Translations under genes and position numbers: made by a program | NCBI GenBank assembly: GCA_964483535.1 | Contig: CAZABZ010000001.1 | Coordinates: 8,594-72,593 of the forward strand | Direction: 5' to 3' | DNA from: an uncultured Planctomycetales bacterium | GTDB taxonomy: Bacteria; Omnitrophota; Gorgyraeia; Zapsychrales; Fredricksoniimonadaceae | Length of the DNA: 64,000 nt | The notes under the pieces: generated by a model | Told to the model about the DNA's origin: nothing | Database searches by the model: none | Seen by the model: only the letters and a program-made list of their open reading frames with translations | In this document: positions 1 through 64,000 of the stretch, one piece after another | Position numbering within the stretch: position 1 is the stretch's first letter | How the letters are laid out: every line of letters starts with the position of its first letter

Positions 1-1053
1 GTTGAGGAAAAAATCCGGGTAAGGATGATTTTAGGCAATATCAATATCCAGCGTCCCCGCCGGGATTTGCAATTTATTTTCATCAATAATCGCCCGGTTG
101 AAAGCAAAAATTTGAGTTTTAATCTCAATGATGTCTACAAACTCATCCTGCCTCCGGGCGTCTATGGGGCTTTTATCGTCGATATCGCTATGGATCCCGC
201 CAATGTGGATGTCAATATTCATCCCACCAAGCGTGAGGTGCGCATCAAAGATGAAGCCAAGATCATCCATTTATTGCGACACATGACGGAATACCAGCTG
301 ATGCATAAAGGCACTCCCAAGCGTATGTCTTTCGGGAGTGACAATGCTGTCGGGGGGCTGCCCGCCGATCAATTAATTTTTGCCCCAGGGCAATTGCAGG
401 CGAAATTTAATTCAAGTCATCCTGAGCGAATCGAAGGATCTCAGAATGCCCTTCCCCTGGATTTTCAACTTTTCGGCCGGGAGGATACACTGCGTTCTAA
501 ATTTGCCAGAGGAAGGTTTGTGGGATCTTTTCTTCAAAAATTCCTGCTTTTTGAAGCCGATGAATCGCTTTTGATCGTTGACCAGCATGCGGCGCAAGAA
601 CGCATCATGTTCGAAAAATTCAAGGACCAAATTGAAAACGCCAAGGTTGAAAGCCAGCCTTTGCTTAATCCTTTATTACTCAAATTGACCCCTCAGGAAA
701 GAATCGCGTGGGAAGAACTACAGGAAGAACTGACCGCCGCTGGTATTGAAACCACCCAATTTGATGAGGACACGATTGCCGTGCAGACCCAACCGTTGTT
801 ACTTAAAAACATCGAAGCCGTAGTACGAGCCCTGCTGGCTGGCGGGGAAGCTCTGAGAATGGACCATGACGCCTTAGCCCGCCGCGCCTGCAAAGCTTCC
901 ATTGTTGCCGGCGACAAACTCGATGGCTCCCAAGCTGATTACCAACGCAAACAATTACTTGAATGTAAAGATCCCTTCATTTGCCCACATGGCCGCCCAA
1001 CGCTCATTGAAGTCACCCAAGACTTTCTCAACCGCCAATTCCTGAGATCATAA
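1..1053 (+). CDS. mutL: DNA mismatch repair protein MutL, 3' partial (C-terminal about 350 aa; 5' end off-window)
   Basis: Frame is open from nt 1 (VEEKIRVRMILGN...). Carries the MutL transducer-domain motif DVNIHPTKREVRI and the C-terminal endonuclease motifs DQHAAQERIMFE (DQHA(X)2E(X)4E, nt 580-615), ACKASI and FICPHGRP (CPHGRP). Confidence 0.85.
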   Translation, partial: VEEKIRVRMILGNINIQRPRRDLQFIFINNRPVESKNLSFNLNDVYKLILPPGVYGAFIVDIAMDPANVDVNIHPTKREVRIKDEAKIIHLLRHMTEYQLMHKGTPKRMSFGSDNAVGGLPADQLIFAPGQLQAKFNSSHPERIEGSQNALPLDFQLFGREDTLRSKFARGRFVGSFLQKFLLFEADESLLIVDQHAAQERIMFEKFKDQIENAKVESQPLLNPLLLKLTPQERIAWEELQEELTAAGIETTQFDEDTIAVQTQPLLLKNIEAVVRALLAGGEALRMDHDALARRACKASIVAGDKLDGSQADYQRKQLLECKDPFICPHGRPTLIEVTQDFLNRQFLRS

Positions 1054-1067
1054 GAAATTCTTTATGC

Positions 1068-4000
1068 TCAATTCAATCCAAATACTTCGGCCAAATTCTG
1101 CACTGGCGTAATGCTGATGACAACTGGGCTAAGCCCGGGCACGCCCTGACGGCGTATCTGCGCGATGAGAGCAGGATCAACTCTTAAAGACACCCCGCCG
1201 TTTTCCTTGCGTGTCTGCCACACAGCATTGTCCGCGTTAAGATCAATGCCCCCGGGCGTTTCGGTGTCAGCAACACCGCTCAGCTGTTTCTTTTTATTGC
1301 TAAAGAAGGCATCTTTCAATGCCTGATTTGACAGGGTGTCCCAAGAAGAAATTTCCCCCACCATCGCTTTGTCTACCTCCAGTACTGCTGTTACGCCAGC
1401 CTTTGCATTAAAGTCTGTTATTGCTTTAGTGACAACGTTCATATTCTTTTTGAAATCAAACGCATACTTCTGGCTTATATCAAATCCTTCTTTAGGTTTA
1501 ATCTCAAAAAGAATTTTTATCTTATCTTCGGGCTTATCGTTTGAATTGCCAAAAGTATTTATAACAGTAGATTTTACGAGAAAGCTAAATGGCAGCCCCT
1601 CTTGCTTGATTTCTACCTGTAATTCACCATTCGTCTTGGCATCATTCCATTCAGGCCTGGTCATTGTTACACCAACCTGATAATTTGCTCCTATTTCTCT
1701 AGAGATAATGGCTTGCAATTGTGTTGTAACACTCTCGCTTGCTTTTTTCCAATTTTGCAAATATAAATATGAGCCATCAACAGGCAAGACGATTTCATTG
1801 TAGCGGGCCAGGCTCGAGGCAATCTCTTTCTTATTAAAGAGTGTGCGCAGAACTTCTTTCGTTACGGTGGAAAACTTACCTATTGGAAGATATCCATAAA
1901 AAAAGCTTTGAATAGCTTCCCTAGTTTCGGTTGCCGCTACAGGCTCCTCATAACCCTTAATATTAACAGCATCTAATTTCCCTTCTGTAATCAGTCTGTC
2001 AGTTAAAGCGTCCCCAAAGAACCCGGCTTCCCGATAAGTATGGGCAAACTTTATTCGGAGGCTTCTATGCTGTGTATCATTAAAATATGATTGAATAATA
2101 TATAATTTCCCAGGGACATCAAGTTCTGGAAGAATAAGGGGAAAGCCCTGATACTTTCCAAGCCCAATAAGTTTCTTCAATTTGGCTTCCATATCACCAA
2201 ACTTAGCAGCATTACGGATGGTATCTATAACGGCATGCCTATAGTCCATATCCAGCTGTGGGGCTTTTCTCTTTTTCGCTTCTTCGCGCATCTTATCTGC
2301 TTTTAAAGTGTGGTCATTGATGTCAACATAAAACTTTCTAACCCCCTCACCATTATTATGCTCAACTTCATGCTGTTGCATGCCGATCAACTTTTTATAG
2401 ATTTCAAAACTAAGTTCCGGGTAGAATAATAATGTCTTTCTAAGCAGGTTGTGCTTGTCGGCAGGAACGACACAGAAGTTCAATATTTTTATAGAGTCTT
2501 TGTTGGCATCAAAAGGCCTCCAAACATAACGATGATCACTCCCGGCAACATAGACTGCTGATTCCATCTGTGGCAACATGTCAAGAATTGTGGCGAGATT
2601 TTCCTCTCCGCCGCCGTCATTAAGTGAAAGCTTGTTTGTTATCCCTATAAGCCCCTTATTAAAATCAAAATCAATGGGCAATAAAGATACTAGATCCCCA
2701 AAAAGTTTTTTCAGTTCTGCCTCGCAGATGTTCCAACGCGCCTTGAATGTCTTCTGAACAAAGGGTTTTCTCGTGGGATCATTCTTGCTGACATTGACAA
2801 TAGCAACAGGCACCCCCATTAGAACAGAAGGCAACAGCATCATAACAAGATCGTGCGCGACCGTTGGCGGGCCAAATTTAGATGGAGCAAACTCAAAGGT
2901 GGTAACGCCGGAAGGGACAGTGATACTGCCTCTCTTACTATCAAAAGTTACTTGAGTTTTATAATTGACAATACCGCTCATTGCGTTACGCGCCATTAGA
3001 TATGCCGCAGACCGGATTATCTTTAGCGTTTCTTTAACAACTTTTATATGATTGCCATCTGGTGCTGGAATTTTAAGGTCTAAGCTCCGTATCTCGTTGT
3101 TTCGATTGGCAAGAAGAAACACTTCCTGTTGATATTGTTCCTCTCGTTCCTTCGGAGTAGTCGGCTTCTCATTTAAGAGAAGATTAGCAGAAAACTCGTT
3201 TATTAAAGTTTCTGGGTCAGCATCAGATGCGAATAATTCCTTTATTTTCCCTCGACTTTTAGATAAAGCATACTTGTACCAAAGTTCATTAGCCCTGTCT
3301 TGGGGCAAGAAGTCATCCTTCCCGTCTGCTATTAAAGCTAAAAACATACCGGCAAAAAAATAATTCAACCCATCATTGCTGTTTTGAATCTTCTTCAAAT
3401 ATTCTTTTGTGATATAAACCGTAGAAGTCGTTTTGCTAATAGCGAATCCTTTACTAAGTTTTTTGGCATGTTTTTTATCATTCACTACTTTAAAATGATT
3501 TGAATATGTTTCTTCCAAATTCCCAATCTTTAACATTTCGCTTTCTGACAGTTTTAAATTTCCCCCCGCGTTAGTCGGAAATAACAAAACGTCAGCATCC
3601 TTATCAACAATCTGCAATAAGGAATGAATTTGCCGATAAGGCGAATAGCCAAGGGTATCATCTATATTCTCAATATCAGTAGGATAATCCCCTCCAAATA
3701 CAATATCTGCATTCGTCTCTTCAAGCACATTGCGAATATTGGAAGGGACCTTGTCTTGTAGCAGCAACATAGCCTTATCAGACTGCATGGCCTTGTCGAA
3801 CCTATCAAGGTTCACCAGCACATCAAAGTCGTTCTTCCCTGCCATGGCCTGACGCGCCTGCAACTCTCCGACTTCGTCCATTTTCTGTGGAACCGGCTGC
3901 ATTCCTCCGGAGAAATACTTTCTGGGAAGAGGCTCATTGGTCAGGGCGTTAATTTCTTCCTTGACATAATTAAACGCTCCCTTCCTGTAAGCCCGCAAAT

Positions 4001-4955
4001 AGCGCTGATAAATTTCCTCCTTTGCCTTAGGCGAAGCCAAGTCGATGCCTGCTACCTTGTTCTTGTCGGCATACACCTCATTAAGAACGGCATCCTTCAA
4101 GGCTCGCTTGAACCACGTAGCCAAAATAACCGAGTTGTATGCCTGTCGCAAAAGAGCGAAATTCTTGCCTGTATTGACTTCTTTTTCAATCTCAGGAAGG
4201 ACTAGTTCCCGCAAAATTTGGTTAGTGATTTCAGAGGACGCCGGTTCCTGCTTGCCGGATAATTGTACTGAGCTTCTCAGTCCCGCAATTTCCGACTTCT
4301 GCTTTGCCAGATAATCCTCTTCCAGCATGACCTTCAAACGGCTATCTACAATATAAACGGACTGATTCTTCTCATAAATGGACACTTTATCTGCCACAAT
4401 CCACACTTTATTAAGAGTAGTGATTGGAATATCGGTTGTGCCGTACTTCTGTTGGGCCAACTTGTACACGCGGCTCCAGAAGTCCCTGCCCAGTTCCTTT
4501 TCAGGATAAAGGGCCGAAGCCGCGGTCTGCTTAAGGATATAATCTTCTCCCAAAAGATCCCGACCAAGCTCGGTAAGACTGAAACTATCCGGTAAAATCT
4601 TGTCCTTCTCATAAGGAGAAAGGTTGACCCACATATCTTTCTCAGGGACTGTCAGCGCGGCGAGGAAATACTTCACCATTTTCTCGCTCTCGGACTTTAA
4701 TTCCTGGCTGGAAAGATTGTTCTTGCCGGCATCCATAATGAAATCCAAAAGAAATGGATTTTCGGGATGAATTTTCAGTCCCTTCATCAACGAAGGCGTG
4801 AAAGGCTCACTTAAACCTACAATAGTCCCAGGAGCAGGAAGCTGATTGATGCTAAAAGCCCCACCTCCCGAAGAAACAGGCTGGGCATGGACATATTGGA
4901 GATTGCTGAAAATAAAGGTAAAGCAGACTAGTGAAGCAATTAAGCGTTTAAACAC
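1068..4955 (-). CDS. Large secreted protein of unknown function (1295 aa) with N-terminal signal peptide
   Basis: ORF of 3888 nt with a GTG start at 4953-4955. A Shine-Dalgarno-like AAGGGGG sits about 7 nt upstream on the minus strand. The N-terminus MFKRLIASLVCFTFIFSNLQYVHA/QPV looks like a Sec signal peptide with an AXA-like cleavage site. I recognise no catalytic motif. Its end converges on mutL with a 14-bp gap. Confidence 0.75.
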   Translation of the reverse strand: MFKRLIASLVCFTFIFSNLQYVHAQPVSSGGGAFSINQLPAPGTIVGLSEPFTPSLMKGLKIHPENPFLLDFIMDAGKNNLSSQELKSESEKMVKYFLAALTVPEKDMWVNLSPYEKDKILPDSFSLTELGRDLLGEDYILKQTAASALYPEKELGRDFWSRVYKLAQQKYGTTDIPITTLNKVWIVADKVSIYEKNQSVYIVDSRLKVMLEEDYLAKQKSEIAGLRSSVQLSGKQEPASSEITNQILRELVLPEIEKEVNTGKNFALLRQAYNSVILATWFKRALKDAVLNEVYADKNKVAGIDLASPKAKEEIYQRYLRAYRKGAFNYVKEEINALTNEPLPRKYFSGGMQPVPQKMDEVGELQARQAMAGKNDFDVLVNLDRFDKAMQSDKAMLLLQDKVPSNIRNVLEETNADIVFGGDYPTDIENIDDTLGYSPYRQIHSLLQIVDKDADVLLFPTNAGGNLKLSESEMLKIGNLEETYSNHFKVVNDKKHAKKLSKGFAISKTTSTVYITKEYLKKIQNSNDGLNYFFAGMFLALIADGKDDFLPQDRANELWYKYALSKSRGKIKELFASDADPETLINEFSANLLLNEKPTTPKEREEQYQQEVFLLANRNNEIRSLDLKIPAPDGNHIKVVKETLKIIRSAAYLMARNAMSGIVNYKTQVTFDSKRGSITVPSGVTTFEFAPSKFGPPTVAHDLVMMLLPSVLMGVPVAIVNVSKNDPTRKPFVQKTFKARWNICEAELKKLFGDLVSLLPIDFDFNKGLIGITNKLSLNDGGGEENLATILDMLPQMESAVYVAGSDHRYVWRPFDANKDSIKILNFCVVPADKHNLLRKTLLFYPELSFEIYKKLIGMQQHEVEHNNGEGVRKFYVDINDHTLKADKMREEAKKRKAPQLDMDYRHAVIDTIRNAAKFGDMEAKLKKLIGLGKYQGFPLILPELDVPGKLYIIQSYFNDTQHRSLRIKFAHTYREAGFFGDALTDRLITEGKLDAVNIKGYEEPVAATETREAIQSFFYGYLPIGKFSTVTKEVLRTLFNKKEIASSLARYNEIVLPVDGSYLYLQNWKKASESVTTQLQAIISREIGANYQVGVTMTRPEWNDAKTNGELQVEIKQEGLPFSFLVKSTVINTFGNSNDKPEDKIKILFEIKPKEGFDISQKYAFDFKKNMNVVTKAITDFNAKAGVTAVLEVDKAMVGEISSWDTLSNQALKDAFFSNKKKQLSGVADTETPGGIDLNADNAVWQTRKENGGVSLRVDPALIAQIRRQGVPGLSPVVISITPVQNLAEVFGLN

Positions 4956-5162
4956 TGTTTCCCCCTTTTTGGGTTGAAAATCTAAAAAAAATATAAAATA
5001 ACGAGTTTGAAAAATGCTTTCATTATAAGCATCTACTTAAAATATAACACATTTTTAATAAAAAGCAAGCTTAAAACTTGATAAATAAGCAATATTTATA
5101 TAATTAAAGAACAATTACCCTGAGAAATAAAATCCCCTATTTTTGCTACTATTTCTTACAAA
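4956..5162 (-). promoter_or_regulatory. AT-rich intergenic spacer, probable promoter/5' UTR of the 1295-aa secreted-protein gene
   Basis: 207-bp non-coding gap, very A/T-rich with runs of A, lying between the PilZ gene stop and the next gene start on the same strand. No -35/-10 pair could be assigned with confidence. Confidence 0.3.
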
Positions 5163-5519
5163 TTAACCGCCCCACCATTTATCCTTAAATTGCTCGGAAC
5201 AATGATCGGTGATGTATTGATAAATCTTGTCCTTGTCCGGGTCCAAAATTTTGTCAAAAGACATCCCATAAACATACCTCCCTTGGTCTTCCTCAACCCA
5301 GGGCAAGCTGACCTCAAGTTTAATGGGATCGAATTTGTCCTCAAGGGCCAACGACATATCCACGGACCGCTCTCGAGGTAACCGTTTGTCAAAAGACGCG
5401 CGCATCCCTTTTAAGTTCAGGTCCTCGATGATACACTGGCTGGATTCCTGCGTTCCGGGCAGCCAGACCTTTGCTTCCCTTTTGACCTGCCAGCGAGGCA
5501 GTTGTCTGCGTTCATCCAT
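5163..5519 (-). CDS. PilZ-domain protein (putative c-di-GMP receptor), 118 aa
   Basis: ATG at 5517-5519 is preceded by AAAGGAGAGAAAA, a strong RBS. The N-terminal ERRQLPR matches the PilZ RxxxR motif. DLNLKG about 24 residues later matches the (D/N)x(S/N)xxG motif. The start is only 30 bp downstream of the giant-gene stop. Confidence 0.6.
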   Translation of the reverse strand: MDERRQLPRWQVKREAKVWLPGTQESSQCIIEDLNLKGMRASFDKRLPRERSVDMSLALEDKFDPIKLEVSLPWVEEDQGRYVYGMSFDKILDPDKDKIYQYITDHCSEQFKDKWWGG

Positions 5520-5548
5520 GTTTTCTCTCCTTTCTAACGGGGTTGTTT

Positions 5549-8500
5549 TTAGACCTCTATTGTGTACGCATACGTTGTTGATGTATAACTAATATCATAT
5601 GTAAATACAGCCATCAGCGGCGGTATTAAATTGTCAAATCCTGACCAGAAACCGCGGCTGTTGTGGTCCATGCCCATTGAACTTTCCGCCCACAGCATAA
5701 ATTGCCTCTCCCTGACTGTTATGACAATTTTAATAACGGTAATATAAATGATACGTACGGCATGGAAGAACCATTTTACAAATATCCATTCAAAAAATAA
5801 CGGGAAGCCCCAGATCCCATATAAAAAGAGAAACGCGGGGCCCTCGTTAAAAATTGTGCCATTGCGAGGAGCATTTTCCAACGACGAAGCTCCGCTTCTT
5901 GCTTCCGCAAGAAAACAACGGGACCACGCCCCAAAAAACAGGGCTCCCAAAGACGCTGGTCGAAACGCTTCCAAGGGCCGGACTACTCCAATGATTTTTA
6001 GCCGATGCCGAATAGTTCTGGGCGTATTCATTGATGCTGGCGCCGGCAAAATATTCATCCTGCCGGTTACCGGCGCTGACGCCCCACTTGGATTAATAGG
6101 CCGCGTTAATATAAAGCAAAGGTCGGACAACATCAGCGGGAAGAACACGATTGCAATTATGATCAAGGCCATCATTATTCTTTTTCGTATTCTTTCCCAT
6201 TTCTTACTGGAATCTTTGGCAACAGTCGTGTCCGGTTTGAATGTCAGCACAGCCCCGGGGTGTTCCAAATTATATTGACGATGCAAGGCGATGTTCTCGC
6301 GAAGAGAGCGTGCCGATTTAATCGCACGAATTCCTGCCCGACGAGTCAGGGAGGCGGGCGAATCATCCCCTGGTAAATGCCCATGCCAGCGCATAAGCAC
6401 CCCTACAGGAAGTATGTAAAAGAATGGGGCCTCAAACCGCGGCGCTACTTCCAGTTCAATCCATCGGTGAATACTTTCATGGTCTGGTTCCCATTTAAAG
6501 AAACTCACTATTCTCCTCAGCCAGTACAAGAAATAGCCAATACGATAGGTGATCCCCAGAGTCAACGGCATTTTTGTAGGGACGGGGGATAGAACCACCG
6601 CCGCCATCATGGCCTTCTTCACAGCTTTGGCAGCCTCCGGCCAAATAATCTGCACGGAAAAGACCCCTTCGATCCCCTGTAAAGGCCTGGCAATATCCTC
6701 TTTGGTCAATAACTTCATACTCCTGGCCGTAAAATGAAGCTCCCCTTGCTCCGGGTTACTTTTCATTTCTATGCCTTCAAGCAGATTGGCTTCCTCTAAT
6801 TTATCCTGTACTTTTTGGGCAATGTCTATCATATTCGCGCCTTGCACGATAATCGAAATTTCCGCCTGCGACTGCATAAAGTTACGCAATTGATCCGGTT
6901 TAATCAAATCCATGGCCAAAGCCGCGCACAATTCATTAAAACGGAAATTGCCTTCATTTTGAGCCAACCGGCGTTCTTCATTAAATCTGGCTATAAAAAT
7001 AAACGTCTCCTCAGAGAATGGCCCCCATCCCAATTCTTTGATGATCCCCATCAGTAAATCTTTGCCTCGTTCGACCGCGGCGTTATATTCATTGCGATTT
7101 TGCAGATATGCCAGCATCAGACGCGCCCGCAATGACTGTATTTTATCCCGCAAATTCTGCCGAACATTAATATCTCCCCTCACATCAATCGATAGGCCTT
7201 GTGTGACTTGCTCCAAAACCATACCAGCCCGTAAAGGGGCATAGGGGAGTAATCTCCCCTTACGGCCGCGCTTAAATTGTTCCAACTGCCCCAACACATA
7301 CGGATGATTACCCTCCCCTAAAACAAAACCCCGGTATTGGTCATCAAGCTGGATTTTACGATGCATGGCCGCGTCAAAGGGAATGGCCTTATCCGGCAAG
7401 GTGATAACAGCAAGCGACTTCCCACCTTTGGGGCCCGTAAGTAATAAGAAAATATACATGCGTTCATTGGCCCGTTCAAAAAGAAGGCGCAAATTCGTGT
7501 CAATGTCCACCCCCAGTTGCAATTCATCCCCGGGAAGCGCTTGTCCCTTTATGCCATCATTTTTCAATACATCATTTGCCTTAAAAGCCCAATGCGCGCC
7601 GGAAATAACTGGCGCCACTAAAATATGATCGGGTTGAAAACCAAAACGGTATTTCAAATAATCGGCCTTAGCCATGACTTGTATTTCCCATTTGCGACCG
7701 TCATCAATTAAATTAATATGGGAAGCGCTATAGCCATGTCTTGTATCATTTTTAAACTTTGTTTCTTTAACTCGATCACCCCATGCATTACGGACACCTA
7801 CTTCCGCGAACAGAGCATCCTCTTTATTTTGGGTAATAACCATAACTCTAAGCACATCCCCCAATTGATCAAATTTTTCATATTTGTTAGTTTTAGATTT
7901 TATTTTATCGTATATCGAAGCCAGACCTTTAAGATCCACATGAATTTGAATACCTGGGATCCCTTGTAAGATGCTCTTCATTTTTTTACGCATCTCTTTA
8001 GCAATATCTATAAACCGCTCTTCCACTATGCCTACGGCATACTCAATGTCCTTGTGCTCTGCGATGGCTTGATTAACATTCTTTGCAATGTCAAGTATTT
8101 CGGCTATTTTTCTGCCAATATCCTTAAATTCCTCCGGATGTTCCACCCTAAAAATACCGTCGCGCAAATCTTCCACCATCCGGGCGGAATTTAACCTCCC
8201 TGCCAAAGCCATGTATAAATGCCTGACCTTCCTTATAGAAAATTTCTGTTGTTGAGGGTCTCCATAACGGGTCTGCCATAATGTCAAAGCAAAAAGGACA
8301 TACAACACCCTGGCATCGCCACCAGTCATTTGAATGATAGCATTCATGTAATTAAGAAATGTTGAATCCGTCCTAAGTCTTTTGAATGTCTCATTCCAAT
8401 ACGGCCAGGCCATGATGGTTGCGGCGCGGTCTATCACCGACCCCACATTAGGCCCTAAATTAAGACTTTGCCTAATGTCCGCCTGCTTGCTTTTGGGGGA

Positions 8501-11500
8501 CGTCATGATCCTCAACTGGGCCAATGCCGCCTCTACTGTAACCGTATCATTCGTCCACTGGGAAATCTGACGACGGACAAAGGACTGTCCCTTTTCCCGT
8601 TTCTCACTGAAATCCTTGGTTCCTGTCGTAGAGGATTTGAATGTCAGCACAGCCCCGGGGGTTTCTAAATTATACTGACGATGCAAGGCAATGTTCTCGC
8701 GAAGAGAACGCGCCGATTTAATCATGCGAATTCCTGCCCGACGAGTCAGGGCGATGAGTGAATAATCCCCCGGTAGATGCCTATGCCAGCGCATAATCCG
8801 CTCCAAAGGAAGCATATAAAATAACGGCGCCTCGAGCCGCGGCGCTACTTCCACTTCAATCCAACGGTGAATACTTTCATAACCTGGTTCCCATTTAAAG
8901 AAACTCCTTATTCTCCCAACCCAATACAACAAATAGCCAATAAAATAGGTGATCCCAAAAGTCAATGGCATTTTGGGAGAGACGAGCAGTAGTGGGGCCA
9001 CCACCGCCTGTTGGAGGCCAAGCAATCCCACCTTGCTGCGGCCAGGATCTTTACTCTCCAGAGGCTCAGAGAGAAGACAGTCTTTAAAGAGCTTCTTTTG
9101 TTCGTCGGTAAATTTAAAATCTCCGGCAATCGCATCCATAAGCCCGGATAGGTCTCCTCGGACAAGATGAGTACGCTCGGGGAAGGTAGCTTGAACCCAG
9201 CCCAGAAAAGCCTTAGTCCCGGCTTTCGTTTTCATCAACTTCCAGCCCATGAGGTCTTTCAGGGTGTATTTCTCTAAAATATCCTGATAAAATGTCGCGG
9301 CTTTAAAAACGGGATTAGGAATACGTTCACCCGGATGTGTACCATTAATCTTAAGTGGAATAAATACTGTCTGGTAAAGATGTGCCCAGAAGATGTATCG
9401 CTCTTTGTTATCAGACAAACTTCTCGAAAGGAAGATTCTCTTTAACACAGCGACACGATCAACTGCAACAGGTGCGTTAAGTTCGGCATAAATTAGGACC
9501 TTAACATAATCTTTCCATACCCTAAAAAGAAAGAAGGAATCATCAATGATATTTTTGGCCTGATTGAGAAAGGAGCCAGCTCCTTTCCCTGCTTCAAGGG
9601 ACTCGCGGGCTTGCGACAAAATACCAAAAAACGATTTTAAGTCAGGCTCGCCTTTGATATCCTCCATCTTGCGTATGCCAAATATACATCCGAGCGCACT
9701 ATCAACATGCCTGCCTCCCAAGCAAAGTTCAGTATCATTAAGAAGCCCCGCTAACTTGATATTTCTCCTTTTAATCTCTCCCCAAAGTTGTGTCAGTTTC
9801 TTATCTACAAGCTTGCCGGCAATAACAGCTGCGTTTCGACTACGCATGTCGGTGTACCATGCGGCCGTCCGCAATAGTCGACTGGCAGTAAACCAACCCT
9901 GTTTACCGCTCTGAATCGCCTCTGAGGCCTCATTTATAAGTCTCCAGGCAATACGTTTCTCTTTAACCTTTAGTAACTTTGGATCCCCCAGATAATCAAG
10001 AAGTTCCTCCAGAGATGCCTTCAATCCGGATGTATTTTCACCGTTTTGCTCTGAAAGTATCTTCTTAAGCTCTGAACTTACTTCCATGACCTTGCGGCGG
10101 TCCTTAAGCTCACTTTCGATGGCATCGCAAATACTACGAAAACGTTCCCACTTAACTCGATTAGCAAGGCGTCTGTTCCTTATGGTAATCTTGAGAGCGC
10201 TTTGTGGAAATTTCTCAGCAGTCTTTTTAATGGCTTGCGTGTGGGCTTGGGCCCTCGTCAATGGATTCTGGCGGTCCAGAAACAGACGGTTTTCGATAAG
10301 TCCGTGATAAGCATCTTCGCGGACCAAATTTTTACTGAGTTTATAAACAAGTTCGGAGGAATAATAAATTTCCAGCGTGGAATTTTTACCGCGGGTAAGC
10401 TTGTCCCAAATAAATCCTCTTGGCGGAGCGCGCGAAATCTGCTGGTTCAAAATGAACAGCCTCACCGGAACATCGACAATCTCTTCAAATATCTTCTGGT
10501 CAACATTAACTTCGTCAAACGCCTTCTGAATGATAAGTTTCTTGATGTCCTTCACGTTTTGCGTCGAAACATTCCCTGAACATCCCGGCCCGCCCTTTAA
10601 AGTATCCCTTGTATTGATTTTCGACCCAATCCTGATATCCACGAATAACTCATTGGAATCCTCTGAGGCCAGAATAGTGGCCGCTTGAACTAAATATGAG
10701 ATAAGGTCCTTCTCCAATGCCAAAACCGGGACCGCAGCCGGAACCAGATGGAGAAGTTGCCGGTTGAGGTGAAGAATATAATCCCTGGTTATTTCGTCAC
10801 GGCGTACAATAAGCCAGGATTCAAGCATCTCATCATAAGATGGCGGCACGCGGATTTCCATGGAGGCCATTGTGTCAAGAATTTTACTTATATGCTCATC
10901 CAACCCATACGATGCTTTTGCTTTTTTAAACGCTTTTAATATATATTGTTTTTCTTTTTGCGTCACAGGCTTATTGACTTCCGTCCAGGTCATGGTCTGT
11001 TTTTGCCTCAACTTTTCTTCCTGCGCCGGATGGGACGACTTGTCGGATACGGCCCTCGCCTTTGCCGGTTTAAAAATTATGGACCTTTGATATACTTCCT
11101 GAAGTCCAACAACGATTTGCATAAAACCAATCAGCTCCAAAATATACTTAAAGACTGCATGAGAAGCGGGAATATAAAACAGCGTGGAGAACAAAAACAC
11201 TGTCCCAACAAAAAAGCCCAATAACCCGTTATAGAAAAGTGTTATCGCGTTTACGCCATCCATGAGACCCGAATAAAGAATGTCCTTCAATGAAGCATGA
11301 GCTTTACGTCCCTGAAGCTTTGCCAACAAGAACATCATGGCCATATTAAACGCTGTGATCCCGGATATAGATAAAATAATCCGGACGACTTTATTTATCC
11401 GCACGTATTTCGGCAGGCCGGCCTGCGCCGCTGAAAAATGCATCGTCAATCCATAACGCGGAAAGACTTCCAAAATCTTCGACAACGCCGGGTGTTGCTC

Positions 11501-14500
11501 CACCGCCCTGACAAACTCCCTTTCCGGCCCCAACCTTCTGCCATGAAATCTCTTTACGCTGTAATAGGTGTGCCACGCCAGATTGGCCGCAAACATAGCT
11601 TCCAGCGACTGTATCCTATGCTCGGCATCATTGGCAGGAGCGTTACGTTTCTTCAAGTTCAAAGCGTTGAGCGCCACCTCAGACAGGTCCAGGTTAATGT
11701 CATTCTTTTTTATGAATGGATCGGTACACGCATCTTTAAAATCAGCGACATCAGGATAAAGGACATGCGCCTTGGCCTTAACCTTGGCGCCAATCTTCGA
11801 GTTTGACAACGCCTCATTGAGCCATTCCGCAGACAATTTAGTCGCATCCAGCGTGGCATCCACATAATCCGCCGGCGTATAGCTGTCAAAATCCTGGTTA
11901 CGCATGAAAAGGTCGTGGTCACGTGTATCGTCCCCCTGGAAAATACAGCTATATCCGTCCTTTATTTCCAACGTCCCCCGCAATGAAAACGGAATATTAT
12001 TTTTTACTTTATCAAATAACGAAAAGATATCAAAAATCACGGAGTCGCTGGAAACGGGATTAATCATAAAACCGGCACTCTTGTCTTCTTTCCATGCCTT
12101 AGACTTCACATAAGCCTCGATCTTCTTCCCGATACCCGCCGCCCCCCTTGTAAATTCGACAATTTCACTCTTCTTGTCAGGGTTAAACGAAATGTAATTA
12201 AAGCGTTTCTGCAAAATATCCTCTGTCCTTGCTTTGGGGTAAGGACTGTCCCACAACAGCAACATCTGGTAAATAACTTCCCGGGTGTACTTTTTGTGCT
12301 TGCGTAGAAGGTCCAATATCTCCCTCAATGTTTCCGGTATATCATTGGTTTTTTCAAAATAGTCATACCAGCGACAGATCATGGCGACTAACGCCTTATA
12401 TTCTACGGGGTCCCCTCCGCTGGTAATATCAATGCTCCCATCACGAGCACATTGCCATGGCCTTCCCTTGTTTTGCGGGTATTTCTTATTAAAAACATCC
12501 TCTGGCAAATCATGGATCACTTGCTCGTGTTTGATATTGACAACACGGAAAAGTTTCCTGAATTCTGCGACCAGGCCGTCAAAATACGGACTGGTAATAT
12601 TTGCCCCCCTCAGATAGGCCTGCAAAAATTCCCCATCTTTATTGATGTCGTTATAATGTGTTTCCTTGATGATCGCGATCGTCATGATAATATCCAAAAT
12701 CTCCCGGCCTGTAGGTTTGGTCCCCCTATCTTCTAAAAATTTCAAACGTTCCAATTTTTGTGAAATACCTACTTCGGTCCCGACTTGGCGGCAGCCCCTG
12801 TTACGAGTAAGAATATGGAAAAAACGTTGCGCGTACAGCCGCGCCAGGCAAGGATCCAGAAACTCGAGGAGTTCCTGCGGAACAAGGCTGCGATCAAACG
12901 CCTTTTCTACAATAAAATAAGTGTCTTCAATCAACGCGCCGGCGGCCGCCAATTTTTTATGCGCGATCGACCTTGGATTATCTAATAAATATCGAAGCGC
13001 CAGACGATAAAAAATGACCGCCCTCATCGATGAGAAATATTGTTCGGCATTACCTTCTAAATAACGCTTCAAATTGATCTCCAGCACATTCGCGAAACGG
13101 TACCCGTAATGAACGGCCCAGTTATCATCATAAACAAATGTCGCTTTAAACGAAAACAGACTGTCTGATCGGTTCTGTGGCAACGCCGGGACCACCTGGT
13201 ACCTCAAACAAATATTCACATTCCGTCCAACCCATAAAATCCGGATCATCGTGTTATAAAATTCTTCTTTCAGGGCTTGATCTTCCACGGATTTTTCGTG
13301 CCATTTCTCCCACAGGGCATCAATGACTTGCTCCATCCCTTTCCCCTGTATCCACTGTATCCACCCTATTGGAAGATCCTCCTCTTTTCGCGGCGGAAAT
13401 AAACATACACTGACCGCTTTAGAGAACTCTTCCTTTGATTTAAAAAGATAACCAAAGCTATCTTCCTGGGGCGTAAAATATCTTTCAAAACAACGCTTGA
13501 CGCGGTCTTCTAATTTCTTCCTCTCGCTTTTATTTATTTGCCCGACCAAATACCAGGCCGGGATCTTTTCAGGCTCTTTTTTCGGCGATATAACGCAAGC
13601 TTTGTCTGCGGCGGCTTTATCTTTCACTGCCGAAGATTTTCCATTTGCCAACGAGCCAAACTTCTTTTGCCAGCTGCGGACAAAAATGGCAGCTATCAAG
13701 CTGACGCCAACTAAAACCATGGTCCACTTGAGCATCCCCCCAAGCCACATAGACGCGATGCTCACCGCATTGATCGCCAACAATGCCGGCATTGCACACA
13801 AACCTTTCGCATCATTCGTGAAGTCCACTAACTGACGAAAGATGTTGACACTGTTCGGCGCGTCTTTCCCTTCAATGGGACAAGAGCGGTCATGAAGAAC
13901 GTCCATCTGAATGCGGGCCCCTGCCTCGATCGTCTCATCCTCTTTTTGCATCTCGCTTAACTGTGCCAGCCTGTCAGACCCTTCAAACTCGGCTAACAAA
14001 CCAGCCAAAGGCGCATTCTTATTTTCAATGAAACCTCTGACGTGTCTGTCCAAAAGACGCGACATGGCTGAAGGATATCTTCCCTGCCAGTACGCGCGTG
14101 TAAAAAGACCTTTGAGTTGCGATGGGTTAAACGCCTGGCCATTATGAATAAATACCGTGCGTATCCCCCGATCAAAGCCATAAAGTTCCACCCCAAAATC
14201 ACCATGCACAAACTTTTCGGTCTCTATCGAAGCACGCTTCTGTAAAGCCTTAAACATTCTGCTAACCCAGAACACGATAACCTCATGAAGCATCTCCCGT
14301 GTTTCCTTCTGTTGTGGGCAAATGCTTTCTAACGCTTCCGGTAAAGAACGGCTGCTGAAATCGTCCACCCATTTCTCAAACTGTTCTTCAAGGCTCCCCC
14401 CGAAAATCTTTTCCGAAAAGCGTTCTTTCAAGAACCAATCCTCTCCACGCAAGTCAATAAAAGCATGTATGAAATCCTTCGTCCGCTCATCATATGCCGC

Positions 14501-17500
14501 ATAACTCGGCACCAAAGATAAACCATAAAAAATCATCTGGATATCTGATTCGACTGGATCTTTGAACCCACGCGTACGGTCCTCAAAACGTACAGCCGTC
14601 CTGTCCGCGTCATCATGAAGACGGTAACGAAGATCGGAGAAATCCAAGAATGCTTCCGCATTGGTGTATTTGCCCTCAAAAATGTAAATAACATCTTTTT
14701 CAAAAACAATCGGAATATCTTGTCTTTCCGTCTGTCCACGGATATAAGCATTTTTGATCACATACTCCTGACGTTTGGAACCGGAGGCGCGAAATGCGTG
14801 TAAGTTCCTTAAAAGATCTAGGGCCAAAGTAAAATCAAAAAAGCCCTCTTCTCCCAGATACTCCTGACCTGGCTTAAGATTGCCGACCATGTCACCTAAA
14901 AGCGCTCTTTCCTGTGGGGTCAAAACCAACGGTCCGTTGGCCGGGTCATGGGCTACAACTTTCTGCACAGCTTCCCGCCACTGGCGGTCTCTAAGGAACC
15001 AGTCCAGCTCAATGATCTTCACACGTGCGGTATCCGCTAGAAACTTCTCAATGAGTTTGGCAATGATCGTCTTCCCTGAACCTGAACCGCCGTCAATGGT
15101 GACAATAGGAGCATTACCTTCAACCCCGCGGGCAAGACGTTCACGGATATGTCTTACGATCGAAATGACAAACGGTGTCATACATGACTGAAGATAGTCA
15201 AGGGAAGTAGCAAATATCGGGTTGCCTGTCTTGGGATCTATCGGAGGATGATTATAATAACCGTGAGCTAAAGCAAACTCATGAGCAGGCAAAGGAATAA
15301 CCGCCGGGTCCTGTCCGTAACGATAACGTGTCGAAGAAATCGACAAATCGATCTGTGGATGTTTCAACAACAGTACCGGCAAATCCATTTGCCCGCCATA
15401 AAGGGCCTTGCCCTGTTGATTATACAACTCCATTCTTTCCTGCGTTATGCCCAGGCCAAACTTGCCGCGTTGTATCCAGCCAATACTAATACGATGCCGC
15501 GGATCTATCCTGTCTTCGTTTTTCTTTAAAATACTGTAAAACAGCTCGTAATAGTGAACGACCCGCTTTTCGTTCTCGATCCCAAGCAAATACACGAAAT
15601 GGACCCGTCGGCCACGGTTATAATCCATCAATTGCAGCATCTCTTCAAATCCTTCTCGCTCATTATCCGGCTCACTGCCAAAATCAGTATAACGTACCAG
15701 AGGCCCCATCCCGTCGATGGACAATTTGGTCATCATATGTCGATGTTCGGTGGAAACCTTCTCTGAGCGATAAACCTTCTTGTAACTGATACGACCCTGC
15801 ACCCTGATGGCCACAAAATCAAGTCCGAGTAAAGCAATAGCAAATAACGACGGTATCAAATGCCCATGGTTGGGAGGATTGCCGGCAATTGGCATAAGCC
15901 CTATCTTGATTTCCTGATCAGGATCGGCATCCTCCAGCGCCACCGGCCCATCATCCTCGATAGAATATCTTAATAATTTCGCGCGCTTAAACGGATTTGT
16001 GACCTTGCGACGAACATTTTCTTCAATCATCCCGAACACAGTCTCATAAGCTCTGAGGATCCTACTATTGAGGAACTTGTTGCTGCGATCACGGATCTGC
16101 GGGTCCGCTTTAATTTGCTGGTCAACAACATTGGCCAGCACTCCTTGCACGGCCTTAATCGCTGTAACATGGCGGGTTGCGGGATCCTGACCACGTTTGC
16201 CTTCAAGCCACCGGCGCAAAATAACTTCACGGGCAGAATTCTGCTCTTCAGTGAGATTAAATTCTTTACCGTGTGTGGCTAAGGCGCGAATTTCATGTCC
16301 AAGACTTAACGCTGTTTCAAGGCGGGTGCTATAAGCGGGATAATAGGTGCTGGCCCAAAGGTATTCCAGGCCATCTTCGATAGTAGACGTGGCCAAGAAC
16401 CCTTTAAAAGGCGCGCCTTTTAACAGGCCTGCCCTTCCCATCCAACGCAGTTTGGCCGCAGCCTGGCTGTCGCCAGTTTCTTCAAGGCCGCGGGCCATCA
16501 GTTCCCACATCTCCTCGGGGATGTCCGTCACCTTGCTCCGATCTAACTGTGTGAACTCATCCGCCACGATCTTCTCATAAGGAATGTCCCTCATTTCTAA
16601 AGGCATAATGGCCTCGGGCAGACGGCGGGTGGGGTCTTTTTTGCTTGAGGATGGCAAATTGTCTTTGGTCTGACATTGTGTCAGAAAATCATGAAGGAAA
16701 TGTTTCTTAAAACTCGCAACATACGCCAACTTTCTCTCTGCATCTGTAAGTTTATTCGCTTTGGCATATCTCTTGGATTCTTTCACAACCAATTGATAAA
16801 GCTCTTGCAATCCTTGAATGGTATATTCCGATTTTATCCTTCCATCAGCATTTAAATATTTAGCTAAGAATTTCTTCCTTTCAGTAGGGATATGATAACC
16901 ATAGCTTGCAGTTGTCATAATTCCGTCTTCTTCCAACACATCACCGTCAGAAACAAACAATGCGTTCTTGTCCCCATCAATAACAACTTTTGATCCTTCC
17001 TTAAGTTTCAGGCCGTCTTTCAAAACAATTCCCTGCCCCGCTCCTGTTAATTGCCACTTAGCAACAGCAAGATTAATTAAAGAAGGAATGCCATCCAGAC
17101 GAGTCAAGTCAGCTTCATGAGAAGAACTATTGCCATAAGTCGTAATCAGGCCTGCTTTGGGATAATCAAACATCACCTCTAAGACCTGCTCTTGATTGCC
17201 TTCGTGCGCAAGAAAAATAACCGGCTTGTTTTCACTCATCAGCTTACGGGCTTTATTAATATTCCAAACAAGATATCCTTGCATAGCCCCGGAGGTTGAA
17301 GCTTCGCCTTGAGCAAGCCTCTTGGCCTTAACGCCTTTTTTAACTTTATATATTCTTCTCACTCCTAATTTATCTTGTAGTTTTTCAATCCGTGGAATGG
17401 CGCGGGCCTCTGAAATCTTACCTTGAGCTAATTGCTCTTTGATATAGGCGATTTCCGCTTGTGGAGCAAAATTTATGTTTCGAGTTTGCAAGAAATAAAT

Positions 17501-20500
17501 CTTCCCGCCATTCACAACAAACTCAACTTCCTGTGGGCCGACTGCTTCCTCTAACTTTTTGCGTACCGCAAGAAGTTGGCGATAAATACGCGGTGCTGTC
17601 TGCGCCAATTTATTAATATCCTGCCCCTTCCGTCCGCCAGTCATCAATTCCTCACCTTTGGCATTTTCAAGATACTGTCCAAATAAAACTTTTTCATTCG
17701 TATTGGGATTACGGGTTGAAAAAACTCCCACGGCATAAAAAGGCCGTGAAGGACCTTTCCCGCTTATCCACAACTGAATAATAATTGGCAGGTCATACGC
17801 CTCCCCCAAACCTTCTCTGCGACGGTAATCTTTAGCCTTCTCTGAATACCATGCTTGCGCAACTTCACGAATAGCGACTAAAAGATCATTTGTGTTGATT
17901 ATGGTTTTAAGAACGCCGGGCATTGATCTCTTGGGATTACTGCGAACCGAATAAGAAACTGATAAATCATCGGACACTCCCGCTTTATGTAATTCTTTAA
18001 AAATCAAAGCCATAAAATCTTCTGCCTTTATTTGGGAAGACTCTATGATAATTTTCACCAAATCTTCAGAAAGAACTATGCCCGATGGATATGGAAGCCC
18101 CAGCTGATCAAGGATTAAAAATCCCGCTTCCTTATTACCCATCTGAGGCCTATAACATCCTTTGCCTAACAGCCTTACACCAAGTTTCACTCTATTGGCA
18201 GCCAATTGTTCTGCTGAAAATATATGCGATTTTTTAGGAAATGAAATGGCCCGCACTAATCTATCTCTCGCTGCTAAATAAAGAGCAATGAAATCCTTAT
18301 ACTCGGCAGGGACCGAAAGACGCAAGCTGTAATCACCATACCCCCAGTGCTTTAATGCGCTCCTCTCGGGATGGGATTCTGATTTCTCCTCCATATAGGC
18401 CTGCGAAAGGTGAAAATATTGCTTTAAAACATCCAGCATGGGGTCTTGATCAATCCGTCTTTTAATGTTAAGCAACACGCGAGACTCTTCAAAGGTATCG
18501 AATTTATATATCGTATATTTTAAAAGGAAAGTTACAAACTTTGAATTCTTCTGAGAAGGGCCTAAGTAACGAGGCTCAGCATTGTCGCCTCTAAGAATCC
18601 TATCGACTCTATTTTCGAATCTCTGATATAAATCGTACAATTTTTCTGAATCAAGTCTTGGATTAATTTTTTGTGCCGCACGAAAAACAGAAGATAGCCG
18701 CTTCTCCGCCATTACTTTTTCTGGAGTCAATAATTGAGTATTGGCTGTGCCCTCAGCCGAGGTTGAATCCTTGATTATGTCCTGATAACGCTTGACCTGC
18801 GCAATAAAATCTTCAATAGTTCTTGCATTAAACCCGACAGCGGCAACTATTCCTTCCGGCATAGCCAGCACACCAGCCACCTTCGTTTCAAAAATCCCAG
18901 CCGCGCCGATAATGATAAGTGACTGATTCTCCCTGCGAATATCCATAAGTGAACTATTCTCTTCTGCCAACTTTGCCTGGACATCAGACCACTTCTTAAG
19001 AACCACTCCATCAACACCGAGTTTGACCGCTGCGTTGATGGTTTCAATGAACGACGGCTGGACGTCCGTTCCAATCTCAGCAAAGATAATTAGGGCCGGA
19101 TACTCAACACGAATCTTAACTATCTCATCGGCCGTTGGGACAAAGTCGATCATAGTGATAAAGCTAGCTCCTGCCATGGCCCCTTCGTAGATCTGGGCAA
19201 CGTTGGTCGCAAAATAACCGATAACAGCTGATGAGTTCTTCGTGCGAACGGCCTTTAGTACATCGATTATATCAACCGTTGGAATAAAATTATTGGCAAT
19301 CAAAATCTCTGCAAACTGTACTAATGTAGCTGCCTCCAGCCCCGCATAGCCCTTGCCGCCGGTGACGGTGTGCAGGCCGACTTCAATACGGGAAGCCATG
19401 ATAACAGCCTTGATATCATCTTTGGCTATAGCCCCCTCCTCTGGGACAACCTCATTCCCAACGGCCATCTGCATCAGCTTTCTCATCTGCACCCCAACAT
19501 CCCCAGAATCTCTGTGATCGAAATTCTTAATAGTTGCAACAGCCGCTGCATTATCAGACAACACCGGCGCAGAGATCGTGCGAGCATCGTTGACGATCCT
19601 CATAAATTCCTGATCCCCGTTGTCCTTCATGGCGAGGAAAAGAGGAGGAATATAAATAATGCTCGCGAGATTTCGTCCTTCGGGATTCCAATCGCCGGAG
19701 ACATTGCCTTCCCTTAACCCTGCGATAATTGGTTCACACCCTTTAACATGCTGTTGCGCATCCGCGCTGCTGCCTAAAAGAAGGACATCTTTCAGCCCGC
19801 GCTTTAACGCAATAGCGGCTAATTCCTTCAGCGCAACTTCCCCAGCTAAAGTAATAAATACAACTTTGCCATCTACGTCCTTGCCTATTATAGAGAAGGA
19901 CGCCTTTTTGGTTTGGATTTCCCAAGCTACGGCATTAGGTTCAAGGGCCGGGAATTTATACTCGATGGTGTCTGATACATCTTCACCCTTATTGTTAATG
20001 ACCACAACCCCGCCAACAGCAAAACGGATCTTTGAAATATCGCTGTCCCTGACTGGTTTGCTGTCCTCAATATCTACTTTTATAATGCCTGCGGTTGGGC
20101 CATCAATAACAAAGAAATAATAGGTATTAGTCAGAGAAACTACTTTATCAAGCCCGATACCGGGAGCTGTCTTAATAATCAATTTGCCGTTTTGAATAAA
20201 CATGGTCTGAGCTTCCCAGAAATTACCCTGATGACCATTGATAGCAAAAATGGCACCGGTTTTCTTGGCGAAGGCCTTTACAGACAAACCCGGGAACCGT
20301 CTAAATATTTTATTGCGCTCTTTGGCGATTTTAATCGTCTGGGCAAATCGGGCGAAGTCGTATCTTATGCCTTTCTTGCTGGTATATAATTTAACTACAT
20401 TCCCAGAAGGAATAACAACTTCACGGGCCCAAATAGCGCCTTCTTTAGACTGGGTGGTAAAGGTTGTAACATTTAATCCTTCTACGGCTTTAGTGCCAAT

Positions 20501-23500
20501 GATCCCGGCATAAGCAAAAATGGCCTTGATAAATTCATAACTATCCCCACTCAACCCTTCAATGACCTGCTGGGACCTAAGGCCAAGCCCTTTGACGTTT
20601 ACCTCAACAAGATTCTTGGCTAACTCTACGCGCTCTGCGGTCTTTAAACTATTCAAAAGCGTCAACGCATCTTCCCATGCCTGTTGAGGCACAACATTGA
20701 TGCCTTCAATACCACTCTTGCCTTCAAGGATCATATCTTGCTTGCGCAAGTTGGCGGCTATGCGGAACATTTCGCCAATATATGTTTTAATGTAATCTTT
20801 CTGCTCTTTGGACTGGAGTTGTTCATCTGTAATTGTGGTAGTTACGCTGACTCCCTTGACTTCCCCTGAAGCAATCAAATCTGCAAAGGCCTTATTGAAC
20901 ATGCCCTTGGTGCGCAATTGCGCCTGGGGCTTGGTCATATATACAATGGTCAGTGTACGGCCTTTCTGTATTAAGCCCTTTTCGAGCATTTCTTTCCTGC
21001 TCTTGTTGAAATTATCAAGGGTGAATTTCGATTCCTCTTCAAGTACAAAAGCCTCGTTGCTGAGCATCTTGTTAAGTACATCTTCTGAGATTATGCCTTC
21101 CTGTGCTTTGCTCTGGGCTATCTTACGTATGATCTGACGGATCAAATCCGCCTCAGAAGTGCCCACAGCCTCTTGAAGCGAAGCGCCTGCTTCAAGGGCG
21201 GCTTTAACTTCCTTAACATGTTCATCCTTGCTTATTTTTCTCCCGCCGCCTATTTCAACCTCAAATGCATTTTCTACTGCCGCTTCAAGAAGAGCTATTG
21301 TCAAGCGACCAACTCCACCGGAGATAATGATACGTAAAGGATTGTCTTTATTGCTTTTGGAACGAACAACGTCTGCCTTGGCAAAAAAATCCAAAATCTT
21401 ATCAAACACCTGTACAACATCAGCGCCAAGGACCATCAACTGACTGTTTTCATTAGCTAATAACTCAATGCTCTGCTCATCGGCGATATCATTAACAGCC
21501 ATCAACGAAACCATTCTTCTTAATGGCTCAATAGGATTAATTGCTCCCTTGTCCTTAGTCCCGTCTTTAGTCACATCAATCCCTACTTTAGCTAACTCGT
21601 TTTGAAGATATTTATCATCATCCGACAATTTTCCTGTTTTTATATCTTCTGCCACGCCTTCCATTATCTCCTCTATCCGAACTTTAGCTTTCGCTTTAAC
21701 ACGCTCAATTTCTTCCTGACCGACCACTTCAATTATTCCCGCCAATTCATCCATTAAATCCAGAAAAACAGATCCAAACTCTTCCACATAATGTTGCGCG
21801 CGTTTTGTCTCCTCATCTTGTCTCTCTGCATCAAATCGCTTCTTAGATTTAATCTTTAAAGCATACCCGACAGCTCTGCTGACCTGACCAACCTCATCTA
21901 CAATTTTTTGAATCCTTTCTACCCCCGGATTTTGATATCTAAATTCATACGCCATAAAGTTAGGATTGGCTTCCCCTAAAATGCCACCTTCCCTCAATTT
22001 CCCAACAATCTTTGCCCCTTCGTTAACAACTAACGGCCGAAATGGCCACTGATTAAACGGCATTAGTTTGTTTCTTTGAAAATATTGAATATTTTCTTTC
22101 ATTTCCGCCAAAGTTAAATATGGATCAAACATGATAAATCCAACATCCAACCCCAGGCCAAGGTCTTGAAGCGTTCTTAACGAAACAGCTATGTCATCAA
22201 ACTGCATCCCTCGTGAATACCTCTTAAATTGGCTAAGGCTTCCAGCCTCAACACCCATAAAAACTTTTACTAACCCTACCTGCTTTAAACGTATGAACAA
22301 TTTCTTCATTTCCTCATTTTGATTCCCCCTATCGTTACTTTTAAAAACAATATCCGGCCTAGTAAAAATACGGAACGTAAATTTAATCCCATATTTCTTC
22401 GACAATGCCTCAATGCCGTCAGCAATTTGATAAATCCTTGAAATATTCTCTTTGTTTCGGCCTCCAATAAACTCATCATCCGAGAACTCCACCTCAGTTA
22501 TTCCCTGAGACATAACCGATTCTAAGTTCTTCAGCACCCGCTCAACAGTAAACCCTTGCCAACTCGCCGTGTTTCCTTTTTGTACTACTTCTCCTGTCCT
22601 TCTAAAGGACGTTCTTGTGCAATAGGCACAACCTCCCCAAGGACATCCCCGGGAAGTTTGGACTTGAACATTGCCGCCATCCTTGACAATATCCTGATAC
22701 GAACCTACCGCAGGCATATAAGGTAACGTCTGAAGATCTATTGTTTCTCTTTTTGTGTCTACCCTTCTGTTAGTCGCCGGATCTAAGAAAACAAGATTTG
22801 AGACCTCTGAAAGAGAGGCCTTCCCTCTATTAAATTCCACTAATCCTCGTAAAGCAATTTCGCCCTCACCCCTCACAACAACACCTTGAGGATAAATTTC
22901 TAAGAACTTGTCTGGGAAATATGTGGGAAGTTGATTGCCAAAGACCACTAAGGTGTGTTTTGGATCAAAGCCTTGCCTGGCCATCAATTGAGACATAATA
23001 GCCTGCACTAATTCTATTGCCCCTGGTTGTACCGATAACCCTAACATATCCGGCTGATCATTAACGATTTCATCGACTATTCCTCGAATATCATCATAGC
23101 TTCTTGTCCATCGGCTTGATACATCCACCGTCCTTCCAAAATGGCCCTGAAGATCTCCTTTTAATGTTTCCAAAGATAAATTATTCCACGCGTTATAATG
23201 TGCCGGTGACCCAAGCCCAATTAATTTGACTTTGCTTACAATTTGGAAGGTAACAAATTTATTAAAGGCAGGGTGAACGCTGGTAACAACTCCGCTTGCG
23301 ATATTTTCGTTAAGCCAGTTCTTGAATGCTTGCAACATGTAACCGTTTTGGGCAATGATGCCCGCGGTAAGGGCGGCTACGTCATCGTTATCCATATTGG
23401 GATTAGCTAAAGATTGGAATTCATCGATCAATACAGCTTCAACCACAGCAGGTGGCGCGCGGCCTAAATGAGGACTTAAGGTAACTACATTGTTGATTGT

Positions 23501-26500
23501 GTCTGTTTCCGCAACGAAACCATTGGCTGTCTCTGCCACATTCAAGGTAAATTGCGCATCGCTTAAGCCAGCCTTGGCCGCGGCAGCTTCGATCGTGCTG
23601 CGAAGCTGGTCAACTTTTTCTGAAGTCATCTGACCTTCTATGGCTTCCACTGTTGCCTTACCGGCAACGATGGCGACCTCCATAGCCACCTTCGCTTCAT
23701 GCGTGGTGGTGACCTTGATGGGGAAGGGTTTCTTGCTCTCATTGGCTATTGTAAAACTGTGCCTGCTAAGCTTGGAAGCTATAATCACCCCAAGCATCAG
23801 CACCGCTGGTACAAACCAGATCGCGCCAAGAGAATAAAAGACAATTATTCCAACAGTGCTCAAGCCAAGAAGGGCCTGTCCAAAGCTCCACGCATAGGCG
23901 AGGACATAGGCCGCAATCCCAACCAGCGTCACTGTCGTAAACCAACTGGAACGAAAGAGCTTCGGCAGTAAATTTGCATCACCGTACTCTTCATCAACGA
24001 TATTGGTAGTATGAATAAACTTATAAACACCGTTGTACATATAACGCGCCTGATTGGCTGAGAGAGATAACGGTTTACTCTGGGCAATGCCCGCCAGTCG
24101 AGCAATCACAGATATATCCATTTTGTCTGCCGCACGCATTTCCCCAATCTTGTTGTAACGATTGAATTCCCCAAACATCTCATTCGCATGGACCATCAGG
24201 CCTTCCTCATAACCCCAACGGGCAAGGAACCGATCCAGCGCCTCACGGAACCAACGGTCAGATGTCACGCGCTTGTTTTCTGGGAGCCCTTCATTTACAT
24301 AATCAACAAAACGATCCAGGCTGGAACGTTCAATGGTTAGATCTGGCCTAACGATCGGATCAAATGAACGAAATTCATTGGCCGTGGAAGCATTTAAGCG
24401 AGCCACTGCCGTACGGATGACCTTTGTTGCACGTGCGATGAGGACTCCCTGAACAAGCCTAACCCCTCCCTTGAACACCACCGGAACCGCGAGTACGACC
24501 AGTGACGCAATCGGAGCAACCCAAAGAAGAGCGATTGCTATCAGCACCGATGCGGCAACACCCGTCCGCGCCCAATTAACACCAAGGGCCTTCTTTTGTG
24601 CCTCTGCATCATTTAAAGCTTTCTCCCAAGTCTTCTTAATGTCCTCATTAGCTTGACCCAAAATGCGCATCCTGAGCGCCTTGATATCATCACGCACGTT
24701 CACGCGTTCAGCTCCCATCAAAATATCGCGCCAAGCGCGGTATTGAGCGTAGAAGAAGAAAATTCCTGTATCAATGATTGCCATCGCAATCTTAATCGGC
24801 ATAGACCATATCGTTCCACGATATTGAATACGATGGTAAATTGCGCTGTAATCAGGGATCTTCTTGTCATAAATGTTATATGCCCATGGCCAAACTTTCA
24901 AAGCGCGACCAAGCCACGGACGAGACAGGTTCGGGATAACGCCTGGATTATAAACTTGAGGATAAATAAGCCAGCCCAAGATCATATTGAAGTAGAAGAT
25001 TGTCACCGCAAGGATCACTGGGTGAAAATTCACAAGGCACCCGATGATGATAACAAACGGAGCGGCCAAAATCATCCCATAGCGATCACCCTTGCCCTTA
25101 ACAACATCAATATATCGCTGGTTCATATACCAACCGCTGCGGTCTGTCGGAGGGAAGCACGGAACGCCCTGTGTTGCCCAGTCATTAATAGCATCCACAT
25201 AGTTCGGATAAAGCGAACCAAAAATCCCCACGAACCCAGGCTTAATGAACATGCGTTTAAGCAAGATCAGGGTCCCCATCGGCCAACCATAAATCTGATT
25301 GTAGAAATGGTGGGCTGACAAACTGATCGAATGCATAAAAAGATAGCTCATCGCAATGGCAATAATTGAAAGCGGCAAGCCATACCAAGGATTGATCTGG
25401 AGAACCATCAAAATAACAAATGTCAAAGTACCGATCATCCCAGGGACCTTGCGCAAGAAGAAATGGCGCATGCCAAGTGAGGTCAATTTGTAATGTACCG
25501 GGATTGGGCTAAGAAGCGATCGCAGCATCTCTTCATGCTGGAAGAGCTCGGTCACGTCAGCGGCATATTTGTATTCTGGTGTCATGTGATTGATACGACG
25601 GTGTGTCTTGTCCTGAATCATTTCCACATATGAACGATATCTAAGCTTCCCACCTTTTGATATAGCGCCCATACCCATCAGTGAATCTTCAGCCGCGGAT
25701 AAAAGCGGCCCATTCCCATCGCGGCCAGAACGCAGATCAACACCCGCAGCCTTAAACGGTGCGCGAACCTGAGCTGTCAAGCCCGAAACACTTGGGAATG
25801 GCTCGCCGAAGAACGAATCAAGTTCCATCTCCCACTTGCCATAAACTTCCAGCGAACCCATACGGTTCATCGCCATCTGAACAGGATGTGTCCAGGCAGA
25901 TTCCGCGAGGCCACCAGATCCGGAAGCCAACGTTGTTAACATATGCTCAGACCACAGCGGGAACAGACTACCAGTGAGTTTCGGATCCGCATCATACTCT
26001 GCAGTCACAAACGGTAAGAATTGCGCTTCTTCAAACGGGATACGGTTAGAGTTATCCTGACCAATCATATGCCTGGCCTGAGTCATTGCGCCTTTCAACT
26101 CCATCCAAGCCGCGTCCTTAACTGGCATGATCAACATATATCCGGATGGCTCAACAACGGAAACATTCGGTAGATATTTTGAATCTTCGGCCATGCCCGC
26201 TTGAGCAGGGCTAAAGCCGGCGGCCCAGGCACCAACCGGCTGATAATTGTATGCGAACTTTTCCGCAGCAAGTTCTTTATAATTCATTTCAGCTTGGATA
26301 AGATAACTATTTTCATCCTCCGTCAAGGCCTGACCATTGGACTGCTTTGTTTTGATTCCTTGATAAATATCATCCCAAAGATAATCTTCAGTATGATGAC
26401 GATAAGCTTGGAATATCTCGGCGTTACGTAAATTAATGTTCTTGATCGTATTTTCACGTACGCTGACCCAAAGCGTAAATGTTTGCATAAGCCCTTCCAA

Positions 26501-29500
26501 ACGCTTGGCTGTATCCGGACTTATTCCTTGCCTCTTTGGAGTTTCCTGTGGGTAAAGCTGGTTTAATATTTCTCTTTTAAGCTTCTTCCCATCAGCAGTA
26601 CTGGCCAGCTTTTGGAAGTCATCATCAGAAAATGTTACAAAACCTTGAGGCAGTAATTCTCTAATATTTTCATCTATCTCATTTGTTTTCAAATGGTTAA
26701 CGTAATTTTGGAATGGGTCTATGCTATTATTTAGCCAATCGACAGCGCCTCTAATGTCTTTAAACCTATCTGTGGATTTGCCTAATTTTTCTAATAACGG
26801 CTTGATTTTCTCTAATGATTTCCTAAATTCACCCTCCTGAAATTCAAAAGAACGTATTACTGCTAAGGCTTTCTGAACCTCTTCGTCAAATTTAATTTGG
26901 GGATTTTGAGGATCAATCTTACACCCTAACTTAACTAAAAACTCCAGATGTCGCCCATTCATAATACCGTTCCCTAATTGTACACTTGCCAAACAGGCGC
27001 GAACTTCATCCTCAATGGCTTGCAGGTTATCCGCCTTAATGAAATCATATCCTCTGCCCTGACGAATAATGCCTGTGATCCGATCCAAAGCTTCATCGCT
27101 TATGCCATATTTATCTTTCCAGAAATTCCGGAATTCAATATTGTGATTGTCATTATTCAAAAATATTGCTGCCGCATGACGAACGGTCTCGTAATTAACC
27201 AATAAGGATACGCCAGCATAAGTTCCATGCAAAAGTATCCGCGGCATATCGCTGAACCGTTCATACGGTGTTGTGCGTCCATTTGCGGTCGCCGGGATAT
27301 CGGTACGGAAAAATTTGTTAAGGAATTGACGTAGATTATGACGAGCTTCATGATTCAATTTTGTCAAATCACTGTGTGTCAGCGTGAAAGCCTTAAACTT
27401 AGCTTGCTGTGCAACGCTCAACATGGTCTTATTCTCCGCTACAAAACGGTCAATTAGCTGACCATAAATCTTCACTGCCACATCGCGACGGCCACCAAAA
27501 GCGTTATACGCAAATAAATTCTTGAGGCGACTGCGTTGCATCAAACGGTATCCCCAGAACGCGGCCGTAATTCCGCCAAGCATAACGGCACCGGGAATTC
27601 CAAGTCCGATATAACCAAGAACTCCGGCCAACGATGTCAACAATGCAAAACCAGCCTGATAACGGATATCTTCTTTCATGCCGCCAAGACTCTCCCCCTT
27701 AAGAATGCTCAACGCGACATATACATCATCATTGCTGCGAACCGTATACGCGCGGATGTCTTCGGCGAAATCTTTAGCAACGCGGTTGACTGAAAGATAA
27801 AACGTTGTCGAAAGGATCATGGCCCCGAACAGGATTGCCAACGCAAAACCCGGAACAGCCACCAACGCCGCACTCCCTACGCCCAAAGCCCCTAACATCA
27901 TCAGAAGTTTTGGCATAGTCAGGATCGCAACCGCGCCAACACTCAAACTCATATAGAACACTGCATTGCGCAGGATGCGACTGAACTCTTTTAAGCCTTC
28001 GATCATCAAGCCCGTTTCCTGCTGAGTCATATGTAACATTTCAGCCTGCCCGCGGATATAATCACGATCAATCAGGATCATTACCCATGTCTTAAAGATT
28101 GAAACACCCGCAGGGACGTTCCAGAAACGGCGATCAAAAAATAGACGGAAATAATTACCATACAAACGAAGTTTGGACATCGGATAGGTAATAAACGGCA
28201 GATTAAGCTTCTTCATCTCTTCGCGCTTCCAGCTCATGAGATATTTGTCCATGATCTGCTGAACAAACGCTTCATAAATCATAAAAATACGATCTACCGC
28301 AGATCCTGGTGGGTTTCCGTCAACGGTAATCCCATCATACTTAGTGGTCCTCCCATCCTTAGTGATCATCCCATACTTAGTGCGCACATCAAAAAGAACC
28401 TCAATGGCATCTGCCAGCTTGCTATAGAATTGATCATCCTTCAGCGTTCCCTCATTAACCTCATTCAGGATTTGATTCGCTTCAGCGACCGCAGCATCTG
28501 TATCAGCAAGAACATTACCAATCACGCCTGGATGTCCCATCTCTTGGAGAATCTGGTGCAAAATAGCCTTTTGCGTAATCGTAGTCTCCGCCAACATCCG
28601 ACGAGCATCGGCAAGTGTTAGCCCCTGAGCACGCAGATCATGACCTCTCAAGAAATACCGATCCAAATCATCCGGCAAGAAAACCGGACGATGCTGAACA
28701 CGTTTGGATTTCACCCCACAATAGAACGTGTCATACATAACCTGAGCGATATAACGGAAGAAGCGGTCATGTCCTCTGACAATCTCATGGAAGCGACTCG
28801 GCTCTGCTTTAACCTTCTCTGCCCAGCGATTGACCAGTGTCGGACGGGTATAGGCTGTTTCCTGTTCAACCATGCGGACCGTCACATATTCTTCCAGCGG
28901 GATCTCAACATTCCCAAATATCGTCTTACGGCCATCGGCTTCGGTCACGACGTGGAACTTGCGGATCTTAATCGTGATAACCCCATTGGGGGCCAATCGA
29001 AACGCATTCTTGCCTCTCATTTCAATATAACGGCGAACAATCTCTTCGTTAATAAGGTCCCTCTTCATACGAATAGTCACCGCCATCTTCGGAGCATCCG
29101 TTGGCCGGCGTAACAAACCGCCAATATAACGTGTCATCTTGGTAAGATATCCATCATAACGGCTCTGGGTATGAATAAGCGGCTGAGCACCAGCGAGCTC
29201 ACCTATAATATTGCGCACCGCATAAAGGCTTGGATGACGAATCTCCCAACGGCTATCAACTGCTGCCACCACATCGTCTGCAGAAATCGGCATATCATCA
29301 TTGGCTTCTGAGCTTTCAACCTTTGTAATGAGAGCATCAATAATGTCAAGAATAACCTCTTTGGTTGGACGTCCATTAACCAGAGGAAAATTCGCATTGT
29401 TCAAAATACCGCCATTAAGGAAGTTCCATGTCCCCGGAAAAGCATTAATGCCACGAACGAAATCCCTCACATTATTAGCGATGACATCTCTGCCCTCACG

Positions 29501-32500
29501 CAAACGAGCCAATACATACGCCTTGTTATTGAAATGATACTTTTCAAATATCGCGGTGTTGATTGGGATAATGGCAGCCTCAACCGACTTACGGATAAGG
29601 TAAGTCGCCAAGCTGTTGGTCTGTATCTTGTTGCGCTTGACCAGCCTATACGCATCCAAAACAACCGCCTTGATTCTAATGTCCGTAACAAGGCCATCCG
29701 CGATCAGACGACGGAAGATATCAGCCACATCTTCTTTATGATTCGGGAAGGCGTGATCCAAAGCCTCTGCAGCAGCAAGCAGTGCATCATTGCCCTGCGC
29801 TCGGAACATAGCCTTAAGTAGATTTAACATGTCCTTCTTACGGGTTGAGATATCCGTGGGAGTTACATTGCGACCGGTCAAAATCTTCACCCGATTCGTG
29901 AACATATCGCGTATCTTTTGGAACTTAAGAATTCTTCGGATGTTAATTGCGCGTAAGAATGCCAACGCCGCCATCAGGAACGCGCCGATTAAAGAATAGA
30001 ACAACGCGCTCTCCTTAATCCCCTGCCAAATGGTCTTCTCTGTCAGAGTACCTATCTGCTTATCGACAGTGGCCTTTGTCGTCGCGACTGTTCCTGTATC
30101 CGGCGTCAATTCATGAGACTCCATTATGCCAACCGGTCGAAGGAGTAGATTCTGTACAATACCGTTATTCAGGGCATCGGAGATGAAGATATTCTTGGGC
30201 ATTCCTTTCGGCAAATACTCCAGACTAAAGGTCTTGCGGATATACTTGCTGTCCTGCAAGATGACCAACTTACCATTGACGTATTCACGATAAGGAATCC
30301 CGGCAAAATTCTGGAAGAGCCGTTTGATTTTGCCGACAATGCCTTGTTCCATATTTAATTCCCAAATATGAACATCGGCTGGATGACCATTAGGTTGGGT
30401 CACGTAGAAAGAAGCAGGCTTTTCTTTGGTTCGGTCATACGCATTGAGAACATTGTTGATATCTTTACCGTTGATCCAAACACTGTACACCGGTTCATTA
30501 TATGGATTGGAATAAACTTTCTTATAATCGGCAAGCACGTTATCATGTTCAAATATTCTATAATCCACGCCACCCCAAGTGAAATTGATTTCATATTTTG
30601 GCAGTTCGGAAAGTAACGGAATGTTCAAGTCTGTGGGACGTAATTTATTGACTAAGCTGCCATTAGCATCTTGCCCTATAAAAATATTCTCTAAATTCGG
30701 TCCGGCTATCGGATTGCCCTTGGCATCAACCTTGGTATACTGGCCGATCTTATCAGAACCATTGAATGCGTACACATAAGACCCATTGCTCATATTGAGC
30801 GCCGCTAAAATAGCTTCCTGCCTGGGAAGGTTGGATGAACGGTCATCGGCGTAAGAACGGAACGCAATAAGTTGTGGATTTTCTAAAGCGCTTTTCAAAT
30901 CCACCTTGCTCTGCCACGACTCTATGGCCTGCAATCTTCCTTTGCCTCCGTTCCTTATTTCCTTAGCAGCTGAGTCAACCTCCATGGATATTTGCCGGCC
31001 CAACACCTTCTCTGCCAGGAGGTCATAATTATCCTTGCTGGCATCGAGCTTGCCGGTGTATTGATCAACCGTCCCGCGCCCACGGAAAACGTCATAACCG
31101 ATAAGCCCTGATAATTTGTCAAAGTTGGTCAAATTGCTATCATCAAAAATATTTTCTGAATTGTCCCTGCCAACAAAAGTAGACAAAGTGTAATCGGCTA
31201 TGCCGTATATGCCGGTATGCCCATTATAGAAATACATAAAGGAAACGTCTCCGGGTAACATCACAATCCGGCCGCCGATTTTATGGCCAAAATCCTCCCG
31301 CGCCAAATCGCCCAGGTTATTGGCAGTTTCGAGAATATCAAACTTGATCGGACGCCCGTTATAATCAAATTCAACATGGCGGTCACTTTTCGTTCTATTG
31401 TTTACGTATAGCTTTTTGATATCAACGCTATTAATATCAGGAATGACATTCCCGTTACCATAAAGCAGTGCGCTCTTATCAAAAGCTTTTCCCATTTCAT
31501 GACCATTACTATCCAAGACAAAAGTTTCTGCCCGGTTACCCAAATCTACTAAGCTAGGAAGGCCTTCAAAATACGCAACGATTTCAATATTGTCCTTGAT
31601 AGTCCTTGTGATATGGTTATCTTTATTATGGGTCTCAACTGTTTTGTGATTGGCCAACATATGATTGATGACTTCAATAATTAAATTACCGGTTTGCGGG
31701 TTAAATGATACCGGTTTGGCGCTCTTGAATGGTTCTATCCTGCCATCCGGATGAACAATTACCGTCTCTGAACTATCCGCTTGGTTATACAAACTAAACG
31801 GACGGCCATCGACAGGATTGATTGCGCCATCATATTTGTTTCTGATGCTGATTAAATATCTCTGGCCATTGACAAAAACCTCGCGGTAGCTTTCTACGGT
31901 CCGGCTACGAGTAAGAACATCTTTTACTTCATACCATTGCAAGTGGCTTAAGAGATTTGTTAACTGGATCCTGATTTTGCCCTTATTGAACTCTTCGAGT
32001 TTAGATACCGTAAACGGAACGGAATATATATGCTGTCCGCGCTGGATTAAAATATCGGTATGGGCCTTGTCAGACAAAAACACATAGTTATGCCCATACC
32101 CATACCCTGTTATGCGCAAAGCTTGGCCGAGAATCTGATTATTATTGTCCACCAAGGTTATCTGCATATCAGTATCGGCTACGGGCAAGCCTTGAGCGGA
32201 AATCACCTGGATAATTTCGCGGTTGCCATTAAGCAATTGTGTCTGGGTACGGGTCAGTTCACCCTTGTTCCAGCTATACTTCCCATAAATAAACTCCGGA
32301 ATACTTTGTCCGTTCCAGACCAGCGATTCCAGCGCCGAAGCTTCCGTCCCTTTATTGTCATACGCGGGCACATAATCGCTTTTAATGCCATCGCTGGAAT
32401 ATGTCCTGCTCCGCATCAACCGGCCAAACGCACTCAAAGTCCTGTCTGCTTCTTCCAGCTTCTGGCCCTTTTCCAATTTAACCTGATGTTCCTGCCATAG

Positions 32501-35500
32501 CCCGGTCACACGATCATAATTGCCAACTGCGGTAATGGCTTTCTTGTGATCTACCAATGTCTCTGCGGTATAGTTCGTGTCGTTGCGGTCCATCTTAACA
32601 TTTGTATTCCACGGACGGCCCCATTTATCAACGCTGTTGATTCCAACCGAGGCTTCCCAGCGGGGATCATGCTTTTCAATAGTCTCTATGCCGCCGTGCG
32701 CCAAGTCGGTCTTTAAGACAGTCATGATCTGGGTCAACGGGTTGTAATCTAAGGTCCGGTAAGTTTCAGTTTCCTGGCCGTTGGTGAATTTAATGGCCAG
32801 AACGGGCGCCTGGCCTGCGAAAAATTCAGGATCATAGAATTTCCTGGTCATATCTTCAAGCGGGCCTGGGATCCCTTTGCCCATATTGACCATTTCTTCA
32901 TATTGACCGCCGATGTCACGTCCTTGATCATCGGTGACGATGATCCTTTGGGTATTGTTGTGGACAACATCTTGATTGACGGTTGGCAAATACCCGCCGA
33001 ACCGGGACAAATCGCGGTCATCGTTGTTCACCGGCGTGGTGTTGATAAACCGCTTATCGCCCGGCTGAGGATTAAGCAAAAGGTTGACCAATTCCTTTGG
33101 TGTTAATTCACTGTTCAAAGGAGCCTGGGGTTGTGTGCCGTTGTTAAACACCGTCGATCCTTGCAGAGGGCCGTAGGGGTTAAGCTGGTTATCGGTCTTA
33201 AAAAGGTTGTTGACCCTTCGGAATGGCTGGCTATCGACGCCGTAGCTATCCGCTTCCACGGAACCGTCCCGCAAATCAATATATATTTTACGAGAAGTCA
33301 TGTCGCGGTTATCAGTGGGGGTCACCTGCTGGTAATCAGTGGTAAAGGTCATGCCCTCCAGGGGCAATTGCCGATCATGGATCATTTGCTTATCAGGGAT
33401 CATTTGCTTGTCTTTGATCAACTGACGAACCCTATCAACATAGTTCTTCAGGTTGGCCTTGGTTGGATTGGCCAACTCCTGTTCATGATTAAAGGTATTA
33501 CCATATACACGGCTATTGGATTCCTTCCTTAATTCATTATATTCGGGGATAGTGATATGCTTAGACTCGATAGTCAATAGCTTCAGGCCTTCGTAGTAAA
33601 CTTCTACTACTTTCTTCCCTGAAGGATTTGTAAATTCGCTGATCATTTCTTTATGCAGAGGGGAAACGATGCTGGCGGCAAACCGGCCCTTTACGGGTGA
33701 GTTCATATCTATCGTGAAATTACTCCAGCCCTGAAGTTCGCCCTTATACCGTTGCAAAGAAGGCTGGCGGCGGTTTTCACTTTCTAATTGCTCCTTCTGA
33801 CTGCTGGTTAAAATTTCCTGGCCGTTGATCTTGACCGCATCGCCCACTGTGTTGTCCGGTCCTAGTTGATTAATGAACCCCGCGCCTTCAGAATATTCCC
33901 CTTCATCCCCGCGCAAGGCCTTGCCGATGTTGTGGGTATTTTCAGATCGATGCTCAACAAATTTCAGATATTCCGCAACTTCTTCCTCACCGGGCAACAA
34001 ATAAACGTGCGTAGTGACCCCATTTTTGGTGACCACCCATTCCTGACCGTTGTTTCGATCGACATAATCAACATAAGTTCCGTCAGCGGGCGCGGATATT
34101 TTTCCTGCTTCTTCATCTTTTTGTTGTTTTTGGTACAAATCAAATATTGCTCTTTGCTCTCTATCGCGTTCTTTTTTATCCGCCGGCTTTATCGTGGTAT
34201 GGCCCTGCTCCTCTTTGGACACTGCATCAGCATTAGGTAAGGCCGGCAAATCGGAACGGCTTGCTACCGGTGAGAGCAGATCATCATTGTGGAGAACGTT
34301 CGTTTCATATTCAATTAACGCGCCCAAGGATTTGTTGCCCCCGGCGGTAAAATAATCTTTGCCACTCCAAACATTCGGATCAGTGGACTCCGGAATGCTT
34401 AGACTGCCGCCTTTGCTTTGCAATGCCATTAAACTAGACTTATATGTTTTAATTACCTCCTGCAAATCCTTGCGTTGCTTCTCGCTTAGCGGAGACGGAG
34501 AAGCATTTAAAATTTGTTTTAAGACGCCCACAAAATCAGATGTTTCCGCCACGGCAACAATGGCCTCGCGTTGCTGGGGTTGAGTCAAAATAGCCAAAAC
34601 TCTATCAGCATCCTTGCCGGCTATTGCCCGTACTTCATCTTCTTTTAAAACAATACCCGGTATTAAACGCACCTGGGTTTGAGAAACTTCTTTCCAAATC
34701 TCTGGATTGTCTGTATCCAAAATCGAATCTGTGCCCAAGTATTTCACGAGACTTTCCTTCTCGATAATCCCCTTCGGGATAAGGCGCAGGGTGCTGTCAA
34801 CCGGGTCTAAACCTTTAAATTCTCCTTTTTCTGTACCAAAAGTATTGACAATGGCACGGGTGACCTTAATTAACTCTTCTGTCTTATCGGCCCCAACCAA
34901 AAACTCCTTGGCGAAGCCCTCCGGCCCCAAGACCCTTAACCAAAGCAGAGTGGTAGAAGACGCGTATCCCGGCTTACCTTCCTTATAATGGAACAACAGT
35001 GCCTCGTGATCCCACAATTTATGAGCGGTATCTATGACCTCCTTGGCGGCCTTAGGGTCACCATATTTATCAAAGAACGCGTACATCAATGGCGCCTCAT
35101 CGCCGTTTTCGATCTGCTTTATCTCTTTAATCAGACATTCGTGGATCGGTTTTAAAGCCCCTTCAAATTGTTTTTGGGCGCTGACCTCTTTCCCATGATT
35201 GTCCTTTTCATTATCCTCAATCTTTTCATTCGGGTAAGCTTTGTGGAAGTTGATCAGGCCAATACCGAACAAAGCTGTCGCTGTGCGGGAACTTGAGGCC
35301 GGCCTTAATTTTTCAACATCATAACTTTCAGGGGCCCCAGCGTATACTTCTCCTGGAATTCTGGTATTGACCTTTAAATTGCTGTAATAGACCGCCAATA
35401 TATTTTTGGCCTTTTGCTTGTCTTTCTCATTGGGGCTGGCAATAGCGCGCAAAACCAAGTTCAATTCATTAACGCTCATACCCCGTGGATTGTAAATTGA

Positions 35501-38500
35501 GCCTCCAATGTCATTAGAACCAAACAGATGCGTAGCCTGATTATTCTGAGCATATGTCCCGAAAGCAGTCGTGACCGTTTCGGAGAAAGATCCGATTTCC
35601 TTTGCTTTTCGGTAATCGATATAGGTTTGCCTGGTCTTTTCTAAATCTTTGATGGTCCGTTCGATGGCATTTGCTTTTAAGATTACTACGTCTGTCACTT
35701 TGCCTGCGTCATCATATTTAACATAGACCGGCACTTCGATTTTTTGGTCTGTCTGGGCAATGGTGATTATGGACTTCCCAGGAAGAAGATTTAAATTGTC
35801 CATCTCCTGTTCAGTGTACCCATAAGATTGTGACTTCCTCCAACCATCAACAACAATAATGGCTTCAATATTCGGATCCGCATACAAATCTTTGAGTGTT
35901 TGCAGATTTTGAATTTCCCAATCTAAGCTAGGGTTCTTAAACGGCAGAGAAAAATTAATCCTCAAATGCTTGGGTGAGTTGAAAAATAGCGGATTTGACT
36001 GATCGCTCCATTCATTAATAAAGCTGCGGGTATCCAATGAAACTCCGATGAATGGAAGCAACGCTAATACTGGGTTGAGTTTGCCATTGAACATATCCTG
36101 GATTCCTATCTTACTTAAGACTCCATAATTTTGCTTCCAGAAACTGTCTCCTGTTTGGATGCTAAGGTAAGGTAAAGTGTTGCCCTGGATGATCAAGGCC
36201 GCGGTCTGGATCAAATTGACCTGGCTGAGGTCCCAGGAAATAATGGGCTGGGTCAAGACAGTGACTAACCCGCTATACTTCGCTTGATACGATGCCCACC
36301 ACATATAATCCGGATGGGAAGTCCCATTTGCTTCAGTCTTGATATACGGATGAAGAATGTGATCATACTGTATCTGCGGTGCATATAAACCAAGTGTCTG
36401 GCCTATCAAGACGGTAATCTCATCTGAAACACTTAAAAATTTACCGACTAACGCTTCGTGCATACGTGATCTTAAGAAACTATCCACTTCGGCAATCTGT
36501 TGCACTGAGAAGGCGCTGGTGCGGAAGTTATGGCCTTTCTTTGTCCATTCATCAAATTGCTGATGGTTGGTTTGCCTGGTCTTTAACCATTCTTCAAACG
36601 TGATGCTGTTAGATCTGTCGCTTTCGGAGAACAGCACCCATCCGACCAACTCATCTTTACGTTTATCATCAATAGGGCCGGGCAAAGTATCCTTGACGTG
36701 ATGACGTAAATCAAAGATCACGTTGCCCAATGCCTGGACCACTCCGCCGCCTGGTATTCCAAAAGCGCTCATACCCGTGGTTATAAAATCTAAGGCAATA
36801 CCCAACCTGCGGCGGCTCTTTTGCATTTCCAGGGTTTTACCTACTGCATTCTTTTCCTGCTCAGCGGCATATTTGGCGAATTGATTTTGGGCAATCCCTA
36901 CACTGAACTTATTAGGCCCGAATAAATACCGCGGCTTTTGAAGCACTTCTTCATAGGTTTCCGGATAATACTGGTTCAAAAATGGTTTACCGTTTTTGTC
37001 GCCTAATAGCTTTTCTTTGTCCGAAGAAATTTCCGCGAACTGTATCCAAACTCCAGAGACGCTGTTGACATATTCCAATTCACGGCTGTTGCCTTTGTCC
37101 CCTTTAATCGCATAAGTCACGCGCTTAAACGGTACCTGTTTGGGCACCTCAACAATTTCGCCTTCAGCCATGAAGCGCTTAACAGAGCCGATGTTGCCCC
37201 ATTTATCAGGGATAATTTCCGCGGTGGTCAAAAGCCCTGTCTCAGGGATGGCCACGCCTTTAAACAATTGTGCCATTTCCGGTTTTGCCAACTCAGCGAG
37301 CTGCTCATTCCGATCAAACATGCCAAGGACCTTAATCAAGGCCATTTGCATTTTGATGTCATGCTGTGCGGACTTTATCAAATCGTATTGGGCCTGGGCC
37401 GCTTTTTCGCCCGACCACAAAATACCTTCTTGATCATGACCGTAGGCATCTTTGAATTTAACCAACGTCAAAAACGGCCGTCCGGCCAGTTCGTTGTTAT
37501 GAACATCCGCGAGATTAATCGGCGGAAACTTCTTATCATCTTTTATGTCAGCCAAATCAAGAGGTTCTGCGCCTAATGGAATAAATTTGGCGATTAGTTC
37601 TGTGTCTTTTTTATACAAGAAATGATTCATCTGTTTCTCAGTCCTAATCTCAAGTAATGGAGCGTGTAAACTGCCAGGCTCTATAGATCCAACGACAGCC
37701 ATGACTTCAGCCCCGAAATACAATTTCTCCTGGATATTTATAAAATTCTTACGGGCAGTTTCAAGCCACTTGATCTTGATGTCTGTGCCCTTGTAATTAA
37801 TTTTTCCTGTTTTCAGAAACTCTATCAAACTCTCGCGGTTTTTGAATAAACCATCCATGTTCAACCGGCTTAATTCTTTCAATTTCTCATTAAGCAATCC
37901 TTTGTACTCTTTAACCCCGAACAATTTATGGACTAAGGAATCATAAGCGACCATGCTCATCTGTTCTGTCCGGGTTTTGTCACCCATATCAATTGTTTCG
38001 CCGTTCAGAATCTTCACGTAATCTCTGACCCTGTCCGGCGTTTGCTGGAACACTGCTGAACTCAAGAGATCTTGACCTGCTTTGGCCCACTCTCCATTCA
38101 ACATATGCTGGCGCCAGGTATAAAATGTGCTATAGGAACCATTGGTCTGATACGCAAGTTCCACCGCAACCCACTGAGCTCTCCAGGACAATTTACTGAA
38201 TGCTTCCGGACCAAAGAAATCAGCTGCTTTATTAATATACTGTGGCAGTATTTCAACCAATATCTTGTCGGCTTCGTCCTGGGTCGATCCTCGCTTGCTT
38301 TGAATAACATCCTTAGGCAGGAGGTTTAGAACGGTGTTCCATTCAAATCCATAACCGATATCCATTTGTTTGTGGTTTGGATCTACATAGGGCCAAGCTC
38401 TAAAACCTTCATGCTTGCGTATGCTGCTCATTACGGATGGGCCAGCTTCCGGTTGTAACAAGGAGTAAGCTTCGGCTAAAGATTCCTGGATTCGTTGCAA

Positions 38501-41500
38501 ATCCAGATTATTCGTCTGATATTCCAGGGCCTCTTTATCCGCGATGACTTTGTACTCTTTATTGATAATACCGGTTAATACCGCTTCGACCTTTTCTAAT
38601 GCCGTCGTATCATTGCGAGAAACCGTGGGCGACGTGGCAATCTTTTGCAATAGCTTTTCCAAATCACGTATGGCCGCTTCCAACGCTTTGGCTTGTTCAT
38701 CGCCGCGAACGGCTATCGGTACGATAATTGAACCCTCCTCAAAGTATCCTTGCAGCTTATCTAATAGATCCTTCGAAAACTTCTTGTCATGGGCTTGTTG
38801 CAGGTCCTCGAGCTGATACCGTATGTCTAAAAGACCAAGTGACTTGACTTTGTTTAAACCGGCCAAAATATCTTTATTCTGCTCTGCATCCCGGATTGCC
38901 AAATCGAGTTCAATCTTTTCAAATTTCCTAAAGTTCCCCTTTTCATTGCTATTTCCCTGCAAACGCTGCAATTCGCTTTTCACTAATAGAGTATCTATCG
39001 CTAATTGTATTGATTCTTTGACCTTCTGGTCCTCTTGATACCGGGCTAATTCTAATTGATACTCGTAGTAGGCGCTGAGTACGCCAAGGGCACGCTGTTG
39101 AGCGGCGAACGCTGTCTTCTGGTCATTAGGGTCATAACGAACAGTGATCGTTTGACCTTCGATTGCCTTTTGGACCACCTGCTGGGTAGCAAGCCAATCT
39201 GAAAGATGATCGCCGCCAACAACTTGTTGAACAATGCCTTTGAATTGCTCAGCAGGCACATTATTGTCTTCTCTTATCTGCAAAAGCTGTTGGGTGTGGT
39301 AAAGCGCGATTAGCTTCTGCATATCCGCGGAGACGCTCTGTGGACCTACCAACAAGACTGTTGAAGCAACCTGCGCCCTGTTAAACGGTACAAAGTCCCG
39401 TACTTCAATAGCGGCTACCTGCGACTGAATGCTCAGTATGGTCGCCATCACGCTTGTAGCGGCTATTTTCTTGATGCGTCCGGCAATAGGAGTAGCGGCT
39501 TTACTCGAGCGTTCTTTGCTCTGAAGGGCCGTGATTTTCTCCTGATCTTTTTTAATTTCTTCTTGGTCCTTTTTGATCTCTGCTAATCTATGTTCAATAT
39601 TTTGGGCCATTCCCTTCAAATTTGAGGCGCCAAAAATATGCTCAACTGCATTCAAATTGCTCTCTTCCTGCAGGGATACGTATGGATTTAATCCCAGCTC
39701 TTGCGCTCCCTCTTGTAACCCTTGCGCTGTCTTGCTGTTCTTCTCTTTTAGCAAATCGTCGCCGTTCAAATTTTTTCTAATAATTGTTTGAAGTCCTGCC
39801 TCAATCCGTTTTTGCTGATTAGCTTGACTGGCCCTGTACCAATCACCTATGGAAATCCCGCGGACGTCTTTAGACGCGACGAAATAAAACGCCTGCCCGT
39901 TCATCTGGCGCTTCACTAAAGCCGCTATGGTTTCAAGGCCATCCTGGTCCAAATCAACCGCCACGCGCTGAGGAATACTCAAAACAAACCTGTCTAATCT
40001 GGCGGCCTCTCCATTCTCCGTTGTCTTAATACCAATAGCCTTAGCCGCGGAATTTTCCGGTGTGGCTGCGCCTGAAAGATTCAGCATATAAGCCAAACCA
40101 AACTCCGGATGGTAAAGATAATTTTCGCCCTGTCTTGCCAAATGCGCTTTGACCTCATCCACGTTTTGAGCTATCGCGCGATTGGTCCGGTAGAAGGCCG
40201 CCGCTATTTGATCACGTATCAACAGGTCCTTGATTAGAGGGACTATGGACAATTTAGCGGAAAGCGTAAATTTGATATCTTCCGCCTTCCGTGCTGTTGC
40301 CTGGGCTAACTTTTCAATTAATGGTTCCAGCTTGGCCTGGAAGGCTTTTTGCTGGCTGACTCGATCTTCTATCGGTAAAATCAAACTGACCTGATGTTTA
40401 TTCTTTAATTCCACAGACGGCACTTCGCCTTCACGAACATCCGTAATTTCCAGTGCTCCCTGTGCCCCGGCGCTATTGGCTAATCGGGCGCCCAATTGCG
40501 CCTTGAGAATAGCTCCGGCAAGGCCTCGGTCATCCAGCTTTTGCTCCAACTCTGCCAAAGTCGACTGCCGTCCCACCTTGGCCACGCCTGCGCCGCCCGG
40601 CAGAAGCTCTAATTCACCGACAATGCGGGTCTGAGGCTCAATGGCGTCACGGAATTCCTCATAAGAAAGATGCTCGCGTCCCGTCGCGATTTGGGCGTCT
40701 TTAATAGCATCTCGCAACTGAGGATATCTTTTAATGAATCCTTGCGGATTTAAGCTAAACTCATCATCTAAATGTCTCAAATTCAATTCATTGACCGGCA
40801 ATCTTGGCTCTCCAAACAAATTATTGACCGTATTGTCAAGGGTGTTCTGAGGCATAACATGATTAAAGAATTGCCCCATAACACTCATCGCGGAAGGAGG
40901 AACGTCTGCGCCGTAAGCAGGTGACTCCGTGGCATTGATGACCGCATTGATGCCATGACCGACAACAGAATCTTTAAACGGAGAATCTTTCTCGACAAAT
41001 GATGCCCCTGCCGCGGTTAATGTAAAGATTTCCGCGGCAATAATCCACATATGCCAGACCCCGGCCCAAAATTCTGCACCTGTATCCGCCAATAAATTCC
41101 AAATGGATCCAGAAGCGAAAGGCTCTTTCCCAAGTGATTGCCGAATCAACCGCCAGGCAGAAACCGGCAATAATAATGGAGACACCAAAGTTAATCCAAA
41201 CGCCACGATGTCCATGGCCACAAAATAAAGGGCCCCCTTAACAGAAGCGCTTTTAATAGGAGTGCTTTGTTCTTCACGGACGGCTTTCTCCAATATCGTT
41301 CCCAGGGCCGGTCTGCCGTTGGTATCTAATCTTCCGGTCTTGATTAAATCTCTAATCAGAACTTTTATCTCATCTCGATCCTCAATAAATCGCTTATCAC
41401 GCAACAAATCATAAAGTGTATTGGCATAAAAACCAACGTAGCCCATTGCCGCGGCTTTTTGGGCGAGAACCGCATGCTTTCTCGTTAAACTGTCACTTGA

Positions 41501-44500
41501 AATACGACCGCTTAAACGGAAAATCCTGTTTAATTTTAAATTCATAAACAGGACCATAAACCCTAATCTAAGCAATTCACCCCAAGTGAAGGTCAAATGA
41601 ACAGTCCACAATTGGTCCTTAAGCCAATTAAGACCGAATACCGCGCTGTGGGCTTGGTCCGGGAAGAAGTAAATCAAAACAAAGGAACCAGCAATTCGAC
41701 CGATGATCGCCAAAGTCGCCCTGCCAAACAAGAATGTCGCTGTCCCAATACCAACTGGGAAGACCAATTGCAAGACACGGCAAACAATGACCCCTCTGTA
41801 CCAGACTGCATTGAGTTTTCCTTTTTGCTCTAATTCATCCTGGGCATCTTTTGCCTCTTTTTTGATGTTCTCCTCAACAGCCGGGGCTAATTTACCCTTA
41901 ATATAATCATCAACGAATTCACCAAAAGCAATCAATGTCCAGGAAGCCACAAAGAAGAATCCCCAAAATACCGAGGCTAAATACGGTGATAAAAATCCAA
42001 TAATCCCGCCTTTGATAGCAGTGCCTATCATGTACCCATAATTGATATACCCCAGACAAGCTCCCAAAATTGTCGCGCCGATAACAAATATTGTGAACAT
42101 CCTGTTGTTAATTAATGAATTTACGAAACCACTCTTCTGTTGTGACCGGTTTTTGGACAGATCGAATAATTTCGTAAACCAGAATGGTTTAACTTCCTTA
42201 AAGAACGCACGCGATACTCCCAATATCATTGCGCCACCACTCACACCAAGTTGCTTTGCCTTGATTGTAATAAGCGAGAAAATATCTCTCAATCCGCCAA
42301 AGAATCTTGTATTTTTGTCCTTATAAAGACGATAGATATCCTTTGCTAAAACTCCGGAAGCTATCAGGAACAAAACTGATGGCAACAAGACAGTAAGTTC
42401 CTTGTAATTCTTAAGGCCATTCTGGTAAAGCTGAACAAGCGGTGATGTGCTTCCGAGGAACAGGCTAAGGGCCTCAAAGAAAAGTGGAATGCTGAAGATA
42501 AGATGTGTGAAGCTCTTTACTGTTGTAAAAAGTTTCTGCCGTGTTTCCTTTATAGGAATGTACTGCAGATGTTTGTCTTTCTGTGCCTTCCATGTGTATA
42601 AAATGAATCCAACTGGAATAGCAACCATGAGCGCATGGATAATGGTGGCCTGCGAAGGAACGGCAAATTGGATGACTTGACTAATTAAGGTTGGTGATGT
42701 TGAAGCAAAGGACAGGGCTGGCATCCCCAGCAAGAGAGCAAAAACTGTTATAGGTCTGACAGCTAATCTCCAAGCCCCATGTCCCTGAATAAATGCTATA
42801 ACTGGCTTGATAGCAGAATTATGGAAGCCTTGAATTAAAGCTTGAATGCGGGTTGCTATAGAAGGAACACGAATTCCACCGTTCTTTTCTGCCTCGTTTT
42901 GGGCGAGCGAAACAACTGTGGCTGCGGCAGTGCTTGTCAGAACAAACACTTTTTGCGCCTTCGATTCATCGCTTCTTGTCGGAGTCGCGGACGCAGTCCT
43001 AGAACCTTGAAGAAATCTATTGTTATAAGCGTCTACGTCGATACCCAATCGTTGCGCAGTTTCCACACTTCTAGAACCTCGCACATCTTGGGTTCTTATA
43101 CCTTTTATGGTTTCTGCTGCCTTGGGTACACTTCCTACACCTTCTGCACCTCTTGCAGCTCCGCCATATAGGCTAGACACGCTATTTTCACTTCTACGGA
43201 TGCCCTTCCCTAATACTATCCGGAATGCACCCAGCACTTCTTTAACGTACCTTACGGTACGAGAACGGATCTTGCTTGCTTCTACTGTGCCTCTACCTAC
43301 TTCGCTTGTAACACCCGCGTTCACCACGAGGGTGGTATTGCCAACTGCATTGTTGCCAACTTCTGTGCTTCTAACTGCTATGTTGCTTGTACTGCCTACC
43401 TCTACTACCTTTACTTCGCTTACTTCTTGCTTCTTCGCGGACGGAGCTCGCGCTAAGCCGCTTCCTGCATTTTCATCAAAAACGGTACTTCTTGTTGCAA
43501 CTCTAGTACTGCCAACTACTTCACTATTTTCCTCTTTTCCTACCATTAATCTGTATGCTAACCTGAGGAAGGTTAGTACAGATTGAAAAATACCCGGAGA
43601 ATATAACCTTGGGCTAGTTCTTGCTACAAAATCCTCCATATTAGTACCAAAATCGCCTCTATTCCCATCGGATAAGCCCATGTTTCCAGGACTTGTCTCA
43701 TTCAAGAACGTACTCGGTGGCGCACCTCCAGGCCCGAAATTCCCTCCAGACCCGGGCGGAGGCTGATTAGGATTAGTCGGTAAATACGGTAACGGCGGTA
43801 CTTGTTGTGTCTCCTTAGACTTAGGCCAACTCTTATTTGGCATCTCTTCCTTAGGCGCTGGCGTTACCGTAGCTGCTGGCAATTGACTTCTGCCGTTGAT
43901 AAAGGACAAGAAGCGATCAGGATCCTGTATTAGTTTCTTATTTGTATATTCATCGATTTTAGCAAACAAACTTTTTGCATCGGCCCGTATATTTTGTCCC
44001 TCTTTATCAACAACTTGCAATCTCCATGCCTCCGGCATCCCCAAGAAATCAGAAGCTTCAAACTGATTATTACCGGAATTAAGCATCTGGCTTAATTTAT
44101 TTATGACTCCCCACTGTCCTTTAATCTTGTCCGCATTTTGATAGAGAGCACGCAGGTAATTCATTGCCGCTCCTCTGGTCACAAAGGTCTCACAGCGCAA
44201 GAAGAAGTCGACATCCAACGCTGTCTTATCAGGCTTAGACTCATAATTTTTAAGGAAAATCGCAATCATTTCCGGATTATTCATCAAATGCGCTAATTCA
44301 TCTAGAGTCAGGGTCTCAAATCTTCCTTTGGTTTCATTCCTGACAAATTGCAGCCTTTCCTGGGCATCCTTGGCATCCATATCAAGCCATATCCCGGCTA
44401 ATGAAAGATAGCTCAACAACGAATCCTCTGTTCTGCCTTCTTTGGCTTCTTGATTCCTTATTGCCTCCAAATCCTTGACTTGCAGAGCACCTTTAGCGGC

Positions 44501-47500
44501 ATACAGTTTGGTCGATTCAGCCAATTCTTTAACTAATTTCATCCGCGTATCAAATGCATTAAGGAAAGGTGTTTTGCCCAATACGCCCCAGAACAGCTGG
44601 ACAACCTTCGGCTTTTGCGATTGCTCCTGCTCAAATCGTAATAACGCATTGCGCTGCGTGATCATTCTTTTATACAAAGTATCCGCGCCATTTTTAGTGA
44701 GTTTGTCAGACAAATGTTTGTACACCGTATTATTATGATCAACTTTCAACGCATCGGCTATTCTAAGCGGCATCAAATCAGGCATCTGATCATTAGTCAA
44801 CTGAGTCTGAAGTGTTCTTAAATTCTTAAGGAAATCTTGGGGTTCTATTTCCGTATTTATGCTGCCGCCATGCTGGGTCCAGAAATCCACCATAGTAGCC
44901 CAACGTAAAACATCCGTTACATTATTCTCATTGGCCTCGAATAAACGATTGGTTACGTCAAAAGCCAACCGATTAATTTCTTGACGGTCTTCGCTTTCGG
45001 CAGGGGCGTTTTGAGTTAGAACGGCCAACTGTCGACGTAACTCAGCTGAAAGTTTGGCAACCGTCTCCATCTGGCTTAAGAAAATTAACCCGAGCTGGGT
45101 GACGGAGTGGTTGGTAAAATACAAATCATTGTTTAAGAATTGGTCCGCCAGCGATGGTCCTAATCTTTGCTGCAAAGTATCAGCCGTGATTGGGCCATTG
45201 CTGGAAAGGGCTTGGGCTGTGACATTGGCCGCATGAATGGCGTCTTGACCATATACAGGAGCTATGTTGGTTGGCAAAACAGCTTCAGCAAATTTATCAC
45301 GCAAAGTCTCAAAGACCTCTGTGAAATTAACTCTTATCTGTTGAATCTCCTGGGGGAATTCCAAACTCGGCAATTTGCTCTTGCCGTAAGGATTGATTTT
45401 AATCTTGGGCAACTCTTCTCGTTGAAGGTCATGGGCTATATTCAAATAGCGACGCACCTGGTCTTCCAATGCAGGGCTTATGCCGGATGAGAGTAGCCCT
45501 TCGAGCATACTGGTCGTGCCGTTCCAATTCGATTGTGACGCGGCAATAAACCATTCCGGACCACTGACGGTATAATTAAGGAGCATTTCGCGTTCATTGC
45601 TGAATCGTCCTCCCAAAACCTGGGTCAACATTAACTCCAATAATTTTTTATCTCCAGGGGATTTCTCAAACAGGGCCAGCCATTTTTGCAAGGGGCTGAC
45701 TTGGCGTAAATTGTGCAATACATTAAGCACCGCATGGCGTACAGTCCGGTCACGATGGGCCAAAGCATTATATTTGACAATCAAGCCTAACAGAATCTCC
45801 GGCTTAATCGTCTTTGAATCAACTCCTGACAAATTCTGTTGAGCATCCTTTACAAAATCGCGGATATCTTGATACATTTTCCCATCCGGCAGGCGTTTGC
45901 TTAATATATCGACTTGTTCCTGAAGATATCCTCGATAACGCTCAAGGTTTTCTCTATCGTTGTAGAGGTATTTATCTCCCTGCTCGCCATTACGATTATT
46001 ACGGTTTAATGCCTGGATCAATAAGGACTCTTGCCATAAATGGCCGGCAAGTACATGGTTGTCCAAAGCGCCATTGAAAGAGATACCAGTGGAGATAAAC
46101 GGTAAGCCCAATACTATCCAGTTGTTGGGGGCCGCGTTATTTTCCAAATATTCAATTATTTCATTTTGATTTTGATTACTGCCATCGAGAATAAGTACCC
46201 TGATTTGGTCAATCGCTTCTTCTTTTTTCAAGTCATCCACCGTCAAAACAGGAGAATCTCCCCAAAATACGCCGGTTGAGGCTGAGGCCAAAGCGGCTTT
46301 CAATTGATCCGCGAATTGGCGCTGAATATCCGCATACGGAGATTGCACAACCACCGCGCGTTTTCCCGCTTGTTCGACAACTTTATCGACTGCAGCTTTT
46401 AAAGATTCACCTAATGTATCCTTCAAATCAAATAATGTGAGTTTGTCCAATTCGAGTGTGCTGGGTGAAATCTCTTCAAATGGGCCCTGCACAAGACCGG
46501 ATTGCAATATGGCCTCCAAGCCTTGAGCTGTCGCGGTAAAACCAACGACCTCATCATGGCCCAAGACCAATTCCCACAAAGGATTTTCACTCTTGGTTTC
46601 ATTGGTGATTGGCATCTTATCAATGTCAATTTTGTTATCGGGATTACGTTCGTTATATTGCAGGACCTTGCCAAACAAATAGGCAATGTATGAAATATTC
46701 TTTTCGACTTCCACGATGCCTGTCGGACCTACAGGGAAGTATCCTAATTTTCCATTTTTATCCAGAGCTAAATTTAATCTAATCCCGTCGGGTTCAAGCA
46801 TGGACTGAATGGTCGCGGCAAAATGGTTTTTATCGCCTTCATCTGTTATTTTGTATGCGTCATAAACCCCCCAGGAAACCAAGAAATGCCGGCCATCGAC
46901 GGCAATGTTAGGATTGTAATAAACAATGGCCTCGCCGCTGGCCTCTGCTTGACGAAAGACGTCCAGACTGTCCGTGATCTTGTATTTTTGTCCTTTACTT
47001 AAATCCTTAAGCCAGTCGGCCACTTGATTGCGCACGTGGGCCAAATAGGGATCTTGAGTTATATCCGTCGTAGTGGAAACAACGTAATTGTATATCTCGG
47101 CCAGCTTCTGCATCTCATCGACAATGAGCGAGCCGTGTTTAAATGTCACCGCGGCTTTGGCGATTTCAGGTTCTTCAAAAATAATCGGCATGAACCCGCG
47201 GGCATTGTAGGACGAAACCTTGATCTTATTGGGATTTGTCAGCATATTGACAAACTCCTGAATGCGGGCCTCTTTGTCTATTGAAGAAGGACCGGTCGCG
47301 ATATATTCTTTTAATTGATTAGACAATTCATCAAGATTGACAAATTCAAAATCCGGCGGCAATTCCCGGCCCAAAGCGCTAACCATGTCTAGAGCAAATT
47401 CTGCGGATGTCTTTCCAAAAATATGTTTCCCCTGAACAACGCGTCTGACAATGGGTTCGCTGTCAAAAAGCATCAACACATTTTTATTGGATAAAGAACG

Positions 47501-50500
47501 TATGACAGCCTGGAACACTTCGGGCAGGGTCTTGCCCGAACTATTGCCGGCCACAATGCTTTTGCCCATGTCCGCGGCCCTGATCATCTTCTTCTGATCT
47601 CCCCATTTCTGAAGATCAACGTAAACTCCACTTTGCTGCAAATTTTCTAATTCCTGATCAAGGGAATTCAAAATGGTCTCAACATCCTGAGGATTGACCG
47701 CAGCGACCATGGCCCGATCCCTATACGCAAAATTCAAAACCTCATCCATGAGAGCCACTACAAGAATTTTCTCCTGTTCGGTTTTATCTGTAATGCCCTT
47801 ATTCAGGAAGAATGTTAAAATCAAACGAATGACATCCGGATCGGCTCCATATTCCCTCGAGGCCTTTGATATTCTATCTCCCCAGTTTGTGGAACCAATC
47901 GCCATTGATGTCAGTGTATATGTGCTTCTGTAGGCTTCGAGATTTCTACGGGCCTCATCCTCCGAAATTTGGGCTTCTTTTAATCCGCTGATTAACTCCC
48001 TTGCCTTCTCTATATTGTCCTTTACATCTCCTGTCATGGCCTTATCATTCTTCCCATTATTACCATCCTCCATGGCTAAATTCAAACTAACTGAAACGAC
48101 AGGAATATTAATATTGACGGGCGGTTGAATATTGGGAATGCCCTTAGGAGGCACATTTTGCATTTCATTAGAAACCTTCCCCCAAGCCTGTTGTAAAATA
48201 TTCTTTGCTTTTTGAGTATCGCCAAAGATAACTTTAGGAATTTCCGTGAGAACTTTCTTGCGATGAGGATCATTTAGCATCTCCTCAGGAATTTGACGAT
48301 ACACCTCAACAATCTGTGCGGCATCAAGTCCTTTGGTAAGCTTAACAAGCGCCGCTCGATCATCCACAAGAACGCCTTTTAGATCAGCCATAGAATAAAG
48401 ATCCGGGCCCATGCTCTGCAACATGACATTATCAGGCGCTAATAATAGGAAGGTGCGTGAAGCAACATACCATCTGAAAGCTTCTAGCCTGCTCAACTGT
48501 CCGGCATCTACTTTCTTCCCTTTATATTCCACCCATTGTATTTCGTTGGCTGACTGGGACATGTCCACACTAGCAAACGTCGAAGATCCGACATGATCAC
48601 CATTTGTCAGCGGGGCAATCTCTGCCTTATCATACTCAGCTAAAATTGGAATAAGTTGTGCGCTGTCAGCTAAAGCAACATAACGGATATCCAGTCCTTG
48701 TTTAGCCAAAGACATAAAAGCAGTGTAATTATTTTTTGCAAAATTTCTAAGCAACCTGACTATACGGAGGGTTCGGGCAGAGGAAATAGCAGCATTTATC
48801 CGCCCTTTCGGTGGTGCTGTTGACTGAGGATTCATGTATGTGTCATTGCGAGGAGCCGCAAGTGACGAAGCAATCTCTTTTTGCATCTCAGCAACAGGCA
48901 CAGATGCCAAAACGGCATTGCCCCCTGCGATCAAAGCTTTAATATCCATTAAGCCTTTAGCCTTCAACGATAGCTTTTTAGCCACAGCATAAGCCTTAAG
49001 TACGCTCAAAACAATTTTCAACGCATATTGAGGATTATTCTTAGTCTGTACGGCCACAGCCTTCTCCAAAATCCTACCCATTGCTGCTTTAGGCAACAAC
49101 ATCAAGAGCGGAACAAGTTTACCGTAAAAATCCTTGGCACTTAACATTGAGTCATCAGAATCGAATTCACTATCTTTGGCAGCAAGTACAAAGTCCTTAC
49201 CAGGAGGAGCATACATGGCCCAGTCCAGACGAGAGGCTATGTTACTAATTACATTCATGGCCGCATCCAGAGGATTTTTAAATTTCTTGTCTGCCTGATT
49301 GATTATCCATATTTCTGTGACGGTATCCGCATAATCAACAGGACTGGTATCGCTCACGACTTCAGCGCTGTCGATAACCGACGACCCCGGCTGAAATTTA
49401 GTCTGGTTAACTAATTGAGCCTGATTCGCTGAAGCAGATATTTGTTCATCAGCTAAAGCATTGCGCTCTGGTTGTACAGGAAGCCCGTCGGAACCAATAA
49501 CCAAGCCCTCTCCATAGGGACCAATAGGCACCCTTTGCGGTTCTGGCTCAATCTGCGGAGTAACTCGGTTAATGCCCGCCTGATTATTGAAAACTATTTG
49601 AGGTGGTAGGACAATTCCCCTTTGTGCTTCTCCATCATACGAGGCATACACGCGATCCCAAGCTTCCTGCAAATTATTACTAAATGTTTGCGATACATTT
49701 TTCCATTTGGATTGATATTTAGTATCAAGGAATTTTAAAATAGGGACCAGTTTCTTGGCTTTGTCCCCATATTTGCTCCTTACCGTTTGTTCTGTCTCGC
49801 CTTTTAAAAACCCATATTGTTCCCGCAAAGCATCTAATTTGGTAAGCCAACCCGGCCCTTCACGACGGATGGCTTCAACATCATCTTTATCATAACCATG
49901 ATTTTCCATCATGCTGATAAAGATGCCTTTCAAATCCGTGTCGTCTCCTGCCCGCCAGAATTTCGGATCTTCATAAGATAAGCTGTTAGCATCATGTAAA
50001 ACCTTATCAACTTCTTCCAAAGAGTGGATGCTCTCATGGTTAAATCCATAGTTGATGTTGTGTAGATTTTCCTGCTCTTCATTGTCCAGATCCACAAACT
50101 CTGCTTGGATAGCCCAGATGCCGTCTGTCTCAACCCATTGGTCACCTTGTTTGGATATGAGCCCAAGTGTTTGTAAATATTCTACAAATTGCTCTTCTTG
50201 CTTTGTCAACTGCCGCCCCTTCGCGGAGTTCAAAAATTCAACAATCCCATAATTGCCAGCCTGATTAGTCAAGTTAACCCCATTATATTTAAACCCGCCG
50301 GCTGCCTTAAGAGGCACGATATCTCCTTTTTTAAATTCTTCTCCCGCACCTTCACGGAACACCATGAAGCGAGACATGGCGTTTAGCCCCCAACCCCTGG
50401 TCGCGACGATGTTGAGTATCTTTGTGCCTTTACCTACCTCTTCCCCTACAAATGGCGACTGCCCCATTTGAAGGTTGAATATTAAATGGCCCAATGATTG

Positions 50501-53500
50501 TTCTAATCGAAATCTTTTATTTTCCCTATCTAATGACATTGGAGTCAAACGCTGTTGGGGGGCCAAAGTCAAAAGTTGTTGATTGTAATTCTCTGCCATA
50601 GCTATTTCATCAGCGGTCAACTTTTGACGTTTTTCTTTTTCAGCGGCAATAACACCTTCCACTTTAACGCGCTCATCATCTAATTTTGCCCAATCGCCCG
50701 AGGCCTCAGTAATATTTCCACTTTTGTCAATATCCACCTTGATGCCAGTCTTCCCATCTTCCAGATGCAAAATACCATCTTGAAAACTTTGTTTAAAATC
50801 AATGGCCGCCAGCACATGCGCCAGAGCGCGCAAATTTATTTCTGAACCGCCACCAATCTTGCCATTATATATATTATCCAAGACCTTCGTTAAGGTTGTA
50901 TCCGTGATATGGTGTTCCAGTATATGGGTCATCACATCCATCTCTGCTGCTCTGAGGGCCAAAAGATCTGTAGTCTTTGCCAGCGAAGCCCGGATCTTTG
51001 CTAAGATTTGATCTGCATCTGGTTTGTTATTCTCGCGATAGGGCAGTTTTTGCTGGAAGGTATACAGCTTGCGGCCATCGCCCGGATCATACACGGGAAT
51101 ATTGGCCACTAACAGATCTTCAAATCCTTTCATTCCCTTGGTTTCGTCATCTTTGACCACTTCAATGATCCCTTTTTCAAGTCCCTTGCCGGATTTGATC
51201 TGTTCATCGAGCACCCCTAAAGCCAATCGTGCGGCTGGCAAACCGGAGATAGCCATGTTGCGACTGCGTTCAAATACTTTTTGAGCCTCGTCTCTGAAAG
51301 CGACATACATTCTTTCATCGCCCAGCGCTAAGGCGCGTCTGGCTTTCTGCAATTTCCCCCAGCCTTCAATCATATGTGTAAAGATTTCACCCAAAGCGTA
51401 ATCATGATCGTAAATTCCGACGTTCAAATTCTTTGCATCATTATGTTCGATGATGGTGCGCGATGCCCCCAGCACCGTCTCTACTTCCACCAGACGGGCT
51501 ATGCGGTCAATGATGTGGCCCACTTCATGGTCAGGAACGCCATTTTCCAAACTTTCCGGGTCAAGATCAAGCAGGGCTAACAAAGCTTTAGTCCCCAAAG
51601 CCAATCTCAAATTATCCGCCAAACCGGCGCTGCCATGCTGTTCCGCATAAGGATCAAATGTCATTTCAAAATCATTGTCTTTGAGATATTGATTAATTCG
51701 TTCCTTAGCTTCTTTTATGTTTGCCTCAGTTGGATCTAATAAAAGCCTGGGCAATTGATGATCTAGGTTCTCCAATAAATAACCTTTCAGCCACATAAGC
51801 ATATGACTTAAGCGGCTGCTTTTTTGACTGTCTGTCTTGAACTTCAGATAAACCCTTTGGCCTGAGCGAAGAACTTCTTTCCATTGACTTTGGTCTTCTA
51901 AACGAATAGACTTTTTATTTTCATCATCCAAAGTAATAAACTCGACATCAATGTCGTAACGTTTGACCAAATCCGCCATATCCTCCAAAAGACCTTCATA
52001 AACTGCGGTCCTGTCATCATTGCCGGGTAAACGCACTAATTCACTGCGTTTTTCCAAAGATTCCTTAAAACGGTTCGTGGCCGCGATATGATCGTGCACG
52101 GTAGCAATATCTTCTGCATAAATGATCGCGTCCTTGGGTGGCTTTAAACCCCTTCCTCTTAAATCTTTCCGTAAATACGGATCACTGTTCAAATCAAAAA
52201 TATATTTATTGTCTTTAGTGGTCTTAATGATACGTCCTAATAAATACGCTCTATTTTTAAATGTTCCGTCCTTACCGATAATGCGTCCTGTGTCATGCTC
52301 TATTACATCCCCCTGCTCAATCCCTTCCTTGGCATACCCATTTGTTTCAACAATAACCTTTTTAACATTCCAGGTTCCGTTTTCTTTCATGCGGCGTTCA
52401 CTGGTGATGATACGTTCGGTACGGAACTTGGTTGGGTCAGCCTCATCCTTTGTTAAAATCGGTTCAACAAACCGCTTGATATCCACTTCAGTGGCCCCCT
52501 TGGGGATCGCCGCAAAATTATTGTTGACGAATATGCCTTGATCCGGTAATTCCAAAATTTCATCGCCCTTGTTCTCATCTAAGGTGCGGATCAACACGTC
52601 TCCGTTTTTAATCGTTACCCCCTTATATTTGATAGGAGTCGGGTTGGTGACAATGATCTTTCTGATATTAACCTGCCCATTCTTATCGACGCTGACAATC
52701 GAACGGCCATAAATCGTCTCCCAGCCACGCATGCCCCCTAAGAAAACCTGTCGCTTGGTGTTGATGCTGTATTCTTGAATTTGTTTCTCTATGTCTTTTT
52801 CTTTCTTAAGCGCCTCCTGATCAATACGGATCAATTGATTTTCAACCAGCAGTGCTCTTAGGGCCCCGTCTGATGATGTTAAGCGAGAAATCAAATCTTT
52901 CTCTCCGGTGGAAAATTCTTCAATACTTAAACGTTCCTGGGCATTCTCCCCGCTGGCTTCAACCATTTGTCCGTTATTTGCGATACTGAAATCCCCTTTT
53001 TTACCGCCGATAGCCTGTAGTAAAATATTTTGATTGAAACGGTTATCTTTCTCTAATCTCATCCTATGATTAATCTTGTCATAAGCATATTGAACAGGCG
53101 CCAAATATTGTTCCCCTGTTTGGGCATCAATGATTTGCAAAATAGCATCTGAAACATATTCACCTTTATCTTTTCGTACATTAAACTGCACCAAACGCTT
53201 TTCAGCAACAGGCGCGAATGACATGAATGCCCGTTCATGTTCAGCTAAAGGATCGTCTGTTTCCTCGAATATTTTTAAAAGTTCTTGATCGGCCTCAGAT
53301 TTATACCAATCCTCCTGGGAAACGACCTTTTTAGTATTGGGGTTATAGACCTGATTTTCATTTGCGTCCATAGTCGGAGCATTGGCATAATTACCAAATT
53401 TTAACCGCTGACCGACGTTAAATATCTCCCCTTCCTTATAACGCATGGTACTAACAGACTTGTCAACCAGTATCCGCTGATAGCCGCCTGTGTCGCGAGG

Positions 53501-56500
53501 AAGAATATATTCATTGGGCCCCTTGGCAGCAGGCTTCTGCGTGCTGACTTGTGGTGTTCCCGTGGATTGACTTTTTTCTTCAGCCATAACAGCTTCTCCT
53601 AAATGTCGCTGCCTGATCATTCTTACGACTTCAGATATCAACTCTGGATTGGCACGATAATCGGTTTGCATGGTCTGGTGCGCCCCGTTTTGCGCCATAT
53701 CTAAAGAAATGCCCTGGGCGATGGCCATCATGAATTTCTTAAGATCCTGGCGCACTTGATCTTTTTGTTCTTTGGTCAAAGTGGGATCATTTAATTTTTG
53801 GTTATAACCTCTCAAAGTATCCTTGGTGTCTGACTTTAGATTAGGATCTTCTTCTATCATAAGCACTTGCTTATAGCGACCCTTGGTACGCTGGGAATTA
53901 TCATAATCTTCCGTATTTTTTAGATACGAATTTTGACGGCCCATGGCCTGCATAATACCCGATAAAGAACGCGAAGAAAGGTCAATTTGAAAAGCAGTAA
54001 GAACATCCGCTATTTTATTCCTTACTTTAATGCGTCCTACCGTATCATCGATGTCTTCCTTCATCGATGTAAGAATGACTCGAGCTTTCATTTTCCGACC
54101 AATTTCTGCAGGCGAAAGACCTTGATTCTCCGGTCTGCCGCTTAATTTATTAAATTCTGCTTCTACATCATCCTTGAGTTCCCCTTCAATAAATCCCTTA
54201 GCTTGATCATGCCTTTTTATGTACACTTCCCCGTCAATGCCTAACTCAGCCAATGCTTTTATTAATTCTTTTTTGACGGCTTTTTCACCATAGCGTTCAA
54301 GCAAAGGTTGCAACATAATAGTGTTTAAATACAATAATCTCTCATTGCTAGTCCTGCCCACCCCATCTTCGCCAAACTGTTCTTGAAGTTCTCTGACGAT
54401 TCTTTGCTTTAATGTAAGTTTACCTTCCACATCAAACTCGTATTTTCTATCTGTGACAGGAACCTCTGCTTTAGGCTGCCAGAATTCAAACCCTGCGATT
54501 TCCATGAGATCCCTGGCTTCTCCAAAAGAACCGCTAAATCCCATGACCAAGGCACCTTCACTTTGGAAACGTTTGACCACCTGAATACCTGTAGCGCGAT
54601 TACTCGGATGTTCTGCGGTATGCTGGAACCAATCTTCCATTCCAATATCCACTGCCTTTTTCTCAACTTCTTTCCCTCCCTCCATGACCTTGACCCCATT
54701 CTTCAAGTGTGAGACAATGACCCTCGAGTACATGTTCAAACCACTTTCATCTGAGAATATGCGATTAAGCTCCTCCTCCCCTACGTTTAGCATGTTGCGA
54801 GGATTGAGGGTGAATCCTTTGCGACGACTGAGCGTAAATCCACCATCTTTATTAATTATAATTTCCAACAAACCCATATTAAGAGCATAAACAAAATCTG
54901 CTTCTGCTCGTAGGGCCTTCCCTAACTCTTCACCTGTATAAACTATTTTCCCGTCTTTCCTAACGTTGTTGTCTTTATCAATCTCAAAACCTTTTTCCTT
55001 ACCCATTGACAATATTTTCTCATATAAAACTTTTTGAACCTCTTCAATAAATTCATGTGCATGGAAGGATTGACCAAATCCTTCGCTTTTATTGATCACG
55101 TTTCTAACATTATTCTTAACAGCCTCATCCACCACCTGAGTTAAAACATCAACATGAAAAGACAGCCTGGCCATTTCCCTTTTATACTCATCACTGTCCT
55201 CACCAAGTCTGGTGACAATTTCTTTGCCATATTCCGCATGCTTCCCGAATATCAAGGTTGGTATGGTTGCTTGAAGGTGGGCTTCATCTATAAATACAAT
55301 CGCGTTCTTCGTGCTAGTTAATTTACCTTTAATAGCGTTTATTTGAAGATTTAAATCCGCTGTTTGAGACCCCCGATGCGATATGACCGTTATCTTGCCT
55401 TCTTCATAAGGGATCTTACCCTTAATATCTTCACTATCGACGACTAAATAGTGTTCGGGATTATCCTTAAATGTATTGATGGCTTGGTCCGTCGTAATAT
55501 AGATGATCTGCCGGCCTTTATCCGTTTTGACGACTGTTTCCATAATACTTCTGGCTAAGGTTGACTTCCCTTCACCTGTGCCCAACGCTATAGCAATCAA
55601 ACGGCTCCCTTCTATCGTATTAGGATTTTCAATGGCTTCAAGAATTCCACGAATCATAGACATCTGCCCCTTTTTATAGGCAAATACTTCCCCACGAGGG
55701 ATCTGTTTTGCGAGGGCGCTAAACACTTCGAAAAACTGCGTGTCCCTATCTTGGGCTGTTCCCCAGCCTTCCCGCTGTCGTATTTCCCCTAATTTACCCT
55801 TAAATATCTCCTTGGCTATGGCATCCGCTGAAGCTTGCAGGTCTAACATCTGGGCCTTTTTCACCCGCCACTGTTTTTCTACTTCTTTCAGATCAGTGAT
55901 GAGATTATCTACCTCCCCTCCTAATCCCGGTTGCTGTCCCCATTTTTGCTTGATTATGCTTTGGGCTTGATCAAATTTCTTTGCTTTTATCAAAGAAGAT
56001 ATTTGAACCAAATCACTTATAACATCTTTCGCTGTAATAAAATCAGCTTCCTTTTCTCTTTGGTAGGCTAATGCTAACGTCTCTTCCCCTACTTCCTGCC
56101 CCTTAAGCCCATACTGCCCTAACAATAATTTCTGCAATGTCCCCTTAATTATGTCCAATTCTAATCGTTGAGATTTCAGACGGGAACCGATAATAGCAGT
56201 AACGGGGGAATTTATCCCTTGAGCATCTTCTCTTGGGGTGTTCCAATAAAGGGCGTTCGCAAACTCCCGTTCCGGGGTCCAAAAATCAGATGAAAAATAC
56301 TTGGTTTGAGAAGGGAATTGTGTGTCACGGGATGCAGGGTGGATGACGTTTGTACTAGCGCCGACTTCTTCAACCGCAACTTCTTTTGTTTTAGTGTTTT
56401 CTGCGGAAGTTTCCGGCGGAGCCTTGGATGGTGGCTGGGTCCCTTCAATTGCCTCGCGTTGTCCTTTCCTGCCGTTAAGATATTCCGCGATATCATGCGC

Positions 56501-59500
56501 GTCTGCGCTGAACTCCTCTGCTCCCGGCAAGAGAACGCCTTGTTCTAAAAGTGCGCGTGTTACCTTGCTAATTCCTTCCAGTCGACTAATTCCTTCCGGA
56601 AGGATCTGTTTAAGTAAATTTTGCTGACGTTTAACACGCGCCTCGGTTAACTCATGCAGAGTGGCTTGAGCGGCGCCTTCTTTGGTAACAATCAAATACT
56701 CACGATTGCCTCGGGCATCTCGAAAAACAACAAAGCCTCCGTCAGCGCCGTCTAAATAAGAAGAATTATCCTTAACGATATATCGCCTGAACGTCGTAGT
56801 TGTTCCATCAGAATTTTGAATAACTCGTTGTAATCTTCCTTCGCTAGGGGATCCTATATATAAAGGCTTAGCAGTTCCTGTTCGAGCTGCGTTCTGTAGG
56901 CGCTCAAGCCAAGCTTGTTTTTCTTGTTCTGTTACAATTTTACGTCCATCTGCTGCGCCGGCATCCTCCACAGTCCGGACTTTAAAATTGTCGTCAATGA
57001 AATCATCCACTTCTTTGCCCTTCTTCCCCAGAATATCAGCTATATCTTTCAAATATTCCAGCGCCTTCGTTTGATCACCAGATGTTTTGTCAATCTTCCC
57101 TTCAGCCCTGTTTTCAAAAAATCTCGCTTCTGGATTTAATTGGAATATTTTTTCAAAAGCTAAACGAGCTTCTTCTCTGTTGCCAGCTTCCATAAAAGCA
57201 TGTCCCAAATCATCATATAACTGTGACACGGCAACTTTCTTCCCATAATCTTTCCCGGCCAAGTCTTCAGCTTCTTGCGCCAATGTCTTGGCACTGTTTA
57301 AATCGCCAGGATCTTTAGAGAGCGCGGCTTTTCTTATTGCCATAAGTGCTGTGTCATTTCCCCTACGGAATTTATTATGGGAATACTCATTGGCCTTTGC
57401 AAATGCCTCTCTGGCAATGAGTGTATATCCATTCTTATTGAACTCTTCAACGAATACGTCATGTGCCAGATTAGACGCAATATCACGCAATGCCTTGCCT
57501 TGATCTTTTTTGCCTTGCTGACTTGCCACTTCCATCAATTGCTCTGCAATTTTTAAAGACGTGCCCTTGTTTGCTCCGCTCCCTTCTCTAATACTTAGTA
57601 AATTCCACCCACTCTCCAATTTGGAATCCCCCGGCGCATTATCAAACGCCACCTCCGCAAACAAAGTTGCAAAATTACGGCCTTCCGGAATACTTTTCCC
57701 TAACAACCCTCGGGAAACCGCCATCAAATCTTCTATCAGCGATTGATGCTGACTCGCGCCCTGCTGCTCTTTGGCTTCAGAAACCAATTTTTCCATTGCT
57801 GTTCTTGCGGCCTCAATATTACTTCCGCCATTCTTTGATAGCTCTAACGTTTGATCAAGTATCGCTTGTCTTTGAAATAAAATTCTTGCATTAAATTTCC
57901 CCGAGGCCGAAGCCTTTTCATTTAAATCGCCAGCTCCCTTCAAATCACCTACCGAAAATAGAGCTCTAACAGCACTATCTAAAGCTTTACGGTCCCCTAC
58001 CTCTACTGATTTAGCTCCTATTTCGTTAAAAATCTCTATCGCTTCTTCACTGTGTCCTGCCCTCTGCAAACTCTCCCCAACAGCCAAATGATCTAAAAGA
58101 ATCCCCGCCTGAGCTGATTGGTCACCCTTCTGACCTGCAAGCTCAAACGCTTTTTTAAATGACGCCACTGCATCATCTGTTTTGCCCTGCGCCCGTTGAG
58201 CTACAGCAAGAGAATAATACTTTTCATGGCTCTGAGAATCAGATTCAACAGCTTTAGAATAATACGCTTCAGCTGCCGCAAATTGTGCTTTCCCCTCCGC
58301 TTCTTTGCCTATGCTAACCAACCGTTGCCCTTCTTGAATAGAATATTCTCCTTTGCTTAATACATTAGACGGCTTGGCACCTAAAATCAGTCCTACCCAA
58401 CTGCCAATGCTTCTTTCGCTAAAGCCGCCGGAGTTGGGGCCAAAACCTGTAGAAAGATTTTCACGCGTAACAGTAATAGAACCGTCCTTATTAATTACTG
58501 GATTTCCCGCCCGCATTGTAGAAGCCCAATCAATTGCTGAGTCTATTCCTGTTACAACCGCGGCCACTTTAGCTAACCCTAACGGCTCAGCCAAACCGCT
58601 TTTTTGTATAGTATCCCTTAAGCTAATCCTCCATTCGCTAGCAGGGCCACTGGACTTACTCATTAATGTCGTCGCTGCAAGCATCGGGTTTAATGAAACA
58701 CCGCTATTAGGTGCTGTTACAGCGGCATTCCACAAAATTCCCTTTGCCTCAGGTGAGAGACTCCAAGAATCTCCTTGAAATAATTGTACAAAAGTAGTGT
58801 TCTCTTTGCCAAATGCCGAACCTTCCTGAGTCAAATTTAACAATGTCCCATGAGGCAATTGCCCAGTTTCTAAACCAACTATGATTGATTTGTAAACACC
58901 TGTATAAAGAGGGAATTGTGTGCCAATCGGTATCCACTTCAATCCGCCCCATGCGCCATAGGCCCCGAATCGTTCAGCCCCGTTTATAGATAGCCTATCC
59001 AGTAAATTTTCCATCGTTCTAATAGGTTGTCCTGAGGCAGTCTCTGATCCCGTTGTCTCTAATCCAAATTTCTTACCAACATTTTTTGATATCTCCCCTG
59101 AATCTTTAACGGCTAGTCCTGCCATCACTGACCAAAATGCGCCACGGAAAGCTGATGCCCCTATTTCACCACTTAAATTTTCATCCCCAAGCGCCATCCC
59201 TCCATAGCCATTATTTAAACTTACATCACCTAGATGCCAACCAAATGTGTGTTCCAGCGACCCCACTGCAAAGTCTTTACTGACATTTACTACAGCTCCG
59301 GCACCCGCCAACGAAGCATATCCTTTAATCCCATTATTCACGAAATACTTAGCTTGCCCACCCGCGAGAAAACGCGCGCCCAAAGCAAATGTTGTAATAT
59401 CAATAGCATCTTTCGGTGAGATATAATTCCCTGAAGCCAAACCATATCCTGCTCTTACGCCAACAGCAAGGGCTGGCCAAGTAAAATAACTCAAATTAGA

Positions 59501-62500
59501 CGTCGGCGAAAGCCATCGTGTAAGGCTTGTCGACACTGCACCACTTGTTAATGAAGTGGCTGATGAATAAGCGCCCATTCCTAATCCAAAAAGAGCAGGC
59601 TTCCAGGCACTGTTGAGCCCTGCAGACAACATTTCTCCAAATTCTGCTTTTGGATTTTGCCATTGATTACTAATAATGCCCCAAGTGGCACCCCAACTGC
59701 CTAATTGTACGCCATAATTTAAAGAATTAACTGCTCCGACTACCCCCTTAGTTCCAGACGAGGCTTTTTGTAAGATTTCCAATGCCTCTTTAGAAACTCC
59801 CCCTGTAACGTCTTTCATAGAGGCCACTGTTTCTTGGGAAGCTTCTTGCGTAATTCTTTCTGAAGATCCTTCTGCAGTTGCTTTGGCAGAAGCCAACGCA
59901 TCTTGAACGGCTCCTTTAGTTACTGTATTTGCCAATGCCCCTACTCCAATTCTTCCAGTATTCACCAATATTAAAGCTGTGGCTAATTCCACATTCTGAG
60001 AAAATGTGAGAGGGCTCCCTTGATATATAGGAACGGCATTAGCCAGTGCCAATCCGGTGCCGACAACGGTTAAATTGCTGATGGCAAAATTCTTTACTCG
60101 ACTTGTTGTTAATGCCACAAATTCGCCATTGCCTCCTCTAATTGTTAAAGGGCTAAGAACGGTATTCGCAAGTCTTCCCGCCGCTGATTGCTCTATAGCA
60201 TTCCCCCAAATATTACTAATAGAACCTGTAACTGCCTTAAAAGCGGCTCCAGCTGCAAATACTTTCAAATCTTGTTCTGGTGTCAAAAGTTCATGATTCC
60301 TAACTAAAGAAAAAGCATTTGAAACCCCTACCCAGCTTAATCCAGAACCAACGATTGGTCGCAAAAGCGCCCCTCCCCATATTCCACCTGCGCCCACAAC
60401 TAACGGAACTGAAGCTGCCTTCGTAAAACCTGAAGAAAAATTATCTAATGAATACCCATTAGTATACATACTCCTCAAACCCTCTGCGGTACCTGCTGAT
60501 AATGCCAAAGTTCCCAACCCAAACTTAGCTGCGTTCTCTCCTGCCAAACCACCCAAGCTCGTCCATCCAAGCCTAGCTGCTAACGTATCCCCTGTAGCAG
60601 TACCTAAACTACCTAAGACACGCGTCACCGGCACACTTAATTTTGATGCTGCAACATCCAACCCTAACAATCCCCCTGTAACTTTAAATAAAGATGTTGC
60701 TAAAGAAGCGGCCTCTCCGGTTGCTGAAAAAGCCATCAAGGTATCAACCTCTACTGGATTCTCTTCCACTATTTTGTTAATTTTAGATGCAACAACTTGG
60801 GTCACACCATCTCTTCCCAATGCATTATCCCTTACGCTTTCAGATATTGGCTGATGTAAATAGTATGTGCTGTTACTCCACATGTTGTATTCTCCCTCAG
60901 GACGATCGATATAGCCCCCTCCCATATTGTCAATCTCATTGGAAAGGTGCGCTATATTTGCACCCGCCCAATTCGCGAAACCGCTTATCGCATACAACTC
61001 TTTACTACCCGTCAACCATGATTTATCTTTCGTTTCAAAAGATGCTCTGGGAATAGCACCCCAAGCTTCATAAGCCTTGCCTGCTGATGCAAAATATCCA
61101 TTAATATTTTCTTGGTCTGTCCCTATTCCAGCTTTTGCGCGCTGTAAATATCTATTCGCATCATCCAAGAAATTCTGAACTGTCTCTTCCTTTCCTGTTC
61201 CCTTAGCGCCATATTTCCCTTCCATCAGAGCATCTTGTAGTCCCGCCATCGTATACAAAGCAGACTCTTTAGACAAAGATACCGCCCCATTATTCCAAAC
61301 CCTCTCAGCTAATTCGGGTGTACCATTTTTACCAAAATTCACACTTCCTTGCTCCGGCGCCAATTGATATACTGATTCTGAAAGAAGCTGGGGAGCGTTA
61401 GACCCCTCTGTATTGCCAAATTCCCGGTTCCAGGTGAACGCTGTAACCCCCAAGGAATCAAGTCCTTTTATTGTGACAGCTGTTAAATCCCCATGCGCGC
61501 CAGCGTTAAAAGTCGCATGATTAAAAGAATCAATTATCAACTTTTGATCGCCGCTTCCCCAAATGGTCCCGTCATCTTCTATCGCACGAGCTTGAAATAT
61601 TCTTCCCTCAACAGACTTCGTGTTATCTTGTTTCTTAGTCTGAGTATTTTCTTGAGGTTTAGTACTGTCTGAAGCAAATATCGGCAACATCACATTTTTG
61701 CCATCAAAACTCACCACAGGATTTCCTTGGTCGTTTATTTTCGATACCACGGGAATAAAAGTCTTCCCATCTCCTGACAGCCCTTTAACATTAAAATTCC
61801 AATCGATCTTGCCTCCTATGCCTGTCTGGGCACTAATCACATCGCCGGCATTCATTGACAACAGCACTTGTTTATTATTTAGATATCTTGCTTGAACTGT
61901 ATCGCCCTTTAAGAGAGCTGCTGTAAGGGCCGGTGATGTCGCGGTAACCCACGCATTATTTACCAGGGCCTTAGTCGCAACTGCAGATCCAATCTCTTTA
62001 CCTTGCACTGCTTGTCCGCTGTCATCAAAATGTACTGTGTCTTGGCCCTTGCCCGGAGCAAATGAGCTGATGAGTGAAGTTATTGTTGTCCCCTCCGCAG
62101 TCTGTTTTAATCCCCTTGCATAAGCAACTGCTTGAATCTCCGGGTGCGCTAGAAAACCCTTCAAATCGACGTCCCTCCAATCCCCCTGTCCACTAAAAGA
62201 GAAACTCGCGGGATTATAAGAAGTAACATCGACTTTTTGAACCCCTGTCCCATTAACAATTCCCTGTTTTTCTCCATCCACATAAATAACTCTTCTCGAT
62301 CCCGAACTTCCGAGGAAATCCAAACTAATATCATTCCCTAAATTAGAAACTAATCCCAGGCGTCCGAGGAAATCCGAAATAGGTCCCTCACCTGAATTAG
62401 GAGCTGTCCCCCGACCTCCGAGAAAATACAAAGGAGATTCCTTCTGCGCTGTTATCTTCCCTTCCGATGCCTGCCCGCCTACCAATGGCATATTAGTTCC

Positions 62501-64000: not shown

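Follow-up and report, generated by a model that had tools for sequence, protein, structure and literature searches.

The giant gene and its surroundings

Within the analysed window, a stretch of 64,000 nucleotides, a giant open reading frame of 19,480 aa is located at 5549..63991 on the minus strand; it runs open at the window's 5' edge, and positions 63992-64000 are free of stops. On the public JGI contig Ga0455670_0001368 the host gene is called with a product of 21,986 aa; L003 is 100% identical to window positions 718-15519. The giant gene is chromosomal and adjoins mutL/mutS. Comparison by MutS places a Planctomycetales MAG closest among named genomes, with just 58% identity, and an affiliation with Omnitrophota was not found. 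Peptidoglycan-related enzyme genes, a PBP5-type Peptidase_S11 and GlmS, are found on the same contig. The host protein of ~22,000 residues is a multi-pass protein in which many membrane helices are combined with enzyme domains; TPR, helicase-like (ResIII), radical SAM and PPDK-like (pyruvate-phosphate-dikinase-like) domains have been identified. The proposal of a first-pass annotation that a lysozyme lies within a giant envelope protein is supported.

The gene neighbouring the giant (1068..4955, minus strand) encodes 1,295 aa, and its product bears a Sec-type signal peptide; Pfam and NCBIfam searches returned no family for this protein. Its residues 39-376 match the N-terminus of P0014 (48% identity, E 2.6e-97), a 6,502-aa metagenomic protein (JGI/IMG, labelled 'YcbK, DUF882 family') encoded on a 148-kb contig. 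Genome and metagenome scans revealed no orthologue of the giant's lysozyme region.

A divergent T4-lysozyme-fold domain

A single-copy T4-lysozyme-like domain (GH24, PF00959-related) is located at residues ~8516-8669, corresponding to 37985..38446 on the minus strand. The plus-strand translation of this feature contains many stops, while the minus-strand translation, part of the giant reading frame, is open throughout. The first-pass annotation had placed a stalk and lysozyme at 38012-40444 with the strand unstated, and its 3' limit trims ~9 residues from the last helix.

The raw sequence reached only 17.2 bits against PF00959 (Phage_lysozyme; gathering score 22.3), over the N-lobe only, and Pfam scans of 450-, 811- and 5000-residue slices gave no PF00959 match to the lysozyme domain. 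PDB matches by single sequence had E values of 0.2-1.4 only. The profile search thus came close to refuting the GH24 assignment, but the relatives and the family profile were positive. An exhaustive phmmer search of 1.84 billion representative proteins (threshold E<=1e-3) yielded 159 relatives, the best at 6.8e-15, all covering the same ~140 residues, and the Phage_lysozyme gathering score was passed by 10 of the 10 relatives tested. The query itself matched PHROG 2083, 'internal virion lysozyme motif', at 8.4e-8, and the family profile, built from the query and 24 relatives, aligned with T4 lysozyme (T4L) at E 4e-24, spanning T4L residues 5-158. The AlphaFold2 model of the domain (pLDDT 88.4, pTM 0.83) has the two-lobe T4L fold; every one of its top Foldseek matches in the PDB is T4 lysozyme or a T4L fusion chain, and normalised to stand-alone T4 lysozyme chains the TM-scores are 0.70-0.77. 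The homology claim rests on intermediate-sequence and profile evidence. The Pfam and single-sequence PDB results alone would suit a chance resemblance of a short motif with no genuine lysozyme domain, a negligible prospect that is refuted by the relatives found among so many proteins, the full-length profile match and the predicted fold. The searches and the model together show that residues ~8516-8669 form a real but very divergent domain of predicted T4-lysozyme fold. The matches belong to the T4/viral branch, so that of the earlier label 'T4/lambda-type muramidase' the first half stands and the lambda half does not.

The catalytic motif HEGFRAWPYVDPNHKQMDIGYG comprises residues 8527-8548 (window 38348-38413, minus strand). 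Both catalytic acids named earlier are present on alignment: Glu8528 (38408..38410), equivalent to the general acid Glu11 of T4L, occurs as Glu in 149 of the 151 sequences aligned (query counted), and Asp8537 (38381..38383), equivalent to Asp20, is Asp in 125 of 151 and Cys in 20. Arg8654 (38030..38032), corresponding to Arg145, the partner of Glu11, is Arg in 147 of 151 and does not vary in A1 or A2. Also kept are the counterparts of Gln105 and of the G-x-G hairpin, and equivalents of Tyr18, Gly28, Gly30, Phe114, Ser136 and Gln141-Thr-Pro have been recognized. The domain differs from T4L in its low identity (~18-21%), in its context, T4L being a soluble 164-aa endolysin and not an internal domain of a membrane protein, and in the residue preceding IGYG. 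The earlier annotation read this signature too simply, for the third catalytic position, Thr26 in T4L, is occupied by Asp8544 (38360..38362). Among the 150 relatives this column holds Thr in 116, Ser in 13 and other residues in 21; Asp occurs in the query alone. The modelled strands 8531-8537 and 8542-8546 correspond to the T4L beta-hairpin, with a turn one residue longer at this site. The T26E mutant of T4L has no activity: it attacks C1 of MurNAc and stays bound as a covalent adduct. T26H has an altered mechanism; for T26D no data were found. The change to Asp could alter the chemistry, though it alone need not abolish activity.

Linker, membrane segments and the module common to P0014

The lysozyme is preceded by a linker at residues 7667-8515 (38447..40993, minus strand), the final 666 residues of which had been described as a coiled-coil stalk of ~650 aa. 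The composition of residues 7850-8515 is indeed rich in A, L, Q, K and E, in keeping with the K/E/Q/L-richness noted earlier. This part contains 16 Pro and 32 Gly, and its longest run free of both is 42 residues. On a crude heptad score, a single 28-residue window, IEHRLAEIKKDQEEIKKDQEKITALQSK (residues 8132-8159; 39515..39598), lies above the 95th percentile obtained with shuffled sequences, and heptad-positive residues amount to 4%, against 80% in the tropomyosin control. A single-sequence AlphaFold run (pLDDT 36.7, of which the secondary structure alone is usable, and weakly) broke this part into 23 helices, 5-37 residues long and separated by loops. A coiled-coil stalk is not supported by these features; the linker is helix-rich and segmented, not one unbroken coiled coil. 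It has no Pfam or PHROG match, nor any homologue among 5.8 billion proteins.

Upstream of the linker, Kyte-Doolittle peaks and flank charges indicate about ten hydrophobic transmembrane-like segments at residues 7076-7666 (40994..42766, minus strand), the last of which (7648-7666) is the weakest peak (1.63) and has no charge bias. Downstream, the loop is closed by a single transmembrane helix at residues 11328-11346 (29954..30010, minus strand), whose C-terminal flank carries six K/R and no D/E; this charge pattern predicts an N-out/C-in orientation. The equivalent helix of P0014 (from residue 4432) has the same polarity, and both bracketing helices there orient the module outward. A simple count of ten alternating-charge peaks leads to the contrary, cytoplasmic location; such counts cover the in-window part of the protein, and ~2,500 N-terminal residues lie beyond it. 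At both of its ends the lysozyme loop appears to be anchored in the cytoplasmic membrane, and the flanking helices suggest that the module is placed outside the cytoplasm.

The lysozyme domain heads a module of ~2,450 residues found in the same order in P0014, the sole collinear homologue found. Collinearity spans giant residues 8521-10973 (blastp E 1.6e-39; phmmer, run on a series of 400-residue slices that overlap, gave matches in collinear order). In P0014 the lysozyme (1158-1322) is followed by ~2,250 residues (1810-4056) and then a membrane helix at equal distance. The counterpart of these residues in the giant, 8829-10973 (31073..37507, minus strand), is conserved but has no assigned fold and matches nothing in Pfam, PHROG or, by sequence, the PDB. 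P0014 is one third of the giant's size, has Leu at the Thr26 position, and the sequence preceding its lysozyme is unrelated to the giant's linker. Beside the lysozyme it also has two domains absent from the giant, a weakly matched PG_binding_1 and Peptidase_M15_3 (37.2 bits, cutoff 23.2).

Possible roles of the lysozyme domain

Local cleavage of peptidoglycan in the cell's own envelope is considered the best explanation, with a probability of roughly 50%. The module would face the periplasm, outside the cytoplasmic membrane, with the upstream helix cluster and helix 11328-11346 holding it on either side, and the domain would cut the MurNAc-GlcNAc backbone locally, opening or remodelling the sacculus where a very large envelope protein must pass or sit. 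The outside location is supported by the +6 flank of the closing helix, by the outward-pointing bracketing helices of P0014 and by the likeness of P0014's N-terminal domain to the signal-peptide neighbour; the peptidoglycan-related enzymes encoded on the contig fit this reading too. The unique Asp at the Thr26 position and the peak count that puts the loop in the cytoplasm speak against it. Unless the protein undergoes processing, anchoring at both ends makes the cell's own wall the likelier target.

Such a job would be that of the T4L-like autolysins of secretion machines and of the lysozyme domains of phage ejection proteins. Brucella SagA, a T4L-like muramidase serving a type IV secretion system, and Salmonella TtsA, associated with toxin export, possess the Glu/Asp/Thr set and open their own peptidoglycan locally; the likeness to the giant's domain is at family level. 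Unlike it, both are small, free in the periplasm and equipped with a PG-binding lobe of their own, and they retain Thr. The best relatives are virion lysozyme domains, namely PHROG 2083, which we take to be the phiKMV gp36-like internal virion proteins, and the 826-866-aa proteins P0001, P0003 and P0006 (32-35% identity, E to 6.8e-15). In proteins of the PHROG 2083 type, too, the lysozyme is one domain of a far larger protein crossing the cell envelope, and a long spacer plus a hydrophobic helix accompanies it in many phage relatives. Differences relate to the Thr26 position, where these proteins have Thr, to the similarity, which is confined to the lysozyme domain, and to gene context, as their genes lie in phage structural modules (that of P0001, the closest relative, included) and the giant gene does not.

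Two other readings concern the domain's activity and location. The Asp-bearing domain might bind a glycan strand or form a long-lived covalent glycosyl-enzyme bond, fastening the giant to the sacculus. The behaviour of T26E and the uniqueness of the substitution among 151 family members agree with this, and binding is plausible since the substrate cleft is otherwise conserved. It nevertheless seems doubtful: Glu8528, Asp8537 and Arg8654 would be superfluous in a pure binding module, C1 may be out of reach for Asp, whose side chain lacks one methylene relative to Glu, and the position is tolerant, as about one fifth of the relatives carry Ser, Ala, Val, Cys, Leu or His there. Still less probable is a decaying, functionless or re-purposed phage acquisition in a cytoplasmic loop that never meets peptidoglycan. 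The ten upstream peaks would bring the chain back to the cytoplasm, topology calls in such giants are unreliable according to a published warning, and the divergence is so great that Pfam misses the domain; however, the domain has kept its key residues, catalytic and structural, the model is confident, the tenth peak is the doubtful one, the closing helix favours N-out, and the module is kept with P0014, whose PG-binding and M15 domains and bracketing helices point outside.

Attack on another cell's wall, preferred in the first-pass annotation, is possible but unlikely, yet of the readings set beside local cleavage of the cell's own wall it fares best. The lysozyme part would be surface-exposed or released and digest the wall of prey or host (predation, episymbiosis). 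Phage virion proteins, which are among the closest relatives, would attack target walls from outside, and P0014 joins three peptidoglycan-directed domains, a frequent combination in lytic effectors. Against this, membrane helices bound the loop on both sides, so that the domain would have to cross its own wall and outer membrane or be released by proteolysis, and no peptidase domain or cleavage signal for release was found in the giant; adhesin-type repeats flanking the domain were looked for and not found, and both a predatory lifestyle and an Omnitrophota membership of the organism are assumptions. Giant genes with cell-wall-degrading domains have indeed been reported, as the earlier annotation stated: West-Roberts et al. 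2023 (bioRxiv 10.1101/2023.11.21.568195) described 'Archaeovorin'-type giants of Omnitrophota, multi-helix proteins some of which carry a murein-cleaving SLT (lytic transglycosylase) domain and for which predation has been proposed. The giant described here resembles them in size (>10,000 aa), in its numerous membrane helices and in its TPR, helicase-like, radical SAM and pyruvate-phosphate-dikinase-like domains, and both that proposal and this likeness count in favour of attack on another cell. It differs in that a SecA_DEAD signature was looked for and not detected, ResIII only being present, in that the murein-cleaving domain is GH24 and not SLT, and in that the closest named relative of its organism is of the Planctomycetales and not of Omnitrophota; the terms 'Lysozyme' and 'GH24' are absent from the main text of that report. 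The present domain adds one case to these recently reported giant proteins with wall-cutting parts.

The lysozyme domain of the giant protein

The interval 38012-40444 is filled with stops on the plus strand and contains no open frame there, so a plus-strand reading was dropped; the minus strand reads through as part of ORF 5549..63991(-), a giant gene of 19,480 codons in the window. No stop is found in the nine bases (63992-64000) between the first in-window ATG of this ORF and the window edge, and its product has been called as 21,986 aa on the JGI 3300041809 contig Ga0455670_0001368 (115,215 bp), identical to the window at 14,802/14,802 bases where compared. Both observations indicate that about 2,500 N-terminal residues lie beyond the window.

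Profile and structure evidence place a T4-lysozyme-like domain at residues ~8516-8669 of the giant protein (window 37985-38446, minus strand). It includes the motif HEGFRAWPYVDPNHKQMDIGYG (residues 8527-8548 when residue 1 is placed at window position 63991; window 38348-38413), from which a GH24 lysozyme had been proposed in the first-pass annotation. In direct comparison the isolated 168-residue domain matches PF00959 (Phage_lysozyme) at 17.2 bits (E 0.0065; gathering score 22.3 bits) and over profile positions 2-55, that is, the N-lobe only; the Pfam match is absent when the domain is embedded in slices of 450, 811 or 5000 residues. Direct comparison with PDB sequences gave E-values of 0.2-1.4 only; all matches but one are T4 lysozyme (T4L) or the lysozyme of T4 gp5, with T4L residues 7-151 covered in several of the alignments. 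NCBIfam returned nothing for the domain, and a word-indexed search of 5.8 billion proteins gave no match to it. Real domains in giant proteins can thus escape a standard Pfam scan; the present one becomes visible only through the isolated domain or intermediate sequences.

Such intermediates were provided by a phmmer search of 1.84 billion cluster representatives: 159 proteins at E<=1e-3, seven of them at E<=1e-10, all covering the same ~140 residues, the best relative at E 6.8e-15 with 35% identity. All ten of the best relatives tested exceed the PF00959 gathering score (29.8-53.6 bits). A profile built from the query and 24 relatives aligns with T4L residues 5-158 at E 4e-24, and PHROG 2083 (‘internal virion lysozyme motif’) matches the domain at E 8.4e-8 over profile positions 765-900 of 908, or at E 5.4e-7 within a 450-residue slice. 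The GH24 profile check thus succeeds indirectly, through the relatives and the joint profile, and nearly fails in the direct PF00959 comparison.

The AlphaFold2 model, computed with 34 homologues, has a mean pLDDT of 88.4 and a pTM of 0.83, with residues 1-160 confident, and presents the two-lobe T4L fold; a beta-hairpin N-lobe and a helical C-lobe. The best 50 PDB matches of this predicted model in Foldseek are without exception T4L or T4L fusions, with TM-scores of 0.70-0.77 on stand-alone T4L chains and an rmsd of ~3-3.5 Å. Compared with a library of viral structures, the model has its best named matches among the lysozymes and endolysins of phages, and these include lysozyme domains carried by podovirus proteins of 850-990 residues. 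The phmmer relatives, the profile alignment with T4L and the predicted fold confirm that the lysozyme domain is real, and leave hardly any doubt about its T4-type fold and family; it is a very divergent, new member of the T4-type lysozymes. It occurs as a single copy, as judged by phmmer comparison of the domain with all slices of the giant protein.

Among the closest relatives are lysozyme domains from large phage proteins; several of these domains are C-terminal in proteins of 826-866 residues. The best one, P0001, is encoded in a phage structural module, next to an adaptor-like gene. In other relatives the lysozyme is N-terminal in proteins of 1,400-2,600 residues, often with one hydrophobic helix near the opposite end. 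A tblastn search of 50,697 phage genomes gave one weak match, the ‘lysozyme murein hydrolase’ of Pelagibacter phage HTVC119P (28.6% identity). No orthologues of the region were found in the GTDB genome contigs or JGI metagenome contigs scanned, the latter being queried with the single sequence and then with its alignment to P0014, a 6,502-aa metagenomic protein.

Catalytic residues and the Thr26 position

The catalytic set of T4L comprises Glu11, Asp20 and Thr26, with Arg145 as the partner of Glu11. In the alignment of the query with 150 relatives (151 sequences), Glu8528 corresponds to the general acid Glu11 (Glu in 149/151), Asp8537 to Asp20 (Asp in 125/151, Cys in 20/151) and Arg8654 to Arg145 (Arg in 147/151); Gln8615 is the equivalent of T4L Gln105. 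The position of Thr26 is occupied by Asp8544. Among the 150 relatives this column holds Thr (116), Ser (13), Ala (6), Val (4), Cys (3), Leu (2), His (2) and Asn, Met and Glu (one each), Asp being present in the query alone. The ‘Glu/Asp/IGYG’ signature proposed previously is therefore right as to Glu and Asp, but it overlooked the third catalytic position, which is uniquely Asp (1/151). In the model, the hairpin is formed by RAWPYVD and QMDIG, which match T4L strands 14-20 and 24-28, and its turn exceeds that of T4L by one residue. This match supports the equivalence of Asp8544 and Thr26 over a shifted pairwise PDB alignment.

In T4L, Thr26 and Asp20 hold the attacking water, a statement cited from Kuroki 1999. 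Thr26 is located where hen lysozyme has its nucleophile, Asp52. The T26E mutant is inactive and remains covalently attached to its product; with T26H, the inverting hydrolase becomes a retaining transglycosidase. No data on a T26D mutant of T4L were found in the literature. Since the Thr26 column is variable in the family, Asp8544 represents a variant and not an exclusion; the catalytic competence of the domain is fairly probable, and its mechanism, judging from the substitution, may differ. A natural ‘T26D’ lysozyme with a retaining, double-displacement or transglycosylating mechanism, or with a long-lived covalent MurNAc bond stapling the giant protein to the sacculus, is an improbable outcome. 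If true, it would be a case of a mechanism so far known only from the engineered T4L mutants T26H and T26E. For GH24 enzymology, the Asp at this position raises a minor mechanistic question that can be tested.

Flanking regions, membrane sidedness and the proposed role

The region in front of the lysozyme had been described as a coiled-coil stalk of ~650 aa. Compared with the whole protein, residues 7850-8515 are enriched in Ala, Leu, Gln, Lys and Glu, and these 666 residues contain 16 Pro and 32 Gly, with 42 residues as the longest stretch free of both. On a crude, home-made heptad score (not COILS or MARCOIL), a single 28-residue window, 8132-8159 (IEHRLAEIKKDQEEIKKDQEKITALQSK), rises above the shuffled 95th percentile, and the coiled-coil-like share is 4% of residues versus 80% in the tropomyosin control. 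A single-sequence AlphaFold prediction, too poor for a fold (pLDDT 36.7), consists of 23 helices of 5-37 residues with loops between them. A long two-stranded coiled coil would be expected to keep its heptads unbroken for hundreds of residues and to have hardly any Pro or Gly; the Pro/Gly content, the heptad score and the segmented predicted helices speak against the stalk. No Pfam or PHROG family matches the region, and the word-indexed search of 5.8 billion proteins found no detectable homologue of the 849-residue linker. Residues 7850-8515 are thus a helix-rich orphan linker and not a 650-residue coiled coil; given the crude score and the weak model, short coiled segments may be present.

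The region behind the lysozyme is shared with P0014, which is encoded on a 148-kb JGI/IMG contig and labelled ‘YcbK (DUF882 family)’. Residues 8521-8684, 8829-9199 and 9224-10973 of the giant protein are collinear with residues 1158-1322, 1810-2190 and 2304-4056 of P0014; the largest block reaches E 1.6e-39 in blastp, and successive overlapping 400-residue slices match in order in phmmer. This collinearity indicates that the lysozyme heads a conserved module of ~2,450 residues. About 360 residues further on, both proteins have a lone hydrophobic helix (11328-11346 in the giant protein, from 4432 in P0014). Beyond the lysozyme, nothing in the module was matched by Pfam, PHROG or PDB sequences (residues 8685-11327 against PDB; PHROG over 7670-11449, where the lysozyme domain alone is matched). 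In P0014 the lysozyme is directly preceded by a weak PG_binding_1 match and directly followed by a Peptidase_M15_3 domain (37.2 bits, cutoff 23.2), the latter in a segment absent from the giant protein. The lysozyme, ~2,250 further residues and a membrane anchor therefore form a module common to the giant protein and a second large protein with peptidoglycan-binding and M15 peptidase domains.

P0014 is related to the locus in another way. Its N-terminal 330 residues are 48% identical (E 2.6e-97) to residues 39-376 of a 1,295-aa protein whose gene is the second one downstream of the giant gene (window 1068-4955, minus strand). This protein starts with a typical Sec signal peptide and matches no family in Pfam or NCBIfam. 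P0014 thus combines the module with other peptidoglycan-directed domains and with a homologue of the secreted neighbour, an arrangement that, as read from sequence, amounts to a putative gene-fusion link between this neighbour and the module. The C-terminal ~65 residues of P0014 and the 1,295-aa protein also look alike by eye (GGI-L ... DPA ... GL-PV ... F-GLN), with no BLAST match reported. Residues 1-25 of P0014 are signal-like, and 871-889 form a second signal-peptide-like segment (RRNP...AGTAHA|SAF); the two reflect either an unusual topology or two adjacent genes merged in assembly.

Eight of the relatives (P0010, P0011, P0015, P0028, P0045, P0049, P0082 and P0130) have an N-terminal lysozyme of this subfamily, then 1,200-2,300 residues with no known domain and, at a distance of 160-350 residues from the C-terminus, one hydrophobic helix. 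The order of lysozyme, long spacer and helix is that of the module in the giant protein, but no similarity is detectable outside the lysozyme. P0010, P0011 and P0015 match PHROG families, and at least some of the eight are phage-like.

By hydropathy, the giant protein has ~10 helix-like segments at residues 7076-7666 and the next only at 11328. At the helix starting at 11328 the N-terminal flank is neutral, and the C-terminal flank contains six Lys/Arg and no acidic residue, which predicts an N-out/C-in orientation; the polarity is the same at the equivalent helix in P0014. Helix 871-889 of P0014 (+3 before, AHA-S after) is predicted as N-in/C-out. The polarity of the two flanking helices of P0014 brackets its peptidoglycan-binding domain, its lysozyme and its M15 peptidase on the outer side of the membrane, where such enzymes have to be. 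Counting all ten upstream peaks of the giant protein, between which the loop charge alternates, would instead put the chain back into the cytoplasm; the tenth is the weakest and carries no charge bias. A domain left in the cytoplasm as a relic is very unlikely. Because the N-terminus lies beyond the window, the topology is not countable from the start, and topology predictors disagree on giant proteins of this sort (West-Roberts et al. 2023, bioRxiv 10.1101/2023.11.21.568195). The loop bearing the lysozyme is likely extracytoplasmic.

Both ends of this loop of ~3,660 residues seem to be anchored in the cytoplasmic membrane, which makes local cutting of the producer's own sacculus the simplest reading. 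The cut would let a very large extracytoplasmic segment pass through the wall or settle in it. Virion-associated lysozymes likewise open a local hole in the peptidoglycan so that a large assembly can cross. T4L-like muramidases also serve the bacteria's own machines, such as SagA in the Brucella type IV system and TtsA in typhoid toxin export. The passage or seating of the giant protein through local cutting of its own wall is given about even odds (a probability near 0.5).

Attack on the wall of another cell, as suggested in the first-pass annotation, would agree with the phage ancestry of the domain, with the combination of several hydrolases in P0014 and with the predation hypothesis in the literature, but it requires release or surface exposure, and no sign of either was found; it is possible, though doubtful. 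The Asp at the Thr26 position would allow the domain to bind or covalently anchor the giant protein instead, and this role is considered unlikely. Proposals that giant proteins degrade walls derive from domain annotations only. A domain of ~170 residues that is confidently modelled, expressible and assayable is a possible first biochemical handle on such a giant, and on which wall it cuts.

The giant protein, its locus and its host

Hydropathy analysis of the giant protein revealed ~30 or more hydrophobic segments in several clusters. Pfam matches, all on the minus strand and most of them near or under the Pfam cutoffs with approximate residue ranges, comprise TPR (~1895-2290), a ResIII helicase core with the Walker A motif GTGEGKST (2773-2905; 26.2 bits, cutoff 22.5), B12-binding and Radical_SAM (~13678-13969), DUF218 (~14295-14405), a NAGPA-type phosphodiester glycosidase (~14579-14739), PPDK_N with PEP-utilizers (~15327-15675) and a RelA_SpoT-like domain (~18688-18775), as well as a P-loop region. 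Further helix clusters lie between the enzyme domains. Domains of cytoplasmic type thus form a mosaic within a single membrane protein (window 5552-23044(-) and 54242-58320(-)).

Chunked self-comparison revealed two sets of repeats, which whole-protein self-BLAST misses as HSPs inside the self-hit are discarded. Residues 89-893 (window ~61313-63727(-)) contain three or four units of ~240 residues with 25-32% identity, and residues 18290-18450 are duplicated at 19083-19250 (window ~6242-9124(-); ~165 residues, 60% identity), both copies containing a hydrophobic stretch and the motif SARSLRENIALHRQYNLE. The same comparison found no repeats near the lysozyme domain.

Giant proteins of bacteria, with 10,000-150,000 residues, have hardly been characterised at all. 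The Archaeovorin giants exceed 10,000 aa, as does the giant protein (19,480 in the window, 21,986 in full), and have in common with it many transmembrane helices and mixed enzymes (TPR, PPDK, radical SAM). As for their divergent SecA DEAD helicase domain, the Pfam sequence matches of the giant protein include ResIII and no SecA_DEAD family. Archaeovorin giants have been described from Omnitrophota, proteins of at least 10,000 aa occur in other PVC phyla as well, and SLT lytic-transglycosylase domains are a less common component of giants (West-Roberts et al. 2023, bioRxiv 10.1101/2023.11.21.568195); the main text of this preprint and that of a 2026 survey do not mention lysozyme or GH24. Giant multi-helix proteins with murein-cleaving parts are thus a setting already outlined in the literature. 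New here are the GH24 type instead of SLT, the lysozyme-headed module common to the giant protein and P0014, the putative fusion link to the secreted neighbour and the unique Thr26-to-Asp change.

The genes 3' of the giant gene are, successively, PilZ, the 1,295-aa secreted protein, mutL, mutS, a PBP5-type carboxypeptidase, rpmA and glmS. These neighbours make an ordinary chromosomal context, and the organism has genes related to peptidoglycan; the phage structural gene module that goes with PHROG 2083 is not present in this context of PilZ, mutL, mutS, rpmA and glmS. A polyvalent protein of a phage or conjugative element was set aside given the chromosomal context and the multi-helix membrane architecture.

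Against 185,579 GTDB species genomes, the best MutS match (58% identity) belongs to a MAG labelled ‘uncultured Planctomycetales bacterium’, and the remaining matches, at 44% or less, come from mixed phyla. The MutS matches do not indicate an Omnitrophota host, and the placement, made with this single gene, is weak. The locus of the best MutS relative (CAZAXH010000018.1) has a GC content of 51%, compared with 45% here, and a large ORF of 2,710 aa at 14375-22507(-), convergent on mutL, with no similarity to the giant protein or to the 1,295-aa protein.

The PilZ-domain gene (118 aa, 5163-5519(-)) lies between the genes of the giant and the 1,295-aa protein. An identical 118-aa protein is encoded on 11 contigs from several metagenomes, with the same neighbours in 8/8 places listed, and this conserved neighbourhood hints at c-di-GMP-linked control of the locus.

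Follow-up and report, generated by a model that had tools for sequence, protein, structure and literature searches.

Giant proteins of the Omnitrophota

Giant proteins rich in transmembrane (TM) helices, with TPR, SLT and PPDK domains and a pilZ gene directly downstream, have been published from Omnitrophota and related bacteria, the pilZ gene being the next one downstream of most Omnitrophota giant genes, and the authors themselves term the TM-based localisation ambiguous (West-Roberts et al., 2023; 10.1101/2023.11.21.568195). Another preprint, of 2026, describes a 'TM-only' class that makes up 46% of long Omnitrophota proteins and is read as belonging to the cytoplasmic face (10.64898/2026.06.07.730766). 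The giant protein described here is a further example of a published kind, not a new kind.

The window, i.e., the whole stretch of 64,000 nucleotides analysed, contains one stop-free ORF on the minus strand (5549..63991; 19,480 codons, 58 kb), still open at the right window edge. Three codons (LYS) and no stop separate the ATG at 63991 from this edge, so the true N-terminus may be outside the window. Residue r starts at position 63991-3(r-1), and checked with this mapping the DNA coordinates of the first-pass annotation are correct; an ENA contig is identical across window positions 1000-13000. One small gene adjoins the giant one.

5163..5519, minus strand: PilZ gene, 118 aa, directly downstream of the giant gene

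The protein resembles the 'Archaeovorin'-type giant proteins of Omnitrophota in its size of more than 10 kaa and its many TM regions, among which divergent enzyme domains are interspersed (10.1101/2023.11.21.568195), as well as in the TPR, lytic muramidase-type and PPDK domains, the small downstream pilZ gene and the ambiguity of TM-based localisation. It differs in that SecA_DEAD and HEAT are unmatched and a ResIII-type SF2 ATPase is all that was found, in that its muramidase is GH24 rather than SLT, and in the presence of an OxsB-like radical SAM domain and an RSH-like domain. The type II secretion-like locus upstream of the 'Archaeovorin'-type genes lies beyond the window here, and the MutS neighbouring the giant gene is nearest (58%) to a Planctomycetales-labelled MAG, not to Omnitrophota. 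With the 'TM-only' class the protein has in common that no signal peptide is present in the portion within the window, that TM helices are numerous (one in roughly 670 residues), that its Pfam content includes radical SAM along with regulatory or metabolic domains, and that its bulk is read as cytoplasmic-face; it differs from that class in one internal segment of 3.7 kaa with a lysozyme that is predicted outside, a placement argued here from cluster parity and homolog domain order and not from DeepTMHMM.

Membrane clusters and enzyme modules

Kyte-Doolittle averages over 19-residue windows reach the threshold of >=1.6 at residues 7076-7666, 11328-11351, 12006-12141, 12846-13183, 13370-13400, 16730-16774, 17535-17630 and 19276-19426, and there are no such TM-grade segments in residues 1-7075. 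The same protein provides an internal control on an insertion free-energy scale: the 21-residue minimum is +2.35 in residues 1-7000 versus -0.6 to -2.9 in every cluster, which places the eight clusters far outside the soluble background. About 29 TM helices (range 25-33) are grouped in these eight tight clusters, as runs of 2-10 segments that are 19-25 residues long, have a negative dG and are spaced by turns of 2-20 residues and flanked by K/R.

40994..42766, minus strand: TM cluster 1, residues 7076-7666, four helices as two hairpins (7077-7216) plus five strongly hydrophobic and two marginal helices of a conserved module
29945..30007, minus strand: TM cluster 2, a lone helix, residues 11329-11349, dG -1.7
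27542..28126, minus strand: TM cluster 3, residues 11956-12150, 4-6 helices
24443..25456, minus strand: TM cluster 4, residues 12846-13183, about 6 helices as three tight hairpins
23768..23944, minus strand: TM cluster 5, residues 13350-13408, 2 helices
13670..13804, minus strand: TM cluster 6, residues 16730-16774, a 2-helix hairpin
11102..11389, minus strand: TM cluster 7, residues 17535-17630, 2-3 helices
5714..6178, minus strand: TM cluster 8, residues 19272-19426, 2-3 helices including the most hydrophobic of all (dG -2.7)

The first-pass annotation had proposed a polytopic protein with soluble enzyme modules between its TM clusters, and both hydrophobicity and domain matches agree. Its count of at least five clusters becomes eight by the two scans, and its list of helices stands for most clusters, with the strongest (19272-19427) omitted and two entries, 18330-18360 and 19130-19165, that are probably not TM. 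These are paralogous copies of an internal duplication, 60-70% identical, the second having an Arg within the segment and being called non-TM by a home-made predictor. That the hydrophobic stretches are buried soluble cores, the case that the annotation had named as its own refutation, holds for the isolated peaks at 14217, 15021 and 16045 (a Rossmann-like beta1 just upstream of a DUF218 match and a helix following an HxGH nucleotidyltransferase motif are among these cores) and probably for those at 18340 and 19143. For the eight clusters this reading is refuted by the free-energy control, and it has next to no probability left: consecutive segments with dG<0, short turns and K/R flanks are absent from the 7,000 control residues, and the hydrophobicity of cluster 1 is conserved in 19 homologs.

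The soluble modules recognised, apart from the lysozyme, are as follows.

57122..58369, minus strand: TPR repeats, about residues 1875-2290
55277..55675, minus strand: SF2/ResIII-type P-loop ATPase, residues 2773-2905 (Pfam ResIII, 25.8 bits, cut-off 22.5)
22067..23182, minus strand: OxsB-like B12-binding and radical SAM module, residues 13604-13975 (PDB 5ul2 OxsB, E 6.9e-39; Pfam B12-binding and Radical_SAM; NCBIfam B12-rSAM families)
19775..21109, minus strand: weak matches to DUF218 (residues 14295-14405) and NAGPA (residues 14579-14739), both under Pfam cut-offs
16949..17890, minus strand: pyruvate phosphate dikinase nucleotide-binding and phosphohistidine domains, residues 15368-15681 (PDB 1kbl, E 4.9e-28; NCBIfam TIGR01828, E 1.5e-42; Pfam PPDK_N and PEP-utilizers)
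14798..15904, minus strand: HxGH nucleotidyltransferase-like motif (NHGH, 16041-16044) and uridine-kinase-like P-loop (GGSGSGKT, 16301-16308) (motifs; NCBIfam udk, E 1.3e-4; Pfam AAA_16, weak)
7664..8251, minus strand: weakly supported RelA/SpoT-type (RSH) synthetase-like domain, residues 18581-18776 (Pfam RelA_SpoT, E 9.9e-6, 26.2 bits, cut-off 27; PDB RelA, E 5e-4)

The SF2 ATPase possesses motif I (GTGEGKS, 2804-2810) and motif II (DEAH, 2902-2905). While the catalytic domains match OxsB and PPDK in sequence (E 7e-39 and 5e-28), both are internal modules of a single chain here, the Cys spacing of the OxsB-like module is Cx4Cx2C (C13783-x4-C13788-x2-C13791), and the PPDK match is confined to the nucleotide-binding and phosphohistidine parts, the PEP/pyruvate TIM-barrel domain not being detected in the giant protein. 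The weak NAGPA match, to a family usually extracytoplasmic, falls within a block predicted cytoplasmic below, and it counts against that topology.

A conserved membrane module and the lysozyme segment

The C-terminal part of cluster 1 is a conserved module, and the long TM-free segment that comes after this cluster, termed here region B, contains the lysozyme.

40853..42148, minus strand: conserved membrane module, about 425 aa, residues 7282-7713 (homolog set and HMM)
30011..40993, minus strand: region B, residues 7667-11327, TM-free, predicted extracytoplasmic
37988..38449, minus strand: T4-type (GH24) lysozyme domain, residues 8515-8668 (profile versus PDB)

The module, with the motifs PYLxxVLWNFFW, FPxxxGxxxFxLGRxQL and GKEFWxSFWHMWIIxAEIG, has 24 representative homologs in a search of 1.84e9 proteins and one copy in the giant protein (HMM, 414 bits), and no relatives were found in Pfam, NCBIfam, PDB or BFVD. 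The hydrophobicity of cluster 1 is kept across 19 homologs sharing 20-30% identity, in which five module helices are hydrophobic throughout, at a median dG <1, and two others are marginal, at a median of about 2.3, so that the module has an odd number of helices, 5 or 7, unless exactly one of the marginal ones inserts. Homolog-averaged loop charges give one violation with a 5-helix model and two with a 6-helix model. Two observations count in the opposite direction. The AF2 model (19-sequence MSA; pLDDT 72.9, pTM 0.65) draws the marginal last helix (7630-7666) long, like TM helices, and with this helix in the membrane cluster 1 would be even-numbered; and the stretch right after helix 7588-7608 carries 3 K+R here, the homolog average being about 4.7.

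The lysozyme noticed in the first pass is real. A three-sequence profile matches T4 gp5 and T4 lysozyme in PDB over their full length (E 3e-12 to 1e-9), BLASTP against T4 lysozyme gives E 4e-4, and Pfam Phage_lysozyme gives E 0.005, under the cut-off; region B has no other Pfam matches. The catalytic positions are conserved, Glu8528 and Asp8537 being aligned with E11 and D20 of T4 lysozyme, but identity is about 23%, the T26 position is Asp8544 in the giant protein and Thr in two homologs, and the domain is part of a membrane protein, with 8,500 residues of it ahead. Homologs carry GH24 and SLT (P0002, E 1e-22), GH24 (P0004), SLT_3 (P0024) or Peptidase_M28 (P0022) after the module, and GNAT (P0024) or HATPase_c (P0010) ahead of the TM cluster. 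No TM-grade segments were found between the module and the wall-active or typically exported domains of homologs (scan at dG21 <1.5; P0004 via the GH24 alignment).

Sidedness and competing readings

Residues 7667-11327 and 11352-11955 must be on opposite faces because a single unambiguous helix, 11329-11349, with more than 600 TM-free residues on either side, separates them; the two-sided machine proposed in the first pass is thus upheld as to mass on both faces. The flanks of this helix (K+R 2 on the N side versus 5-6 on the C side) point to N-out/C-in. In a home-made predictor (free energy plus positive-inside, rather than a benchmarked tool) that was kept from assigning TM states to known soluble domains, region B outside is ahead of the inside alternative by 2.2-4.6 units in each of the five parameter sets with a charge term, with 9 or 11 helices in cluster 1, one in cluster 2, 4-6 in cluster 3, 6 in cluster 4 and 2 each in clusters 5 and 6. 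With the charge term off the two tie (delta -0.1 to -0.4), and the K+R in/out ratio for hydrophobicity-only helices (0.9-1.8) does not discriminate; as the preference is lost without charges, the sidedness counts as predicted rather than shown.

The reading that we favour, with moderate confidence, is of one giant protein of the inner membrane, 19,480 residues long or longer, of the TM-rich kind of Omnitrophota and other PVC bacteria, with the lysozyme segment outside, the ATP-, SAM- and B12-dependent modules inside and the clusters as membrane tethers. The N-terminal ~7,076 residues (TPR, SF2 ATPase) would be cytoplasmic and cluster 1 would make an odd number of crossings (9), which would place residues ~7610-11328, a loop of ~3,700 residues with the lysozyme, on the outer face, the side of the peptidoglycan. 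The lone helix would return the chain to the cytoplasm, and clusters 3 to 7 would be even-numbered hairpin bundles with both flanks on one side, anchoring the subsequent cytoplasmic blocks (OxsB-like radical SAM, PPDK-like, nucleotidyltransferase-like, kinase-like P-loop, RSH-like) without translocating them. The cytoplasmic-type enzymes of the first pass thus fall within stretches predicted inside, and its lysozyme within one predicted outside from charge bias and homolog domain content. The proposal of enzyme modules on alternating loops is not sustained: clusters 3-7 are best read as even hairpin bundles with outer turns of 2-21 residues, and the radical SAM, DUF218, NAGPA, PPDK, nucleotidyltransferase-like motif and P-loop all belong to one TM-free stretch of 3,300 residues (13409-16731). 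Two points count against a cytoplasmic N-terminus: residues 1-7075 contain a single Cys, as exported giant proteins do, and an upstream signal peptide is possible, the reading frame running on past the edge of the window. We also know of no experimental precedent for an internal loop of 3,700 residues being exported.

A pure cytoplasmic-face anchor, with cluster 1 even (10), region B and the lysozyme inside, only residues 11352-11955 (600 residues) outside and an odd cluster 3 returning the chain, appears rather unlikely, even as the strongest of the competing readings. It is slightly preferred by the hydrophobicity-only predictor (c=0) and fits both the TM-like helix 7630-7666 of the AF2 model and the cytoplasmic-face reading of the 'TM-only' class (10.64898/2026.06.07.730766); the lysozyme would then be latent, like a phage endolysin before release, or active only after cell lysis. 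However, the lone helix would need an orientation opposed to its charge bias (2 versus 5-6 K+R), the model is 2.2-4.6 units worse with charges counted, cluster 3 must be odd through a weak extra helix, and the GH24, SLT and SLT_3 domains of four family members are stranded on the peptidoglycan-free side.

The whole-chain rules would not apply at all if the ORF gave several products, ordinary membrane and soluble proteins arising by post-translational cutting or internal starts. Cleavage by C39/S8 peptidase domains has been raised for other giant proteins (West-Roberts et al., 2023; 10.1101/2023.11.21.568195), modules are shuffled between homologs (an RSH-like region precedes the module in P0020), and P0002 is a complete protein of 3,338 aa with the module, GH24 and SLT. 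We consider this improbable, with no peptidase domain detected in the giant ORF, a stop-free frame of 58 kb maintained, and clusters still obliged to insert co-translationally in the order of synthesis. Less probable still, to the point of being remote, is an exported effector, the protein or its fragments leaving the cell, the clusters entering a prey or host membrane and the enzymes being delivered to the cytoplasm of the target, much as MARTX or large clostridial toxins deliver theirs. This would suit the near-absence of Cys from the first 11 kaa (one in residues 1-7075, resembling exported giant proteins), the Gly/Ala/Ser-rich residues 1080-1700 with 15 GxxxG motifs, the adhesin-like appearance of the N-terminal repeats, and the predatory lifestyle and the secretion loci beside giant genes proposed by West-Roberts et al. 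(10.1101/2023.11.21.568195). However, a search of the giant ORF found no signal peptide, T1SS signal or autoprocessing protease domain, the Fe-S and B12 enzymes would need unfolding and cofactor reloading, and the roughly 29 stable TM helices, with their hairpin geometry and their charged flanks, have the look of a resident membrane protein.

With the lysozyme segment outside, as we favour, the giant protein would pair a wall-cutting module with nucleotide- and cofactor-dependent enzymes directly beneath, and the adjoining PilZ protein may give it c-di-GMP control.

Membrane clusters of the giant protein

A single minus-strand ORF (5549..63991, 19,480 codons) nearly fills the window, and placing residue r at DNA position 63991-3(r-1) reproduces the DNA coordinates of the hydrophobic clusters in the first-pass annotation. 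The three codons ahead of the listed ATG (Leu-Tyr-Ser, window 63992-64000) are free of stops and carry the reading frame to the end of the window, so the protein may start farther upstream, and the gene may exceed 19,480 codons.

The claim that the product, here called the giant, is polytopic was borne out. Kyte-Doolittle values of at least 1.6 (19-residue windows) are absent from residues 1-7075, and positive groups are found at 7076-7666, 11328-11351, 12006-12141, 12846-13183, 13370-13400, 16730-16774, 17535-17630 and 19276-19426. Insertion free energies (Hessa-type scale, 21-residue windows) have a minimum of +2.35 across the first 7,000 residues and reach -0.6 to -2.9 in all clusters. The soluble part of the giant itself, serving as a control, thus stays far less hydrophobic, and the clusters are not a product of chance. 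None of them has an NCBIfam match. The original list of clusters needed correction. It lacked the most hydrophobic one, 19272-19427, and its segments 18330-18360 and 19130-19165 turned out to be two copies of one internal duplication, with an Arg inside the segment of the second copy, and are probably not TM helices.

Internal duplication in the giant (minus strand; about 170 residues, copies 60-70% identical, flanking the RelA/SpoT-like domain on both sides)
Window 8591-9124, residues 18290-18467: first copy
Window 6191-6745, residues 19083-19267: second copy

The cluster 1 module and the lysozyme

Cluster 1 (residues 7076-7666) ends in a membrane module. With residues 7050-7700 as the query, HMMER run exhaustively against 1.84 billion representatives recovered 24 relatives sharing a conserved core, 7282-7713. 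No other search recovered them, and word-indexed searching gave no homologs of cluster 1, of the module alignment or of the lysozyme region. No relatives were found in Pfam, NCBIfam, PDB sequences, PDB folds or BFVD, no module loci in scans of GTDB genomes, JGI metagenome contigs and IMG/VR, and no second copy in the giant. Nearly all of the relatives are parts of huge proteins, which reach 7,848 aa in length, and one, P0002, is a whole gene, from which it follows that a module-plus-wall-hydrolase cassette is also found outside giant genes.

Complete gene carrying the module
422-10438 of ENA contig ERZ21869602 ctg75682l (L082): P0002, 3,338 aa; module, then GH24, then SLT

Domains accompanying the module in its homologs
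C-terminal to the module, P0002: GH24 and SLT
C-terminal to the module, P0004: GH24
C-terminal to the module, P0024: SLT_3
C-terminal to the module, P0022: Peptidase_M28
C-terminal to the module, P0003: thioredoxin
N-terminal to the TM cluster, P0024: GNAT
N-terminal to the TM cluster, P0010: HATPase_c

In all long homologs the module is the final membrane element ahead of a long TM-free stretch. Five of its helices are consistently hydrophobic across homologs and two are marginal, and the membrane helices carry motifs in which Glu and Arg are invariant and His (in WHMW) is conserved. AF2 with a 19-sequence alignment predicts a usable all-helical module (pLDDT 72.9, pTM 0.65); a single-sequence model of residues 7050-7700 was discarded (pLDDT 41.6). 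Foldseek searches with the alignment-based model returned nothing significant (PDB best E 0.96, TM at most 0.17; BFVD best E 0.81).

The lysozyme of the giant was invisible to the first domain scans. In P0002, an SLT domain (E 1e-22) follows the module copy by about 310 residues, and the stretch between the two aligns to residues 8522-8650 of the giant. A three-sequence profile (the giant, P0002 and P0004) matched T4 gp5 and T4 lysozyme in the PDB at full length (149/160 positions, E 3e-12 to 1e-9); as a single sequence the giant scores 17.5 bits versus the Pfam cut-off of 22.3. Independently, PHROGs identifies the P0002 copy as an endolysin. Of the catalytic residues of T4 lysozyme, E11 and D20 align with Glu8528 and Asp8537; at T26 the giant has Asp8544, and both P0002 and P0004 have Thr. 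The lysozyme proposed in the first-pass annotation thus appears, from the profile match, to be real, a GH24 (T4-type) domain at 8515-8668, in the TM-free stretch that extends from cluster 1 to a lone helix (cluster 2, residues 11329-11349). PHROGs has nothing in the module-lysozyme region of the giant or in the neighbours of P0002, leaving a phage origin of the cassette unsupported.

Soluble modules and their predicted sides

Recognised soluble modules of the giant (minus strand; residues)
About 1875-2290: TPR repeats (Pfam, PDB-sequence search)
2773-2905: ResIII-type SF2 ATPase (Pfam; motifs GTGEGKS at 2804, DEAH at 2902)
13604-13975: B12-binding plus radical SAM, OxsB-like (OxsB E 6.9e-39; Pfam B12-binding and Radical_SAM; NCBIfam)
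14295-14405: DUF218 (weak Pfam match)
14579-14739: NAGPA (weak Pfam match)
15368-15681: PPDK nucleotide-binding plus phosphohistidine (E 4.9e-28, PDB; 1.5e-42, NCBIfam)
16301: uridine-kinase-like P-loop GGSGSGKT (NCBIfam, sub-threshold)
18581-18776: RelA/SpoT-like (RSH) domain (borderline, 26.2 bits versus the Pfam cut-off of 27; RelA structures E 5e-4)

About three quarters of the chain had no match in the Pfam, PDB-sequence and NCBIfam searches, and Pfam at E<=5 returned only noise in region B (residues 7667-11327, between clusters 1 and 2) and in 11350-12010, 12140-12850, 16775-17535 and 17630-18700. TPR repeats are present, and HEAT repeats had no match in the giant. The layout of residues 13604-13975 is that of class B (B12-dependent) radical SAM enzymes, with an N-terminal B12-binding domain followed by a core with a three-Cys motif, and the cluster motif GCPWGGCAYC (residues 13782-13791, C13783/C13788/C13791; window 22085-22660) is spaced Cx4Cx2C, versus the canonical CxxxCxxC. 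Motif I of the ATPase, GTGEGKS, resembles TGEGKT of SecA, a lead only; SecA_DEAD is not among the Pfam matches at E<=10 for residues 2700-3350 and 5450-6050, where ResIII and generic P-loop families appear, and phmmer against PDB sequences found no SecA. Residues 16030-16400 (window 14798-15904) contain an NHGH motif and a hydrophobic helix resembling nucleotidyltransferases of the cytidylyl/adenylyltransferase type, with the uridine-kinase-like P-loop about 260 residues further on; both motifs are below family thresholds and could represent a nucleotide-salvage-like pair.

Topology was modelled by a self-written dynamic-programming procedure, not a benchmarked predictor, that scores each helix by its free energy and rewards every K/R in an inside flank. 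Three hydrophobic peaks were rejected as TM segments: 14217, a Rossmann-like beta1 (IIISGGVG) shortly upstream of the DUF218 match; 15021, a similar case; and 16045, the helix following the NHGH motif. An unconstrained run was rejected in turn, as it placed the PPDK block outside because the strand at 14217 and the helix at 16045 were taken for TM, and recognised soluble domains were then barred from TM states. Three results are robust: clusters 3 and 4 are predicted to have mostly even numbers of helices (4-6 and 6) with outer turns of 2 residues, clusters 5 and 6 to be two-helix hairpins, and cluster 2 to be a single helix (dG -1.7), with 2 K+R in the N flank and 5-6 in the C flank. As more than 600 TM-free residues lie on each side of the lone helix, large parts of the giant must lie on both faces. 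Clusters other than 1 and 2 resemble hairpins that anchor successive cytoplasmic blocks.

The two-sided arrangement originally proposed is thus very likely, and the predicted sides are self-consistent, with the lysozyme on the outer face and, on the inner one, the ATPase, radical SAM, PPDK, kinase-like and RSH-like modules. The proposed alternating loops did not hold up: the analysis supports just one segment, of about 3,700 residues, passing to the outside, and six of the recognised modules share one 3,300-residue TM-free stretch. As to whether cytoplasm-type and periplasm-type domains segregate by side, they do so in the charge-weighted model, which, with soluble domains barred as above, prefers residues 7720-11300 outside by 2.2-4.6 units and gives cluster 1 nine or eleven helices, but hydrophobicity alone does not decide, the outside and inside models being tied without the charge term and the K+R in/out ratio of hydrophobicity-only helices being uninformative. 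Three modest, partly independent lines lead us to favor, with some reserve, an outside position for region B: the charges that flank the lone helix and the loops of the module, a number of helices that homologs conserve, and the recurrence of wall hydrolases after the module.

This model is weakest on where the N-terminal part lies, since its true start would be outside the window. One Cys is found in residues 1-7075 and one in 7667-11327, whereas the last 8,100 residues contain 33 (those of the radical SAM cluster included); up to residue 11,300 the Cys are C6600 and C9619, both in soluble parts, plus two more within TM helices. At the C-terminal rate, the probability of zero Cys in 7,075 residues is about 1e-14 (one, C6600, is observed there), and the neighbouring PilZ and MutL have Cys at about 1-2%. 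Exported giant proteins typically show a Cys depletion of this kind, which is hard to square with a cytoplasmic location of the N-terminal 7 kaa and its intact-looking ATPase. A more radical reading would make the module not just an anchor but a dedicated export device, moving the very long segment that follows it across the membrane together with its wall hydrolases. It draws on the intramembrane Glu, Arg and His, the lack of any known relative, the position as the last membrane element and the recurrent GH24, SLT and M28 domains downstream, and, taken with the nearly Cys-free first 11,000 residues, it would imply that the giant is designed for the cell surface over more than half of its length and supplies its own export module. 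We consider this reading improbable.

Relation to described giant proteins and the surrounding genes

Omnitrophota are described as having giant proteins rich in TM regions and bearing TPR, SLT and PPDK domains, their genes having pilZ directly downstream and a type II secretion-like locus upstream, and a divergent SecA_DEAD helicase/SecA preprotein-binding domain was noted in "most" archaeovorin-type giants (West-Roberts et al., 10.1101/2023.11.21.568195). The giant resembles these in length, TM richness, muramidase, PPDK and the pilZ neighbour; of the HEAT/TPR repeat arrays of the archaeovorin type it shows TPR repeats and no HEAT match. Its 19,480 aa and eight TM clusters place it within the archaeovorin type as delimited by length and TM content (more than 10,000 aa, numerous TM regions); unlike most of that type, it has no detectable SecA_DEAD domain. 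It is thus a new member of an already described kind, to which it adds a GH24 domain, the conserved module and an argument from helix parity. Giant TM-rich PVC proteins are almost wholly uncharacterised, and published surveys call their inside/outside assignments unreliable. TMHMM and DeepTMHMM conflicted on localisation (West-Roberts et al., 10.1101/2023.11.21.568195). In another survey, 46% of 916 long proteins were classed as "TM-only" and interpreted as cytoplasmic-face (2026 preprint, 10.64898/2026.06.07.730766). The giant offers a concrete topology, with a lone stop-transfer-like helix that fixes two-sidedness, a lysozyme on a predicted outside segment and ATP-, SAM- and B12-dependent enzymes on predicted inside segments, and a rare conserved module that, in several relatives too, marks where the chain crosses. 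If this topology is true, wall cutting outside would be physically coupled to nucleotide and cofactor chemistry inside, and other giant proteins could be read with the module as a useful landmark; if false, the giant is merely another member of a described class.

Genes next to the giant
5163-5519: PilZ ORF, 118 aa, starting 29 nt past the giant stop
1068-4955, minus strand: 1,295-aa gene with a signal-peptide-like N-terminus, MFKRLIASLVCFTFIFSNLQYVHAQP

The 1,295-aa protein has no Pfam or PHROGs match and is probably a secreted partner or an unrelated exoprotein. The best match of the neighbouring MutS among the GTDB-representative matches listed is 58%, to an "uncultured Planctomycetales" MAG, the others listed being at most 44%. 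An ENA metagenome contig (L001) encodes the last 2,612 codons of the giant, the PilZ gene, the 1,295-aa gene, mutL and mutS. Between about 1000 and about 13000 of the window the two sequences are identical, so no selection signal is readable from substitutions there; in the mutL part (window 1-1000) the contig differs by 5-10% and a 6-nt indel, which suggests strain mosaicism or recombination at mutL.

At the other end, residues 1-900 (window 61292-63991) form about four tandem repeats of about 240 residues, 26-36% identical (e.g., 168-393 versus 649-893, E 4e-20), which match no family and may extend beyond the window in the upstream direction. Residues 1080-1700 (window 58892-60754) are rich in Gly, Ala and Ser (37%), with 15 GxxxG motifs versus 3.6 expected, and contain several weakly hydrophobic segments (dG 4-6), called TM under lenient settings, that could be glycine-zipper-like or marginal membrane segments.

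Follow-up and report, generated by a model that had tools for sequence, protein, structure and literature searches.

Most giant proteins of the Omnitrophota have been reported to carry divergent SecA DEAD and SecA preprotein-binding domains. These SecA-like domains occur without the scaffold or wing domains and form a long-branched clade apart from housekeeping SecA, and self-export of the giants was proposed (West-Roberts et al. 2023, bioRxiv 10.1101/2023.11.21.568195). A 2026 preprint on 916 long Omnitrophota proteins lists a SecA_DEAD architecture cluster of 20 members. There are few mechanistic handles on how proteins of 20,000–85,000 residues are made, folded, inserted, and processed, and an ATP motor within the chain is one of them.

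SecA itself has the layout NBD1-PPXD-NBD1-NBD2, and the PPXD is reportedly inserted between motifs II and III (Hunt et al. 2002; Papanikolau et al. 2007). In SF2 helicases, motif III usually lies 25–30 residues beyond motif II. Accessory domains also occur in other SF2 families (XPD/DinG, RIG-I/MDA5, Snf2, and UvrB) but are not known to be inserted between motifs II and III there; XPD/DinG proteins have one insertion site between motifs Ia and II and another beyond motif III.

A 64,000-nucleotide stretch of DNA (the window) was analyzed. It encodes a protein of more than 10,000 aa that has many transmembrane (TM)-like segments, a probable Omnitrophota origin, and an internal ATPase motor. It shares these features with the Omnitrophota giants of the "Archaeovorin" and dockerin types, together with Omnitrophota relatives, the typical set of TPR, radical SAM, and PPDK_N domains, and a motor that has no helical scaffold or wing. 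The window motor differs from the published ones in two respects. Pfam SecA models detect the published domains, whereas in the window domain and its seven relatives only ResIII is seen, and the motor is separated from the first TM cluster downstream of it by about 3,650 residues instead of adjoining one. It is a divergent newcomer among the SecA-like giant-protein motors already described. The preliminary description of this DNA had held that a SecA-type motor in such a protein was not a known architecture. That was wrong, and the claimed novelty falls because divergent SecA-like domains had already been reported in most Omnitrophota giants (bioRxiv 10.1101/2023.11.21.568195).

The giant open reading frame

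Nearly the whole window is filled by one open reading frame (ORF) on the minus strand. Its main parts are as follows (aa numbers are those of the giant protein).

5549..63991, minus strand: giant ORF, at least 19,480 aa
aa 1895–2290: TPR repeats
48914..56974, minus strand: conserved collinear core, aa about 2340–5026 (~2,700 aa), common to fragments of other giant proteins
53630..55774, minus strand: SF2 ATPase module, aa 2740–3454 (hmmsearch envelope of the family HMM, 875 bits, with the query itself in the model)
aa about 13604–13969: B12-binding and radical SAM domains
other domains of the giant protein: NAGPA, PPDK_N, RelA_SpoT, and a weak AAA_16 match with a P-loop

The ORF runs for 19,480 codons without interruption and does not close before the window ends: there is no stop codon in the 9 nt that separate its first ATG from the edge, so the true N-terminus of the protein may lie outside the window. 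Any type II/IV secretion-like gene cluster upstream of the giant gene, a feature considered for the Omnitrophota giants, would likewise lie beyond this edge. An artefactual origin of the ORF was considered and rejected; 58 kb without a stop at 44% GC and the existence of collinear relatives rule out chance.

A simple hydropathy scan identified ~34 hydrophobic TM-like segments in the protein, all of them from aa 7076 on. There was none in aa 1–7000, where the maximum 19-residue Kyte-Doolittle mean was 1.6, and the first TM cluster begins >3,600 residues downstream of the ATPase module. The motor is thus placed in a long soluble N-terminal region, and for this reason the module is probably, and most simply, cytoplasmic with access to ATP, in a chain whose N-terminus may lie outside the window. 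The module is present in a single copy and forms one module of the collinear core, which also contains two conserved HExxH motifs downstream of it.

The ATPase module and its family

The module is composed of two RecA-like lobes, the first of which is split by a large insert. All parts are on the minus strand.

55274..55687, minus strand: RecA1 lobe, first part, aa 2769–2906 (Pfam ResIII match and motif alignment)
55652–55678, minus strand: Q-like motif YKKGQ, in RecA1 first part
55559–55582, minus strand: Walker A GTGEGKST, in RecA1 first part
55481–55507, minus strand: motif Ia IIYITTDQA, in RecA1 first part
55277–55303, minus strand: motif II AIVFIDEAH, in RecA1 first part, core at aa 2902–2905
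54593..55273, minus strand: insert between motifs II and III, aa 2907–3133 (~230 aa)
55244–55267, minus strand: opening strand of the insert, TIPTLIFG, with conserved T-x-P-x-L-x-x-G
54719–54766, minus strand: family signature of the insert, N-R-[IV]-F-S-D-x-S-G-[LF]-N-x-[YF]-S-R
54458..54592, minus strand: RecA1 lobe, second part, aa 3134–3178, containing the return strand RATGIQVV
54515–54550, minus strand: motif III LVMGFSGSFGEA, in RecA1 second part, at aa 3152–3154
54476–54490, minus strand: FEFWQ, in RecA1 second part
53837..54457, minus strand: RecA2 lobe, aa 3179–3385
54047–54082, minus strand: motif V RVILTSMKEDID, in RecA2
53933–53980, minus strand: motif VI LSSRSLSGIMQAMGRQ, in RecA2
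53837–53875, minus strand: strand after motif VI, YKQVLMIEEDPNL, in RecA2

Walker A, Walker B (DExH/D), and motifs III, V, and VI occur in this order across the two lobes, as in SF2 ATPases. The sole significant Pfam family is ResIII (PF04851; 26.8 bits, cut-off 22.5 bits, E = 5.5e-6). The match begins at the Q-like motif, takes in Walker A, and ends at DEAH; it corresponds to profile positions 5–135 of 164 and is confined to the N-terminal lobe. In the family as a whole, ResIII is found at E ≤ 1 in just two of eight members. The expected beta-alpha-beta lobes are seen in AF2 models of the full module (pLDDT 57) and of NBD1 with the insert (pLDDT 65, pTM 0.60); both are of low to medium confidence and were built from an input alignment of eight sequences.

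We searched for relatives of the domain in public sequence collections. With phmmer, 1.84 billion representative proteins were searched exhaustively, and just seven relatives were returned (E 1e-25 to 8e-10, 26%–46% identity). Most of these look like pieces of other very long proteins, the two longest measuring 4,901 and 4,593 aa. A first scan of GTDB gave no relatives; another yielded one further relative, L001, and two source genomes, both Candidatus Omnitrophota MAGs. The other hit of that scan, L002, is identical to the phmmer relative P0006, and L001 contains P0001. No relatives were found in metagenome contigs (scanned twice) or viral contigs, and word-indexed homology searches with the domain or family alignment gave no matches. 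Sequence and profile searches of the PDB produced weak P-loop matches only, as did NCBIfam, PADLOC, and PHROGs (TrbB, mad8, and terminase). The family is very small and was found in very long proteins only, and where the source of a relative is named (two cases) it is Omnitrophota.

The family alignment shows conservation of motifs I, II, III, V, and VI. The consensus is Y-x-E-G-Q for the Q-like motif, x-G-K-[ST] for Walker A, [VI]-D-E-[AVI]-[HQA] for motif II, [ST]-[AG]-[ST] for motif III, T-S-[ML]-x-E-G-[VI] for motif V, and S-x-R-S-x5-Q-x-M-G-R followed by F, L, V, or Q for motif VI. Some relatives have degraded motifs, including P0004 (DEAA, with no recognizable motif V or VI) and L001 (DEIQ). 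L001 also carries a second SF2 domain, which matches Pfam DEAD and has the same layout of motif II, insert, and motif III. The retention of catalytic motifs at 24%–46% identity argues for purifying selection on activity. Judged from its sequence, the window domain is a real, conserved SF2 ATPase and not a chance pattern, and the module is probably an active DExH-type enzyme with two RecA lobes.

The gap between motifs II and III is ~245 residues and is conserved across the family. A large domain is thus located within NBD1 between these two motifs, the position of the insertion in SecA. Its predicted fold is helical with three beta-hairpins, parts of which are of low confidence in the AF2 model. 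In the model of NBD1 with the insert, one strand exits after motif II and one returns just before the motif III strand. The insert ends with the conserved family signature, then a hairpin, and then the return strand ahead of the motif III strand.

Comparison with SecA and other SF2 proteins

Similarity to SecA was assessed with sequences, profiles, and predicted structures. At E ≤ 10, the window domain had no match to SecA_DEAD (PF07517), SecA_PP_bind, or SecA_SW in Pfam or to the SecA models of NCBIfam. No SecA family was detected in Pfam at E ≤ 1 for the eight members (window domain and seven phmmer relatives), and no SecA model matched any part of the 19,480-aa protein (E ≤ 0.01). A Pfam scan of the insert did not find the PPXD (PF01043), and Pfam gave no match in the giant protein for the helical scaffold (HSD, including the two-helix finger), the wing (HWD, PF07516), or the C-terminal SecA domains. 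What follows RecA2 in the AF2 model is low-confidence helices only.

A large protein search with E. coli SecA recovered only enterobacterial SecA of ≥90% identity. This set was useless as a profile and was replaced by 15 diverse SecA/SecA2 N-terminal regions (37%–100% identical to E. coli SecA) obtained by tblastn against a plasmid collection. HMMs for the whole region, NBD1, PPXD to motif III, and NBD2 scored the family at −2.5 to +5.2 bits, within the range of shuffled controls (n = 900), whose top scores were 4.9–10.2 bits depending on the HMM. Alignment of the family to the 15-sequence profile with hhalign gave a probability of 5% (P = 0.008) over the Walker A to DEAH stretch only. Sub-profiles of the insert, motif III, and RecA2 gave P values of 0.14–0.48, and hhalign against the single E. 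coli SecA sequence had no match. Under permissive settings (mact 0.05), the alignment is collinear with SecA at motifs I and II, the PPXD end "DG..V.IVD..TGR..GRRWSDG", and motifs III, V, and VI, a suggestive agreement, though one that carries no statistical weight. A divergent SecA-like plasmid protein from a Rickettsia endosymbiont (pRiCimp001) was tried as a bridge and rejected (10 bits in three collinear pieces, not significant).

In the preliminary description, several strings were read as hallmark SecA motifs. All of them (TGEGKST, TTDQAINTFKD, FIDEAH, IPTLIFG, GFSGSFGEA, FEF, and GRQNSYLKNTED) are present in the order given in the minus-strand translation of 53732–55684, which corresponds to residues 2770–3420 of the giant ORF. 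The SecA reading of these strings did not hold. TGEGK and GRQ are peculiar to the window sequence and are not conserved across the family, the best BLASTP match to E. coli SecA has E = 2.9, and the HMM scores are those of shuffled sequence. Neither the SecA-type motif VI (G-R-x-G-R-Q-G-D-P-G) nor the SecA-type Walker A (M-x-T-G-E-G-K-T) exists as a family consensus. The SecA domains that the description expected from profile searches were missing at the thresholds given above, and the expected SecA-specific motif VI is absent from the family.

Fold comparisons ranked SecA first. SecA or SecA2 was the best match in all three fold searches, by a margin of just 0.4–0.5 Z over Hef, Hjm, HsdR, MDA5, and DinG. 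With Foldseek against the PDB, C. difficile SecA2 came first (E = 7e-7), and the runners-up (MDA5, DinG, XPD, and other SecA entries) were within one to two orders of magnitude of it. Full-length SecA (2fsf_A) aligned 182 residues of the model of NBD1 with the insert, compared with 175 for 3bxz_B, a PPXD-less SecA construct described as isolated DEAD motor domains; the insert is partly of low confidence and the PPXD is mobile. Since full-length SecA aligns barely more residues than the isolated motor, the insert is not matched to the PPXD, which the preliminary description had expected a structure model to reveal. Together, the position of the insert between motifs II and III and the SecA-first ranking, with its tiny margins, favour a SecA-like layout for the modelled domain.

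The likenesses to SecA and SecA2 (PDB 3bxz, 2fsf, and 6sxh) are the two-lobe SF2 core, the large insert between motifs II and III, and the T-x-P-x-L-x-x-G strand after motif II, which resembles R-T-P-L-I-I-S-G of SecA. The differences are DEAH in place of DEVD, Q-x-M-G-R in place of G-R-x-G-R-Q-G-D-P-G in motif VI, the absence of significant sequence or profile similarity, and an insert of ~230 aa that is not superposed on the PPXD. By our own count the SecA insert is ~160 aa.

Among other SF2 proteins, the ResIII DExH enzymes (PF04851; Hef 1wp9, HsdR 2w00, and Hjm 2zj2) share with the module the only significant Pfam match, from the Q-like motif to DEAH. They differ in lacking its ~245-residue gap between motifs II and III, and the nuclease or DNA-binding partner domains of such enzymes were not found here. 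XPD/DinG proteins are likewise SF2 motors with large insertions in the first lobe, but their fold matches have lower Z (11.0–12.7) and the window motor has no Fe-S cysteines.

SecA-specific similarity was borne out by none of the statistical tests, and the domain is not shown to belong to SecA. The domain is demonstrable only as an SF2 ATPase with a SecA-like layout. The proposal of a SecA motor within a giant membrane protein is thus retained in part: there is an SF2 ATPase in a membrane-associated protein of ~19,500 aa, with an insert between motifs II and III and SecA-first fold matches, and its identification as SecA is not retained. At least in the window protein, it is topology and not demonstrable homology that supports calling giant-protein motors "SecA-like".

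What the motor may act on

The reading we prefer, with a probability of about 0.4, is that of a polypeptide-moving SF2 motor that uses the insert as a clamp and is the counterpart of the "divergent SecA-like" domains of other giants. From the conserved motifs I, II, III, V, and VI, ATP would be bound and hydrolyzed at the cleft between the lobes, opening and closing them. This movement would shift the insert domain, which could in this way clamp or ratchet a linear polymer. While the ATPase and its topology are observed, we infer the polymer, and a polypeptide is favoured over nucleic acid because of the topology, the lead of SecA in every fold search, and what has been published on other giants. 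The motor would then be a functional counterpart of the domains reported in other Omnitrophota giants. Several observations count against a polypeptide substrate. There is no SecA-specific signal in sequence or profile, the insert does not superpose on the PPXD, no scaffold, wing, or C-terminal SecA domains were detected, and the models are of low to medium confidence. In the fold searches SecA is hardly ahead of nucleic-acid helicases, and translocases of nucleic acid are the more usual bearers of a DEAH box, a Q-like motif, and a ResIII match. With >3,600 residues between the motor and the nearest TM cluster, nothing ties it to a membrane channel.

A DExH helicase or translocase on DNA or RNA, of the ResIII, Hef, HsdR, or Ski2 kind, is nearly as likely, if still doubtful: ResIII is the only significant family match, the DEAH box and the Q-like Y-x-x-G-Q fit the class, and the fold scores are tied. 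The match of the second SF2 domain of L001 to Pfam DEAD also agrees with it. Such a motor would act on, for example, prey or foreign nucleic acid or the organism's own RNA, and the insert would serve as an accessory domain that binds nucleic acid or regulates the motor. Against this, the space between motifs II and III is not known as a usual insertion site in nucleic-acid SF2 helicases; XPD/DinG, RIG-I, Snf2, and UvrB have theirs at other sites. The neighbouring sequence yielded no nucleic-acid-binding domain, and SecA was first in all three fold searches. The domain is also mildly acidic (pI 5.1–6.4), which was set against a nucleic-acid substrate; most SecA motor sequences compared are similar in this respect, and pI is uninformative.

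An ATP-dependent conformational switch, or an assembly or remodelling NTPase that does not translocate processively, is unlikely. It might control, for instance, whether the adjacent conserved modules, the two downstream HExxH motifs among them, are active or proteolytically processed. The module always lies within the ~2,700-aa collinear core that holds these motifs, and motif VI keeps a single GR arginine and one arginine in S-x-R-S, all of which would suit a switch. The full SF2 motif set is conserved, however, including motifs III and V, which couple hydrolysis to substrate movement, and direct evidence of a regulatory partner is lacking.

Descent from SecA or SecA2 as a true paralogue that docks on SecYEG and threads parts of the giant protein through the Sec channel is less probable again. 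It would account for the position of the insert, the SecA/SecA2 entries at the top of three fold searches, and the motif-by-motif collinearity of the permissive hhalign alignment, and SecA_DEAD and SecA_PP_bind matches are reported in other giants. It is opposed by the failure of all statistical tests, by the lack of a SecA-type motif VI and of a detectable scaffold with two-helix finger, wing, or C-terminal domains, and by the unmatched PPXD. Large-scale export of the giant chain is also doubtful, because most of its enzymatic domains (radical SAM, PPDK, and RelA/SpoT) need cytoplasmic substrates. An inactive relic that serves as a structural domain and does not hydrolyze ATP is very improbable, given that the window sequence and most relatives retain GK[ST], DE, motif III, and Q-x-x-G-R at 24%–46% identity, even though P0004 (DEAA, no recognizable V or VI) and L001 (DEIQ) are degraded.

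A bolder reading is likewise improbable. It would make the family a previously unrecognized, Omnitrophota-restricted SF2 lineage, either diverged from SecA past recognition or independently arrived at SecA topology. With the conserved downstream core and its two HExxH peptidase-like motifs it would form an in-cis machine that threads and processes polypeptide, in a protein whose size puts it beyond the usual routes of chaperoning and export.

The general idea of SecA-like motors in giant proteins has already been published. The window adds that such motors can be too divergent for SecA HMMs, and as a result published surveys would miss them or label them ResIII. Two minor points are new here: SecA HMMs do not pick up this family, whose members would receive either a ResIII label or no annotation, and L001 has a second SF2 domain in which an insert again separates motifs II and III.

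Conserved core around the ATPase module

The superfamily 2 (SF2) ATPase module of the giant protein lies within a core of ~2,700 aa (aa 2340–5026; window 48914–56974, minus strand) that is common to other giant-protein fragments, with which it is collinear at 23%–28% identity. One relative recovered by the phmmer protein search, P0003, alone covers aa 3060–5026 of the core. The ATPase is the only domain that is annotated in this region. Two HExxH motifs were identified in the core downstream of the ATPase:

Window 51515–51529, minus strand: HExxH motif 1, VPDHEVGHIIDRIA, at aa 4155
Window 50024–50038, minus strand: HExxH motif 2, HESIH, at aa 4652

Both are kept in P0003 and in a second phmmer relative, P0006, and neither has a Pfam match. 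These sites may represent zincin-like peptidase modules.

Remainder of the giant protein and adjacent genes

Within the N-terminal region, conservation is highest in a block at aa 1242–1885 (window 58337–60268, minus strand). Identity to the relative from Omnitrophota MAG REEB252 (L001) is 48% over 708 aligned positions in this block, compared to 24%–30% elsewhere. A Pfam domain search of the block returned no domain. Further domains of the giant protein were assigned using Pfam, most of them below the gathering cut-offs, with PPDK_N as the exception:

Window 22085–23182, minus strand: B12-binding and radical SAM
Window 19775–20257, minus strand: NAGPA (phosphodiester glycosidase)
Window 17696–18013, minus strand: PPDK_N
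Window 14801–15157, minus strand: AAA_16, a weak match with a GSGSGKT P-loop
Window 7667–7930, minus strand: RelA_SpoT

Charge is distributed asymmetrically along the length of the giant protein (window 5549–63991, minus strand). The first 6,000 aa, which lack transmembrane segments, are acidic (pI 5.2–6.1 per 1,000-aa block), and most blocks in the transmembrane-rich C-terminal two-thirds are basic (pI 8.4–9.7). The gene is followed immediately downstream by an ORF on the same strand that has no Pfam match, and beyond this ORF by part of mutL on the opposite strand:

Window 1068–4955, minus strand: ORF of 1,295 aa
Window 25–1053, plus strand: MutL, C-terminal part

Relatives of the ATPase module and SecA-like regions on plasmids

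The phmmer relative P0002 has 4,901 aa, is encoded on a JGI metagenome contig (L018), and carries the ATPase close to its C-terminus. The next gene on this contig starts 128 nt after P0002, codes for more than 5,461 aa, and includes a GGDEF domain. On this contig (L018:4071–28776), the "giant" is thus divided between very long genes that follow one another. Another phmmer relative, P0004 (871 aa; ENA sample ERZ1426817), seems to be the ATPase module as a protein in its own right, because the length of the gene call (46–2661 on a 2,670-bp contig) fits 871 codons plus a stop. DEAA replaces DEAH in P0004, motifs V and VI are not recognizable, and the N-terminus has a signal-peptide-like sequence (MKLKNIFLLGIAYFTLNSARA|Q). 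An exported ATPase would be odd.

The reading frame of L001 contains a second SF2 domain (18071–19400, plus strand; aa ~6024–6450), which scores 25.1 bits with Pfam DEAD, below the cut-off of 26. It has GAGKSS as Walker A and LYDDE, with APDLNIGG after it, as motif II; motif III (LLSGS) comes after ~250 aa, giving the same layout of motif II, insert, and motif III as the ATPase module. The giant protein of the window yielded no counterpart of this second domain.

The tblastn search with SecA identified highly divergent SecA-like regions, with 24%–26% identity to Escherichia coli SecA, in two plasmid-collection records. One is within a large "hypothetical protein" gene of the Rickettsia endosymbiont plasmid pRiCimp001 (L015; CP084574.1), and the other is unannotated on an Embleya sp. 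plasmid (L016). Non-canonical SecA-like motors are therefore not restricted to Omnitrophota.
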